From the NCBI GenBank assembly GCA_010015585.1, contig ML975151.1: DNA of 64,000 nucleotides. The stretch is one strand, 5' to 3'. Each line of letters starts with the position of its first letter. Within the stretch, counting starts at the first letter, position 1. Under the pieces are notes generated by a model. It was not told where the DNA came from. It saw only the letters and a list, made by a program, of their open reading frames with translations, and did not search any database. Below, piece after piece: positions 1 through 64,000 of the stretch. This DNA is from Eremomyces bilateralis CBS 781.70 (taxonomy: Eukaryota). Both the position numbers and the translations under genes were made by a program.

Positions 1-961
1 ATAATGGCGGAGGATAAACGGGCTTAACTCCGCTTAAGGAGACTGGAAGCTATTAAGTTATCGTTTGGACCGCATTATCGTTTAGAAGGTTGGCGCTAGA
101 TAAAGGATCTAGCGTCCACAATCGTGGATGAGGTAAGCTTCAGCTGACGAACCAGGGGCGCGGATACTTAGTCGCCGTATCTTGTAGATTACATAAGATT
201 ACATAAGCCTGGGTATATATACTATCGCAGACCAAGGTATCATCTATGGGAGCATAAGGCTACAAACTGCATTAATAATCTTGCCATGAGTCTCTTATAT
301 CTGCAGGGCCGGGGGATCAGGCATTCAGCTAGAACACACAACTTACACAATACAACAACTTCGCTGCTGTAACAACAGCACTATGGCTAGCGTGGGGGAA
401 ATTCTCAAAACTGGGGAGGGAAAATCTCACCAGCCGCCGACTATTGTTATGGGACGACACCTGATCCGGTCCTTCGATTGTCGACTTCAAACATTGTGTG
501 GACGGACGACGGGAAAGGGATGCAAGTGGGGTTGGAAATTCAAGATCGAGGCACTTGATTTCTCACCTTTCAAACCTTATGCCCCTGAGTCGGAGAATTC
601 TCAGCCTTGATTGATCGGGTCAGGGGTCCATAATGACGAAAATCCCCAGCTCCTTGCAGGGAAATCGATAAATCAACGCCTCATCTTCCCATTCCGTCAG
701 CTGTTTACCTAGGACTACTCCAAGCGAGACCAATCCATACCAACAAACGGGGCACCTCCGATACCTTGATCAGTGACTCGATTGGACAATTGGCAATAAT
801 CGGGTATTTTAATGATGGGTCATGGGCGTTGCCTATATCCATCCCTTGTCCGCAATCCCATCATTCCTAGCTCAGGTTGAGTTTCCATCCTCTGTTGGAT
901 CTTCACACACGCCCCGCCTCTGGTCTCCGACCATGCAACGAATACCACGAATGTCGCCACG

Positions 962-2827
962 ATGACGGACAATAATGAATGCAGCAGGAGCAATTCAACA
1001 CTCGCACGCGACCAATATTTCCGCGAGCAACGTGCATCACGATCCGCGACGTCCAGTCCGATCCAGCGTTCCGAAGAACGGGAGGAAAATATGCCAGCGG
1101 CGTATGCTAACCTCTCCGAGCTAGCAGTCCCAGCGACCGAACAGCATCAGGACGACTTGGCGATCTACCAGCACAGGAGCCTCGAAGACGGGAGGCGCGG
1201 TAGTGGACATGGGAGAAGGAGGGAATCAGGAAAAGGCAAGGCGACGGAATATGGGCCCGGGCAAGGAATTCAGATACCGAGTCGGAGTAGTCGGCGGACC
1301 AGCAGATCCTATGGATATGATATGGAAAGCTCGACAGCGGCTGGAGATGACTCCAGCTTGACCGTGGATGTCGATAGCCGAAATGGGATGTCCGCCCCAC
1401 CACAAATGGAGAACCCTGAGGAATCCGCACTCTATGAACATTGGTCGATCGAGGACAATCGAGAGCGACCCCAGGTGGACGGAAAAGCGAGGAGAGCAAG
1501 TAGGCGGACGGGAATGGAGCCGAGACATTCGCAGATATTGGAAGAGGGGTATATGGATATGAGGCCGACGCACGCTAGATATTCACGAACATCGATGCCT
1601 CCTACGATAGCACACCTAGGGCAGTCCCCCACCCAATCCTCAGAGGACACGGCGGCGGCGATTCCGCCTGATATACCAAGAGAACGCGCACGAACCTCAC
1701 GACATATTCCGATTTCGAAACCCTCCGCGCTATTGTTCCAGCTCTACACCATCTCCTACCTCATCTTCTTCTCCATCTTGGGCGTCCTGGCGCGTCTGGG
1801 GCTCGACTGGCTCACATTCTACCCCGGAGCACCCGTCATCACCCCAGTTCTCTGGGCGAACTTCACGGGGTGTCTCATCATGGGTTACCTGCAAGAAGAT
1901 CCGGCACTCTTCCAGAAACACCATGCTACCAGCCACCCTTCGAGCGCTACCAACGCCGACCCCTCGCACCCGAAACCCCTCTCCACAAACACCCCCAACC
2001 CTCGCACCCACCTCACCCACAAGAAAACCATCCCCCTCTACATCGGCCTCACCGTCGGCTTCTGCGGCACCCTCACCTCCTTCAGCGCGTTCATTCTCGA
2101 CACCTTCCTCGCCCTCTCCAACGACCTCCCCCTCCCCATCTCTCCCCCCACCACCCCTCCCTTCCCCCCTTCCCCCTCCCTCCCCCGCTACCCCGCCTAC
2201 TCCCTTCTCTCCACCCTCTCCCTCCCCCTCCTCACACTCTCCATCTCCCTCTCCGCCTTCTCCCTCGGCTCCCACCTCTCCCTCCTGCTCTCCCCCCACC
2301 TCCCCTCCCTCCCCCGCTCCTTCTGCCACCTCGACCGCCTTTTCCTCCTCCTCGCCCCCGCCGCCTGGCTCGCCTTTATCCTCCTCTCCGCCCTCCCGCC
2401 CTCTCCCGCCTGGCGCCCCGTCACCCTCCCCGCGACTTTTGCTCCGCTCGGGTGTCTGCTACGCTACGCGCTATCGCAGCGGCTGAACGGCGTGGCGGCG
2501 GGTTTCCCGCTTGGGACATTCACGGCTAACGTGTTTGGGACGGCGGTCGCGGCGGTGGGGTTTGTGCTGGGGCGGATGGAGTTGGCGGGGAGGGGTGTGG
2601 GTGGTGGGACGGCCGCGTGTGCGGTGCTCGGGGGGTTGGTGGATGGGTTTGCGGGGGGGTGTAGTACGGTGAGTACGTGGGTAGCGGAGTTGAAGAGCTT
2701 GAGAAAGCGACATGCATATGTTTATGGAGGGGTGTCGGTTGGGGTGGCATTAGGGGTTGCGGTTGCAGTGATGGGTGGGGTTCGGTGGGGGGTTGGGTGG
2801 AGGGTGGCCTGCGGGGCGGAGCTGTAG
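962..2827 (+). CDS. FEX1: Fluoride export channel (Fluc/CrcB double domain, FEX-type) with long disordered N-terminus
   Basis: Intronless 621-aa ORF with two CrcB-like halves: GVLARLGL...WANFTGCLIMG...GLTVGFCGTLTSFSAF and APLGCLLRYALS...FPLGTFTANVFGT...DGFAGGCSTVSTWVAEL. Start could be the ATG at 1090. Confidence 0.9.
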   Translation: MTDNNECSRSNSTLARDQYFREQRASRSATSSPIQRSEEREENMPAAYANLSELAVPATEQHQDDLAIYQHRSLEDGRRGSGHGRRRESGKGKATEYGPGQGIQIPSRSSRRTSRSYGYDMESSTAAGDDSSLTVDVDSRNGMSAPPQMENPEESALYEHWSIEDNRERPQVDGKARRASRRTGMEPRHSQILEEGYMDMRPTHARYSRTSMPPTIAHLGQSPTQSSEDTAAAIPPDIPRERARTSRHIPISKPSALLFQLYTISYLIFFSILGVLARLGLDWLTFYPGAPVITPVLWANFTGCLIMGYLQEDPALFQKHHATSHPSSATNADPSHPKPLSTNTPNPRTHLTHKKTIPLYIGLTVGFCGTLTSFSAFILDTFLALSNDLPLPISPPTTPPFPPSPSLPRYPAYSLLSTLSLPLLTLSISLSAFSLGSHLSLLLSPHLPSLPRSFCHLDRLFLLLAPAAWLAFILLSALPPSPAWRPVTLPATFAPLGCLLRYALSQRLNGVAAGFPLGTFTANVFGTAVAAVGFVLGRMELAGRGVGGGTAACAVLGGLVDGFAGGCSTVSTWVAELKSLRKRHAYVYGGVSVGVALGVAVAVMGGVRWGVGWRVACGAEL

Positions 2828-3205
2828 CCTGGGGCGGTGGTTATCATACGATCGATGGATTGACGACTAGATAAGGAGATGTTTGAACGTTTGGTTGTTC
2901 GTCACGGCTGCACGCAATAGGCGTTATGACGATCATGATACCCAATTTATATTTGCAACACAGCCTGTATGTGCTTGTATGGCCCTCATAAAAGTCCTCA
3001 TTTAGTAGTCTAGTCACACAGCGTTTTCCTACATACCATGAACTCTATACACAAGTGCTTCGAGTCTACTCTAATCTCTTTCTTCTCATCTGATCGTCTG
3101 ATCGTACAGCGATGTTTTGATCTTAATCTCGCGCCACATAACCACCTTGCTTACATCACTCATTCTCCGCCTTCCGGAAATCCTCCGCATACACGCCACC
3201 CAGCT

Positions 3206-3900
3206 ATGAACCCCGTCCCTACCGTGCCGCCTGTGAAGGAAGCGTAATTGGGGATGACGATCCGACTGCCCGTCGGAGATCCTACACTATGTCAACACCA
3301 CGCGATTGATTCAAATGATGTAAACAAATCTCTGCCGTAATATGCTGATTCTCAATTCCTTGAGGCTGTTCCACCTCCAGGCGACAATCGATGGAAATCA
3401 CCACGCATGTGAGATTTGGAGGGGGAGATCAAGAAAATGTGGGGAATCTCCTGGGATGACTATAGGCTCCTACCAGGCTGGGCTGGAGGCTTGAGCGAGT
3501 TTGAGCGAACTCAAGTCTTATGTAATCGAGCCGCCCGACTCTACTCTACTCAGACTCGTCCAAGAACCTTCAACCTTGTCGAGCGTACTTGTCCCGTGGC
3601 TGCACCCACCAAATCAAGTGCAACTTCGCCTAGTATACTCTGTCATTCATACGTATAATGGGCGTAACGAGCCAATCTACGGCCGAGATCGAGAAAGATC
3701 GGAACACCGCTCGACTGGTACGGAAGAGGTTTAGCGGAAGACTCGCGACCCACGTAAAACGAACTGGAATATTGAGCAAGCATCAAGCGAGTCCTTGGCT
3801 AGCGCGTGCAAATGAAGCGAGCGGCTTGATTCAAGTCTCCAGCCTGGAAACTGGTATCAAGATATAGTTATGCCTGCTCTTGTAAATTTACCTAGAGATC
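3206..3900 (+). pseudogene. Decayed ORF of unknown family within a transposon-associated island
   Basis: A protein-like frame from the ATG at 3206 is interrupted by TAA, TAA and TGA (each one C>T change from CAA/CGA) and by apparent frameshifts. No family recognised. Confidence 0.3.
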
Positions 3901-4519
3901 AGTTCAGGGAGTCAAAATTTCTGGCTAGTCAATACTAATGGATAAACTCTGTCGTAAGTCCTATAAGTTAGTCCACTGTTGATGTTGATTCTTATCCTGT
4001 TCGGTTAGAGACTTAGAGTAGTCATCATTTACCCGACGGAGTGACGAGGCGGTTATGGAGCGTCGGAATTCATTCCACGGTGATCTTCCAAAGGTCGATG
4101 ATTCTCGTAATCATGTATTTCAGCCTTGCGGAGAGATCAAACGTTCGCCGTGAAGGAACCTGGTCCAGGGTGCACTGCAGTCTGGTTGTTCTTGCAGAGA
4201 GCGCTGCAGGGGTCATCTGTGAGTGCATCCCAAAACGGGATATCAGATGCATCGTGACTTCCTCCTTCGCCTCGTCGGGCAGGGGAGCCGGACCTTTTAG
4301 GTTTCGCACTTTCTTCACTTTATTCAACGTCGTTCGACCCAGCACGGTTCCAGCTTCTGAGCAGAAATCCATTCAGAGCGTCAATCGGGTCAGAGGAGGA
4401 TTCCCAGCTCCCCCAGTCAAGCGAGTGTTCAGTCGTGTCGCGTATTCCAAAGCACTATCTCGATCGATGAACACGAATACGACTCTGGAGAAGAAGCTGC
4501 AGTCGAAACTCTGTTAGGA

Positions 4520-5764
4520 ATGGCCCGTACGCGTGATCAATCAAACCGCAATTTCCCGTCATCAAGTCCTCGTCATAGTGAATCCGAATCGGAATCCGAT
4601 ATAGAAACGGATACACCATACTCTCGACGACGCAGACTTAGACGCAGGCAGATGCGAGTCGGTTTCGCGGATCCTCTACTGATGGTGTTGTTGAGTTACC
4701 TCGCAAGCGTCTGAAACGAGGTTCTGGTTTAGCAAATGTCCAAGGATTTGGTACCGGATCTCAACCTGGGATATCATCGCCTATTGCCAGCCCTGCTGCG
4801 AATTCAGCATCTCAATCAACCAATAAGATGTACAATCTATTCGGCAAGACTATGAAGATCATCCTCACGCTCATTCCATACCTTTGATGGGCTAGCACTT
4901 CCGAAGAAAACGACAGCAGCGAGCCTTGCGGATATCAATCGCGAGAAGATCTCGAGGTTGCGTAATCTATCGCCGAATCATAAGCAATGAAGCGGTTTAA
5001 AACTCTCGTCTATTATTATAAGACGAAGGCTTCGTTCTCTGCAGCAAAGATTGATAGCCGAACGAAACCTGTGGTTAAGAACGACATTGATCTTAGTACT
5101 GATAACGACGCTAAAGAATTCCACGCTATTTTACACTATCAGTATCATGAACTCAACCTACAAAACCTCAAGATTACCATTGAAGTTAAATATGGCACAA
5201 CTATGGAGCCATTACCGACTCTAGTCCCTATTCTCAGGCAATCGACAACCGCTGCAGCTTCTAGTAGTACCCTATCTTTGGCGCATCCTCCTACTCCGGC
5301 GGTACAAGCGATTACCACCGCCAATACAGATAAGAGTGCGGTCTTCTACTGAGACTCTATCATTATAGCCAGGCCCTACCCAGAACTTCAACTTCGGCTT
5401 CCCATCTATGGGTATGACGCCCTGGGGTATGCCGCCTACCACACCTATAGCAACTCAATTTCTAGTGCCTCCCAGTTCTCCAGTATCATCAGTCGATGGC
5501 TTCACGATCCGAGAGTTTTGTAAGTGGATAGATCAGGGCCGGCCTGAAGCGCAAAGGGAAGAGTTGATCAAGGTAGGCGAGGACCTTGATGATAAAGGTT
5601 ATACTATAGGCGATACGAATCTAGAGGCTCGCAGAAATCCTATCCGTCTTGCTGAGAGGCTGAATATCAAGGATGGTTATCTTAAGAGCATCGGTTCAAA
5701 GAAGCTACTCGAACGCTTTAAACGGTCGTTTATCAACCCTCCGGTCACTAGAGGGAGTAGCTAG
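4520..5764 (+). pseudogene. Decayed gene convergent with the transposase (low-complexity N-terminus, small helical C-terminal domain)
   Basis: Track ORFs 4520-4714, 4987-5352 and 5408-5764 join through frameshifts and TAA/TGA stops; the frame upstream of 4987 continues into it through stops. C-terminal part PSSPV...TIREFCKW...LDDKGYTI...LNIKDGYLKSI looks like a folded helical domain. Confidence 0.4.
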
Positions 5765-5829
5765 TAAACCATCGTGCCTTTTAAACGGTCTCGGATTTAT
5801 CTATAAATTAATACCATGCACATTATATC

Positions 5830-6875
5830 CAGACTTCAGCCACAGCGCTTGATGGTTTGTCCGGTCAGTAAAGCAACACATGCTGCCTTTAGAAACTCTA
5901 TAAACGCCGCCTCATAGCCTTCCTAAACTCTAGAAGCAAACCATCATTCCGATTCATCCAGCTTTTTAAGACATGGAACGAAGGCTCAATAGGATTTAAG
6001 TCTGGCGAGTATGGAGGCAAGTATTTAAGAAGACCACCCTTAGCGTCGCATAATTGGCGAATACCCTACTGCTTTGTAAGTTTATATGATAGCCAGGCTA
6101 AGATAGAAGACCTACCGTAATGCGATGAGTACTGCGGTTATCCATAATCAGAATAGACCGCGGACCAGGGAATGGATTCATTTTCAGTAAAACGCATTCC
6201 TGAAGCCATTCTTTGAATATCTCTCCATCTACGGCTGCCTTCACGATGAGGGGATCCTCTAGATAGCCATTGCTGTCGTATGCAGGAAGGAGGCTCCACC
6301 GTTCTATCCTCCGGAGCCATTGAACATCAATTGCTGGTGTACTACGAGGACTGTATCCATATTTGCGAAGGAGAGTCCTCTCGCTGCATGCGGATTCATC
6401 TACGAAGACTAACCAGTCTACTGGATAGTCTGGCATTTCAAGATACCATTCCCCTCGGAATATTTCATTGCGCTGTGCGGCATGTCGTTACATGACCTTG
6501 CGAGACATGTTGAGCTCCGCGATACAACGACTGATGGTAGGCTGGCTGACCCAGATGGACTAGTTGTCCTAGAGGAAGTACTGAAGTTCGTCCTGGTATA
6601 TCCCTGGCCGTATCAGAAGCTATCTCGAGATCGATATACATTGCGGGGGTAACAATAGGTCTAGGACCAGGGCGACGCGTTCTTATGGCGTAAATGGTCC
6701 TAGTCTCGCTCCATCGCTTCCTTAATCTCGTCATTGTATTCTTGTTTATACTCGTTGCGGCGATTATGTGCATATTGACTTGTCCAGCGTTGAGACGGTA
6801 CTCTATGTCGCGTAAAGTCGCATCTGAGACCTGAGACCTGGTAGCTGGGGGCTGGAAAGGAGGCATGGCTATCAT
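5830..6875 (-). mobile_element. Degenerate Tc1/IS630-family DD34E transposase gene with one intron (pseudogene)
   Basis: HTH-like N-terminal region (6875-6620), a frameshift, then LVFVDES...RWSLLPAY...NPFPGPRSILIMDNRSTH. After removing intron 6115-6066 it continues GIRQLCDAKGGLLKYLPPYSPDLNPIEPSF, giving exactly 34 residues between D and E. In-frame TAG/TAG/TAA stops are present. No TIRs found. Confidence 0.88.
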
Positions 6876-8398
6876 CTAAATAGATAAGTAGGTGTTCGCT
6901 GTCAATAGCTCCTCAAAAATACCTAAATTGATAAAGTAATGAACGTGGTGGTTGCTGCGTTGATATAATTGATGAAGTGCTCGTGTTGGCGGAGTAAAAA
7001 TTGCCAAGTCCGTCAAGGATCCTACCGTAACCTGAATATGAGAATACGCGTACGTTGATGAGATGATCTCGGGTGATCATTGCTGGTGATACTCGACGTC
7101 ATAAGTCAAAGGACCGTGCTGGATACCTACCTACTCAAGTACATAGACATTCAGTACTCGCAAGACGCAAGACGGGAAGAAATTCCTCGATCTTCGCGTA
7201 CCCTTGCCAGGTCAACCTGCGGAAGACGCGGAGATTTTGATGGGAATATCATGGGAATCTCAACAATTCGGTTCATCTATCAGCGATCATGACGGATGAT
7301 GTCCTGGAAACGCCACAGATTTCATGGGGTGTCTTCCGGGCTCCCATCATTGGGTGCCGATCCCTGGCAACTCAGTTCCCCTCCCTCGTTTCCTCCGTAG
7401 CCGGAGTAGAGTCACTACGCGGAAACATAAACCTAGAGTAAGGTACCCGTAGCTTTTAATTGAGAAGCTGATTTGATCTGATGAAGCCACGACCCGAATT
7501 TTCATGAATTAGAGGGGCAGAAAATGATACGGATAACCACAGACAGTGGGAGGCGAATCTGATGTGGTGGTGGGGATGGCATGACGTAAAGTTCGGGTGG
7601 TCTGAGAGCTAGCAATCGGGCCGTAGTTAGCGCTGGAATGATGTGGGGAAAGCTTGGATGCACGCCCAGGCAAGATTCATCTCATCAAGAAACTTGGTTA
7701 ACAACTACTTTATTCGATGAAGGGAATTTGATCAATGCAGATCAAGATGGGGCTGGCGATCGAATCGATACTGTGCATTCGGTACTGTGTACGGTGCTAT
7801 AGCTGGACTGTGACATAATTATCATCGAGCAATCCGTGTACGTCTGGTGCTCTGCCGTTTGCCTACCGCCCTGCCGTGTGAAGCAAGGGCAAGACACCTC
7901 ACAGGGTGTATGGCGCATGGAATGGATCTTCCCTATAGGGGAGGGACGAGACGATGTTTTGGGGACAGAACCATGGGACGACATAATGACGTCTATCAGG
8001 AGACACCAAGGCAGGAGCAAACCCCGATTTCTGTGGCGCGTACTTTCCCTGTATAATGTCATTGCCATGGTCGACAGATACACGGCACTTCCTGCTTTGA
8101 ATTATCTGTGACTGACAATAAATCCCCCCCCTTCTGTCCCTCTTCCTACAAACAATTTCGCCTTCCTCCAACTTTCCTCTCACTGTCTCTTCACTCAATC
8201 AATCCCATTCCATATACCCATTCTCATCAATCATCCATCAATTGCATGGTGGTCTCATTTTCACCCTTTCTATTTCGTTTGGTGGTACCCATTTCCATCT
8301 CACCAACTCTCAAAAACCCTCCAAGTCATCCCCTCATCCAGATCAAACCATTGCGTTGGACTCCAATCTGAACGAAGGACGGATCAAACACCGCCGCA

Positions 8399-11260
8399 AT
8401 GTCGACCCCAGCCGTCAACAAACCCGTTGACATCAAAACCAAAGATGCGGATGTCAACAACAAGTTACAGCTATATGGCATCTACACTGCCCTTTCCCAA
8501 GGCAAAGTCCCCTCAAACAAACAGATTGACATCGCTCTCAACAGTGTCATCGATTCCAATGCCCTGGCTAGCCCGTCAGGGAAGCTCTCTCCCGAGGGTC
8601 GGAAACTCGTTGGCGATCTGCGAGCTGTCATCCAGAAGGCGAAGCTCCTTGTCCTCATGAAGAACGACGGCAATCTGCTTCAGGACTTCATCTGGCAGAC
8701 GCAGCAGTTTCATACAGGCGGTGCGAAGGCGCCTGGTGCACCAGTTGGTAGGGAGACCGCGAAACAGGAGGGAGAGGAGGCACTAGAGGGCTTGAGGATG
8801 CTTGGGACTTTGTTGATCTCGAATGGACAGTTTAGGAAGCTCTGTAAGTCTTCGTGGCGGTGCAGTCATGAGAACGCAAGCTGATACTCCACGAAGTGAA
8901 TGATGCCGCTTTTCTTCTTCGGTCCATGGCCGGTGATGCTGCTTCCAATGCTGCCACTCGGGTCAACCCGTCTCAGGACCAGCTTGACCAGATTGACCAA
9001 CCGGCAGAGGACAACACCTGGCGCGAAGTTCCTAATGTTTCTCGTTCCAGCATCCAGGACCAGGTGAGGGCAGCCTACCAGGAAAACAAGCCTTTCGGCA
9101 AGGAAGAGGCCAACCAGGCCGCTAGTAATGCCGCTCACGCAGCAACTGGCACTCGTGATCCTGCACAGGGTACTCAAATTGCTCAACAACAGGGAGCTGT
9201 CGATGCTCCAAGTGGCGCTACTGCAGCTACTCACACCCTCCAAGGCGCTGTGGACCAGAATGTTCCCGACGAGACCAAGGAGAATACGAAGGAAACGAAA
9301 AAGAAGTGGCAAGAGTCTAGTAGGAACTATCTCTCCGGCAAGATGCCCAAGGAGCGACGCGAGCAGACCATTTGGCGTCTCAAGAAGATGGTGGTCGAAA
9401 TTCAAGGCCATCAAGACTGTAAGTGCACATGCTCGATGTATCATGCCAAGCGTACACTGACACATGGGCAGACCAGCGAGCAATCGAGACTCTCCTCCGT
9501 CTCGCCGAGAATTACAAGGGCCACGCTCGCTCAATGACCAAAGAGGGGACGAGCACTGCCAAAGGTGTTCACTCAAATGATAGCCTATCGATGGCGGAAG
9601 CTGACTTGAAGGTGTGTTGCTAGTCTTATACGATAAGAGTCGACCGATGCTGACAGACATCAAGACTCTGATCGAACGTTTTGCCAACTCCACCTCCTTC
9701 GATGACCTCTTCGATGCCATCAATCAGATCTACCGCGATGCCGACAACGACAAACAGCTTCGTGGCTGGTTCCAAGGCATGGACCATTTCGTCCGACGAT
9801 GCCTGCAAGAGCAAGGATTCATCATGCAAGATGAGGCTAATGAGGAATGGGACCGTCTCTATGACCATGGAAACTATCTCCTTCGCGACAAGTACCGATC
9901 TCACACCGACCGTGTGCTTGACGAGATCAAATTCTTCAGCACCCAGTTCGAAGAGGACCCGCAGAACAAAGCGTTCGGCGACAGTGTCCACAAGCTGTTC
10001 TCCGATCTTGCCAATGATGAGAATGGCAAGCATGCCCTGAAGCCTCATCTCTTGAAGGATCTCACCGAGGTCATTATCCCGGGATTCCTCGAAAACGTTC
10101 GCTATGTGCCGATTCCGCGCATCGAATTCTCCGATAGCCAGGTGGATGTCGTGGTTGAGAACCTGATCATTGAGAGCGACAACTTGGCCCCCAATGTGGT
10201 GGAGTTCACCTCCGACAACTACTTCCGATGGGGACGTAAGAAGATCGCGAGCAGGAACAAGAACCAAGTCACGCTCCACGTTTCTGGCGTCCAGATGGAC
10301 CTTCGCGATGTGAGCTTCTATGTCAAACGGAAGCAGGGCTTCCCCTCCATCACCGACACCGGTGTTGCCGATATCTTCCTCCCGGGCGATGGTCTCTCAT
10401 TCAAGATTGATATGGAAACTGCCGACGACCTGCGTGGTCGCCACAAGTTCTTCAAGGTGAATAGGGTGAGGGTTGACATCAACGGCTTCGACGTCAAGCT
10501 CAAGCGATCCAACCACAAGCTCCTCTTTGCTCTTGTGAAGCCCCTACTCTTCAAAGTCATGAGGCCTGCCTTGACCAAGATCATTGAGAAGCAAATCAAG
10601 GACTCCGCAAACCAACTCGACGGTTTCCTGTACGACATCCACACGGAAGCCAAACGTGCTGAGGCCGACTATAAGCGGAACCCTGACCCGGAACAAGCTC
10701 GCAACATCTACCAACGCTACGCCGACGCCGCGAACAAGCGCTTCATGCAAGGCAAACGGAAGGCCGAACGGGCCAAAGCAGCCACGGAAGACAAGAAGGT
10801 CAACATGGCCGTCACACAGCAAGAGAGCATCTTCCCGAACATCAAATTGCCTGGCGGCATCTCGACCAAGGCCACCGAATACAAGGAACTCGCTGGCCGA
10901 GGCGAAAAGTGGGAGAGCCCTGTGTTCAGCATCGGCTCCGCCAGGGAAACGACTGGCGTCCCAAAGATCTCGAATATCAGGAGAAAGGGTGGTGCTGCGA
11001 AGGTCCAAAGGGACAGGGGCGGTCAGGGTGCCACCGGTCACCTTGGTCAGACCGCGGAGAGCTACAGGACCGATGCGAACCAGGCATTCCAAACGAACCC
11101 GTCCGCCCAGCCACAGGGAACCGGACCACATGGAGACCTGGTGCATGGAAACCTAGTACAGGAAGCCATGCCAAAGGAAGGTCTGGCTCAGGAAACCCTG
11201 CCGCAGGGAATCGTACCACAGGGGAGCGTGCCCCATCCCCAGGCGTCCCACCTCCCATGA
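8399..11260 (+). CDS. DUF4449/DUF5923-family protein (BPI/TULIP-like lipid-binding fold, HAM1-like)
   Basis: Exons 8399-8843, 8897-9418, 9472-9611 and 9665-11260 with canonical GT-AG introns join in frame. Motifs NKLQLYGIYTALSQGKVPSNKQID, RLKKMVVEIQGHQDYQRAIETLL and YVPIPRIEFSD..VDVVVENL. Confidence 0.8.
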
Positions 11261-11664
11261 TCGAAATACTCTCCGAAATCAGTCGCATGGGTAGCTCAAC
11301 CAAGGCTGCGATACCCAATCGCAGACCAGTTCATCCATGTCCTTCCCTTCCTTTTATTTCCTTGTATGTCTTAACAGTCTACTTTGCTGCTTTACGGTTG
11401 ATACCACTTGTGCACGCAACAAAAACGAGTCGGAAGTTGGTGGCGGATGGTAATATACTCGGACGAGCGAGTTGAGATGGAGTGGTGACGGACGGAAAAG
11501 AGGTTGAATTATCACCAGCACGGACAACTGGGTTTCGTGTACATTACTTGCCAGCAATGGGATACCGCTCATTAGGTATAATCCAAGCCTATCATTTTCA
11601 AGCCGTGCAATTGACGTGACCCGATCGTAGAATGCATGGATTCCGGGTGATTCCATTGCTCTAC

Positions 11665-12807
11665 CTATGCCTCATTTACATTCACCACCAACTGTCCCTC
11701 CTCCCCCGTCCCCTCCTCCACCGTCGTCCCCAATTCCCCACTCAACCCCCGTATCTTCTCCGTCACCCACTCATGATCCGCCTCCTCCGGCCCCAACCGC
11801 TCCGCCCTGAACCTCCGAATCGCCGTCGGGAACACCTCCAGCTTCTTGACCACGAGCCCCTTCCCCCTACCCTCCCTCCCCTTATCTTCTTTACTCCCCT
11901 CCACCACCACCCTCCACACCGCCCCCAAATCATTCCTCCACCCCCCATCCACCGCATAATCATCCACGAAGTCCCCACAGCCAAACAGCACCAATCTCCG
12001 CTTATACACCTTCACGCCCTGTACATGGTGGCTCGAGTGCCCGTGCACCACGTCCACGCCACACTCGTCGATCAGAAACCGCGCCAGGCCCCGCACCTCC
12101 GCCGCCGGCGTCCACCGGTAATTTGGCCCCCAATGCACCGAGAACACGACGAGGTCCGGCGGGGGGGCATCCGCCCGCGGGGCGGTGAGCAGCGCTTTGA
12201 GTCGTGCGCGAGTGGCGGCCGTGTAGTCGATCATATGCACCAGCCCCGTGTCTTCCCACTCGCTCGGGTGGTCCGTCGCCGCCCAAACATGCACGAAAAA
12301 CGGCCCGTCCCCTCCCTCACTCCCCTCTTCTCTCGGCACCCGCAACACCGCCGGCGTCCATTCTTCCTCCACGGATTGCCGCGCGCCCGCATACGATATT
12401 CCCGTGCCCTCGACGGCGGCGATTGTCTCGCGCAGCCCTGGTTCGCGGAAATCGAGCACGTGGTTGTTCGCGAGGCCGGCGTAGTCGACGTGTGCGGCAG
12501 CGAGGGCGGCGATGTGGGCGGGGTGGGTGCGGTAGGCGAAGGTTTTGGAGGGCCAGGGGACAGGGTGGGTGGTTGCGGCGGTTTCCAGGTTGAGCAGGAG
12601 GAGGGCAGAGGAGAGGAGGAGGGGGAGGGTGGTGGAGAAAGGGGCGGTGAGGGGGTAGGGGGTGAGGGAGGGGGAGCGGGTGATGGCAGTGGAGATTGGG
12701 AGGGTGGAGGGGGAAGGGGGGAGGGGGTGCGGGAGGAGTTGGTCGATGAGGCGGCCGAGCATGACGTCGCCGAGGAAGGTGAGGTGGAATTCGGGGGGGT
12801 GGGACAT
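11665..12807 (-). CDS. CapA/PGA_cap (poly-gamma-glutamate synthesis-like) metallophosphoesterase
   Basis: Intronless. Motifs FLGDVMLGR, LNLETA, GLANNHVLDF, FSVHWGPNY, VHGHSSHHVQG and GCGDFVDDY. First ATG at 12807. Confidence 0.88.
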   Translation of the reverse strand: MSHPPEFHLTFLGDVMLGRLIDQLLPHPLPPSPSTLPISTAITRSPSLTPYPLTAPFSTTLPLLLSSALLLLNLETAATTHPVPWPSKTFAYRTHPAHIAALAAAHVDYAGLANNHVLDFREPGLRETIAAVEGTGISYAGARQSVEEEWTPAVLRVPREEGSEGGDGPFFVHVWAATDHPSEWEDTGLVHMIDYTAATRARLKALLTAPRADAPPPDLVVFSVHWGPNYRWTPAAEVRGLARFLIDECGVDVVHGHSSHHVQGVKVYKRRLVLFGCGDFVDDYAVDGGWRNDLGAVWRVVVEGSKEDKGREGRGKGLVVKKLEVFPTAIRRFRAERLGPEEADHEWVTEKIRGLSGELGTTVEEGTGEEGQLVVNVNEA

Positions 12808-13272
12808 GGTGGGTGGATGTAGGGGAGAAGAGTCTTTGACAGCTGGGAGGAGGGAGTGATAGGGGTCAATTTGAACGGGAGGGTTGAGACTTGTCGACTT
12901 GGAAGGGAAAGGTAGACGGCGTGGACGGAAGGAAATGCGAGGATTGAGTTGGATTGAAGGAATGAAAGGAAAATGATATGTTACCCTCACCAATACCTAC
13001 CGTACTTTATATACTACATGTTCGAGCAGTAGTGATAGCCTCGTGACGTCGACATGGAAAGCTGAACTACAGGTGGAGTTGTGAAATCGAGATGCGGAGG
13101 TGGACTTGGATTTGATTGAATTGATTCGGAACTCCCCCGAAATATTATTCCACCTCATATAATTTCCAACAACCATCCAAAACCCCTCTCTCCTCCGCAC
13201 CCTCAAATCGCCGTGATTCCGCTCGACCAAAGGAGACCTCGCGGCATGAGCGTCCCAAAATGTCCTTCTGAA

Positions 13273-14356
13273 ATGCCACGCCATGCCGATGCATCGGGAG
13301 AGGTCAAACCCGATGCGCCCTCATCAACCCTGGAGGCGCTGCGGAGGCCATCCGTCCCGCGACGACGCTCCATCTTCGCGATCCCCGCGCCAGTGAAGCA
13401 GCTCTTCAATCGGTTTCCGCTGGCAATGTATGATGCGAACGAGTTGCCATTAAGCGCTCCCCGAAGTCGGGAGTTGCTGCGGCTTTATGTGTTTGCGGAC
13501 GGCGGAGGGGACGGCTTGGAGGTGGTGTCGTTTAATCCGAGCTGTCTGAAATATCAGGTATGAATGGCTACCCTACCACTGCTTCTAGAACTATTTCCTT
13601 ACCGCCGTGTTCGGGATTATAGGCATATCTTCGCTTTCGCAATATTCAATTCCGGGTGGTATCGTCCTCGAACCATGCGTCGCCGTCCGGGTCACTCCCT
13701 TTTCTACTGCCAAAATCGGCGGGGACATCAGGAGATTCGCAGTCGTTGGATCCGATTCCTGGAAACAAGCTGGCCAAATGGGCAGATGGCCAGGAATCCA
13801 AATTCGAAGAGCCATCGGACCCGCGATCCGATGCGTATATGGCGCTGGTTGACCATTCAATCAGAAGAGCATGGGTAAGTGGTCACCATCCAGCTCTAGC
13901 TCAATCGCACAAGTACATGAGGCTCACATAAAGATATTGGAACAGTTATATGCGCTCTACCTCACCTCGAATTTCCGATCCGTCATCTGGCCGCTCTACA
14001 TCCTCCCCACCTCCTCCAACTCCCTAGTCCGCTGGTCCATCGGCTACGACCTCCGCAAAGCCGCCGAAGCTGAGCTCCTTAAATTCTCCCCCACCATCGA
14101 CGCGGATTTATTATACCTGGAAGCCCGGGACGCGTTCGAATCGCTCGACGGCATCCTTGGATCCGATACCTGGTTCTTCGGCGCAAAGGAACCAGGGCTC
14201 CTCGATGCGGCGGTATTCGCTTACACGAATTTCCTGCTGGATCCAAACTATGGGAGCGGGTGGACGGATGATTGGTTGGTAGGAGCGCTGGAAGGGAGAG
14301 ATGGGTTGCGGAGGCATCGAGAGCAGATTCGGGAGCAGTATTTCGTGGTCAGCTGA
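13273..14356 (+). CDS. SAM35: Mitochondrial outer-membrane metaxin/Sam35-like protein (GST-like fold)
   Basis: Exons 13273-13557, 13623-13874 and 13946-14356. Motifs IPAPVKQLFNRFPL, SFNPSCLKYQAYLRF, SNHASPSGSLPFLL and WFFGAKEPGLLDAAVFAY. An alternative in-frame ATG lies at 13246. Confidence 0.8.
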
Positions 14357-14828
14357 TATCGCATGTGTTTCGCGTTCCCCTAGCTGTTGCGTGGGCCTTG
14401 GATTTGAGTGGGTTGCGTCCATGGAACGGCGATGTATGCCTTGGGGTTTTGGATTGATATATGTTGTGCTTTTGTGTTCTTGGTGCATGGTTGTGCATGG
14501 CGTATAGGTTGGACAGCTGGCAAGGCTACATGTACAAAAAATCGCGAGCGCAGCAGTCGACAGCACAGATTGCATTCGAGGGGTGAATAGATTCATTTCA
14601 GGTCGTTAGGAACTGTCGAAATAGTAGGGGTTGAAGAAGGTGGCCTAGGAAATGCCATGCATGTACGTTGAAGATCTCAAACTCAATTTAACCTCAAGGT
14701 TTGCAGATCATATATCATCCCTTTGACAGATCCCCTAGATGAGAACATAGCAGGTCGGTCAATTCCATTCATACATCAAATCGAACTGCGGCAACAGCAT
14801 ATTCCGAGTTCCCTCTTTGTGAGCAGCC

Positions 14829-14890
14829 TTCTTCAAGCGTCTCCTTCAAGCGTCTCCTTCAAGCGTTTCCTTCAAGCGTCTCCTTCAATT
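14829..14890 (+). repeat. 13-bp tandem repeat (TCCTTCAAGCGTC), about 4.5 copies
   Basis: Directly visible: ttcttcaagcgtc tccttcaagcgtc tccttcaagcgtt tccttcaagcgtc tccttcaa. Confidence 0.9.
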
Positions 14891-15560
14891 GCTTCTTTCT
14901 CCAGGGTTTCCCTTTCAGACTCGTCAATTATCATCCCGTTAATCATGATTGGACAATACTCCTTAGAATTGCGGGTATTGTTAGGAACGGTAGGTGGCTC
15001 GGGCTCCGCGTGGACCTCCTTGAGGAATCGGTCGACATTTTCCCGATGCAGATCAGGAGATAACCTGATTTCAGGGACGACCACAACGAACTTGATATCC
15101 TTATGAATTTCAATGACGATTTCTTCCTTAGAATCGATGAGGAGATAGCCGCTGATGATCCAAGTGAAGTTTTGACGCTTCTCCGTCCTTGCCCATCATA
15201 TGTGACAATCGTTCCATACGTCGAGTAGTCTCGCAGGATCAGCCGGTTCTCAGCGTCAAAAATCCAGGTAGCAATGTCGGCGACTGACCCCCGGCAACTG
15301 CGGGACAACGATATCGCAGGTCTTTGGATCACATCCAATGATGAACGCAAGTCCGGCTTTGGATCAATGACTGAAAGTCAGTTGGACTCCTTCTTGGAAC
15401 ACATAGGGGAAGCCCGGGAATTCCGGTTCCTCGTCGTCACTGTCAGTCGACGAGGTTGTTACCTCCCGGCTTTGACGGTCAGCGGCAGCATCTCTGAACT
15501 TCTTCACCGGAATATATATTCGCAGCACCAACACCTTCTGGGGAGCGCGGGATGAAATAT
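14872..15560 (-). pseudogene. FHA-domain gene remnant (N-terminal part of a fungal FHA-kinase-type gene)
   Basis: Reconstructed as QLTFSH*SKAGLAFIIGCDPKTCDIVVPQLPGVSRRHCYLDF/DAENRLILRDYSTYGTIVTYDGQG/EKRQNFTWII, which has the FHA SRxH motif plus one stop and two frameshifts. No kinase domain follows. Confidence 0.7.
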
Positions 15561-16589
15561 AACTGGCATATCCAGAGGGCGAGACGCTATGAGTCAAAAC
15601 AGGCACATGGAGTGGCATCAGAAGATGGGGCCCTTGACGAAACAATTGGCACCCAGGATGGGCGGTACTGTATTCATGACTCTGGAGCAGACATCCTAGC
15701 CTTCAACTACCCTTAGCCATCGCCTTACTTAGATTTGAATAGAACTCTCAAAGTATAACTGACAGAACTGGTCCTTATCTTCTAGACAGGTTATAGAGAT
15801 TGAAGGTGATTGGTTGCAGCGCATCGAGAAGACCTCGAAAACACCAATTTTAAAGGTATACTCAGGTTCCCAAAGTACCCGTTTAAGTAAACAATATTCA
15901 AATAAAATCCCATGGTGCGTTGAAATCCTAGCGGCACCGGAAATGTCAAATGTCATCCCCCATGACACTGAAAAGACTGAAATTGAGATGAGTCACAGGT
16001 TGCTGCCTTGGGTGTCAACCGTACTTCGCGACGCGGCCTGGGCGGAAACCCAAACGCGTTCCTCCCGTTACTATTACGTTTCAACCGATCGACACCACAG
16101 ATCACAGAAGCACTTGTGAATGGCTAGACCATGTGAATCGAGTTATACCATACTCCCCCCTCAATTACCGCAAGGAGAATTTCGCTTCTCTGCACAGTCA
16201 GTTCTCACAGTCCAAGTCAGACGTCAAACTTATCAGTTCCGAATACTCATTGCAGACACCGAGCCTGTTAGCAAGAGCTAAGCAGCTAGCTGCATACCGA
16301 TGTGACATTTGCAGTTTAGCCACCGTGAATTCTTTCCTCGTCAAGTCTAGCGCAGATTGACTTCTGTGTCATATCCCATAAATTACGACGAGCAGTCATG
16401 TCTAGAAGAACCGCCAATTCAGGAGTTGACAAGATTATATTAGACCGTGAAGAGCAGGAGGACGCTAGAAGGAACTTAGCATCAATTCATGCCATTGACT
16501 CGTTTTCAAGTACCGACACCATTGCTCTGGATATCGATCCTGCCGTACTAGTAACTCTGTCTCAAAACACTCCCTCTCAATTCTCAGGC

Positions 16590-17516
16590 ATGGCTTCATC
16601 ACCAGTCTCCGTTCAACAATCCAGATCTCCTAAACAAGCAGAGCTGAAAGCCGGAGACAAGCTGGTTGTCAACATGTCCACCAACGAAGCCTATGATCAG
16701 TGGGCCTCAGTCTACGACAGCGACGGCAACATCCTCCAACAAATGGACGACCTCCAACTCACCTCTCTCCTCCCAGAATTGTGTAAGAGCCTCCTCGGAA
16801 CTCCACCAACCCCAACATCCCCCCAACGACCTCTCATCATCGTCGACCACGGCTGCGGCACCGGCCGCAATACCATGAAGCTCCTCGCCTTCCCCTGGCC
16901 CCCAAATCGCCGCGTGCACGTCGTTGGCATCGACGCCTCCACCGGCATGCTCGGCGCCGCAAACGCAAAGATCGCTCACGCCGTCAACGCGCGCCAGATC
17001 CCTACCACTGTCACCTACAAGCTCATCCAGCATGACTTCCTCCACCCCTCCAACCCCTCCTCCGCGCCCATCGCGCTGAACACGACCGCGCTGCTCCCGC
17101 CCGACTGGTCCGGCGCGGTCCCCACCCACGAAGGCATCGCGGACGCGGTCATCTCGACGCTAGTGCTGGAGCATTTCCCGGGACAGGCATATTTCTCGTC
17201 GATCGAGTCGTTGCTTGCGCCGGGGGGGCCGGGGTTGGCGCTGGTGACGAATATGCATTCGGAGATGGGGAATCTATCGCAGGCTGGGTTTCAGAGCACA
17301 GGGCCAGATGGGAAAGTGGTGAAGGTGCGGGGAGTGAGTTATGTGCATACGGTGGAGGAGACGGTGGAAGTGGCGCAGGGGGGTGGGTTCGTGCCTGTGG
17401 AAGAGGTGAGGGAGGCGACAGTGGATGAGGGGATGGTTGAGATGCTGGGGAAGAGGAGTCAGAAGTGGGTGGGGGTGAGGATTTGGTATGGAGGGATTTG
17501 GAAGAGGGATTCGTGA
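16590..17516 (+). CDS. Class I SAM-dependent methyltransferase
   Basis: EAYDQWASVYDSDGNILQ, motif I IVDHGCGTGRN, GIDASTGML and ISTLVLEH. Start at 16590 preferred; an in-frame upstream ATG lies at 16398. Confidence 0.88.
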   Translation: MASSPVSVQQSRSPKQAELKAGDKLVVNMSTNEAYDQWASVYDSDGNILQQMDDLQLTSLLPELCKSLLGTPPTPTSPQRPLIIVDHGCGTGRNTMKLLAFPWPPNRRVHVVGIDASTGMLGAANAKIAHAVNARQIPTTVTYKLIQHDFLHPSNPSSAPIALNTTALLPPDWSGAVPTHEGIADAVISTLVLEHFPGQAYFSSIESLLAPGGPGLALVTNMHSEMGNLSQAGFQSTGPDGKVVKVRGVSYVHTVEETVEVAQGGGFVPVEEVREATVDEGMVEMLGKRSQKWVGVRIWYGGIWKRDS

Positions 17517-18146
17517 GAGGATGTGGAGATATATCAGTGAACTGAGAGGGTAGATCTTTCGGGGGATGACTTTATGTAAGACGGCCTCTCCAGCAATATC
17601 CATCAGTTTATAATGGCATGAGGTTCCAAAAGCTTGCTGTTTTCGGCATATCGGCTGAATAGAATTGTTGTCTTCACCATCCAGCTTGACAGACCTTCCA
17701 AAACTGGACATTCAATAGTATGAGCTACCAGCTTTCGGACAGAATGGCTGTTGTTTCAACAAAATGCAGGTTACGGTCGGAGGTACGACTGCACTTAGAC
17801 TTACTTCGTACACTCCCCGATTGATCGCATTATGTATACGCTCTCCTCAAGAGACGCACCCTGTTGTTAAGTGTTACTTCCTCAACCCTCAACGATAAAT
17901 GGCATCTCACTGTCATTCATGGAAAAAGATATTGGATGTTGGGTGAGGCCTGAAGCCGTAGAGGTGTACTTCGTCCGACTATTTGAACCACACCGCCAAT
18001 ATAATTGTATGTAGCTCCTTGTTGGCATGACTTCCAACCACGGATTCCATTTCCATGACAAGGGAACGCATTGTGAGCAATTCCCTATTGACCTCGCAAT
18101 CATGGCACAAAGTACGACGGCGTCATCCCTCGTCCCATCCCGCACA

Positions 18147-18850
18147 ATGGCCGCATCATCAACGGGCCTCCGCTACCCCTCGAACAAAAAGACCATCTAC
18201 GACCGCAACATCAACCGCACCAAAACCTCCGAGCTCAGCCGCGCTGCGTTCGCATACCTCTTCGTCGAGATGATCACCTACGCTCAAAGACGAGTAACTG
18301 GCATCGCTGACCTCGAGAAGCGGTATGGCAACTCCCCCCATGCTCCACGTGTACAAATCGAACTATAGCTCACAATCCTAGCTTAAACACCCAAGGCTAC
18401 CCCCTCGGTCTCCGCCTCCTCGACCTCCTCCTCGCCCGCACCGCCTCCTCTGCTACCACCTCCCCTGCCAACCTCCGCCCGACCCGCATCCTCCCCCTCC
18501 TCCAATTCATCCACACCACCCTCTGGCGCCACCTCTTCGGCCGCCCCGCCGACGCCCTCGAGCGCAGCGCCGCCAACGCCGCCGAGTACATGATCAGCGA
18601 CAACGACCCACTGGTCAACGGCTACGTCAGCGTGCCGAAAGAGATCTCACAGCTGAACTGCGCGGCGTTCGTGGCTGGGGTGATTGAGGGGGTGTGTGAG
18701 GGGGCGGGGTTCGCGACTGATGGGGTGTCGGCGCATTGGGCGGAGGGGGCGGGCGGGGGGGAGGATATGTGGCCGGGGAAGACGATTTTTTTGATTCGGT
18801 TTCGGGAGGAAGTGATGGAGAGGGAGGAGATTTTGGGGAGGGCAGGGTAG
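18147..18850 (+). CDS. TRS31: TRAPP complex subunit Trs31 (TRAPPC5, Bet3 family)
   Basis: Exons 18147-18322 and 18382-18850. Motifs TIYDRNINRTK.SELSRAAFAYLFVEMITYAQ, EKRLN.QGYPLGLRLLDL and SVPKEISQLNCAAFVAGVIEG. Confidence 0.92.
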
Positions 18851-19183
18851 GTGATGGGGTTCAGGGTAATGGTCGCAGGGGATTTATATCCCGAGTTGTT
18901 TATGATTAGCATTGCGAGGCGTTGGTTATGGTTGCTGGTGTCCAGCATGGTGAAAGCCATCTAGATTCTGGGGCTCTCCGCTTATTTTCGAATAAAGAGT
19001 ATATTCTTGCTATCCTACAGATTGCTGCTATTCAAAGACATATCGATGAGCGTACAATGCAACTTTTTGATATCCTATCCAAGACATACACCCATGAAAA
19101 ATCCGTTCTAGAACCGCCCTATAGATGCCGTTTGAACCGTACCTCAGAAGTAGAACAAGCACCTAGCGGTCATCTCCACGAGC

Positions 19184-20103
19184 TTAAGCTTTAGATTTCT
19201 TCGTTCCACTGCTCTTCGATCTCTTTGCCTCAGGTCGGTTAACATGATGCGCCGGAATCCAGCTCTCGTCATAGCCCTGCGCGCCAGTAGTCGTTGCCAC
19301 CGGCCTGGGAGTCTCCGGCTTCCGCGATTTCGGCGCCGACTTCTTCGGGAATAGCGGCGCCACCCAGGTGTTGTAGATGAAGGCGCAGGTTGCCACGAAC
19401 ACTCCCGAAAGGAAGACGTAGAGGAAGAGACTAGTTGACATTAGTCCAGAAGCTGAGGTGCGTCGGATGGGCGGGCAACTCACATCTGTGGATCCAAGAG
19501 GCTAATAGGGGCCTCGACCACGCTCACCGTCCCATTGAAAATCGACAGCGTATAGAACCCCGCCTCGTTATCCGTAACGATCGCCGAGAGCGCCAACTGA
19601 AGCTCCTGTGGGTGCATCTCAGTCGCGAACGCATAGGTGAGGTCGACCGTCTCCCCGGCCGGGACTTCCACCCCGTATTGCGTGAACGTCAGGTTGCGGA
19701 CAATCTGGTCGGACGAGGCCTGCGCCAAGGTGCCACCGATGGCGAGCACGTTCGCAGGGAAGTCCTCAGCATTGTTGAACGTGACGACCGCGGTGGTCGG
19801 GTGGCCGTTGACGAGTTTGATGCCGAAGACTTCGGATTCGGGGAAGCTGGCGGTCGCGGTGACGGCGATGGCTCGCTTTTCCGAGCCGCCGCTGACAATC
19901 TCGTCTGCAGCGTTGAGGATCTACGTTGTGAATTAGTGGGATGATCTGGGTACTGAGGTTGACTATTGGGGATTTGGGGACAGCTGGATGGCTGAGGAGA
20001 GCTGGGCGATACATACTGGTATCTCACTGGCAGGGTCAGCTGCTAGTACCTGGGAGAATTGGGTGGCGAGGAAGCCAAGGACGGCAGAGGAAAGGAACCG
20101 CAT
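19184..20103 (-). CDS. IRC22: Translocon-associated protein alpha-like (Irc22/SSR1 family) ER membrane protein
   Basis: Signal peptide MRFLSSAVLGFLA..., an intron, FPESEVFGIKLVNGHPT...FATEMHPQELQLAL...FNGTVSVVEAPISLLDPQ, a second intron, a TM helix, then YDESWIPAHHVNRP. Confidence 0.82.
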
Positions 20104-21100
20104 GGTGATAGCGCGAAGGACTTGACCGGCCTATGAAAGGTTTCTAGAAAGTTACCTGGAGTTGTCGGTTGAGGTGAAGAACAATTGTCGGGAACAGTTG
20201 ATGTGGCTTCATGGATGTGGAAATTCCTATTCGGGCTTAGTTCCCCATGCGAGGACACGGATGCCTGACCAAAATCTCAGTCGGAGGAGGGTCTTCTGCC
20301 TCAGGCTACAATATCCCAGCCGTTCACGGCTTATCTCCGGTAAACTCCGCCATATTCCCTTTCCCCTCAGGCACGTGCTCTGAATTCCAGAATAATCGCC
20401 TTGTCGCCTTGTCGCCTTAACCTCCTTCTTTGTTCTCCACGGCCTCTACATCAATCTCCTATCCATTAACTAGATGTCTTTGGTATCTGAGATACGTCTT
20501 ACAATCTCTTTTTCTTCCATACAATCCTCAGAAACATAGCATTGTCTTCTCGATTGTGCTGTATACATAACTTACGAGATTCGATCCAAATCCAACAGGC
20601 TCAAGTCCGCAAGGATTGCTCAACAGAAGCGCCTATCCAACGACTAACTGCATAAGACTCCAATCGCTGAAGTGATAGACCAATATCTATCTATATCTGC
20701 TCGTAGGAAAGATAGTGTCAAACTGGAGTCCGGAAGAATTTATAAAGCTCGCCAGGTCCTCTTCGTTTCATAGACATTTTCGAATCTTCAGCACCGCCTC
20801 ATCACCATACATTTCTGTGATGACCCGGAGACTCGAAATATCGTTGGACCACTTCAGTTCGTAAGACACCCAGTTCCACATCAGTGGTACTGTGTGAATG
20901 ATTCCTTGAATTGCGCTTTCCACAATCGCTCCTTCCAAACCGACTCAGCGCTTGTGTCAACCGGTGTGGTGAATCCGAGTGCTTCTGATCCTCCGCTACG
21001 AGTCACGTTCAAGATTCAACACACGACATCGATCACCTCGATTTCTCCGCGTCTAGAAGGCTTTCTTTCAGATTTAAATAACCCTCCTTTGCTCAAAGTT

Positions 21101-21237
21101 TCTGTCCGCTTCCTCGTTCACTCAATCCTTCAGAACCTTTCCTCACTCACTCACTGTCTCTGGTCCTTCCTCGTTCACCCACTGTTCTGATCCTTCCTCG
21201 CTCACTCAAAGTTTGTGATCTCATCATCGTTCACATC
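21101..21237 (+). repeat. Degenerate ~28-bp tandem repeat (core TTCCTCRYTCAC) directly upstream of the ATG
   Basis: Core copies start at 21110, 21139, 21167 and 21194, with a weaker fifth copy near 21223. Confidence 0.7.
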
Positions 21238-23378
21238 ATGCCGGGACATATCGAACCCGTAGCGTATGATATGGTTGCGTTCTCCTCTACCCGTAACGGT
21301 GCGAGCTCGGGGGACGGAACCCATCTTGCCACGCGTGAATCTCCAGCGACCACTTACTCAGCCCTTCAAGGTGTGCAATCTTCAGGCCCGCCTTCACTTC
21401 GCCTTTGGCAGCGCTACGATGTACTGAAAAGGAACGATGCGGAAAAAAACACCTTGATCGAGGTACTGAGGAAACTCTATTCTGAGCCAACTCAATCACA
21501 TGGTGATGACACACTGACGCTGATAGGAACTGATCTACCACTATCAATCCCTCCAGGAGAAATACGAAAAGCAAACTGATGACCATGATAGAGAGCGCGA
21601 GGCGAACCGCACACTTCAGAAGCGTGAGAAAGACAGGGAGCTCGAGAATCGCCATCTGCATAGTTTGATGGTGAGCGCCGAGCAATTTCACTCTCATATG
21701 TTTATTCATTGTGCGCTCCAGAGAGTGCTTTTCAGAGGCATTGTTTTGCGCAGCTATTCTTGGCCCTACCCTACGGATATGATTATCCAGTGTTGACATG
21801 CTAATATTGTACACCGCACCATTTGATGCCCATTCAGTACCCTCGCGAATGGATGTCGCCTGTTGCAGTCACCCACTAAACTCACTGATGCATTAATCCC
21901 GGCTGACTATTCGACAGAATCGGGATCCGTTTGCTCTTGTGCTACTTGACGGAGATGGAATGATTGTAAGTTGGGGAGGCAACCACCTCCGCACCTAGCC
22001 TGGTGTGTACTCTCGAGTTGTGCTAACAGTTCAAGTTTCATGAGAGGTTCATGCGTGAAGGTGAAGATGGAGGCAGAAAAGCTGCAAATGAACTGCACAA
22101 CCAAATCGCCGAGTACGTCTCTGAAACGTTGCCAAACTTCTCTACCGGCGGAGAGGCACGAATAGTTTGCCGTCTTTATGCAAACTTGAGTGGTCTAGCT
22201 GAAACCTGTCGTCGCGCGGGCCTGATCGCGACCACTCAAGACCTTGAGGAGTTCATGAAAGGGTTTACCCGTGCGAAGACACTGTTCGACTTTGTCGATG
22301 TGGGCTCTGGAAAAGATAGAGCGGATGGCAAAATCATCGGTGGGCAACCCCATTCGCACTCTTCATCGCCTCCACTGACTTGGGCTGAATAGAACACTTC
22401 AAACTCAATCTGTACGATTATCACTGTCGCCAAATCATCCTGGGTTGCTCCCATGACAACGGATATGCTCGCACTCTGGAGGAAATTGTTCAAGCCGACC
22501 TTATCAAGCGAATCACACTTCTTGAAGGTGTCCCGTTCGAAAGAGAGCTTGTCGTCTTACCGTTCCGGAAGCATAAGATCATGAATCTCTTCCGCGAGAC
22601 GAAGATCCTTTCCGTCCCTGATTTCACGCCTAGGGCACCTGTCTTTACGCCTGGAATCCGCGCTGCAGTGATGCATCCCCCTGGGTTCATTACTGCCTCC
22701 CCTCCCGGATATCGTTCTAGTAGCGCTCTAGCCATGCGTCCCGTGGAAAACGGATACCCATTTGCGGCACCACGTTTTTCTAGCCAAGAATTTCCTTCTC
22801 TGGCAGAGAACAAAGCACCTACGTCATTCGCCGAGGCGGTTAAAGCTCCGACCCCTCCTCCAACGCTCAGCTTTCCGATTCCCCTCAAAGCAACTGCCAC
22901 AGTATTCACGCCCAAATCTAACATATCTCGTGCATCCTCGGCGGACGGCGGAAAGCCGTTCTGGCCCATTGATTTCCCGGAGGATATTCCCCGGAATCGG
23001 AAGGGCCAGCGCATTGACGTGCCTGTGGTTCCTTACGACAAGGACCTCGTGAACAAAATCAAGGCGTTGAAACTTTGCAATATTTGGTTCCTTCGAGGCG
23101 ATTGCCCATACTATGCAGATTGCACCCATCAGCATCAATACGAGCCGAGTCGATCGGAAATGGATGCCCTCCGCATCTGCGCGCGCATGGCCCCGTGCCA
23201 GTGGGGTAGTTTGTGCGACGAGATGAAGTGTATCTATGGTCATGTTTGCCCTGCGCCGAAGGCGAAGTCGCACGCAGATGGGTCACATGGGAAGACTTGC
23301 ATCTTCGGATCGGAGTGTCGTTTTGGGCCAGAAATGCATGACATTGACAAGAATATCGTGAGGTTCATGACGGTGTAA
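21238..23378 (+). CDS. CCCH zinc-finger protein with coiled coil and NYN/PIN-like (DUF7923-type) domain
   Basis: Exons 21238-21462, 21527-21670, 21918-~21965, ~22030-22339 and 22393-23378 join in frame. Motifs LVLLDGDGMIF, FDFVDVGSGKDRAD and LGCSHDNGYAR; C-terminal C-x8-C-x5-C-x3-H (CNIWFLRGDCPYYADCTHQH) plus two further CCCH-like fingers. Confidence 0.85.
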
Positions 23379-23575
23379 CGGATCCGGATGGAAAATAACA
23401 TGAAAACTACAAAACAAGATGGGACCACGGAACAGGCGGGTAGGGAATCACTTTACGAATACTCTAGAATGAGGGTGTTTAGCCAGCACATTGAAACAGG
23501 AGACATTATGCCAAAAGTTCGCTGCTATTGAGGACAGAAGTCCTCTTGATATCCAATTAATAGCCCCCCTTTCCT

Positions 23576-24592
23576 TCACCCACTAACCTTCTCCTCAACT
23601 CCTCCACTCCCACCCCCACAAACCGCATTCACAAACTCATGATACTTAAACACCTCCCCTTTCCCCGCTACCCCCACCTTCCCAAACCCTTTATTCCGAC
23701 TAAACGCCCTTCTCCCACTAAACTCCCCCAACACCTTCTCCACCTCCCTCTCCCCCAACGCCCTCTCCCCCTCCTCCGGCGCCGTCGTCAACAACGCCTC
23801 CCGCAACTCCCGCACGTCCACCTGCCCACTATCATCCTCGTCGAACGCCGCCAATGCCTCCTTCAGCTCCATCGCCTCCGACGCCCCCTGCATCGGCGTC
23901 GCCAGCAGGTTTAGGTACGTCGCCAGATTTAGTGTAGTTGCGGACGTCGGCGCGAAGTAGCCGGATAGTGCGGTTGGGTGGTGCTCGAGACCGAGTTGCG
24001 AGAGCATGTCCGAGACGTCGGCGGCGGTGATCACGCCTGTGTTGTTGCGGTCCAGCACGCTGAAGGATTCGCGCATGGTGTGGAGGAGCGGCGCAGGGAG
24101 GTGGGAAATCGCGTCGGGTTTGGTGGTGGGTTTGGCGGTGGTTTGGGGGCTTGGTCGGGGGGGGATGGAGGCGAGGNNNNNNNNNNNNNNNNNNNNNNNN
24201 NNNNNNNNNNNNNNNNNNNNNNNNNNNNNNNNNNNNNNNNNNNNNNNNNNNNNNNNNNNNNGGGGGGATAGGTGGGAGGCAGTGTCGCGGGTGGTGAGCC
24301 AGGAGCGGTCGCCTTTGGTGGCGCTGGTGGGGGTGTGGTCGGGGGTTTCGGAGAGGTCGCGGGGTGCAGAGAGGTCGCGGTTTGCGGACGGGGTGGAATG
24401 CTTTAGCGGAGAGGTTGTTGGTGTCGCTCCTCGTACGGTTGAAGGAGATTTGCCTAGGCCGTGAGGAGAGTCTGGTCGGCGGAAGGGCGAGGCTCGAGGA
24501 GAGCTGAAGGACAGTGGTGAGGGTTTGAATGGGGAAGACTGGTTCAAGTTAGTCATCAGGTCGGTTTCTGGCCATATATGGATACGCACCAT
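23576..24592 (-). CDS. EF-hand protein, myosin II regulatory light chain-like (Rlc1/MrlC type)
   Basis: Ser/Pro-rich N-terminus followed by MRESFSVLDRNNTGVIT and ALAAFDEDDSGQVD EF-hands. First exon is ATG only, with intron 24589-24539. The gene spans the N gap. Confidence 0.78.
   Translation of the reverse strand: MVRIHIWPETDLMTNLNQSSPFKPSPLSFSSPRASPFRRPDSPHGLGKSPSTVRGATPTTSPLKHSTPSANRDLSAPRDLSETPDHTPTSATKGDRSWLTTRDTASHLSPXXXXXXXXXXXXXXXXXXXXXXXXXXXXXLASIPPRPSPQTTAKPTTKPDAISHLPAPLLHTMRESFSVLDRNNTGVITAADVSDMLSQLGLEHHPTALSGYFAPTSATTLNLATYLNLLATPMQGASEAMELKEALAAFDEDDSGQVDVRELREALLTTAPEEGERALGEREVEKVLGEFSGRRAFSRNKGFGKVGVAGKGEVFKYHEFVNAVCGGGSGGVEEKVSG
24177..24261. other. Assembly gap (85 N)
   Basis: Run of n flanked by G-rich sequence. 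Confidence 1.
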
Positions 24593-25107
24593 TTTCACAG
24601 GGTATTGCTCAATTCGTCCTTCACTGTCTTCTCGTCGACTTATGTTTATTTGAAGTGCAGTTGTGACATCAAGGTTGATGTGGGATGAATGTATGTTGAA
24701 TGTTTACAATTGAACTAATTGGGTTTAGCGCATTATTTAAGCTCCCGGCGCTAAAATGGCGGGCGACAGGGACCGCGACTGCTTGTTCGGACTCCATATC
24801 GTTTCGCCGAGAGTGGGAGACTCGTCGATGATCCAGGTGTGCACTTCTGTCTTCTCATACTACCATGTGAAGTAATAGATGAGAGAAGAAGAGTGTTTGG
24901 TCTCTGAAATTTTGATTTTCCATAGAATATACTGTTCTGTGTTTCGATTCCCCTCCAAGCGACTGCTAGCATCTATATCAGGAGAAGTGTATCTCGGCGA
25001 TCCAATGCGAAGTGCGCAATGAGTATTAGGTGAGGAGACACAAATAACAATTGTCACTGGATGTCAAAGAGACTCGGATTAAAGAGATTGGAGAGAAATC
25101 AGCAGTC

Positions 25108-27786
25108 ATGGCTTCAGCCCTACCTCATCGACCACCTCCTCCCCCTAAAGACCAACTCGGCGCATCAAGTTTCCACGATGCGACATATCCACGACATCCC
25201 CGATCTCGCTCTCCTTCGGGGGGAGCCAGCGCAACTCAGTCAAACGGCACGATGCCGTTTCCCGAGTTTTCGGTCGACGAATCCGCCATCGACTCCAAGA
25301 ACCTACCACCAGCGCCGTCCAACCGCAGCGGCTCTCCGACACAGGAATATATCGCGCAGGAAGTCTCACAGTATCCCGTCCAAGGGGCCGAAAACCATGT
25401 CGAATATATCCTGGTTGCATCCTTCGACATCGACCGCGGATCCGTCATGGAACATCAATTTCCGGGGCCGATAAGTGGGGACGAGCATATGCTCGCGGAG
25501 CTGATGTTGCCCGACCAGGCGCATATGCGGAATCAGGACTGGACGATCTTTTTCCTGCATAAAGATACCACTGCCGAGGAAGAGGCAAGGGCGGAGAGGA
25601 GACAGAGGAGGGAGCTGAGACAACAACAGAAGGCGAACGCGGAGAACAGCGAGCAGCTGGACCCGATCGCGCGTGCCGGAGTTGAACTAGAACGGAACGA
25701 GGACACTGATGAGGAGTATGACTCGGAGTTGGATAATGATCCAGAAGACGATTCCGAAAATCCTCCATTGATATATGTGCTTAATTTGGTGAATATGAAG
25801 CAGGATAATACCGTGAAAAGGTGAGTGCTCATTGATGCCTGCAGCGTATGGATACTGACATGTCGTAGAGGAGCTATTGTAAAGGCGATGGCGATATGTA
25901 CAAGACATCCATTCCTACACATCTACAAAGTAAGTTCTATTAGGTTCCAGATTAAAAACGATTGCTAACCTATCCAGCCACTACTTCTCCTTGCCCTAGA
26001 TGAGTACTTTAAGGCCCCTGTCCCGGAGACATTGGCGTCTCTCTACAATGCCGTCAACTCGATGGACTTGTCACTAATGCCTCGTTTAAACCCACTCGAG
26101 CGGCACATCCTGCAAGCAAGCGATGCTAAAGACATGTTCATCGAAAAGTTCGATATAATGATCCAGCAACGGATGATCGAAGACGCGAAACACGAGTCCA
26201 TGACCTCCAACTCTTCCGATGCTTCCGCCCCTGCTCCTGCCCAACGACGATATGCCCTCCCACGAGATACCCACGAATTCGATTCTCGCGTCCTATACAA
26301 CGGCGTTCCCGTTCCCGTCAAAGTCCCTGCTGCTATCTCGCCGGAGACCGTCGGCGACTTCTCACTGATCAAACTGATCCAAACCTTCTCCGCTCCACAT
26401 GCCACATCTCCGCAGCCGTTCGCATTGCATGCACATCTCACTACCTCCGGTGCATATACCCACCCGATCATCGTCCTCGTAAACGCCCTCCTCACCCAGA
26501 AACGCATTATCTTCCTCGGTCACAACCAACCCTCTGGCAGCGTTGCAGAAGCGGTCCTGGCATCCTGCGCATTAGCATCAGGCGGCGTCCTCCGTGGCTT
26601 TACACGACATGCTTTCCCCTACACCGATCTCACCAAGATCGACGATTTGCTGAAAGTCCCTGGTTTTATCGCCGGTGTCACCAATCCCGCCTTCGCACAC
26701 AAGCCCGAATGGTGGGATCTCCTCTGTGATCTCCCCACCGGGCGTATGAAGATCTCCCCGAAACTCGAGCCCGCACCCATCACCGAAGGCCTTGTGTCCT
26801 TTCAGCAAATGGGCCATGCTCCTCCCTCTCACCACGGCTACTCCCACCACCACGCCCCCTCCTCTATGAACTCCTTCTCCGCCGCCGTCGGCGCCGGCAT
26901 CTCCGCCGCCACCAACGCTGCGAACTCCTCGTCCCCTCCCTCGTCCATCACCCTCCAAAACGACCCCACCGGCGACCACGCCTTCATGGACGCCATCTCC
27001 CACGCCATCACCAACCGCCTCGGCGAATCCGCCATCCGCTCCCGCTGGCGCGCCTGGGTCTCCCGCTTCACCCGTGTCGCCGCCGCCTTCGAGACCACCG
27101 TCTTCGGCGCGTCCGCGCTCGCCCCCGGCGCCGCGGAAATTGACGCCGATGCGCTGGGATTCGGCGTGCGGGGCCACGGCGTGGTCTGGCCGGACGAGAT
27201 GGCGAAGGTGAGGGATTTGGCGGCGAACGCGTCAAGGATTGAGGGGTGGAGAGGGACGAGGACGTATTTTACGTATTTGCAGGATATGGCGAAGTGGTGG
27301 GGACGGGGTGCGGGGAGGCCGGGGGTTGGGTTACGGGGCATTGATTTGAGATACCAGTGTGATCGATTGCGGACGTTGAGGCTGGGGTATGATCAGAGCG
27401 CTTTCGTGTATAAGGCAATTGCGAGAACGGTAGAGATGGCAGGATTGGAAGGCGGGCCTTCGGCCGATGATGGAGAGAAGCTGGATCCCACGGACGAAGA
27501 CCAAACGGACGACGCGGCCATTGAGCTCGAGCTCCATCGCGAAGAAGTGCGGTACGATGTCATCAATCAGATCTTACTCTCGATGCCCGAGTCACAGGGC
27601 GGGCTATTCTATCTCGGTCTCGGGCTGTTTCATCCACGGCCTGACGTCCGGGTGGCAGTGGTTGGGTTGCTGGAGAGGATCGCGGAACATCCGGCTGGAC
27701 GACACTTCTGGGCGAATTTGGGACGGTTTGCGAAGCTCGCGTTCTTTCGGGTTAAGAGGGAGTTGGAAGCACAGACGAAGGCGTGA
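25108..27786 (+). CDS. mesA: MesA/Afi1 polarity-axis stabilisation protein (DENN-like Afi1 + SPA domains)
   Basis: Exons 25108-25820, 25869-25930 and 25978-27786. Motifs [72 protein letters not shown] and FPYTDL. Confidence 0.88.
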
Positions 27787-28603
27787 GGACTGTGAATATG
27801 GGGCGCTGAGTGTTAATTAACAATGTCGATGGAACCTATCCGCCGATATATATCTACTTCATGTCGTAACAGCGCTGTCTGGAGTATCTTCAGGACGAGA
27901 AGTAGAGTCAGAACGGCCCATATTACCGCAGTTCTTTATGGGATCAGTGAAGGAGCAAATGGATTCTGAAGGCACTTGATAAATAGTCTTTGATCAATCC
28001 TTTTCATAGTAAGCACATATGGTCTAGTTGATAGCCCCACGCGGGGTCGTCAAAGGTATTGATCCGGAAACACCAGCTGCTTGGCCCTTTAAGTGCTGTG
28101 CTTCCCTTTTTGCAGGTTCAAAGTTCGAGTCCGGTATAGAACAGCTTTTTTCAGGATTCATATTAAAAACAGCACGTGTTGACCCTCTTTCACCCAGCAC
28201 TACCTCGGAGGGATTGGTATTCTCTGTCCAAAAGGGCCAGGCTGCCAGGGTCAGAACCTGAGAGATATTACTAGGTCACACCTGTAGTTATGATCGAGGT
28301 CCAACGCATTGGTAGAATTTAATTCGATACTTGATAAAGCCTCTCGTCATTGCTGGAGATACTTTATATTGGGATTGGCATGGATGGCGTAAAGCGGGCA
28401 AGCGTCATGCGCATCACAACCTCCCAATCAAGATCTACAAACTTTTTGAACACGAACCCTCCGCATCCAACCTCTGCTTACTTACTCTGTTGCTCCAAAG
28501 ACGCATGGCAATTCCATAACTGTGGCGCGTCTGTATATATCACTTTATCCTATATCCTCCTAAACTATGAGTTACATCTGAAAAATCTACGCGCCGCAGC
28601 AAG

Positions 28604-31600
28604 ATGCGCAGGTAAAATGATGTAAACCCGACCACCTTTGGCTCCTATTAACGTATCGCAGCATTCGCCGACAAGCGCTTGAGAAGCTCGCCGCTCTCTC
28701 AACCTCTTCTCATGGAGAAATTGCCGGCCATGCGGACATATCACGTCTGTGTAGAAGATGTCCTGGGCCTCCAGCCCAAGGGAAGTCGGCGAAGGGGCAA
28801 GAGGGGGGGAAGGGAAGCGTTGCAAGTGTGCCAATGGTAGGAACCGCTTCGGAAGACACGGTCAGAGAATTTCATGCTAAATTTGTGGTATAGAGCGCAG
28901 CAGAGCTCGAGTCCGTTCTAGCACTGTGCAAAGCCGGTCCATCCGTTCAAGATTTGGCACCCGCCACTCAGTTGGCTCGTCAGTTGATACCATACCTCCC
29001 CGAATCCTATTCGCAAGCGATCGAGCAATCACACATCCTGTCCGGCTTCGACTCGGCTCCTTGGGAACTTCTCACGTACCACCTTACGCATGCCCTACTT
29101 TCTCTTGGAGAGAATCATAGCTCGATTCGCAATGCCGCTATCACGTCGATCCAGCAGTACATCGATGGCTGGGAACAAGCCTCGGCGATGGTCTACAACG
29201 AGCGTCTGGAAGCAGAGAACCCGGAAACGAAAGTCTACGATGGCACGTTTCATAAGATATTGGTGCTGGCGGCATCCATGGTGGGATTCATGCGAGCGGC
29301 GACACAGCTAGCGTACTTCTGGCGCCCAATCGAACGCGTCCAAGTCATGCAAAAACTTGAGAGTGTTTTGTCCAAGCAATTTGAAATTGCTCTCGAGACG
29401 TCACTTTCCGCCATCCGGCATTACCATGGCGATGATCGCGCATTTCAGGAATGGAAGCGGTACTCGAAGCATTATGCGGTCCACGGACGACCACTTGGAG
29501 CGATGCTCCTCCGTGAAGGACTCATGGCTTTCGTGGCGTCTTGCTCGGCTACCATAATCGACCAAGACGGAAGTCTTTCTACGGATGAACTTCTTGATCG
29601 ACTCTTTAAGGACTCCTACACGCCGAATCAGCCGCGAACCGCGGGACAAGAAAAGCAGGAAATGGTCGATTGTATTACTGATGTCGCTTCCACGGAGATG
29701 GATCGATTCGACGACGGCTCTGATATCCTTGAACTGGGGTCCGTATGGGACCAACGACTGGCATTTGCCGCCAAAGGGAACGTCGTCAAAGCCTACCTTT
29801 TCTCTACAGTCGCCGACTCGAGCGTATGTGATCCAGACGTGCTGATGAGCTGGATTGAGAATGCTCTCTCCGATTCAATTCAGCTGGCGGATGAAACTTT
29901 GGCTACCGTCATTCTCAAAACCACAACCATTCTCGCAAAATCACATCCAGCTATCGCAACTCACATGAGCCGTATCCTTCCAAGGATTATCGTCAAAGGC
30001 GGACTCCAGGGACGTGTCTCATTGGTCGCAGCTGAAGCTTTGGCAACTGTTCTCCAACGAACGAGCGAGGACACAGTTATCAGCACACTGTACAGCCTGG
30101 GGAACGTTCTCACGTCCTCCGCACCAGAAAATAGGACCGCGGCCGGCACCCCATTCTCTCCGTTTGTTGATGGCAATGTTGATCCTTCAAAGCTGTCTGA
30201 CGATTACATCCATCCGAATGCAGGAAGCGCCCTCTCATTGGCGCCAAGCGATTCGACCGAGCCATCAAACCTCTTCGCAGCTGTGATCCAGGCGATTGTC
30301 TGCGTAGCGAGGGCCTATAGAGAAGAGAAGATAATCGCACTTGCATTGTCGATGCTCGTTCAAAAGATCGGGCGAGTCAGTAAGGCAGTCGATGCTAGAA
30401 TCATCGCAGAATCAGCGGTCCTTGGCCCATACACGAGCATATCCGACTTCCGGTCGCTTCTGAAACAATACGTCAGGATGTCTCATCGCGCCCTGGTTGA
30501 GAATCTACCGCTCATTGGGGATGCAGTCGTTGCTGCTAGAAACCACTTGTCGCAAACGATCAAAGGCGATTCGGAACACTTTGAAATTTACCTCTTCCAC
30601 ATCCTTGAAAGCATTGTCAGCAAAGGCGACGTGCTGGACAAGGATCAGTTGAAAGAACTCGACACGGAGCTGGGTGCACAGGAGATTTCCCATCTACTTG
30701 GACCACTGGCCATGCTTGTGTCGTCGAATGCAGAGTTCCTCCCTGAACTCGAGGGCATGGAAGGCTTGCTTGCCGCCCAAAGAAACGCTTGGTTCAACCT
30801 AGTTGTACACGGGTTCAGTTTCGCCTCTCCAATGGGCAAGCGTTATCTGAAGGAGCTTCAAGTTCTGGCATACTACAGCCAACCACTCGTCCCCAAAGAT
30901 CGAACCGACAAATTGGAAAGTGATATTGAACTCAATATCGTCCTTCGACGCGGAAAAAGCGCGGAACACACGGTAGAGCATAAGAAATACCTGATGGGAG
31001 CGCTGCCGGCATGCGAACACGACATTAAGTCCCTCGGCTACCCGGAAGTCGTCTTCCTGACGACCGCATATTTTGTTGAAACCCTCCGTGCGCGAGCCGG
31101 GAACTGTACGACGGTCCTCACCTACTTCCTTGACCCACGCCTTAAGGTCGGCGAGATGGGCAATTGTATGCGGGAAATCGCCGTTCATGCCGTTAACACA
31201 TACGTGGTGAAGACCATGAGCGGGTCGTTCCAATCATTCTCCTCGCCCTATCTCGCAGAGCAGCTCGGTCGTATCTTCGCCTCTTGTTGCTACCGGATCA
31301 CCGCGATTCAGGAAGTTGCGATTGAGTGCGCAGATTTGATCATATCCAAGGTCCCGTCAGCCTTGTGTCAACAAACTTCGCTTTTCGCTCTCCTCGACAT
31401 TCTCACGATCATGTGGGATAGTTGCCTGGAGTGTGAGACTGATGAGTATGCGTGGAGGGCGACCTTCCAAACCAAACACGCGGGCTTGGAGGTGGAATTG
31501 TCCGACAGCTACGATCTCCGTCGCGTCACCCTTGCCCAGTTCCATAAACGGGCGAAGTCATGGATGGCCAAGGTTCTGGACTTAGCGCCCGTAGACGTGA

Positions 31601-34594
31601 AGGGGCTTCTGCAGACATATTTGTCCGAGTACGAGGAAGAGCGAGCATATGGTCACCTATCCTTGGGCCGGTCATTCGCCATTGAATTGGGCTCCACAAT
31701 TCCAACGACCGATCAGCGTCTCAATGCCATTGATCCCCAACCAACGTTGGGCGTGAATACAGCATCGGATTTCGTTGCACAGTACACCATCCGCCAAGGA
31801 TACCGATTCGTCGGACTTGATGGTACCCAGGATCGCGCTCATGGGGGTTGGTTGCCTCCCGATGCGGATACGATGATCCGGACGAATGCAAAACTAGACC
31901 GCTCCATGGAGGATGCCGAGAGCCTTCTCGCCGACGTCGAAAACCGGACGCTCAATCACAAGGTTGTTGCTGTGGACGAGCTTCGTGATGTGCTACGTCG
32001 CGCTGGAGCTTTGCTTTGCAAGAGTGAAAAGGATCAATGCGCCATTGTGCATCACCTTGTCGGTATCCCGTTCGCTCTTTTCACGAAGCAATCCATCAAA
32101 CTCGGCATCTCGCTTTGGACTGGTGTCATTAAAGAGAACCCTCGAATGGAATCCAGGATCATCGTGGAGGTGGCTGAGAATTGGGAGACCAAAATCCACA
32201 GGCGAGTGGGCTTGTTTAATAAGGACCTCCACCATCCCAACCCTTTCTATTTGAGGCAAGAATTTGCGCCGTCAGACAAAGAATTGATCGCGAAAAAGCA
32301 AGCGGCTGTCTACAATGCGATTGCCCCCCACTTCCGCTTGCTCCAGTTCTTCCTAAGCCATTTCGGAGCATCGCGACATAGCACGCCTCAGATGCGACGG
32401 ATATACCTGCGTCTCGTCCACCTTTCTCTGGATGCGATGGAATTCATTGCTGACCATCCCCTCGCCCGAGAAGCGCATCTCCACCTCGTTCTTCTTGCTT
32501 GTCAACTTCTTCAGCACTTCCCCGGCCTTGGTTTCCCGGGCCGCTGGAGACTTTTGGACCGCATCCTAACGGCCGGGCTCGCTTGGTTTTCCAACCCCCC
32601 AAGGTGGTCATTCGGTGGTAATAGACTGCAAATCAAAGCGGAGACGCATCTCATTGAATCCGTGCGGCACGCTCTTCAGAATCAGACGGCCATAGATGCC
32701 AATGTCGCCGGTGCTCTGAGAGCCAAGAAAGAGTTACTTCAAATGTTGCTCTCGGATGAGCAAATGCGGTTGCTCGTTTGGCTCTTCCCAATAGACTACG
32801 AGAATAGGCACTTCTTCTCGTCATCAGCAGCTCGAGAAACTCCACCCGAGACTACACTGGTCAATGCCGTGCGGACTGCCTGGGCGTACAAGCCTTCTGT
32901 TGCAATCAACCTGGTGCAACGGTTTCATTCCCAAGCACTATTGCGTGAAGTCCGCTGGCTCGTTCTCAATTTCCCTGAGAAGACCTTGGATCTTCCGGAT
33001 GCGTTGGAGGTCTTGCTTGGTCCCTCGATGCCAACCGATGTGTCTTTCCAGTTGAAGTATCTTTTGTACTGGGCGCCAGTGAATCCCATGACTGCTGTTA
33101 CTTACTTTCTCCCGGCATATGGCAACCATCCGTTCATTGTTCAGTACGCCATGCGCGCTTTGGAGAGCCATTCGGTCGATATCACGTTCTTTTACGTTCC
33201 GCAAATCGTGCAGACTCTTCGGTATGATGTACTGGAATACGTGGAGCGGTATATTGTCGAGACTGCCAAGTTCTCGCAGCTCTTTGCCCATCAGATCATC
33301 TGGAACATGAAAGCGAATGCTTATAAAGACGATAACAGCGAGATTGTAAGCACAACACTCCTATCTTTGTACTGAGAAAATACTGACTTGCCAGCCTGAC
33401 CCAATCAAACCCAACCTTGACAAGGTTATGGGCAGCCTGATCTCAAGCTTTAGCCCGGAAGACCGCACTTTCTATGAGAAGGAATTCTCTTTCTTTAACG
33501 ACGTGACCGACATTTCTGGAAAGCTGAAGCCCTACATCAAGAGAAGCAAGCAGGAGAAGAAGGAAAAGATTGAAGAGGAGCTACGCAAGATCAAAGTTGA
33601 GGTCGGTGTTTACTTACCTAGCAACCCAGATGGCGTTGTGATTGGGATCGATCGGAAATCTGGCAAGCCCCTACAAAGCCATGCGAAGGCGCCATACATG
33701 GCGACGTTCCGCATCAAGAAAGAATCCCCACAGATCCAGGCCGTGGACGAGGAGCAGAATGGCAAGGCTCTCACGAACGGCAATTCGCCACTACAGAAGC
33801 ATCACACCGAATCTTGGCAATCGGCAATTTTCAAAGTTGGAGATGACTGCCGACAGGATGTTTTGATCTTGCAGATTATTTCTGCATTCCGAGGGATCTT
33901 CCACGATGTGGGACTGGACGTTTTCGTATTCCCGTACCGAGTCACTGCAACGGCTCCTGGCTGCGGTGTCATCGATGTGCTCCCCAACTCCATCTCACGA
34001 GACATGCTCGGCCGCGAGGCTGTCAACGGGCTCTACGATTATTTTGTCTCCAAATACGGCGGGGAAGATTCCATCCGCTTCCAAGAAGCGCGCAGCAACT
34101 TCGTGAAGAGCATGGCAGCATATAGCATCATTTCCTACCTCCTGCAGCTCAAAGACCGCCACAATGGCAACATCATGATTGACGACGCCGGCCACATCAT
34201 CCACATCGACTTCGGCTTCTGCTTCGACATCGCGCCCGGCGGCGTCCGATTTGAGCGGGCCCCATTCAAGCTCACGCCGGAGATGATCTCCGTGATGGGC
34301 GGCTCGGTTAACTCGCAATCATACCGCTGGTTTGAGGAGCTGTCCATCAAGGCTTTCCTCGCCTCTCGCCGGCACTGTGAGCATTTGGTGCACATGGTCA
34401 CGGTCATGTTGGAAAGCAGTTTGCCATGTTTCAAGCCGCAGACCATTCAGCATTTTCGAGATCGGTTTGTGTTGGAGAAGTCGGAGACAGAGGCTGCGGA
34501 CTTCATGAAGGGCATGATCCAACGTAGCTATCATAGTTATTCGACGAAGGGGTACGATTGGTTCCAGTTGATGACGAACGGGATCCCGTATTAG
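28604..34594 (+). CDS. STT4: Phosphatidylinositol 4-kinase type III alpha (Stt4)
   Basis: Exons 28604-28611, 28662-28836, 28894-33345 and 33395-34594. PIK helical domain FFYVPQIVQTLRYD; kinase motifs LQSHAKAPY, IFKVGDDCRQD, LKDRHNGNIM and HIDFGF. Confidence 0.96.
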
Positions 34595-34905
34595 GCGGGG
34601 AGTTGCTGTCTTGGTGGAGAGAAATTTCAAAACCTTACGTTTTTCTATTATACCCTATTATAATTCGATATCTACCTCCTATAAATACTTATGACTTTGA
34701 AACCGCGATGGGAGTAATTTCACCTTCATTTTAGATCTAGGCAGAGCCAACACGAAATTTGGTGATATCACGTGACCGAATCTCAAACGAGCCACAGGCG
34801 TGTGGGGCTCAAAATTCGAGGAAATTCCACCTCACGTTAAGAGTTAAGATCTCAACCCCACGACAACGCTTTCGCCTTTCACGACCACCACGATCAACCG
34901 CAACC

Positions 34906-37200
34906 ATGGCGCCCAGCTACGATAACCTCCAGGACGAAGAGCTCATCGATGAAGATGATATCGATTTCACAGACCTGCGAGAGCAATATGAAGTGCGACT
35001 GGAGGAAGGGCTCGATACATTCGTCGTCGTGGATGGCCTGCCAAAGGTCCCGGCAGACAGCCGAGTAAAGCTCACGAAGTTCCTGTTAAGGAAATTGAAT
35101 GCGGTGGGTACCGCGACGGAAGAAGGCACCTTCATGCCGCTGGACGATTCCAATACTACACTGGGGTATGATCCGTTTGACTCTCGCCTAGACTCTATCT
35201 AACATCAATGAAGATTTGCCTTCGTCGAGTTCTCCTCACCCAAAGAAGCAGTCGCGGCGATTAAGGCTTTCAACGGCACCCCATTAGACAAGAAACATAC
35301 CATCGCCATCAACAAGCTCACCGACATCGATCGATATGGCAGGGAAGGTCGCGTTGAGGAAGAATATGTCCCACCAACAATCGAAGACTTCCAGGAGAGA
35401 GAGCACCTCCGATGGTGGCTCAGCGATCCGGATGCGCGGGATCAGTTCGTCATGTTCCGGGGAGACAACGTCGGCGTTTTCTGGAACGAGAAGGATGACC
35501 CACCGGAGGTGATCGTAGACCGACCCAACTGGACCGAGATGTTCGTGCAATGGTCGCCGCTAGGAACATACCTCACCTCAATACATCAACAGGGTGTACA
35601 GATTTGGGCCGGCAAATCATGGACTCGGCAGAGACGGTTCGCACATCCGTTCGTCAACCTGATCGATTTCTCTCCCAATGAAAATTACCTGGTCACTTGG
35701 TCGCATCGTCCGATCGCCGTCGATGAGAACAATCCCGGTCCGATGTCTATGGAGGAAGACGGAAAGAACTATATCATCTGGGACGTCGAGACCGGCAAGC
35801 CTCTACGATCGTTTGTTACTCTGGATATCCCGGGACCCCCCGATGAGAATGGCGAGCCGACCAAGAAGAAGCTTCAGTGGCCAGCTTTCAAATGGTCCGC
35901 AGACGACAAATACGTGGCACGCATGACCTTCGGTCAGTCAATATCAGTGTACGAGACCCCACGGATGAACATGCTTGATAAAGCGTCCATCAAGATCGAA
36001 GGCGTACAAGACTTCGAGTGGGCTCCAGCAACGGCAAAACGCGAGAGCATCAAAACGTATGAGCAGCTGCTCTGCTATTGGACCCCGGAACTTGGAAGCA
36101 ATCCTGCAAAGGTCGGCTTGATGACCCTTCCATCCAAAGAAATTGTCCGAACGAGGAACCTTTTCAATGTCTCAGATGCCAAGCTCCACTGGCAATCACA
36201 AGGACAGTATCTTTGCGTCAAGGTTGACCGACATTCGAAGTCAAAGAAGTCGCTCGCCACAAACCTCGAGATCTTCCGTATCCAGGAGAAGGGCGTCCCG
36301 GTCGAAGTTGTCGATTCTCTCAAAGACACCGTCATTAACTTCGCTTGGGAGCCGAAGGGCGACCGGTTCGTTCTCATCACTGCTGGCGAGATCCCTCAAT
36401 CAGCCGCCGTTCCACCCAAGACATCCGTTGTTTTCTTCTGCCCCGAGAAGGCCAAGGGCAATGCCGTTGGCAACTTCAAACATATCCGCACCATCGAAAA
36501 GAAGAACAGCAACGCCATCTACTGGTCGCCGAGGGGACGATTCGTCGTCATTGCCACCGTACACTCGCAGCAAAGCTTCGAGCTCGACTTCTGGGATATG
36601 GACTTCGAGGGCGAGAAAGACGAGAAAGATAAGGATCTCACGGCTAACTTGCAGCTGATGAACACGGCGGAGCACTACGGCATCACAGACGCAGAATGGG
36701 ACCCGACCGGTCGCTTCGTCGCAACATCCGCGAGTATCTGGAAGCATACCGTAAGTACCATTGCTAAAACCCTATTTCCCGCACCGTAAACTAACAAACC
36801 CCAGGCTGAAAATGGATACCACCTCTACGACTTCAAAGGCACCGCCCTCCGCGAAGAACCCCTCGAGCGCTTCAAGCAATTCGCCTGGCGCCCCCGCCCC
36901 CCGACCCTCCTCACCAAGGAAGAGCAGAAGCACATCCGCCGCAACCTCCGCGAATACTCGAAGATCTTTGACCCGCAGGATCTGCTCCGGAAGAACAAGG
37001 CGTCGCGTGCGATCATCGAGCAGCGGCGGCGTCTGTTGGACGAGTGGCTGGCGTGGCGCGAGCAGGTGGAGGAGGAGCTGCACGATGAGGTCGCGGCGGG
37101 TTTGCCGGACATTGCGGAGGTGGTGGACGATGGGAAGAATGAGGTGATTGAGGAGATTGTGGAGGAGATTATTGATGAGACGGAGGAGATCATCGCGTGA
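34906..37200 (+). CDS. PRT1: Translation initiation factor eIF3 subunit b (RRM + beta-propeller)
   Basis: Exons 34906-35165, 35214-36750 and 36805-37200. Motifs [47 protein letters not shown] and [10 protein letters not shown]. Confidence 0.96.
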
Positions 37201-37433
37201 GGGTGAGGGATACTGTCTTCGCGATAAAACGGGCGGATAGTGAGTTGTAACGTTGTTTCATTCGGCCTAGCCGTCATAGTCATGGAGCAAGGAAGGTCAT
37301 CGCAAAAGAGATTCGTGGAACCCTGCATGGACATAGATAGGCATAATCGCATTGTGACCATTCCGTCGTGTGTGCATCTAATTCTACAAACGCCGTGCGC
37401 GAGACTTTTCGTACCGAGGCAATCCAGTGCCTG

Positions 37434-40400
37434 CTATCTGCCGCTCGGCGTTAATACCTCCCAGCTTTGCAACTCTTCCATCCCCGTCTCATCCGCTTCG
37501 TCCATCAAGTCTTTCGTCGCGGCTCCTCGGGACGGCAACCCCGGCCTGTCTGCATCCTTGGACTGGATATTGGTAGTGACAGATCTTCTAGGGGGTGGTG
37601 GAGCAGGAGCTGTCGATTGGTCTTCCGCGCCATCTCCTTGTACCGTGACTCGGGGATGTGACTCTATGTGCTGGGGTAAAGATGGCGAATGGTGTACCGT
37701 AAAAGATGACTGTCGGAACGCCTCTGGTTTTCGGGGGATTGTTGGCGCCGTCTTGGTTGACGAGACGCTCTGTGGACTAGATGGTGTTGTGGACTGGCTG
37801 TGAATGGGTATCGGCTGCGTTCGCAGCGATTGTGCGGGTGACGACGTTGCTTGCGACCGACGCGGAGCAGGCGGTGTCGGAGTATTAGACTTGCCATTCG
37901 AAATGGAAGTCTGGGACGACGAGGAGTGGTATGGCGGAGGCAGTTTCCGTGGAATCTGCTTTGGAGGCGAATGCATGTCCATATCTAAGTTCGACGGCGA
38001 GATCCGGACCCAGTCGGGCTCTGAAGTAGGCGCGAATGGATTTGATGGACGGTTCGGATTCAAGGAATATTCCTTTCCAGGCGCCTTCACCGTCACGCGG
38101 GCAAGCGCGCCGTTATCCAGCCACCACTTCCGGCGGTCCGAGCTCGCGGGAGGAAGACCCGGCTCGATGCTCTCGTATCCGATCAGGTCCTCGTCGTCGG
38201 TGTCTTCCTCGTTGGTGTTGGCGGTACGGTCGCCGACGGTTGTGCGGCGGTGGTTGTACAGCTCTGCGCTGAGCTTGTCTTTGATGCCCTCATCGACCAA
38301 ACTAACGTCGCATTCGAAGGTGGCGTAGACGGGGCGGTGGTCGGAGGAGAGGAGGGGGACGGAGTTGTAGTGGATTTGGCGGATGTTGGTGCCTTTACGG
38401 AGGACTCGGTCGCACCACGCCGGAATGCGCTGCTTCTCACTGTTATGTGTTAGCTGAGGTTCCGAATATGTCGGCTAATAAGCTTACGAGGTATCATATC
38501 TCTCTGTCCCGATATCGAAGCGATACGTGGGAAGGAAGGTTATCCGCGCTTCGGAGTAGTACTGGAACACCAGTCCAGCAACCATTTGGATGTTCAGCTA
38601 GTCAGGTAAGCGATGTTCTAGAGAGACTCGGATAATCTTACCTGATCATTCACGTAAAGCGTCTCCAGGTCGCCCGCTGAGATTAGCTTTCGCACCTTCT
38701 CGTTCTCCAATCCGATCCTGTAGTTGAAGTCGCCCATCCAAATCACAGTATCATGGTCATCGATTAACCGGTTCCGCTGAAATCGCAACCCCTGGCTGAT
38801 CGTCTTGTAATCCCGATTTCGCTCCTCGTAGTTCGCAAACCCAGCTGCAAGATGGGCAGTGACCAAGCATATGGATGTATTCGCGTACTCCATGCGAATT
38901 GCCACCGCCCCTTTATTTCCCGCCATGCCCGACATCCCAGTCTTCTTCATGCTTGCCTCGACATTCTTGATGTGTTTTAACGAGGCGGACTTGACGAAGA
39001 CCGAGAGTGACGCCCCCACAAGCTGTCCACCTCTCAGAAGCACGTACTCATCCTGTCCTTCTTTTGTGGTCATTCTGTTCAATGCCTTGAGCACCGACAA
39101 CTCCCAGTCCTTCCGTCTTTCCGGGTCCGTCGACATGATCTGCTGCGGGCTAAGCTCCACGATTTCCTGAAAACCCACGGCGAAGATCTCCGGAAAATGT
39201 TTGTCAGGATACAGCCACATTCCCAGATCCTCGTTGATGCCATCGGTTCTTCCGTTTAGATTGAACGTCCCGGCCCAGATGTTGATCAACTCTTTGGAGC
39301 TGTACTCGGATGCTCGTCGATTCATCTCATTGATGACCCAGTCGTTGATCGGGTCGTATAACACAATCGGCTGCTGCCCCATCAAGCGTCCGAGAAGCAT
39401 GTCCATCGTGTTCTGACGGCCTTTGTCCGCAAAGTTGTTCACATACAATCGATGGGCGCTTTTCCGTGCGTCTGCAATGGCGCCTGCAAAGGACATCTTT
39501 CCCAGTCGAGTAAAGGACGATTTTAGAGCCCCTGTTCCGGCGTAAATTTTCGAGAGATGATCGCCATTGTCTGCCCAAAGGCTGTTGTGCCTCATCCAAA
39601 AATCCGATGTCCCACGTTCCTTGTGATGGAAGAAGAACAGTTCCAAAGCCAGTTGGCTGATGATCGTCTGCACCAAGTTGGTACGATCAAGGCAGTCGAG
39701 GCAGTTCGTCCGGAAGACGCCATCTTGTTGAAGGGTCGGTGTATTGGATCGTACATATCTGGTCCGCTTCCCGTCGGTCTCGGATTCCCATTTCGTCAGG
39801 TAGTATGAGAAACTGTTCGCAGAATCTTCGATGTACTGTCGGATCATTTGCGCCGCTTCGTAGCCAGTGGGACCTTTTGTCTCCGCGTGGAAGTCATATA
39901 ACGTCTCTTTGAGGAGCCCATGGCCCTTTTCAGCTTCCGCTGCCCGCTTATTAAGCACACAGTTGTTAATATGCTGATGATATCTACCGGTAAGCTCCAG
40001 CTCCCCGGGTTTGTCGTTGCTCAGCAAGTTAACGACGTGGATGGGACCGTATGCGTACTCCAGTCCTTCAAAATGCTTGTCGAATGCAGGCTGCGTTGCT
40101 TCAATGGAACGACTTAAGGTGATCTTTTGTTGCCCCGGGATGAGGCTATTCGTCTGTTCCCAGAAGACGGGGACACTTCCACGGAGTTGGATGTAGGAAA
40201 AACAACTGCCGTCGGGTAGCCAGAAGATAGTTTCCGTCTCGACGAAGTTGGCGACATATCCATCGTCGTCAATGCCTCGCGCGTTGAATCGAGTACCCGC
40301 ACGTCGGCATGAGAGTCGAGATATCAAAGTCAATTGGGACGGCAATCCCGTGCGAGACGATACCATAGGGGAAGAGGATGCGGGAACAGGGAGAGTGAAG

Positions 40401-41243
40401 GCAAATCCTCGAATGGCAGACGTCATGATCTTTGAGTCGTCCAGCGCCCTCTTCTCACGAAGACCGAGACGTGCTCGGAAGTTGACCAACGGCTGGATCA
40501 TGAACGAATTCCACAGAAAGCCGTCATCAAGACTGTCCACGGACACAGGTACGTCTGCTGGCCTAGACTAACGTCAGTCATCTGCAAACATGCAAGCGCA
40601 TGGTAGCTTACCTGTCTTGGAGTCTCCTCGTGACATCGAAATCGGCGCTGTAATAGAACGTGCCGCTGCTCAGGAGCTTCTTCAATGTCAGGCACGGATG
40701 CTCCAGAATCGACTCTCGACGACCAGGACTCTGACTTCGCTCGAAGCCATCGTCGCCAAGGGTATCCGTTGGATACGGATTGATCTCCTCACTTAAAACA
40801 AAATCATAGTCCGTGCTACTTAGGCAGTCTGTTTTGATATCAGCTCAGGGCCATTGGCATTCAATATTATTCATTCATGGAGACGAACGGAACTCCACTG
40901 CGAGGATCTTCTGGACCGTCTCCGCCGGTCTGACGGTGGCGGCTTTCTGCGCCGCGCTGACCACGCACAGAAACACTTCATTCGCGATGGATATCAACCC
41001 AAGCGTCCCATGGACGGTCTGCGACGACAACGACCGATACTCCGAGAGGTCGACATCGTCGATTGACGAGAACTCGACGATGCACCGAAATGCGTTCGCG
41101 CCGCCGTTCACCAAGCTGGTCGACGACCCCGACGAGTTATTCTCCACCGACGACTCACTATGCCGTAGGATCAGAACGCTGGTGGCGGTCGCGAGCGCGA
41201 TCGCACGATGGGAGGAGTCTTTGATGAGGACCCGGATGGACAT
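37434..41243 (-). CDS. INP53: Synaptojanin-like polyphosphoinositide phosphatase (Sac1 + 5-phosphatase; Inp52/Inp53 type)
   Basis: Multi-exon, first intron 40888-40829. Sac1 motifs RAGTRFNARGIDDDG.VANFVETE and RTNCLDCLDRTN; 5-phosphatase motifs GNKGAV, WMGDFNYRI, PTYRFD and PAWCDRVL; Pro-rich tail. Confidence 0.93.
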
Positions 41244-41798
41244 TTCCCGTTCCCTGCTCGTGGAGGGGAGGTTGCGGTTCGAGGTTGGGCGGCTTCAATC
41301 ATCATCCGGTGTTTGAAAAATTTCGGGGATCATTTCACGCGAGATTTCAGGCATGTAGGTGGGAATTCTGAGGATGAATATGCGGGCGTCGCTGGTGTAT
41401 TGAGCTGATCTGCAGGTTTTCGGTGAAGGGTCCGGGTTGCGTCAGCCTTGAGCTACAAATGCAAGATAGAGCTGAGACAAAGGAATGCTATACAAATTCT
41501 ATGCAATCGACCAATATACCGGTATATTAGGCTGGATAATATATTTATGTGCTATTTCGCTTGCAAGGGGAAGAATACACGCGAGTATAGACCGCATCTG
41601 ACTCCAGGAGAGCGGCAACGCCAACCAGAGCTGCTTTATCATTTGTAGACCGACGTTAGAGACAAACACCACTTGAGCAATATGCGCAAGCACAGATCTA
41701 CCAAATGATTTAAAGGCTGTCAGAACGGTCGAAATCCAATCCATTCTCTTAATCCAATCATATCTCATAAGCTCGTAAACCCGCTCACATCTACCAGC

Positions 41799-42416
41799 CT
41801 AATCATAGTACCTGCGATTCCCATGCTTATCAATATGGATCTCCGTCTCCCTCGTCCTCCGATACTCATCCCTCGGATCATGATACTCCTCCCTCACCCG
41901 ACTCCGACTCCGTGACCGTCCCCTACTAAAATCCGCCCCCCTCTCCTCCCTTGGCGCATCGATATACCGAAACGACTCGTAGTCCCCTCCACGGTGGCTC
42001 CTCGCCGGCGACACGTCCCGCTCATACCTCACCTCCCGCCTCTCATACCGATAATCATCCCGCTCCCGCCGAGGACTCGGCGACCGCATACTACTGACGC
42101 TGCTCCGCGGACTCGCATGCACATAGTGCACGTCGTGCGAATGCACGGGCGGCGGGGTCGGCGACTTGACGAAAACGGGGACCGGCTGCGGGGCGGGAAC
42201 CTTCAGCGGGGCGGCGGTGGGCACGGCGACGGTGGTGGGGATGGGGGTGTGGTAGTGGCCGGAGTGGCGGTGGTCGAGGTGGTGGTCGGAGTGGTGAGAG
42301 TGGACGGAGACGCGGGAGATGCGGCGGGGGGAGGCAGTGCGGTAGGTGGAGCGGCGGACGCGAGTGACACGGACAGGGGAGAGGTCGCGGTCTTCTTTGA
42401 CGTGGACGAGACACAT
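41799..42416 (-). CDS. Hypothetical Arg/Ser/Pro/His-rich protein
   Basis: 205-aa ATG-initiated ORF, plausibly coding (MCLVHVKEDRD...). No domain recognised. Confidence 0.6.
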   Translation of the reverse strand: MCLVHVKEDRDLSPVRVTRVRRSTYRTASPRRISRVSVHSHHSDHHLDHRHSGHYHTPIPTTVAVPTAAPLKVPAPQPVPVFVKSPTPPPVHSHDVHYVHASPRSSVSSMRSPSPRRERDDYRYERREVRYERDVSPARSHRGGDYESFRYIDAPREERGADFSRGRSRSRSRVREEYHDPRDEYRRTRETEIHIDKHGNRRYYD

Positions 42417-43740
42417 TGGTGCGAGAGGATGGGTGGAAGGGGTTGAGGATCGGAGGGGGTTCGGAGGGGAAGCGCTTGGGCGGAAATCGGTAAGGCTGAG
42501 TGCGGATAAGGAGGCTGACTGAGGGCTGGCGACTCTCGTGGAGTAGCGAATGCAGGGATTTCAGGGGTTGAGTTAAAGAATGGATTTAGAGTAAGTTGCA
42601 ACAATATCAACGCGGTACTTTCGCTAAATCAAGAGCCGCGGCCCTCCAACTCCAAAATGTGGGAACTGAGTTGTGATGAAGTTAAGTTCAGTTTGGGGGC
42701 CGAAGCTCGAGGTTCAATGAGGAGAGGAATACGGCGTACTATAGATACCAGCGAAGGTAAGTACTTCGTTGCTAACTACCTTATGTTAGTTGGGACCTCA
42801 AGTTAAACGGAGCTTGCTCTGCTGTCAATTAAATATAGAAATGAGTTCATGTTGAGTCCAGTCCAGCCCATCAAGATTTCCATCCCTCTCCCGTCTCTTG
42901 ATGCATCCTGGCACTGATCGCGATATGGTACTCTATTCACTAAACCATGGACTACCTTCTCGCTGATACCATTGACAGTGACCGATGCGTGCTTGACGAA
43001 TTCAAATAGGTTGATAATAGAGTCTTACTGTACCTCACGTAGTGTATCCCTTCCGACCATAAGCTCAAGAACATACTCATGCTTAGGCTACTGGGCCAGA
43101 AGGCAAACCGCAGTCTGTCCACTGACATCAGTCCCGCTTCTCGACAAGCCTTGGGTTAGGCTCTGAAATATTACCACAGGTTCAAGTCGAAGTCTACTCT
43201 TCGGTTCTGCACGATCCTCCCGCTCTCTGATCAAAAGTGGGGCCAAGCTGGTCGACCGCCGATGTGTGTGGACGGTGAAATTTTACCAGCAGCTGATAGA
43301 GCTTTGGCGAGGTTGCATGACGCCAGTTTAAGCAGCTAGGGATGCGTGTAACATCCATGGCGTAATGGTGTAATTGACGACCAATCGACAAACCAGATTC
43401 TTAGGGACAATAGATGGTACTCTAGTCTCGACCGCCTATAGCGATCGGGAGGAATCCACGGCGAATTCAGATTAGATGGGAGAGCGGAGCGCACGCACTT
43501 GCAGGCAGAAGTCCATTACGATTCCAATCTGTCCGTGTCGTCGTCTTGGTGAACCAAACCATATCGAGAAAGTGTAGATGCAACCGAATCATCTTCCCGC
43601 TCCCGAGAATAAGGACGTGCTCAAGAAATGCCCCATCCACCAAAGAGATCCAACATCCCAACACACCCCAACGACTTCAAAATAACGCCATGAAGTAAGA
43701 AACCCAACATTACCACTCCCTACCCCTTTCCTCCCCCACT

Positions 43741-44254
43741 TCACGGCTTCTTCTCTCCCTGCCCCATCAACTTCCCCAAAAACTCCTTCCCCTTCTCCAC
43801 AATCCCCTCCTCCTTCACCGGCTTCTTCTCTGCCCTCTCCACCTTCTCCCCTCCCACATTCGCCGCGCCGCCGCGCCCCGTATGATACACCTCCGGGTCG
43901 CCGCGCGGCACGGGCCCGACGTCCTGCGCGGCGCGTGCGATCTCGGGGTGTGCGGGGTCGTTCTTCGCGATGTTGCCAGAGCCGCCGCGCCCGGTGGTGT
44001 AATGGTCGGTTTTGATGGAGGGAGTGACGAAGTTGGAGGGGTCGGCGGGGGGGTGGGTGTCGGTGGCGATGTTGCCTGGGGGGGATTAGTTGGGGTGGTG
44101 GAGTGAAGGGGGTATGAAGGTGGGGAGACGATGAGATGCTCGATGAGGGGGATTGAAGGAGTCGAGGGAATGGAAACGGGTTGTGTGGAAGTGAATGGGG
44201 CTACTTACCGGCACCACCTCGTCCATGCGAGTGCTTTGGAACGTCCTCTGCCAT
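43741..44254 (-). CDS. Par32/DUF3602-like protein with GRGGxGN repeats
   Basis: Exons 44254-44209 and 44075-43741. Translation MAEDVPKHSHGRGGAG|NIA...YTTGRGGSGNI...YHTGRGGAAN...GKEFLGKLMGQGEKKP. Not present in the ORF track. Confidence 0.85.
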
Positions 44255-46798
44255 CCTGATCTCAGATATCTCGAATATCAACTTTCTTCAGATGTTCGTG
44301 GAGCGGTAGCCTTCGGAAAGGCCCCAGAAAGTTCCGGTATAGAAGCTGTGTGGGAGAAAGTGCCAACGCGGACCGATGGTTCGGATGTAGATATCACAAG
44401 GCAGACGTCGAAATATGCTCTTCGGCGGTGATCAATTTCTTCCGTGGGTCGAGGAACCAGACTTGCGGACCCAGACTTGGACGGTTTAATTATATTTCCT
44501 AGGCACCCAGCAATGTTGCAACCAAAAACGTCAAACGTGCGAAAACTGACAACATCCCCATTCCCTCGTCCAGCAACCGCCCCTCCTCTTAAATACATCC
44601 TCCTCCACCACCATAACGCCTTCGTGCCCCTCCACGTCCTTGGCCTTATCACCTCATCCCCAGTATTTTCCCTTCCCAACATCCGCCCGCTACAAATCTG
44701 CCAAATCGGCAAATTCTCGCCCAGCATGATTGCACGCCAAGCGTCCTCGCCAGCCGTCGGCCCCTCTCCCATTTTTCGCGTCCATGCGCATTCGTAGGGG
44801 ACGATGATTCGTCGATGCGACGCCAAGGTCCGGATGGGGAAACTATTACGAAATTGTTTTGGCGGAGGAGGCCAATGGGAGGGGGGGGAGGGGAGGTGGG
44901 TGCATGGCTAGCGCCGGGAATGGAGGTGGTGGTTGGGTAATGCTTGGGTTGCAGGTGACACACGGTTGGAGAATTGTGGGAGAATCATGATCGGCCAAGG
45001 AGTCTGGACCAAGACGATCTGAATACGACAGATATTTGGAAGGTAGCCCAGGTAGGTGACGCTAGAGCATGAGGCTCGTGGCAGAGTGGAGAAACGGTTC
45101 GACGGGGGAGTGGGGAGTTATCCTTGGTTTCGCATGGTGGTTTCGCATGGAGAAATCTGTTACAATTGCGATGTTGTGAAGAGAATGATAATCGTGATTG
45201 ATATCGATCTTGCTGGTGGTGCAGCAGCAGCTAGAATAAGCTCAGTATCGAGGCTATAGACGACTTAGAGATAGGTAATTGATGGCTCGTGCCTTGCTAC
45301 ATAGGAATGAAGCTTCTCTTTGACCCGTCTCAATTCGGAAAGATGCTTCGCCCATTCAAAATATCGAGCACGCGCCTCCAAGTAAAGTGAGCGCAAGAAT
45401 TAAGGAGAGGATGCTGTCAAGATAGTATAAAGTCATATAGAAAACGTTAGAGAGAGAGATTCATACGCCCGTCAGGCATCTCTGCGAGGCACATGTGGGG
45501 AGAAGACGTTAGAATGGACAGATCACAGATGAAATAGGTAACTACTGAGTCAGACATCTAATCATCTGATGGAGGCCCTAGTTATCTTAATGGAGCTAGT
45601 AGACCAGCACTTGTTTCCTTTGCTGACTAGCCGTATCGTGCAATCAGCAGTAATTCATACCGTGCATTGGTACAGCTAATTCTATGGTGTCGTAAGATTG
45701 ATGATAGCGAGATTGAGTTGAGATAAGGCGCCGACGGGAATGGAGCCATGTTGTACTGGGAGAATTGAGGGTCGAGGTCCCGCAATGCGGGGCACTGGGC
45801 AGCCCATGGAATTGGAATCTGATTTCAGTCGAAAAGGGGGCATTGCGGGGCAGTGGATTCATGACAATAGAATCAACTTCACGGTTCAATGACACATTGT
45901 CTTTTCCCTCCTCAGTTTCAATTCATCCACTCGACAAAGATAATATAGTACATGAGAAACCCAAAACCCAAGTCCCAACAACATAAGAAAAACCAAATCT
46001 CATCCTCTATGATACAGGACTCCTAAACTCCAAGATTGCTGCGTGAGATCCTTGCGGACCGATATATTCTATTCATGGCCATGGCCGGTCATTCATTCCC
46101 TCTCGCGAAGAATCGTGGTCTTTACATAAGTCATCAAGGAAAATCGCAAAACATATCCTCCCGCTGCTGTGATGATGGGGAAAAAACAAAGTTAGAAAGG
46201 CAGACGAGGAGGCTTGTCATATCTCGTCCGTGTGAGAAGCGAAGGTAGCAGAGAGAGCCTCACTGCAACAACCGCGCATGCGGAGGGTTGATTGTCGCCG
46301 CCGCATGCGCAGTCGGAGGAGTCGTCGATATCCGTGCTGGTGGGGTGGAGGGATCGATGTCGAATGGATGCATGGGAAGGGAAAAAAGATCCAGCCACGA
46401 ATCGTAGGCGCGCAGACGCCGTGGAACGGTGGAACAGACGCAGACACCGGACTATGGGAACCGTTCAGGAAACCGAAGGTCGTGAGACGAATCCGAGACC
46501 CAGGAAGGCAAGCTGTTTTTTTATGCTTTTGTTCGATAGGATGTCGTGGTTCCAAGGAAGAAATTCGGTCGCGATCGATGAGGATGGTTGGAGTGATTAT
46601 CTGCATTCCGAGATGTCCTTCTCTTTCGTCCGCTCGTCGTAGGCTTTGCGCCGGGCAATTTCGGTTGGATGGAATTGCATCATGAGTCTTTGTTGAATCG
46701 TGAATGTTCATGATGGAGCCTGGAGGACCCGGCGACGATCAGGCATCAGGATGACCGGGGTGCCGGGGTGGGCTCTGATTTGACGACTCAGGTGCAGC

Positions 46799-47038
46799 TT
46801 AGTTGCCTGAACAGGAACATCATTGTCAGTCGCTGAACTTTGGTTCATACTTCGGGATGAGATGTTAATTACCTGCACCATCGCGCGGTTGTCCTTTGCG
46901 GGTATATGATCGTGATGAAGAGCCGTTGGGCTCGAAGAAAATGGCTCCAGGGCCATTTCCGGCGCCGTCCCTTGGTCGGTCTTCCTTCATGTTGAGCGTG
47001 GGTTTGGAGAGGCGAAGGGCGAGGGTGAATTCAGTCAT
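46799..47038 (-). CDS. 57-aa micro-protein with two PRDGAGN motifs
   Basis: MTEFTLALRLSKPTLNMKEDRPRDGAGNGPGAIFFEPNGSSSRSYTRKGQPRDGAGN*. Canonical intron 46872-46807 (GTAATT...ACTGAC...TTCAG), upstream TATATA, and ATC-ATG start context. Confidence 0.7.
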
Positions 47039-47172
47039 GATGAGTGTTTCTGGGTCTGGAATGATTCGATTGAGTTCAGATGTGTCGATGAGTATATTGA
47101 AGCTTTGAATATTCAGTTTGGTGTTGAGTGTAATGAAGGAACGCTCGATAGAAAGGCAGCAAGAAGTAGAGG

Positions 47173-47178
47173 TATATA
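47173..47178 (-). promoter_or_regulatory. Putative TATA box of the PRDGAGN micro-gene
   Basis: TATATA about 135 bp upstream of the ATG at 47038. Confidence 0.4.
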
Positions 47179-49800
47179 TGTATGCTCGGCCAGCGGGTCA
47201 ACAGCGACGACTACGTCGAAACAGGCAATTTCCCTTGTATTAGCGGCCTCAAACCTGGGAAAGGCATACAAAGGCAATAGAACCATCAATTACCATCCTC
47301 TCACCGTGAGTGGCCCAGCTAGGTGCTGCCTAACATCGGTTACTCTAAAGGGCGATTTGGGAGTCATGAGCAGGCCGCACAGCCCGCAACGACCTGACCC
47401 GAGGATCCCCAATTATCGCCTTACATTGGTAAGTTATGACTGAACGGGTAACAAAAGTCGATACATAGCCCAAACGCTCTCCAATTCACACCGATGTGGG
47501 TGTCAATGTTGAAAACAGGGCGAGTGGAGCGGTGGTGGTGATGGGCGGAAAGGCAACTTTGGGGAGGTGCTGCGCCATCCTACCTATTGAGCAGGCATGG
47601 GACGTTAGGACGCGATGGGCGCGACGGATCTCAGGTCCTCGGTCACCATCAGAGGTTCCGGCGGTCTGCGCCTGCGCAAGACAGCCTGCTGCGATTGGAA
47701 ATCGTGGTCGAGACCAATCATTTGCGCGTGTAAATTGTCGACTCACAAGAAGGACGATGTGGGACGGATGCCTGTCCACTAGTCCGATGGTTCTATGGTT
47801 TCTAGAAGGCTTTGGCGAGCCAGAGGGCGTGGCACGGCCTCAATGATCACGCCCGTGCTCAAGATGCGGAATTTTGCCAATGTGCATTATGGTCCTCATG
47901 ACCGTCCGGTCGCGATGTTGAGGGGAGTTTCAGGGGGTGGTGGTGGTGGAGCAGCGCGGTGGAAGTTTCGACGTGGTGAGAAAACGCGATGCGACGCCAA
48001 CTCGCGCCCACGTCGCGAACTCGTGATCCAGTCCTCAATTCTGGCCAAAATCTCAAACGCTGCGCCTCAGTTTCGAGGAAATCATTGGCCGCCTGCAGCA
48101 TTAGCCACAGATGGAGAATGGATGGGACCCCCCACACAGCCCCTACCGGAGTCAATGAACAATGAGGCTTGACCCCCCTCCCCCATCACGAGGAGGCGCC
48201 CAGACGGTGAAGGGATTATGAGACTGACATTTAACCGTCCCGTCGCCCAACTTTCTCCACCCCACCGGGCCCAACTATTTCGTCACGTCGTCTCGGTCAG
48301 ATTGAAGCCCTGTTTTCGGTTCCTCGTTCACCGCTCTGGGGCAGGCGGATGGGAGACACGCTTCGCGGTATGCGTGGGGGATTGTCGGTCCTGCGACATG
48401 ATATGCAGTCCCCGTACAGTCCAGACCGAGCGGTCCACCGGCGTGAGACTTCCCTGTTGCTCCAGGGTGACGTTCATACCTCGATTCTGGTCCGTCAAGT
48501 ATCAATAACCCGCAGGCCGCATCGTGCAGGAGGACTCAGAGGCAGCCGGTTGAGTGCCGACTTACCTACTGATTGGGCACAAGGCATCTTCCTCCGTCCT
48601 TTTCCCAATTGTTGTAGCCTGGAAAACGCCTGATGACTGGCACCGCAAGTGAAGGACCTTGTTCCATCGGGCATCCAATTGTACAGCCTCATGCCCGTCG
48701 CATCTTGGCTTGAGTCACCAGTCTGTTCCGCCCTGATTATTCATGTCAGATGTCGGAGGATGGGACAGCGGCCCAGTGACGACAGACCCGCAGAGCCTCA
48801 TGACAGTCGGAGGACCGTCGTTCCGTTTTCTGGTCGTCTGTTGATGTTCCGGCGTTGGCTCGATCCTCGTCCTGCGAGGGTGCGGGTCCCTGGCATTAGC
48901 GGGGTGTCATTAAGGGACAGCTCCCAAGCATGTCTGACTTGCTGGCGCTCCAGAGCACGAGGGCTCAGGCTACATATTTCACGGACTGGCTTCGATCTTC
49001 GGATTGGTTATGACTTATGAGAAAAATTAATGACGTGTGAGGGAGTACGTGACGTTGAATATTAGGTTTCTGTATACAATAGGCCGTTTGTTCATCTATT
49101 AGCGGCTGTCCGCAACGGACTTGTGTTTGACACTCATCCAGGCTCCTGGTGACGACTGACGAGGAGCTTGGGGGGACTTCGAAGCTCGCCGAACCGCGTC
49201 AGCTGTAGAAAGAAACGTCATGTGCAGTCCCTTAAAATCTATCCGTAATGACAACTAGGAACATATACTGAGTAAATACAATCATAGGGTTCAACCTTTC
49301 ATGATATCCATGAATCCATCGCAAGGACCATCCGCCCTCACCGAATTGAGCTCTTCATCAAACTCCTCGCAGTGGCTGTCGAACGCGACGAATCACAAGC
49401 CCAAAGCTATATGGCTCGGGGAGGACGGGTTAATGCTACCCGGCGTCAATCAATTGGAGACGGAAAAGGGAAACAAAGAAATACGCACGTCCAAGTCCGA
49501 ATCGAAATTCGCAGATCAGGATTTCCCCAGGATTTCGAGTTGATCCCTTCTCGGCTCTCGTATTTAATTTGGGAGGGTCTCCTTTTCTTGCAGCTCGCAG
49601 CTCGCAGGCGTTTATTACCCACAGATTCCCCAGAGTGAACTTGTTCGTCACTCCACCGTTTGTCCATCACCTGCAGTGATCAACAACAACCCTCACGGAT
49701 CCACCTCCTATCTACTTCCTACACCAACCAACTTCTCACCACTCTCTCCTCCTCCAACTCTCCAATTCCATCCAAAACTATCATCCACCCCAATCTCACC

Positions 49801-50501
49801 ATGCACTTCACCACCGCCGCCCTCCTCTCCTCCCTCGTCGCCGTTGCCGTTGCGCAAGCAGACGTCGGACAGCTTCCCGAGTGCTCAGTATGACAATCCC
49901 ACCCCCCGTTCCACAGAACCTCCCTCGCTAACCGTCCGCTCCCTGCAGCGCTCTTGCGTCGGCGCCAGCTTCGGAGGCTGCGGCCCCATCGACATCAAAT
50001 GCATCTGCAGCAACGAGGCGCTGATCAGCGACCTCTCGTGCTGCGTCGCGAACCGCTGTAGCCCGGAGGATCAGCAAGGTACGGCTCCTTCCGCTCCAAA
50101 ACCCTACCCCTTGCATGGTTCCCAGCTCCCTCCCCATAGGACGATAAATCTATCCATCCATCCAACTCCTCCGCTAACACCTCCATCCAGCCACCATCGA
50201 CTTCGCTGTCAACCTCTGCCGCACCTACCAAATCTCCGTCCCCACCTCCGCCTCCTGCCCCGCCGGCTCCGAGCCCACCTCCGGCCCCGAATCGTCCGCC
50301 AACCCCGAGTCATCAGGCGACGCCGCGCCGACCAGCGCCGGCGCCTCGGGGAACGGGACCTCTGGCGGGAACACGACCGACGCCGGGAGCGCTCCCGCGG
50401 GCGCGACGCCGCCGGCCGCGACGAGCAGTGGGTTGGCGGGGAGAATTGAGGCGGGGATGGGGGTTGGTGCGTTGGTTGCGGGGGCGTTGTTGGCTTTGTA
50501 G
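49801..50501 (+). CDS. GPI-anchored CFEM-domain cell-surface protein
   Basis: Exons 49801-49887, 49949-50078 and 50191-50501. Signal peptide, CFEM Cys pattern LPECSRSC...GCGPIDIKCICSN...LSCCVANRCS...NLC, Ser/Thr/Gly stalk and hydrophobic C-terminus. Confidence 0.92.
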
Positions 50502-50777
50502 AATGGGGATATGGGATGTAAAAAGATTTGGGGGTATGTTAATTAAGGAGAGTATATGAACGATGTTTGGAAGGTGTGGGCGAGCTTGGTGCGCTTTCGT
50601 TCGGTGTGCACTTTGACCTTCCTTTCAAAAGAAGCCCGATATTTTCTAATTTACTTTCTCTTTCTCCAATCTGGCATGTTATATCTCATTGTGACTTGTT
50701 CGTTGGACAGATGGGTAGGTAAAGACAATGCCAAATATCCATTGACCATTCCACCACCTAATCGCATCTGTCATTGT

Positions 50778-52459
50778 TTAAATGATGATCGGATTGTACC
50801 AACTGAAGACACAATTTGGGTCCCACTTCCTCTTAAGTGCCCTCAGCCTCTCCAATTTCCGTGCTCCATACATCGCCTCCTGGGAGTCATCGCCCTGCGC
50901 ATAATTCACATAGACCTTCGTCTCTTCAAACCCACTCGTCGCTCTAAACCGCTCACGAACTTCATTTTTCCATTTATTGACCATCGGCTGAAGTTGGGGA
51001 TCCGTGGTCTGATGCCCGATGATCCTGGATATCGTTAGCGTTGATTCTAATTAATTCCATCTCCTGCGTGTTCCTACATCTGGCATTTGACGTCGCGATG
51101 CGGATACGCCGTCTCGTCATCGGGAATCTCCGCCATCTTCTGCGACCCCCATGCTTCGATGATCGCGACGCTGCCACGAAGCGCCGGATATTCCTCCCAG
51201 TACCTTGCCAGCTCCGCAAAGTACCACTCGAAGGTAGGCAGATCGAGCTGTTTGACGTGCGCTGAGAACATGGTCCTGGGCATGTTGCGGATGGAAACGG
51301 TCGCATCCGCTCCGAATCCCCATTTGGTGTTGATTTGGTTCCAGGGCAGGTAATCGATCTGCTGCAGGGTAGGGCCGAGGTCGATGATCGGTTGGATGAG
51401 TCGCTTGCCTTCGTCGAGGTCTCCGGTATAGATGTAATTGACGAGCATGATCGGCTGTGGGTTGTTAGAGCTACGTGTCTGGCAAAATCGCGGCGCTAGG
51501 AGGACCGCTCACCCCACCGGCTTTCTCATCGTAGAACTGCCCAACCGCCACGGATAATTCCGGAGGTTGGTCTTCGTGAATCTCCTGCAGGATTCGGATG
51601 ATCTCTGGGCCATTATTATGCGGGAGGACGAAGTCCGCGGACATCACGTTCCCCCCATTCTGTTGATCGTAAATTTGATACGTCGCTTTCATAACGATCC
51701 CGAAGTTGAATCCAGCGCCGCGCATGCCCCAGAACAACTCCGTGTTCTCCGTCTTGCTCGCTTTGACAAAGTCTCCTGTAGCAGTGACGAGTTCGACCTC
51801 CAGGAGAGAATCGAGGAGTAACCCGTAGGTGCCTTGCATTCGGTTGAGACCCCCGCCAACTTAGTTAGAATTTGAGTCAGTTAATGGGTTTCAGTATGCA
51901 TGACCATATGCCTCTTACGAGTTACTCCGACTATGCCGACTGTAGAGCATGCTCCCGTCGCTGACGAAGTCAGCGTTATATCTCACAAATCAGTGGACAA
52001 ACCGTTTACATACGCATTTCTTTACCAGCTTCATGGAGAGGGTCGAAAATCTCATTGAAGAGGACGGCGCCTCCAACCGTGATCGTACTGGCACTGGCAT
52101 CGATGGAGACACCCTTTAGATTGCTGATATCCACCTCGAGTAGGTTCTGTGCCCTTTCATAACATGACGAAAAATTATGGCCTGTGGCCACGGCGTGGAA
52201 TGGGATGTTGTGCTCGGTAGCGCATTTAACCTGTCCCTTGGTTATTCTCTAGGTCATTTCCCAGTGCCAGGAGGCTTACCGTGGTCTGTATGTCTTCAAC
52301 CGTTGCAGGCTTCACCGTCGCAATGAATGAAGGTGCCTGAACCGTCGTCCATCTAGTATGCCCGATGCTTTCGGATTTGTCGGCGGCGAGCGCATATTCT
52401 GATTGAGAAGAAAGACGACTCTTGAGTAAAGAAATGATCTGAGGACCGGTCAATTCCAT
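50778..52459 (-). CDS. FAD-linked oxidoreductase (VAO/BBE family, FAD_binding_4 + BBE)
   Basis: Multi-exon, first intron 52279-52231. Motifs VKPATVEDIQ, ATGHN (FAD-linking His position), GTYGLLLDSLLEVELVTATG, LFWGMRGAGFNFGIV and YVNYAQGD...LRALKRKWDP. Confidence 0.9.
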
Positions 52460-53407
52460 CGTGGTGAGAACGCTCCTTGACTTTGGGTGAAATTATCCTA
52501 GCCAAATAGTTCATATCAAAGGTCCGACGACTTGAACTTTGGGTTCAACATATTTATAGTATAACGATAATAAGACTCCGAACTGTACAATTCATTGGGG
52601 ACTTAAGCGGACTACGCTATTAACCTCTTCTGGAGTTCTGGCCTCGTAGTTGCGGTGTCTGGTTTAAGATATTCTTAGAGTAGGCATCCTACCAAGGAAA
52701 CACTAGAATATAGTATTGCCGTATTGGATCTTACTGAACGCCGCATCCTCAATATCGTCCAGAATCTCTTCTTCAGCGGATGCAGATCAAGCGGTTCCAA
52801 ATACCGCATACGATAACTTGCTACAGGCACCCAATTGTATGTCATCTGGAACGATGATCGCCACTCGACGTTGCGCGTACGTCAGAACTTTAAACGACGA
52901 CCCAACGCCGACACTCAGCTCTGGGACGTACTCGTAATACGACCGATGTGAGAATTGTCAGAATACGAGATACGCTGCCGGCAGGGTCATCATGTCGGTG
53001 TGGTTCAACAAATTACTCAAAGAAGGGGCTAAAAACGTAGAAGAAAGCGAATCAATACTTTGTTGGAGACGAGGCTGGACTTTTGATGCAAGGAAACCCT
53101 TGAGGTAAACGCTGGGCCGGAGCGGTAGTTGCCGGTCAGTCAGTCGGATCAAACAAAACAGTTCCGACAATCCAGATAACGAAGGGTCGTCTATAGAAGC
53201 TGGAAAGATGTTCAGAAATGAGGATAAATACATCACCAATTTGAGCGACATCACGATTCACGAAATCTTTGTAGGTTCAAACATGGAGGTCAATGCTGTG
53301 GGGGATGGGATTGAATCCGAATGATCCCAGGTCGCGCTGCGGCCTGGAGCATCGCAATTAAGTCCATAATATATTCTTAATTCTCACATTCTTTCCATAT
53401 TCATCCA

Positions 53408-53478
53408 GCACTAATGGTCTAGTGGTAGAATGTGTCGTTGCCATCGACGCGGCCCCGGTTCGATTCCGGGTTAGTGCA
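53408..53478 (+). tRNA. tRNA-Gly (anticodon GCC)
   Basis: GCACTAA/TTAGTGC acceptor stem, D-arm TGGTCTAGTGGTAGAA, anticodon arm TGTCG-TTGCCAT-CGACG, T-loop GGTTCGATTCC, and a downstream oligo-T Pol III terminator. Confidence 0.96.
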
Positions 53479-53879
53479 TTTCTTTTTGTTTTTTGCTGGT
53501 CGAGGTTCCGTCGAATTCGTTGCTCATTTATCCGTCCAGATTGATTGTTACAGCCAATGTTATTTTTGCTGATCGAGGTTGGGTTGAATTCCTTTCCTTT
53601 CATTTTTGTCCCACCAAGTTGCTTATGAAGCTAATGCTATTTTCGCTACAGCTTATTGCCATTTGAGTGTAGTATTTACTATCTGTCTTGGGTGACCAAA
53701 TTTGACGCCCTCGGACATAACGTTAATAGCGATAACTTCTTTCTTCTACCGAGACCAGGAGACAGTGTCAAGAGCATCGAATCTAGGACGTGACATCGTT
53801 TATACAATAGTGCAGCCTTGCGAACGGGTACACAGCCATATGTTCTGGTAATAGGAGAAATGCCACCGTAATAAGTCTA

Positions 53880-55514
53880 TTATAACCGAGAACCGTCTTT
53901 TTTTTTGTTCCTTTCATTTACCATCGCGTACAATGCTGTCTCCATCTCTAAGAAGAAGTCAACCGTTACCTCATCCCCTACAAGGGACGTTAGATATGAA
54001 ACGCTCCAAATAATTTCAGACTCCATGGAGAACCTACCTGGTGGCATAATCTGCGTGAAAAGGGTCCCAGCGATCCCACTTATGGGATCAACCCACTGTA
54101 GCAGCTGGTCAGTGTGGTTCCAGAGCCCGGATATCAGATAACTCACCCAATGCAGATTCGGGAACCCAGCCCAACTCGCGGACCCCTTTTTTCGTCTGCC
54201 AGGCAAATCCTCCATTGTGGTGGTCCCCGCAAGACAATAATCCGCTTTTTCCTCCTGAAAATCCTCCACCCCGAGCACCCTCCTTGTCCGCGCGCCCAGA
54301 GGCATCAACATGTCCTTTCGCGTTGCTTTATCCAGCTGTGGTCGAAATAGCTCTTGTGTCGCTTCCTCACCGAGGAGCGGCGATCCACCGTTGACGAGTG
54401 CGGTCAAGAGCCTCACGAAATCGGCCGCGGTCGAAAACAGTCCGATTCCGCCGAGGTCGTCTTTCAGGGGGTAGTCCATGATAATTGGACCGGGCCCGAG
54501 AGGAGCGGTTCCTTTCGGCCCGCCAGGTCGAAGGCCCATCTCCTGCTGCGGTGGGAGGTCGCCAGCAGGGCGTAGCTCGGGGTGGAATGTGGTGTGCTTG
54601 GCACCGAGTTTCGACCAGATGTTGGCTTGCATGTAGTCTTCGAGACTCAGTCCGGTCACCTTCTCGATCTGCAAGCCGTCAGCTGGATTAGCTCTCGCGT
54701 ATATATGTCTATACTGACCGCTTGGCCCGCCCAATCAATCCCAGGACCGTATCCCCAGGAAGTTCCAGGCTGGAAAAGTAACGGATGAGTATATCCTCGC
54801 ATGCTGCCTTCCCACATGTGATTCTGCCTCCCAACTGCTTCTGACCATCTGAGCAGCTGAGGATGTCGATCTAAATTAGTGCATGAGCATTCTCGCTTCA
54901 GAAACAGGAGGTATGGTTGTCAGGGGTTTACGCACCATACACAAACCCAGACATATGACAGACTAGATGCCTAACCAAATTTAGATGCGATCGTCTACAT
55001 CGATTTAATCTTCCCTCCTCACCTTATCGTTAGTTTACCCTTGATCTTCTCCATGACCGGCTTCGCTAGAGGCGTAGGCGTCTCTGGCTCTGCCACCCGC
55101 GTCGCCGCTTGAGACTCGGCGGGCTCCTCAAATCCAACCAGCACCTCAAGGTCTCTTAACTCTGGGACAATATCCCGAACGTCCTGATCGAGATCGAGCA
55201 GTTTTCGTTCCACCAACTGCATCACTGCAACCGCCGTGACGACTTTTGTCATCGATGCGACCCAACATAATGAGTCTGGCTGCAACGGGGCATTTTCATT
55301 GGGGTCGAAGCGCAGTTTTCCCGCGGCCCGTTTGTAGAGTGTATTGCCTAGGAAAAATAAGCAATAAAGAAATATAAAGGGGTAGGGTGGCGAGAGATGT
55401 ATAAGCTGTGAATTTACCTTTGTTGTCCACAGCAATGAAGGTAGCTCCATTGAATACACATTTGGCTGGATCGGTATATTTATCCAAGATCTGATCCAAT
55501 ACCTTGGTCGACAT
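53880..55514 (-). CDS. Beta-lactamase-family serine hydrolase / LovD-like transesterase
   Basis: Multi-exon. SxxK motif WVASMTK, then HLVCHMSGFVY, FQPGTSWGYGPGIDWAG, GGIGLFS and GSASWAGFPNLHWWVDP. Confidence 0.88.
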
Positions 55515-56774
55515 GATTACCTCTAGATAGGATAATTTAAATTCAGATTATATCACCACAGATAATTCCCATGGAATTCTAAGGAGGCCGCTTCGTATTG
55601 TAGCGCTGATCTCGTGAAGGGTGGAACCGGTTATGACCTCGGCTTTGGTCTCTCCACGACTTAGGAGGTGCATCGTGAGGCCTAGTCATCAAAATGCTTT
55701 CTGATCAGCAAAATGTTACCTCCTTCGCCTCTGTAGATAGACACGATATGGCCATTCTGCCAAGTTGAAAGTTATATAACTATCAAGTTTCTTAGAATCA
55801 TAAACGACTGATGTGAATTGGTTGCCAGTAATGGTTGGGTTGTTACTCCTGATGGCGGTTAGTGACGTCGGCGGCCAATCAGCGCGCGGAACCGATCTAC
55901 CAACGTCAACATCTCCGACAATCTCATCAGGAGAACCACCACTCTCACCCACCAAGTTGGCTTCTGGCTTTTCCGTGCTAGATTTCTGCCAGCCTATCAT
56001 ACTGAGACTAAGAATGTGTTCCGGAGGTCTTGTTTCTTTTGCTTGCCCAACTACTGCTCGTACTTGGACGTTGGCAGTATGGCAGGCCGAGAATCGTTTT
56101 CTGTGTCGTCCATTTATCACGAAGTGGTTATACTGAATAGTTCGGGAATGTTGAAGTGGAGATCCTGATAGCGGACCATTGCAGCCAACGCGCCTGGACA
56201 GATGCCTCCAGGTCGTCTATTCATCTGCAGCTCGAGATCGGAAGCAACGAAGAGCTCCCATGCGTCGATTTAGTGCCGACCAGAATCTCTTCCACCACGA
56301 AATGGAGTTCCACGCAGCGTCAACGCGCTAGAGCAAAAGGTATCGATATTCGATACGGATGCCGACACAAACCAACCTTTCTCCTGCAGGAGCCATATGG
56401 AAACAGACGTATCAGAGCATAATGTGTGGCAATGGCACAGTCGCTAACCCATCCGCTCATTTCATTGGCTTACCCCAAGATGAACATTCACCAGAGGAGC
56501 ACATTAGGGGATACTTCACCATTGACTCTCGCTGTGCCGCAAAACAGAATGTACACCCCTATTGGAACGGTGGGTGTCGTTTTCTTTCTGTATCTGCACC
56601 GTGTGGTCGTTCTCAGTACCGGAGATGAATACATAAGAACTCTCTTCCAAGATCCACGACACTCCTTTGCAGCACCTTGCGCTTCGCTGGTTATATTCGA
56701 TGCATACCACTTTCGTTTACATCTATCAGCCATTCTTTTGGGACCGTTGTCCGTTTTAATCCTTCTCTATCATT

Positions 56775-58342
56775 ATGCGCGCAATTGCTACTCTCTTTGC
56801 CGGAGTTGTTCTATTTTTCTCTGGTACATCTGCTCTACCATTAGCAGACATTGAAGATGTCGAGCCGGACTATAGCGTTCAATCGACTAGCTTTGACGGA
56901 ATTCCCACCATAGATCTAGAACCGGTCGTTTCGTTGACGGACGATGGACATCTGTCCAAGCGTCGAGATGCCCTTGATCTGAGGGATGCGGTCACGCTAT
57001 ATTGGAAACAAAGTAGGTCAAACAAAGATTTTGGATAGAGTAGGTGAGATGCTGAAAGTTATCAGACAAAGCAAATGCTATCCTTCAAGTCGAGTACTTG
57101 GGGGAGAATGAGCTCGTCATCAATATGGATGACTTCGGCGACGTCCTAGAAAATGTCGACTGTAGTCCCCCGGAGATGAGTCTCGATTTTAAAGACCGAG
57201 AATCTTTTGAAGCCGCAATTACCAAGTGGAATTGGGTGAACGAAAACGAAAACCGTCACTTCATCATGTTTGTCAACCATCCGAAATGCGGACCCGACCA
57301 TTCTCGCACCCCTTTCAACATCACTGACGTTGACTATGACGAGGAGAGGTACATCACCTATCTCACCGCTCATGAGCTGGAATATTCTCGGGCCATTCAT
57401 GATGGCCACCTCCGCATTGAGACGACTGCCGCACCGACGAATCAGACAAACAATGGATACAGCACGACACTCAGTAAGCGGATTGATATTTCGAAATCGT
57501 TTTCCTTGAAGAAGGACTTCACCACCACCATGATAGACACGGGGGATGCTACCAGTGGCTTGTCTTTAGCTTGTACAGACTGCGGGACCGATGGAACGAT
57601 AAACGTAGCTCTCGATGTCAAGATTTCCTGGTTTAAGATCAAGCATGTCTTCATCGAATACGGTGCGACCAATGCGCTCGCACGAGTTAATCTGGCTCTC
57701 AATTCTCGTGGGGACTTGGTAGCCCGCCAAGCCGGGACGGTTGAATTCTACAGCTACACCATCATTGGCGTCAATATCCCGAAGATCGGAGGCCTCAGCT
57801 TTGGTCCGTCGATGGGTGCGGGTTGGGCGGTGGGTCCGATTAAGGGGAATGCTTCGATGACTTGGGGAGCCACGGCTCAACTCACGCCTGTTTCGAACAC
57901 CAAGATCTGTCTTAAAGGGTGTGAGAGCTCAAGTGAAGGGTAAGTTGGCGAGTACGGATCGTAGACGTCGGTTCGTTCTAATAGCAACAGATGGCAGGTC
58001 GAATGGATCAAGACGCCCCCCTCAGCCACGGCCCATCTCTCCGCAGGACTCGAGGTATCTACGTACCTAAAAATCGCCGCAGGAGCCTATGTCTTCAGCA
58101 CAGGCTACGAAGCCGGCATTGCCCTGAAAGCCCCCCAGTTCAAAGCGACGATCGACGCAACCGCCAGCCCTGAGGGAGGGGCGTGCGGGAATCCCGATAG
58201 CCGGTTTGGGATCAACACGGATATCGAAGTCGGGGCGAAGATGTTCGCATATATTGGAAAGGATCATGAGCATCCGGCGAAGGAGTTTAATTTCTTTGAG
58301 AAGATGGTGGATTTGTATGATCAATGTTTTGTTATCTCGTAA
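56775..58342 (+). CDS. Secreted beta-rich protein of unknown function (DUF7029/DUF7223-like)
   Basis: Exons 56775-57012, 57066-57939 and 57991-58342 join in frame. Signal peptide, Kex2-like LSKR sites, and motifs AITKWNWVN, HPKCG and LACTDCGTDG. Confidence 0.75.
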
Positions 58343-58810
58343 CGGCACAGGTACCTGGCGTGTTAAGGCTGTTATACCCACCGCTGATATAGGCAAAGTT
58401 AAATATTAATATATTGAACGAGCATAACGTATTTAATGTATAGTTTTCCGCTCTAATTTGAGAACATTCGTAAGGGGAATGCCTTGAGAGTTGAGATGGT
58501 GTATCACGATGTCATTTATGTTTGATCCCCCACCCCTGCAGGTGGCGGAGGTTGGCAGGGACAGTTATGAAACCAGATCCGATGATAGCTTCGGGGACTT
58601 ACGAACCTCCATCTAACTCTGCCAACGGCCAATTCTGGCCTCCATAATACCCGGGAAATCGAGAGTCACACGCCAATGCTTGGAGTCCTGGCCCCTATTT
58701 CCTTTTCCCCTTAGCGACCATGGGACATTGTGTGCAGTCATATATGAGGTATCCGTGAGCCACCAGCTAAACAGCCGATGTGCAAATAAGCGGTCGATTG
58801 TAACTTCAGA

Positions 58811-61800
58811 ATGTCGGGATTCCAGCCTGCTCCCGTGTCGGGAGGGAGCCCCCGTCCCAGCAGTGATAAGGGTGTGCTGTCATCGCTCCGAGCTACCTCT
58901 ATGGTGCAGACGAAGCACTCGTTGCCAGCCGGTTGGTCTTCTTATACGCCTGCACAACTCAGATATCCAACCAGACATACAGTAACCCTCCAAGGAAATA
59001 TGCTAATTATTGCCCCTAGAAATCATCCAATTGATCCTCCCCTACCTCCCGATCCCCACCCTCATCAATGTCGCCCGCACCTCCCGCCGAATGCGCGAAA
59101 TGGTCTACGATGACGCCCTCTGGATCCGCCGGCTGAGCGCCATGGGCCGCTGGGACGAAGGGGAAGCACGGCGGCGATTCGAGGCGGATATGCGCCGGAA
59201 ACTCCAAGCCCAGCGAGCCAGCCTAGGCATCCCGCCGCTATCAACACCTGCAGGACGAGGCGCTGGCGTAGGCAGAGGGGGGCCGCAACCCGCAGCGAGC
59301 GGCACAGTAGAAACACCACCATCCCAAGCCCGTGACGAAAATCCAGCGGCCGAGACGATCTTCGATGCTGCTGCAGAAGCGCAACAGAAGCAACCTCCCA
59401 CCCAACGCCAGTCCGCCACCCACCCATCCCGCTCCAGCAAGTCCTCCGACGGCTTCGAACCCGCCATCCCCGCCCCCAACGGCCACGCCAACCCCTCTTC
59501 CACCACCCAACCCCCCAACACCCTCGACGCATCCCTCACCATAATCCGCAGCCTCCGCTCCCTCCGCGGCGGCGCCCGCCACGAATATGGTCGCGCCTAC
59601 AAGGCCCTCGCCCCCTTCTATCGCGACATCGTCAGCTCCGCCTCGCACGGGGATCCGTCGTCGTTTCATGTGTTCCAAACCTTCCGCGACCCGGAGCAGC
59701 AGGCGCGCATGCTCGCGCAGCTGCGCGTGTTCGCGCGGAGTGACAGCGCCATGGGGTGGGAGGTGCGCGAGGGGCGGCTGGATAGTATGATGGGAGTGTT
59801 TGAGAGCGCAGTGTTGCGGGAGTTTGGGAACGGGGTGGATGTCGGGGATACAGAGGGGCGGGTAAGGCGATATGCACGGGTGTTGGTGGTGTTGAATGGA
59901 GGGGCGTCGGGGGTGGATCTGTGGTTGGCGCGGAATCCAGTGATTGCGGGGAAGCGGGGGTTCGGGGAGCCGGGGGAATGTTTGATGAGCTTGTCGACGA
60001 CGCATGTGGTGATGGCGCCGGCGCAGGAGTTTTTTCGGCGGCTGGTGCTGGGGGTGAACGAGCAGAGTAAGACGATCGAGCGGGTGTTTCCGGCAAACGT
60101 GGAGGTGTTCGTGCCCTTTTTGGAGCGGGTGTGTGAGGATGTGGTGGGCGAGTATGTCACAACGTTGTTCGATCAGGCACACGAGAGGAGTTTGGAGGCG
60201 TATTTGAGTGCCGTATCAGCGACGTTTGATTTGGTGATGCAGTTTGCGAACGCGATACGACCTCCGAACGTACCGATACAGGATCGAGACGAACGCATGG
60301 CGAAGGCGATGGCCGAAGTGTTTGAGCCGCATATCGACCTGTATCTGCAGGAGGAGCTAGGGTTCTTCCGGAAGAAGGCTGATGCGGAGGTCGATGCGTG
60401 GGAGAAGCGTCTGAAGGACGAAGAGGCCTCGACGGAGTCCTTTTACATGTCTCATTTCAGCAGACAAGCCGAGAAGCGAGATTTTCTCACCTCGTTCCGG
60501 AAAGTCGTCATGATGCCAGTCCAAGTGGTCGGATCTATCACCGCGCCTATGACAGCGCCATTCTCCAACCGACCCGCCTCTATTTCGGCAGCAGCTCCGA
60601 GTGGCGATATGCTGCATCCCTCCAGAGCATCCAGTCCCGCCCCTACCGACCGATCCAACAGCCCTCGAAACCCAAAGGCCCCGACCGACGAACTCGCCGC
60701 TAAAGCTGCCCTCCTCAACACCCGCCTCGAAGGCATCAAAAGCCTCTTCTCCATCGAAATGGCCCTCAACCTCGTCCACACCGCCAAAACCTCCCTCGAG
60801 CGCACCGCCCGCTTCGCCCAACGACCTCCTCCCCCCTCCAAATCCGCCCCCGCCCGCATCTTCCACCCCATCCTCGCTGCTCGCGCCCAAGAAGCCCGCG
60901 AACAATGCGAAATCATCTTCGTCACGCTTCTCCAAATCCTCGGCTCCCGACACATCCAATCGGGGTTCACGACCGCGATTACGCACCTCAGCGCCTACAA
61001 CCCTCGCGCTGCCGCCTCCCACGCCGGGACGGACGGCGCGCCCACCCAGCCGCGGGTGGAGCCGCTCGTCACCTTCCTCGAGCTGGTCAACGTTGGCGAC
61101 CTGATCCAGCAGATGATCGACGTGTTCTACGTGCAGGAGCTGGTGGGGCCGAAGCTGGTGGAGCGGGATGACTTCCTGTCGGCGGCGGCGAAGGAGAAGA
61201 AACGGTTCGAGCAGATGCTGGATGGGCAAGTGGCGAGCGGGCTGAATCAGGGGATCGACGTGTTGATGGAGGAGGTGGAGTATATGATGGCGACGATGCA
61301 GCAGGTGGAGGAGTTTTGTCCGGCGGCCGGGGTGGTGGAGGTGGGGAGGAGTGAGACAGCGGGGAGGGTGGTAGAGGTGGTGCGGGAGCATTTGGAGATG
61401 TTGGTGGGGAGCACGGATCGGAATGTGTTGGAAGTGTTTAATCAGGAGGTGGGGGTGAGGTTGTTTGGGGCGCTGTGTAAGCATATCAAGCGGCAGCGGG
61501 TGAGTGTGGATGGAGCGGTGAGGTTGATCAGGTATGCTTGCCATGATTTCTCAATCCTTTCGTTCATGTATATTCCCTTCGATTTGCTTTCCTTTCCTTA
61601 TCCCATCTCTTCCCCAATCAATCTCTTTCATCCCGGTTTGCTAACCCCTCCTCGAAGCGACATGAACCACTACTACTCCTACATTGTCACGCTCAAGAAC
61701 AAACTCCTCACCGAATACTTCATCGCACTACGGGAAGTGGCGCAGATCTTCTTGATCTCCGGAAAACACGCCAAGGAGATTGCCACCATCATCGCGGACC

Positions 61801-61928
61801 CCGACCGATACCAGGGCATTTTCCGACCGGAAGACGTGTATGAGTTCGCTGAAAGGAGGGCAGATTGGCTGATGATCAAGCCTAATGTTGAAAGAGCTAT
61901 GTATGGTGCGGGTTGTGTGGTTATGTAG
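58811..61928 (+). CDS. RCY1: F-box / Sec10-like recycling protein Rcy1 (Pof6)
   Basis: Exons 58811-58931, 59020-61531 and 61658-61928. F-box LPAEIIQLILPYLP; FSIEMALNLVH.AK.SLER and FLELVNVGDLIQQM; C-terminal CaaX CVVM. Confidence 0.9.
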
Positions 61929-63003
61929 GGGAGGGGAGGGGAGGGATGGGGGGTATATTGAGAGGATTCTTTGGCGGGTGTTTGGAAAGACAAACTTGGA
62001 GATTATTTGCATAGCGATTTGGTGAAAGACAGGTACGGTTAAGGGCATTGGGTAAATGGGGACTGATTGATCATTGTGACTTGCACTCTTGCACTCCTTT
62101 GCTTCTCCATTGCTGCTCCATCGCGCTGTTTCTCCTTCCATGATTACCGAATTGGGATGTGGCTGTAGAAATGGAACAGAAATCCCTGTCTGTGTCGTGC
62201 TGCAGGCATCAAGGCCATTAGGCATCAAACAGCAGCACCGAACAGAAACGGAAGTCACGACTCACAAGCCACCTGCATCGTGCATCGAAGAAGTCACATG
62301 TCACACGTCACATGCCACTTTTGCTTCAAGAATGAAAGTGAAGATGCAATCGACATATCCATAGCTTCTTTAAATACCTAATTCACTTATTGTTATCGTT
62401 GGGTCAAGCTAGAAGGATTCGATTGTGCTGTATATCATTGTCATGCTTCGGCTTGCCAACCACCCAATATCCCTGTCCTCTCACACTCTCATGAGGATCG
62501 GAGCTTTTACTCTTTGACGCCGTCGCAATTCTGTAGAGTGAATGAACGTCACTTTATTACATATCCGCTTCAGCTCTTCGTCTTCCACTTCAACAGGATT
62601 CACTTCACCTCTCACTCTCTGGCTCCTCTCTGACTTGGGTTTCTTCCTTCTCCTCACTTCATCCCGCTGCCAATCCCGTGGTGTTCATAAGATTGATTCC
62701 CTGCACCACTCTGACGCCACACGAGAGCAAGCATTCTCTCATCCATGATCCATCCAGGGTAGCACCACCGAACCGAACCGAACCTTACAGCAAAGAAGAA
62801 CTGCTGTCGTCCACTCGACCCTGGTTACCACCACGTCGGTCCAGTCCGCGAGGCGCCCAGTTCAGCCCATTCCGAACCTTACTGGCACCGTGAGACATCA
62901 TTCTCTCAAGTCCTCATCTTGACCATCTGGAGTTCTTGATCTCTCTTGTCTGCTCTTCTTGACCACTTCATCTGGAGCTCCCTCACTTGATCACTCGTGA
63001 GCT

Positions 63004-64000
63004 ATGGAGACCGAACCCTTGCCGTGTAAGTGGAACTATTATTGGAGAAACGACCTTTCGGAATGCAATGGCGCTAATGGATTGCCTTTCTACAGTGTCG
63101 GCCCAGCAGGAGAATGACTTCTCCAAGATCATTGACGACATTCTCGCCGAAAGCGATATCAATACCGTCTCATCCAAGTCCATTCGCAAGGGCGTGCAAG
63201 CCAAAGTCGGCTATGACCTCACCCCATATAAGGTTCGTCGAGCTCTCTCATCCACCTCCGACCATCCCTCCCTTTGGTCCATATCCGACCACTTCCCCAA
63301 CATCCCACCATCCACCAACTAACCCTCTCCAGAAATCCGTCGTAACCCTCATCCTCCAACGCTTTGACGCCTTCACTGCGACCAACAACGCCCCCGCGCA
63401 CCCCACCACCAACGGTACCACCGCCCCCTCCGCATCCCCTCCCCACCCCACCACCAACGGCATCTCCACGCCCACCCCACCCGCCAACCGCAAGCGACCC
63501 TCTGCCCCCGACTCCCCCGCCGCGCACACCAGCACGGCCTTCTCTCCGCCTCCCAGCAAAAAACACCGCCACACGGCATCCGTCGAAGAAGACGACGCAG
63601 CGTTCGCAGCGCGGTTGCAGGCGGAGGAGAACGCGCGGACGGCGCGCACGACGCGGGGTGCGGGGAACGGAAAGCGGAAAACGGCGCCGCGAAAGAAGAG
63701 CACGCCGAAGAAGAAGAGCGCGAGTCGGGTGACGGATGATAGTGGGGAGGAGGGGGAGGGTGGAGAGGGTGGGGAGAGGAAGGTGAATCGGACGGGAGGG
63801 TTTCATAAGCCGTTCAATTTGAGTCCGAGTTTGAGTGAGATGTTGGGAGGGGTGACACAGGTGAGTAACTACGAGGCCTGGTCACAGGACTAGAACGCAA
63901 GCAAGCAAACAAGCGCGCAAGCGAGGAAGGTTGCGAGTGCGAGACAGAAGCTAATGAGGTTATCCCTCGCCATAGCTCTCCCGACCCCAAACCGTCAAAC
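63004..64000 (+). CDS. DEK-C + SWIB/MDM2-domain protein (Tri1/Uaf30/Spp27-like), truncated by window end
   Basis: Exons 63004-63025, 63096-63232, 63333-63860 and 63976->64000. Motifs IIDDILAESDINTVSSKSIRK, DDAAFAARLQAEEN and GGFHKPFNLSPSLSEMLG..QLSRPQTVK. Confidence 0.88.

What the first reader, a model, noticed from the sequence alone, without database searches (positions are those of the whole stretch)
46799..47038. Hidden 57-aa micro-protein with a duplicated PRDGAGN motif, one copy at the exact C-terminus
Seen: it falls below the ORF-track length cut-off and sits in a ~5.5 kb otherwise gene-free interval. It has a TATA-like box, a canonical intron, and two perfect PRDGAGN heptapeptides encoded by different codons (CCA AGG GAC GGC GCC GGA AAT versus CCG CGC GAT GGT GCA GGC AAC). 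All seven codons differ synonymously, which argues for selection on the peptide and against a recent DNA duplication. There is no clear signal peptide. Inference: a conserved short-linear-motif micro-protein or repeat-type peptide precursor of unknown function; I cannot assign it to a named family.
Basis: partly seen in the sequence, partly recalled or inferred. Interest (0 to 1): 0.75.

Follow-up and report, generated by a model that had tools for sequence, protein, structure and literature searches.

The report
Spliced micro-protein gene with Par32-like motifs
A small, transcribed and spliced fungal gene encodes a floppy 57-residue protein whose twice-repeated seven-residue motif is kept in one other fungus and resembles the repeat of a known family of nutrient-transport regulators, a member of which lies next door.

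Summary
A 57-codon ORF (47038..46865, minus strand) carries two PRDGAGN heptapeptides written in different codons. Spliced and unspliced readings give the same 57 residues.

One credible relative exists among 1.84 billion representative proteins (P0001, E 1.1e-5). All 17 motif-block residues are identical in it, against 14 of 40 elsewhere. That argues for selection on the peptide.

A very highly expressed DUF3602 gene lies 2.6 kb away on the same strand, with three GRGG[AS][GA]N motifs, the Amu1/Par32 repeat. Its intron splits the motif at the same codon position as the micro-gene's intron.

My reading is a real micro-protein, probably a shortened and altered offshoot of that family, acting through its two arginine-bearing motifs. 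It fails the family's formal tests (pattern, Pfam, repeat number). No alignment beyond the motif supports kinship. Translation is untested, and the long leader and trailer are uncomfortable for an mRNA. I found nothing for a peptide-precursor reading. I rate it a new variant of a known kind, of moderate interest.

The parts
46873..47038 (-). Exon 1 coding part of the micro-protein gene: ATG at 47038, through the first base of the Gly56 codon
   Evidence: Sequence; ORF list; covered by X3 contig record 11 with 0 differences
46807..46872 (-). Intron of 66 nt, phase 1, GTAATT...ACTGAC...CAG; it splits the second motif between GAG and N
   Evidence: Sequence; X3 contig joins 46805/46872, skipping 66 nt, CT..AC on the + strand
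46799..46806 (-). Exon 2 coding part, GC AAC TAA: completes Gly56, then Asn57 and the stop
   Evidence: the spliced transcript gives the same 57 aa
46865..46867 (-). TAA stop used if the intron is retained (GGT AAT TAA); it gives the identical protein
46955..46975 (-). Motif copy 1, PRDGAGN, followed by GPG; the 10-residue block is identical in P0001
46868..46888 (-). Motif copy 2, PRDGAGN, at the C-terminus in the unspliced reading. When spliced, its last 5 bases come from 46806..46802
45930..47490 (-). Extent of the spliced RNA contig (1,495 nt after splicing): about 452 nt before the ATG, with 7 upstream ATGs, and about 870 nt after the stop. True transcript ends are not known
   Evidence: record 11, depth 501
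47171..47180 (-). It lies inside the RNA contig, so it is at best an internal or alternative promoter
43741..44254 (-). Neighbouring canonical DUF3602 (Amu1/Par32-type) gene of 126 aa. Exon 1 is 44254..44209, the 133-nt intron is 44208..44076, and exon 2 is 44075..43741. It has three motifs (GRGGAGN, GRGGSGN, GRGGAAN); the first is split by the intron at the same position and phase
   Evidence: Pfam PF12223, E 1e-17; sequence; spliced reading; X3 depth up to 17,464 and loose ends at 44076/44208 that read into the other exon

Best explanation
This is a real two-exon gene for a 57-residue, basic, intrinsically disordered micro-protein of a filamentous ascomycete.

Shown: the locus is transcribed and the 66-nt intron is removed. 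The protein is the same with or without splicing. One relative from another, unnamed fungal source keeps an open frame. In that relative both motif blocks (PRDGAGNGPG and QPRDGAG) are unchanged while the rest has diverged.

Inferred: the ORF is translated, and its working parts are the two R-D-G-A-G-N motifs.

Inferred with less certainty: the gene is a shortened, altered offshoot of the Amu1/Par32 (DUF3602) family, whose members carry 3-6 GRGGAGN repeats. A canonical member lies 2.6 kb away on the same strand. In both genes the intron sits inside the motif, after the first base of the Gly codon that precedes Asn.

Proposed mechanism, by analogy only: in yeast Amu1/Par32 the motif arginines are needed for binding and inhibiting the Mep1/Mep3 ammonium transporters and for an unidentified partner. 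The micro-protein has two such motifs but none of the long regulated regions. It would dock on the same kind of partner as a minimal binder or competitor of the full-length neighbour.
For: Transcription and splicing:
- X3 behaves as RNA. It has four intron-like GT..AG skips, and its depth runs from 0 to 17,464 while the DNA run X1 is flat at about 155.
- Its 1,495-nt contig, at depth 501, joins 46805/46872.

Coding:
- The repeat is not a DNA repeat (14 of 21 bases identical). It arose in 0 of 200 simulations.
- P0001 is the best of 3 hits at E<=1e-3 among 1.84 billion representatives (E 1.1e-5). With the two-sequence profile it scores E 1.2e-31, which is partly circular.
- It hits the window only at 47077..46871 at E<=0.01 (E 1e-12).
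- 17 of 17 motif-block residues are identical against 14 of 40 elsewhere (Fisher 1.9e-6). All alignment gaps keep the frame.
- The codon log-odds of the ORF's frame is +0.085 per codon, the best of the six frames. Off-frame windows have a 95th percentile of -0.11. The 164-aa downstream ORF scores -0.11.
- The ATG has A at -3.

Family link:
- The neighbour is PF12223 at E 1e-17. It fits the published family pattern G-R-G-G-X-[AG]-N-X(30,110)-G-R-G-G-X-[AG]-N.
- The shared core R-x-G-[AS]-[GA]-N occurs 5 times in the six unspliced frames: 2 in the micro-ORF, 2 in the neighbour and 1 elsewhere. A sixth copy spans the neighbour's intron. The expected count is 0.62.
- The junctions are GGT GCC G|gt..ag|GC AAC in the neighbour and GGT GCA G|gt..ag|GC AAC in the micro-gene.
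- P0001 ends ...GAGK, as an unspliced G|GTAAG.. would read.

Disorder: the AF2 model has mean pLDDT 59 and pTM 0.13.

Motif function in yeast: read in passages of PMC4501750 and PMC6249832.
Against: Translation and expression:
- There is no ribosome-profiling or peptide evidence.
- The RNA evidence comes from one run of one study, as assembled contigs. The strand rests only on the intron's orientation, and the transcript ends are unknown.
- If the contig is the mRNA, the ORF sits behind a 452-nt leader with 7 upstream ATGs and before about 870 nt of trailer. That is unusual for a translated small gene and would favour decay.
- Codon usage is only weakly gene-like. By the mean 0.24 and sd 0.14 of real 57-codon windows it sits about one sd below the mean.

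Conservation:
- There is only one relative, and its DNA could not be fetched, so there is no dN/dS.
- The exact sequence is not in the 15-billion-protein collection.
- In the related genome X4 a syntenic contig bridges the region with 4,401 unlike letters.

Family link:
- Pfam gives no DUF3602 match for the 57 aa or for P0001 even at E<=10.
- BLASTP against the neighbour gives E 3.5, on unrelated residues.
- tblastn with the neighbour's protein lists 15 chance-level matches, none at the micro-ORF.
- The best local DNA alignment does fall on the junction, but it scores no better than shuffles: 207 of 300 reach it, and 93 of 300 for the spliced forms.
- The motif differs at two of seven positions (G1 to P, G3 to D). 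There are 2 copies, not 3-6, and 22 residues between them, not 30-110.
- GCA G|G is also a natural proto-splice site, so independent intron gain is possible.

The binding or competitor mechanism is pure analogy.
Confidence: 0.48

Rival explanations
1. It is a real, translated micro-protein with two conserved motifs, but unrelated to Amu1/Par32/DUF3602. It would be an orphan or de novo gene. The resemblance of PRDGAGN to GRGGAGN, the intron position and the neighbourhood would all be coincidences.
For: All alignment-based tests of kinship failed: Pfam, BLASTP at E 3.5, tblastn, and DNA alignment no better than shuffles. Two of the seven motif positions differ, among them a glycine of the GRGG core. 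GCA G|G is a proto-splice site, so an intron could have arisen there independently.
Against: The core R-x-G-[AS]-[GA]-N is expected 0.62 times per window. Of the 5 unspliced copies, 4 lie in these two small neighbouring same-strand genes. The single intron of the micro-gene falls at one particular base inside the motif, the same base as in the neighbour. That is about 2 chances in 174 if placed at random (inference).
Confidence: 0.2
2. The 1.5-kb spliced transcript is a non-coding RNA and the 57-codon ORF is not translated to any useful extent.
For: The leader has 7 upstream ATGs and the trailer is about 870 nt. Pfam finds no family for the 57 aa or for the downstream frame holding the 164-aa ORF. 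Codon usage is only weakly coding-like. The locus is not annotated as a protein in the collection. The protein atlas gives a low recognition score of 1337, which by its own text is weak evidence.
Against: A non-coding RNA gives no reason for two sites written in different codons to spell the same heptapeptide in one frame. It also gives no reason for both to be kept letter-perfect in a relative whose other residues are only 35% identical and whose frame stays open. No Rfam family reaches E<=1 in 45930-47490.
Confidence: 0.15
3. It is a decaying, still-transcribed remnant of a duplicated DUF3602 gene, cut short by a stop straight after the motif's Asn, with no function of its own.
For: The stop codon replaces the Ile that follows Asn in the neighbour (GC AAC TAA against GC AAC ATC). 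A further weak look-alike of the neighbour's intron end and exon-2 start lies at 47943..47907 (score 31, reached by 0 of 200 shuffles). That hints at past local duplication. The trailer is long and ORF-poor.
Against: Neutral decay would not keep 17 of 17 motif residues, the start codon and the open frame in a relative that differs at 26 of 40 other positions. The variant P-R-D form is the same in all four copies of both species. No relic motif is left in any frame of the trailer.
Confidence: 0.1
4. It is a cis-acting regulatory small ORF whose nascent C-terminal motif stalls ribosomes at the stop and controls a downstream ORF or the stability of the RNA.
For: The conserved motif lies exactly at the stop codon. 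A long region follows, containing a 164-codon ORF at transcript positions 714-1208.
Against: The 164-aa ORF has non-coding-like codon usage at -0.11 per codon, no Pfam family, and is not in the protein collection. The internal motif copy would be unexplained. The last residue differs in P0001 (K against N) if that protein is read as it stands.
Confidence: 0.04
5. It is a repeat-type precursor of processed or secreted peptides, the reader's alternative (a RiPP or Kex2-type precursor).
For: There are two identical heptapeptides. A dibasic RK (RR in P0001) lies three residues before the second copy.
Against: There is no signal peptide and no hydrophobic stretch over 4 residues. No dibasic site precedes the first copy, and there is no cysteine. 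The 38 long ORFs scanned are housekeeping-type genes (PI4-kinase, synaptojanin, eIF2A, TRAPP, Sec10-like, CFEM and others), with no DUF3328/UstYa, oxidase or peptidase gene.
Confidence: 0.03

Closest known systems
Amu1/Par32 of Saccharomyces cerevisiae and its fungal family (GRGGAGN(I) repeats; PMC4501750 and PMC6249832, passages read). Pfam DUF3602/PF12223 is, from memory, the same family
   Same: Both are fungal, cysteine-free and predicted to be disordered. Both repeat a glycine-rich heptapeptide with an invariant arginine and a terminal asparagine (R-x-G-A-G-N is shared). A canonical member lies 2.6 kb away on the same strand, with an intron at the same position and phase inside the motif.
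   Different: The micro-protein has 57 aa against about 126-295. It has 2 motif copies, not 3-6. The motif is P-R-D-G-A-G-N, not G-R-G-G-x-[AG]-N, and the spacer is 22 residues, not 30-110. It has no Pfam hit and no detectable similarity outside the motif. It lacks the phosphorylated regions and the lysine-rich C-terminus that the papers describe for Par32. The second motif ends the protein.
The window's own DUF3602 gene (43741..44254, minus strand)
   Same: Same strand, 2.6 kb apart. Both are small, both are spliced once, and in both the intron sits between GAG and N of a motif copy. Both are expressed in run X3.
   Different: The neighbour has three canonical motifs, a lysine/glutamate-rich tail and about 35-fold higher contig depth (up to 17,464 against 501). 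Parts of it are laid in the related genome X4, whereas the micro-gene region is not.
MicroProteins (miPs) in the plant sense: small single-domain relatives of larger proteins that act by competing for partners (recalled concept; no paper read here)
   Same: It is a very short protein that keeps only the interaction element of a larger family.
   Different: No interaction has been shown here. The element is a linear motif rather than a dimerisation domain.
GRGGYN-repeat fungal micro-protein noted earlier in this scan (e1-7555904 and e1-7555907; AI notes, unchecked)
   Same: It is also a small, disordered fungal protein built on a GRGG-like repeat, and those agents also compared it with Par32.
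   Different: It has a different motif, seven copies, 82 aa, and comes from another genome. I made no sequence comparison.

Membership tests
Amu1/Par32 family (PMC4501750) | At least two matches to G-R-G-G-X-[AG]-N separated by 30-110 residues (the authors' search pattern) | tested here: not met
   The micro-protein has P-R-D-G-A-G-N twice with 22 residues between. The neighbouring gene does meet the pattern, with motifs at residues 44 and 82.
Amu1/Par32 family (PMC4501750) | 3 to 6 motif repeats per protein | tested here: not met
   There are two copies.
Amu1/Par32 family (PMC4501750) | A conserved arginine in every motif copy, needed for function in yeast | tested here: met
   Arg23 and Arg52 are present in the window and in P0001. 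The functional need is taken from passages read.
Amu1/Par32 family (PMC4501750) | Intrinsically disordered, low-complexity protein | tested here: inconclusive
   The AF2 model has mean pLDDT 59 and pTM 0.13, with only a 7-residue helix. The alignment had just 2 rows, so low confidence is expected anyway. GRAVY is -1.0.
Amu1/Par32 family (PMC4501750) | Binds and inhibits Mep1/Mep3-type ammonium transporters; phosphorylated through Npr1 | not testable with these tools
   This needs experiments, and no transporter sequence of this organism was available.
Pfam DUF3602 (PF12223) | Match to the family HMM at or above 21 bits | tested here: not met
   No match even at E<=10 for the 57 aa or for P0001. 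The neighbour scores 64.9 bits.
Pfam DUF3602 (PF12223) | Shared gene structure with a family member (intron inside the motif, phase 1, before Asn). This is not a formal criterion; I used it as a homology marker | tested here: met
   with RNA support for both introns. Only one family member could be compared.
Kex2-processed repeat peptide or RiPP precursors of fungi | N-terminal signal peptide; dibasic sites flanking each core; tailoring genes nearby | tested here: not met
   There is no hydrophobic N-terminal stretch and only one dibasic site. None of the 38 long ORFs matches a tailoring-enzyme family. No dedicated signal-peptide predictor was available.
Lipopeptide (a-factor type) pheromone precursors | C-terminal CaaX box | tested here: not met
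   The protein has no cysteine.
Known RNA families (Rfam 15) | Match to a covariance model | tested here: not met
   Only two sub-threshold matches to animal lncRNA models appeared, at 44528-44912 and outside the transcript.

The most novel reading that the evidence does not exclude
A tandem regulator pair. A full-length Amu1/Par32-type protein and, beside it, a 57-residue derivative that keeps only two altered copies of the binding motif (RGG changed to RDG). The derivative would act as a constitutive competitor or mimic at ammonium transporters, or at the still unknown motif partner. This would be a fungal micro-protein layer on nitrogen and TORC1 signalling, born by truncation of a repeat protein at a motif-splitting intron.
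Probability: 0.12. Interest if true: 0.7.

Novelty: new variant of a known kind. Interest (0 to 1): 0.5.

Why it matters
The GRGGAGN repeat of Amu1/Par32 is essential for that protein's control of ammonium transporters and of TORC1 reactivation. What the motif binds is still unknown (PMC6249832, passages read). A natural 57-residue protein reduced to two variant motifs would be a minimal, tractable probe for that partner. It would also show that the family spawns micro-protein offshoots. More generally, this is an unannotated fungal small gene where RNA splicing evidence and motif-level conservation agree, the kind of gene that standard annotation misses. If translation fails to be shown, it is simply a spliced intergenic transcript with a curious ORF.

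Tried and rejected
Whole genome: none is held for this window, so paralogues could not be sought.

Protein searches:
- The 57 aa against proteins of 31-100 aa gave nothing. The two-sequence profile against 31-104 aa gave 1,028 candidates, none scoring E<=10.
- The profile against longer proteins found only P0001.
- Of the 3 hits of the representative search, P0002 and P0003 are long repeat proteins matched over 25-36 residues. I dropped them as spurious.
- Exact look-up found the 57-aa, 164-aa and upstream 57-aa ORFs absent from the collection. P0001 is a singleton on a 934-nt JGI contig.

Both are off-frame GC-rich stretches sharing only DGAGNGPG and were rejected. P0001's own contig was not returned, so its DNA, intron and dN/dS remain unknown.

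Sequencing runs:
- No RNA holder is listed as such; X3 is labelled 'RNA?'.
- X5 laid nothing. This is no evidence of absence.

Intron origin by tandem duplication: the last 66 exon bases against the intron score no better than shuffles (174 of 500 reach it). Rejected.

Other searches that found nothing:
- Protein atlas, twice: no usable hit.
- Earlier findings by place, sequence and relatives.
- Papers: 0 with PRDGAGN, RDGAGN or PRDGAG and 0 with DUF3602 or PF12223. A search on microprotein, fungi, disorder and GRGG gave nothing relevant in the 10 listed.
- The genome search for PF12223 via a locus handle was answered with an error, as the record is not held. That Par32 itself belongs to PF12223 therefore remains recalled, not tested.

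The bacterial-type promoter and terminator scan is not meaningful for a fungus.

Full report
**What is in the sequence**

On the minus strand an ATG at 47038 opens a 57-codon frame that ends at a TAA at 46867..46865. The heptapeptide PRDGAGN occurs at residues 22-28 and 51-57. A GT at 46872 starts a 66-nt stretch with a good branch-point match (ACTGAC) that ends in CAG at 46807. After it come GC AAC TAA (46806..46799).

Spliced, the frame therefore reads G|GC AAC TAA. Unspliced, it reads GGT AAT TAA. Both give Gly-Asn-stop, so the protein is the same 57 residues either way. In the unspliced reading six differ, and 14 of 21 bases are identical.

This is the only heptapeptide with five or more different residues that is repeated within 100 residues of an open frame in the six frames of the window. 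None arose in 200 Markov-2 simulations of the window.

**Is it expressed and spliced?**

No whole genome is held. Three public runs hold the 2-kb stretch around the ORF. Laid on 42000-51000, run X1 behaves as the DNA source: its depth is flat at about 152-159 and it has no skips.

Run X3, labelled only 'RNA?', behaves as RNA:
- Its summed contig depth runs from 0 to 17,464.
- It shows four short skips with GT..AG or CT..AC ends (51, 66, 61 and 112 nt).
- Illumina adapter tails appear at loose ends.

One X3 contig of 1,495 nt, at depth 501 and with no differences from the window, covers 45930-46805 and 46872-47490. That is exactly the predicted intron removed, in minus-strand orientation. No intron-retaining contig was listed.

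These are contigs from one run of one study. They show presence and the joint, not transcript ends, level or strand beyond the intron's polarity. Taken at face value, the ORF lies at positions 453-626 of the RNA. It sits behind seven upstream ATGs, which include another 57-codon ORF, and ahead of about 870 nt that hold a 164-codon ORF.

**Is the ORF coding?**

A phmmer scan of 1.84 billion representative proteins gave three hits at E<=1e-3. Two are long repeat proteins matched over 25-36 residues, and I set them aside.

The third, P0001 (E 1.1e-5), is a 126-residue 'hypothetical protein' on a single 934-nt JGI contig. Its first 67 residues look like read-through from the contig edge. From its first Met on, it aligns with the whole micro-protein.
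- The blocks PRDGAGNGPG and QPRDGAG are identical: 17 of 17 residues.
- Only 14 of the other 40 query residues are identical (Fisher one-sided 1.9e-6).
- All gaps preserve the frame.
- Searched back against the window, its only match at E<=0.01 is 47077..46871 (E 1e-12).
- It ends ...GAGK. That is what an unspliced G|GTAAG.. would give, so it is compatible with an intron at the same place (inference).

Codon usage was scored against ten Pfam-supported long exons of the window. The ORF's frame scores +0.085 per codon, the best of its six frames.
- Real 57-codon windows have mean 0.24, sd 0.14 and a 5th percentile of 0.002.
- Off-frame windows have a 95th percentile of -0.11.
- The 164-codon ORF scores -0.11.

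Two sites spelled in different codons give the same peptide, and both are kept in a diverged relative with an open frame. That is hard to explain without translation, but translation itself was not observed.

**What it resembles**

The protein is 6.2 kDa, with pI about 10 and GRAVY -1.0. It has no cysteine and no hydrophobic run over four residues. Its AF2 model is of low confidence throughout (pLDDT 59). Pfam finds nothing.

The context gave the lead. The region 43505-44708 is the most deeply covered in X3. A frame there matches Pfam DUF3602 (E 1e-17). Read with its intron (44208..44076, 133 nt), it is a 126-residue protein with GRGGAGN, GRGGSGN and GRGGAAN. The intron is supported by X3 loose ends at 44076 and 44208 that continue into the other exon.

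GRGGAGN(I) is the repeat that defines the fungal Amu1/Par32 family, as read in passages of two papers.
- The authors retrieved the family with the pattern G-R-G-G-X-[AG]-N-X(30,110)-G-R-G-G-X-[AG]-N and found 3-6 repeats per member.
- Mutating the arginine of all four motifs abolished cell-surface localisation, Mep1 binding and Mep1/Mep3 inhibition (PMC4501750).
- The motifs are also needed for nuclear accumulation and for TORC1 reactivation through an unidentified partner (PMC6249832).
- That Par32 itself is a PF12223 member is my recollection. The window's neighbour satisfies both definitions.

**The link between the two genes**

PRDGAGN shares R-x-G-A-G-N with this repeat. The relaxed core R-x-G-[AS]-[GA]-N occurs five times in the six unspliced frames of the window: two in the micro-ORF, two in the neighbour's exon 2 and one elsewhere. 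A sixth copy spans the neighbour's intron. The expectation is 0.62, with a maximum of 3 in 100 simulations.

The neighbour's intron also cuts its first motif at the same base. The neighbour reads GGT GCC G|gt...ag|GC AAC ATC, and the micro-gene reads GGT GCA G|gt...ag|GC AAC TAA. This explains why exon 2 of the micro-gene begins GC AAC. That the retained intron also reads Asn-stop looks like a local accident of a GTAATT donor.

The two genes are 2.6 kb apart on the same strand.

**Evidence against kinship**

These results must be stated as fully:
- Pfam gives no DUF3602 match for the 57 aa or for P0001 even at E<=10.
- BLASTP of the two proteins gives E 3.5, on unrelated residues.
- tblastn with the neighbour's protein lists 15 chance-level matches, none at the micro-ORF.
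- The best local DNA alignment between the genes does fall on the junction (13 of 15 bases; 12 of 13 when spliced). Its score is reached by 207 of 300 and by 93 of 300 shuffles.
- The micro-protein fails the family pattern, the spacer rule and the repeat number.

I therefore do not file it as a member. I rate descent from the family as somewhat more likely than not.

A weak further trace of local duplication exists. The stretch 47943..47907 resembles the neighbour's intron end plus exon-2 start (score 31, reached by 0 of 200 shuffles).

**Other readings**

- A peptide-precursor reading lacks a signal peptide, flanking dibasic sites and any tailoring gene among the 38 long ORFs scanned. Those are housekeeping-type genes.
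- A non-coding RNA reading fits the long leader and trailer but not the peptide-level conservation. Rfam has nothing there.
- A dead remnant would not keep 17 of 17 motif residues.
- A stalling uORF would need a credible downstream ORF, which the 164-codon frame is not.
- Intron birth by tandem duplication was tested and rejected.

**Comparison with earlier notes**

Two unchecked AI notes from another genome describe a GRGGYN x7 micro-protein and also name Par32 as the closest known. I did not test them. They suggest that small GRGG-type repeat proteins may be a wider fungal theme.

**Verdict**

It is best seen as a transcribed, spliced, motif-conserved micro-protein gene. It is probably a truncated variant of the Amu1/Par32/DUF3602 kind, presumed to act through its two arginine-bearing motifs on the same class of partners. 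The function is unproven. I score interest at 0.5.

Noticed in passing
window 43741-44254 (-): An intron-containing 126-aa DUF3602 (Amu1/Par32-type) gene with three GRGG[AS][GA]N motifs. It is the most deeply covered stretch of the 9 kb laid in RNA-like run X3, with summed contig depth up to 17,464 against 330-600 for its neighbours.
   Followed up: yes
window 47907-47943 (-): A 37-nt stretch resembles the end of the DUF3602 gene's intron plus the start of its exon 2 (...CAACATCGC.ACCG). The local alignment scores 31, above all 200 shuffles (maximum 29). It may be a relic of another duplicated copy. It has no splice acceptor and no open frame with a motif.
   Followed up: partly
window 42392-43556 (+): An X3 contig of 1,114 nt has a 51-nt GT..AG intron (about 42927-42977) on the + strand. 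Only short frames (95 and 82 codons) lie there, with no Pfam match. This looks like another unannotated small or non-coding transcription unit.
   Followed up: no
window 46262-46336: An imperfect 25-nt inverted repeat with two CGCATGCG cores (46262-46286 and 46298-46322) lies in the trailer of the transcript. It overlaps a 25-nt island (46312-46336) that is the only piece of the whole 44-49.9 kb interval laid, in syntenic order, in the related genome X4 (1 mismatch).
   Followed up: no
window 45449-45501: The DNA run X1 jumps from about 155 to 6,965 summed depth in the bin 45311-45611, and many contigs break here with unlike loose ends. The sequence starts with a short (GA)n run. It is probably a short high-copy or low-complexity element.
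   Followed up: no
window 48331-49887 (+): One X3 contig runs unbroken from 48331 into the CFEM-domain gene (ATG 49801, signal-peptide-like start, introns at about 49888-49948 and 50077-50188). This is either a leader of about 1.47 kb or a second transcript abutting it.
   Followed up: no
window 44867-44957: In the DNA run X1 two pairs of 60-nt contigs differ by one letter, at depths 69 against 9.3 and 77.6 against 4.5. They are minor variants or errors next to a G-rich run.
   Followed up: no
window 24177-24261: A run of 85 N (an assembly gap or a masked stretch) inside the frame of an EF-hand gene.
   Followed up: no
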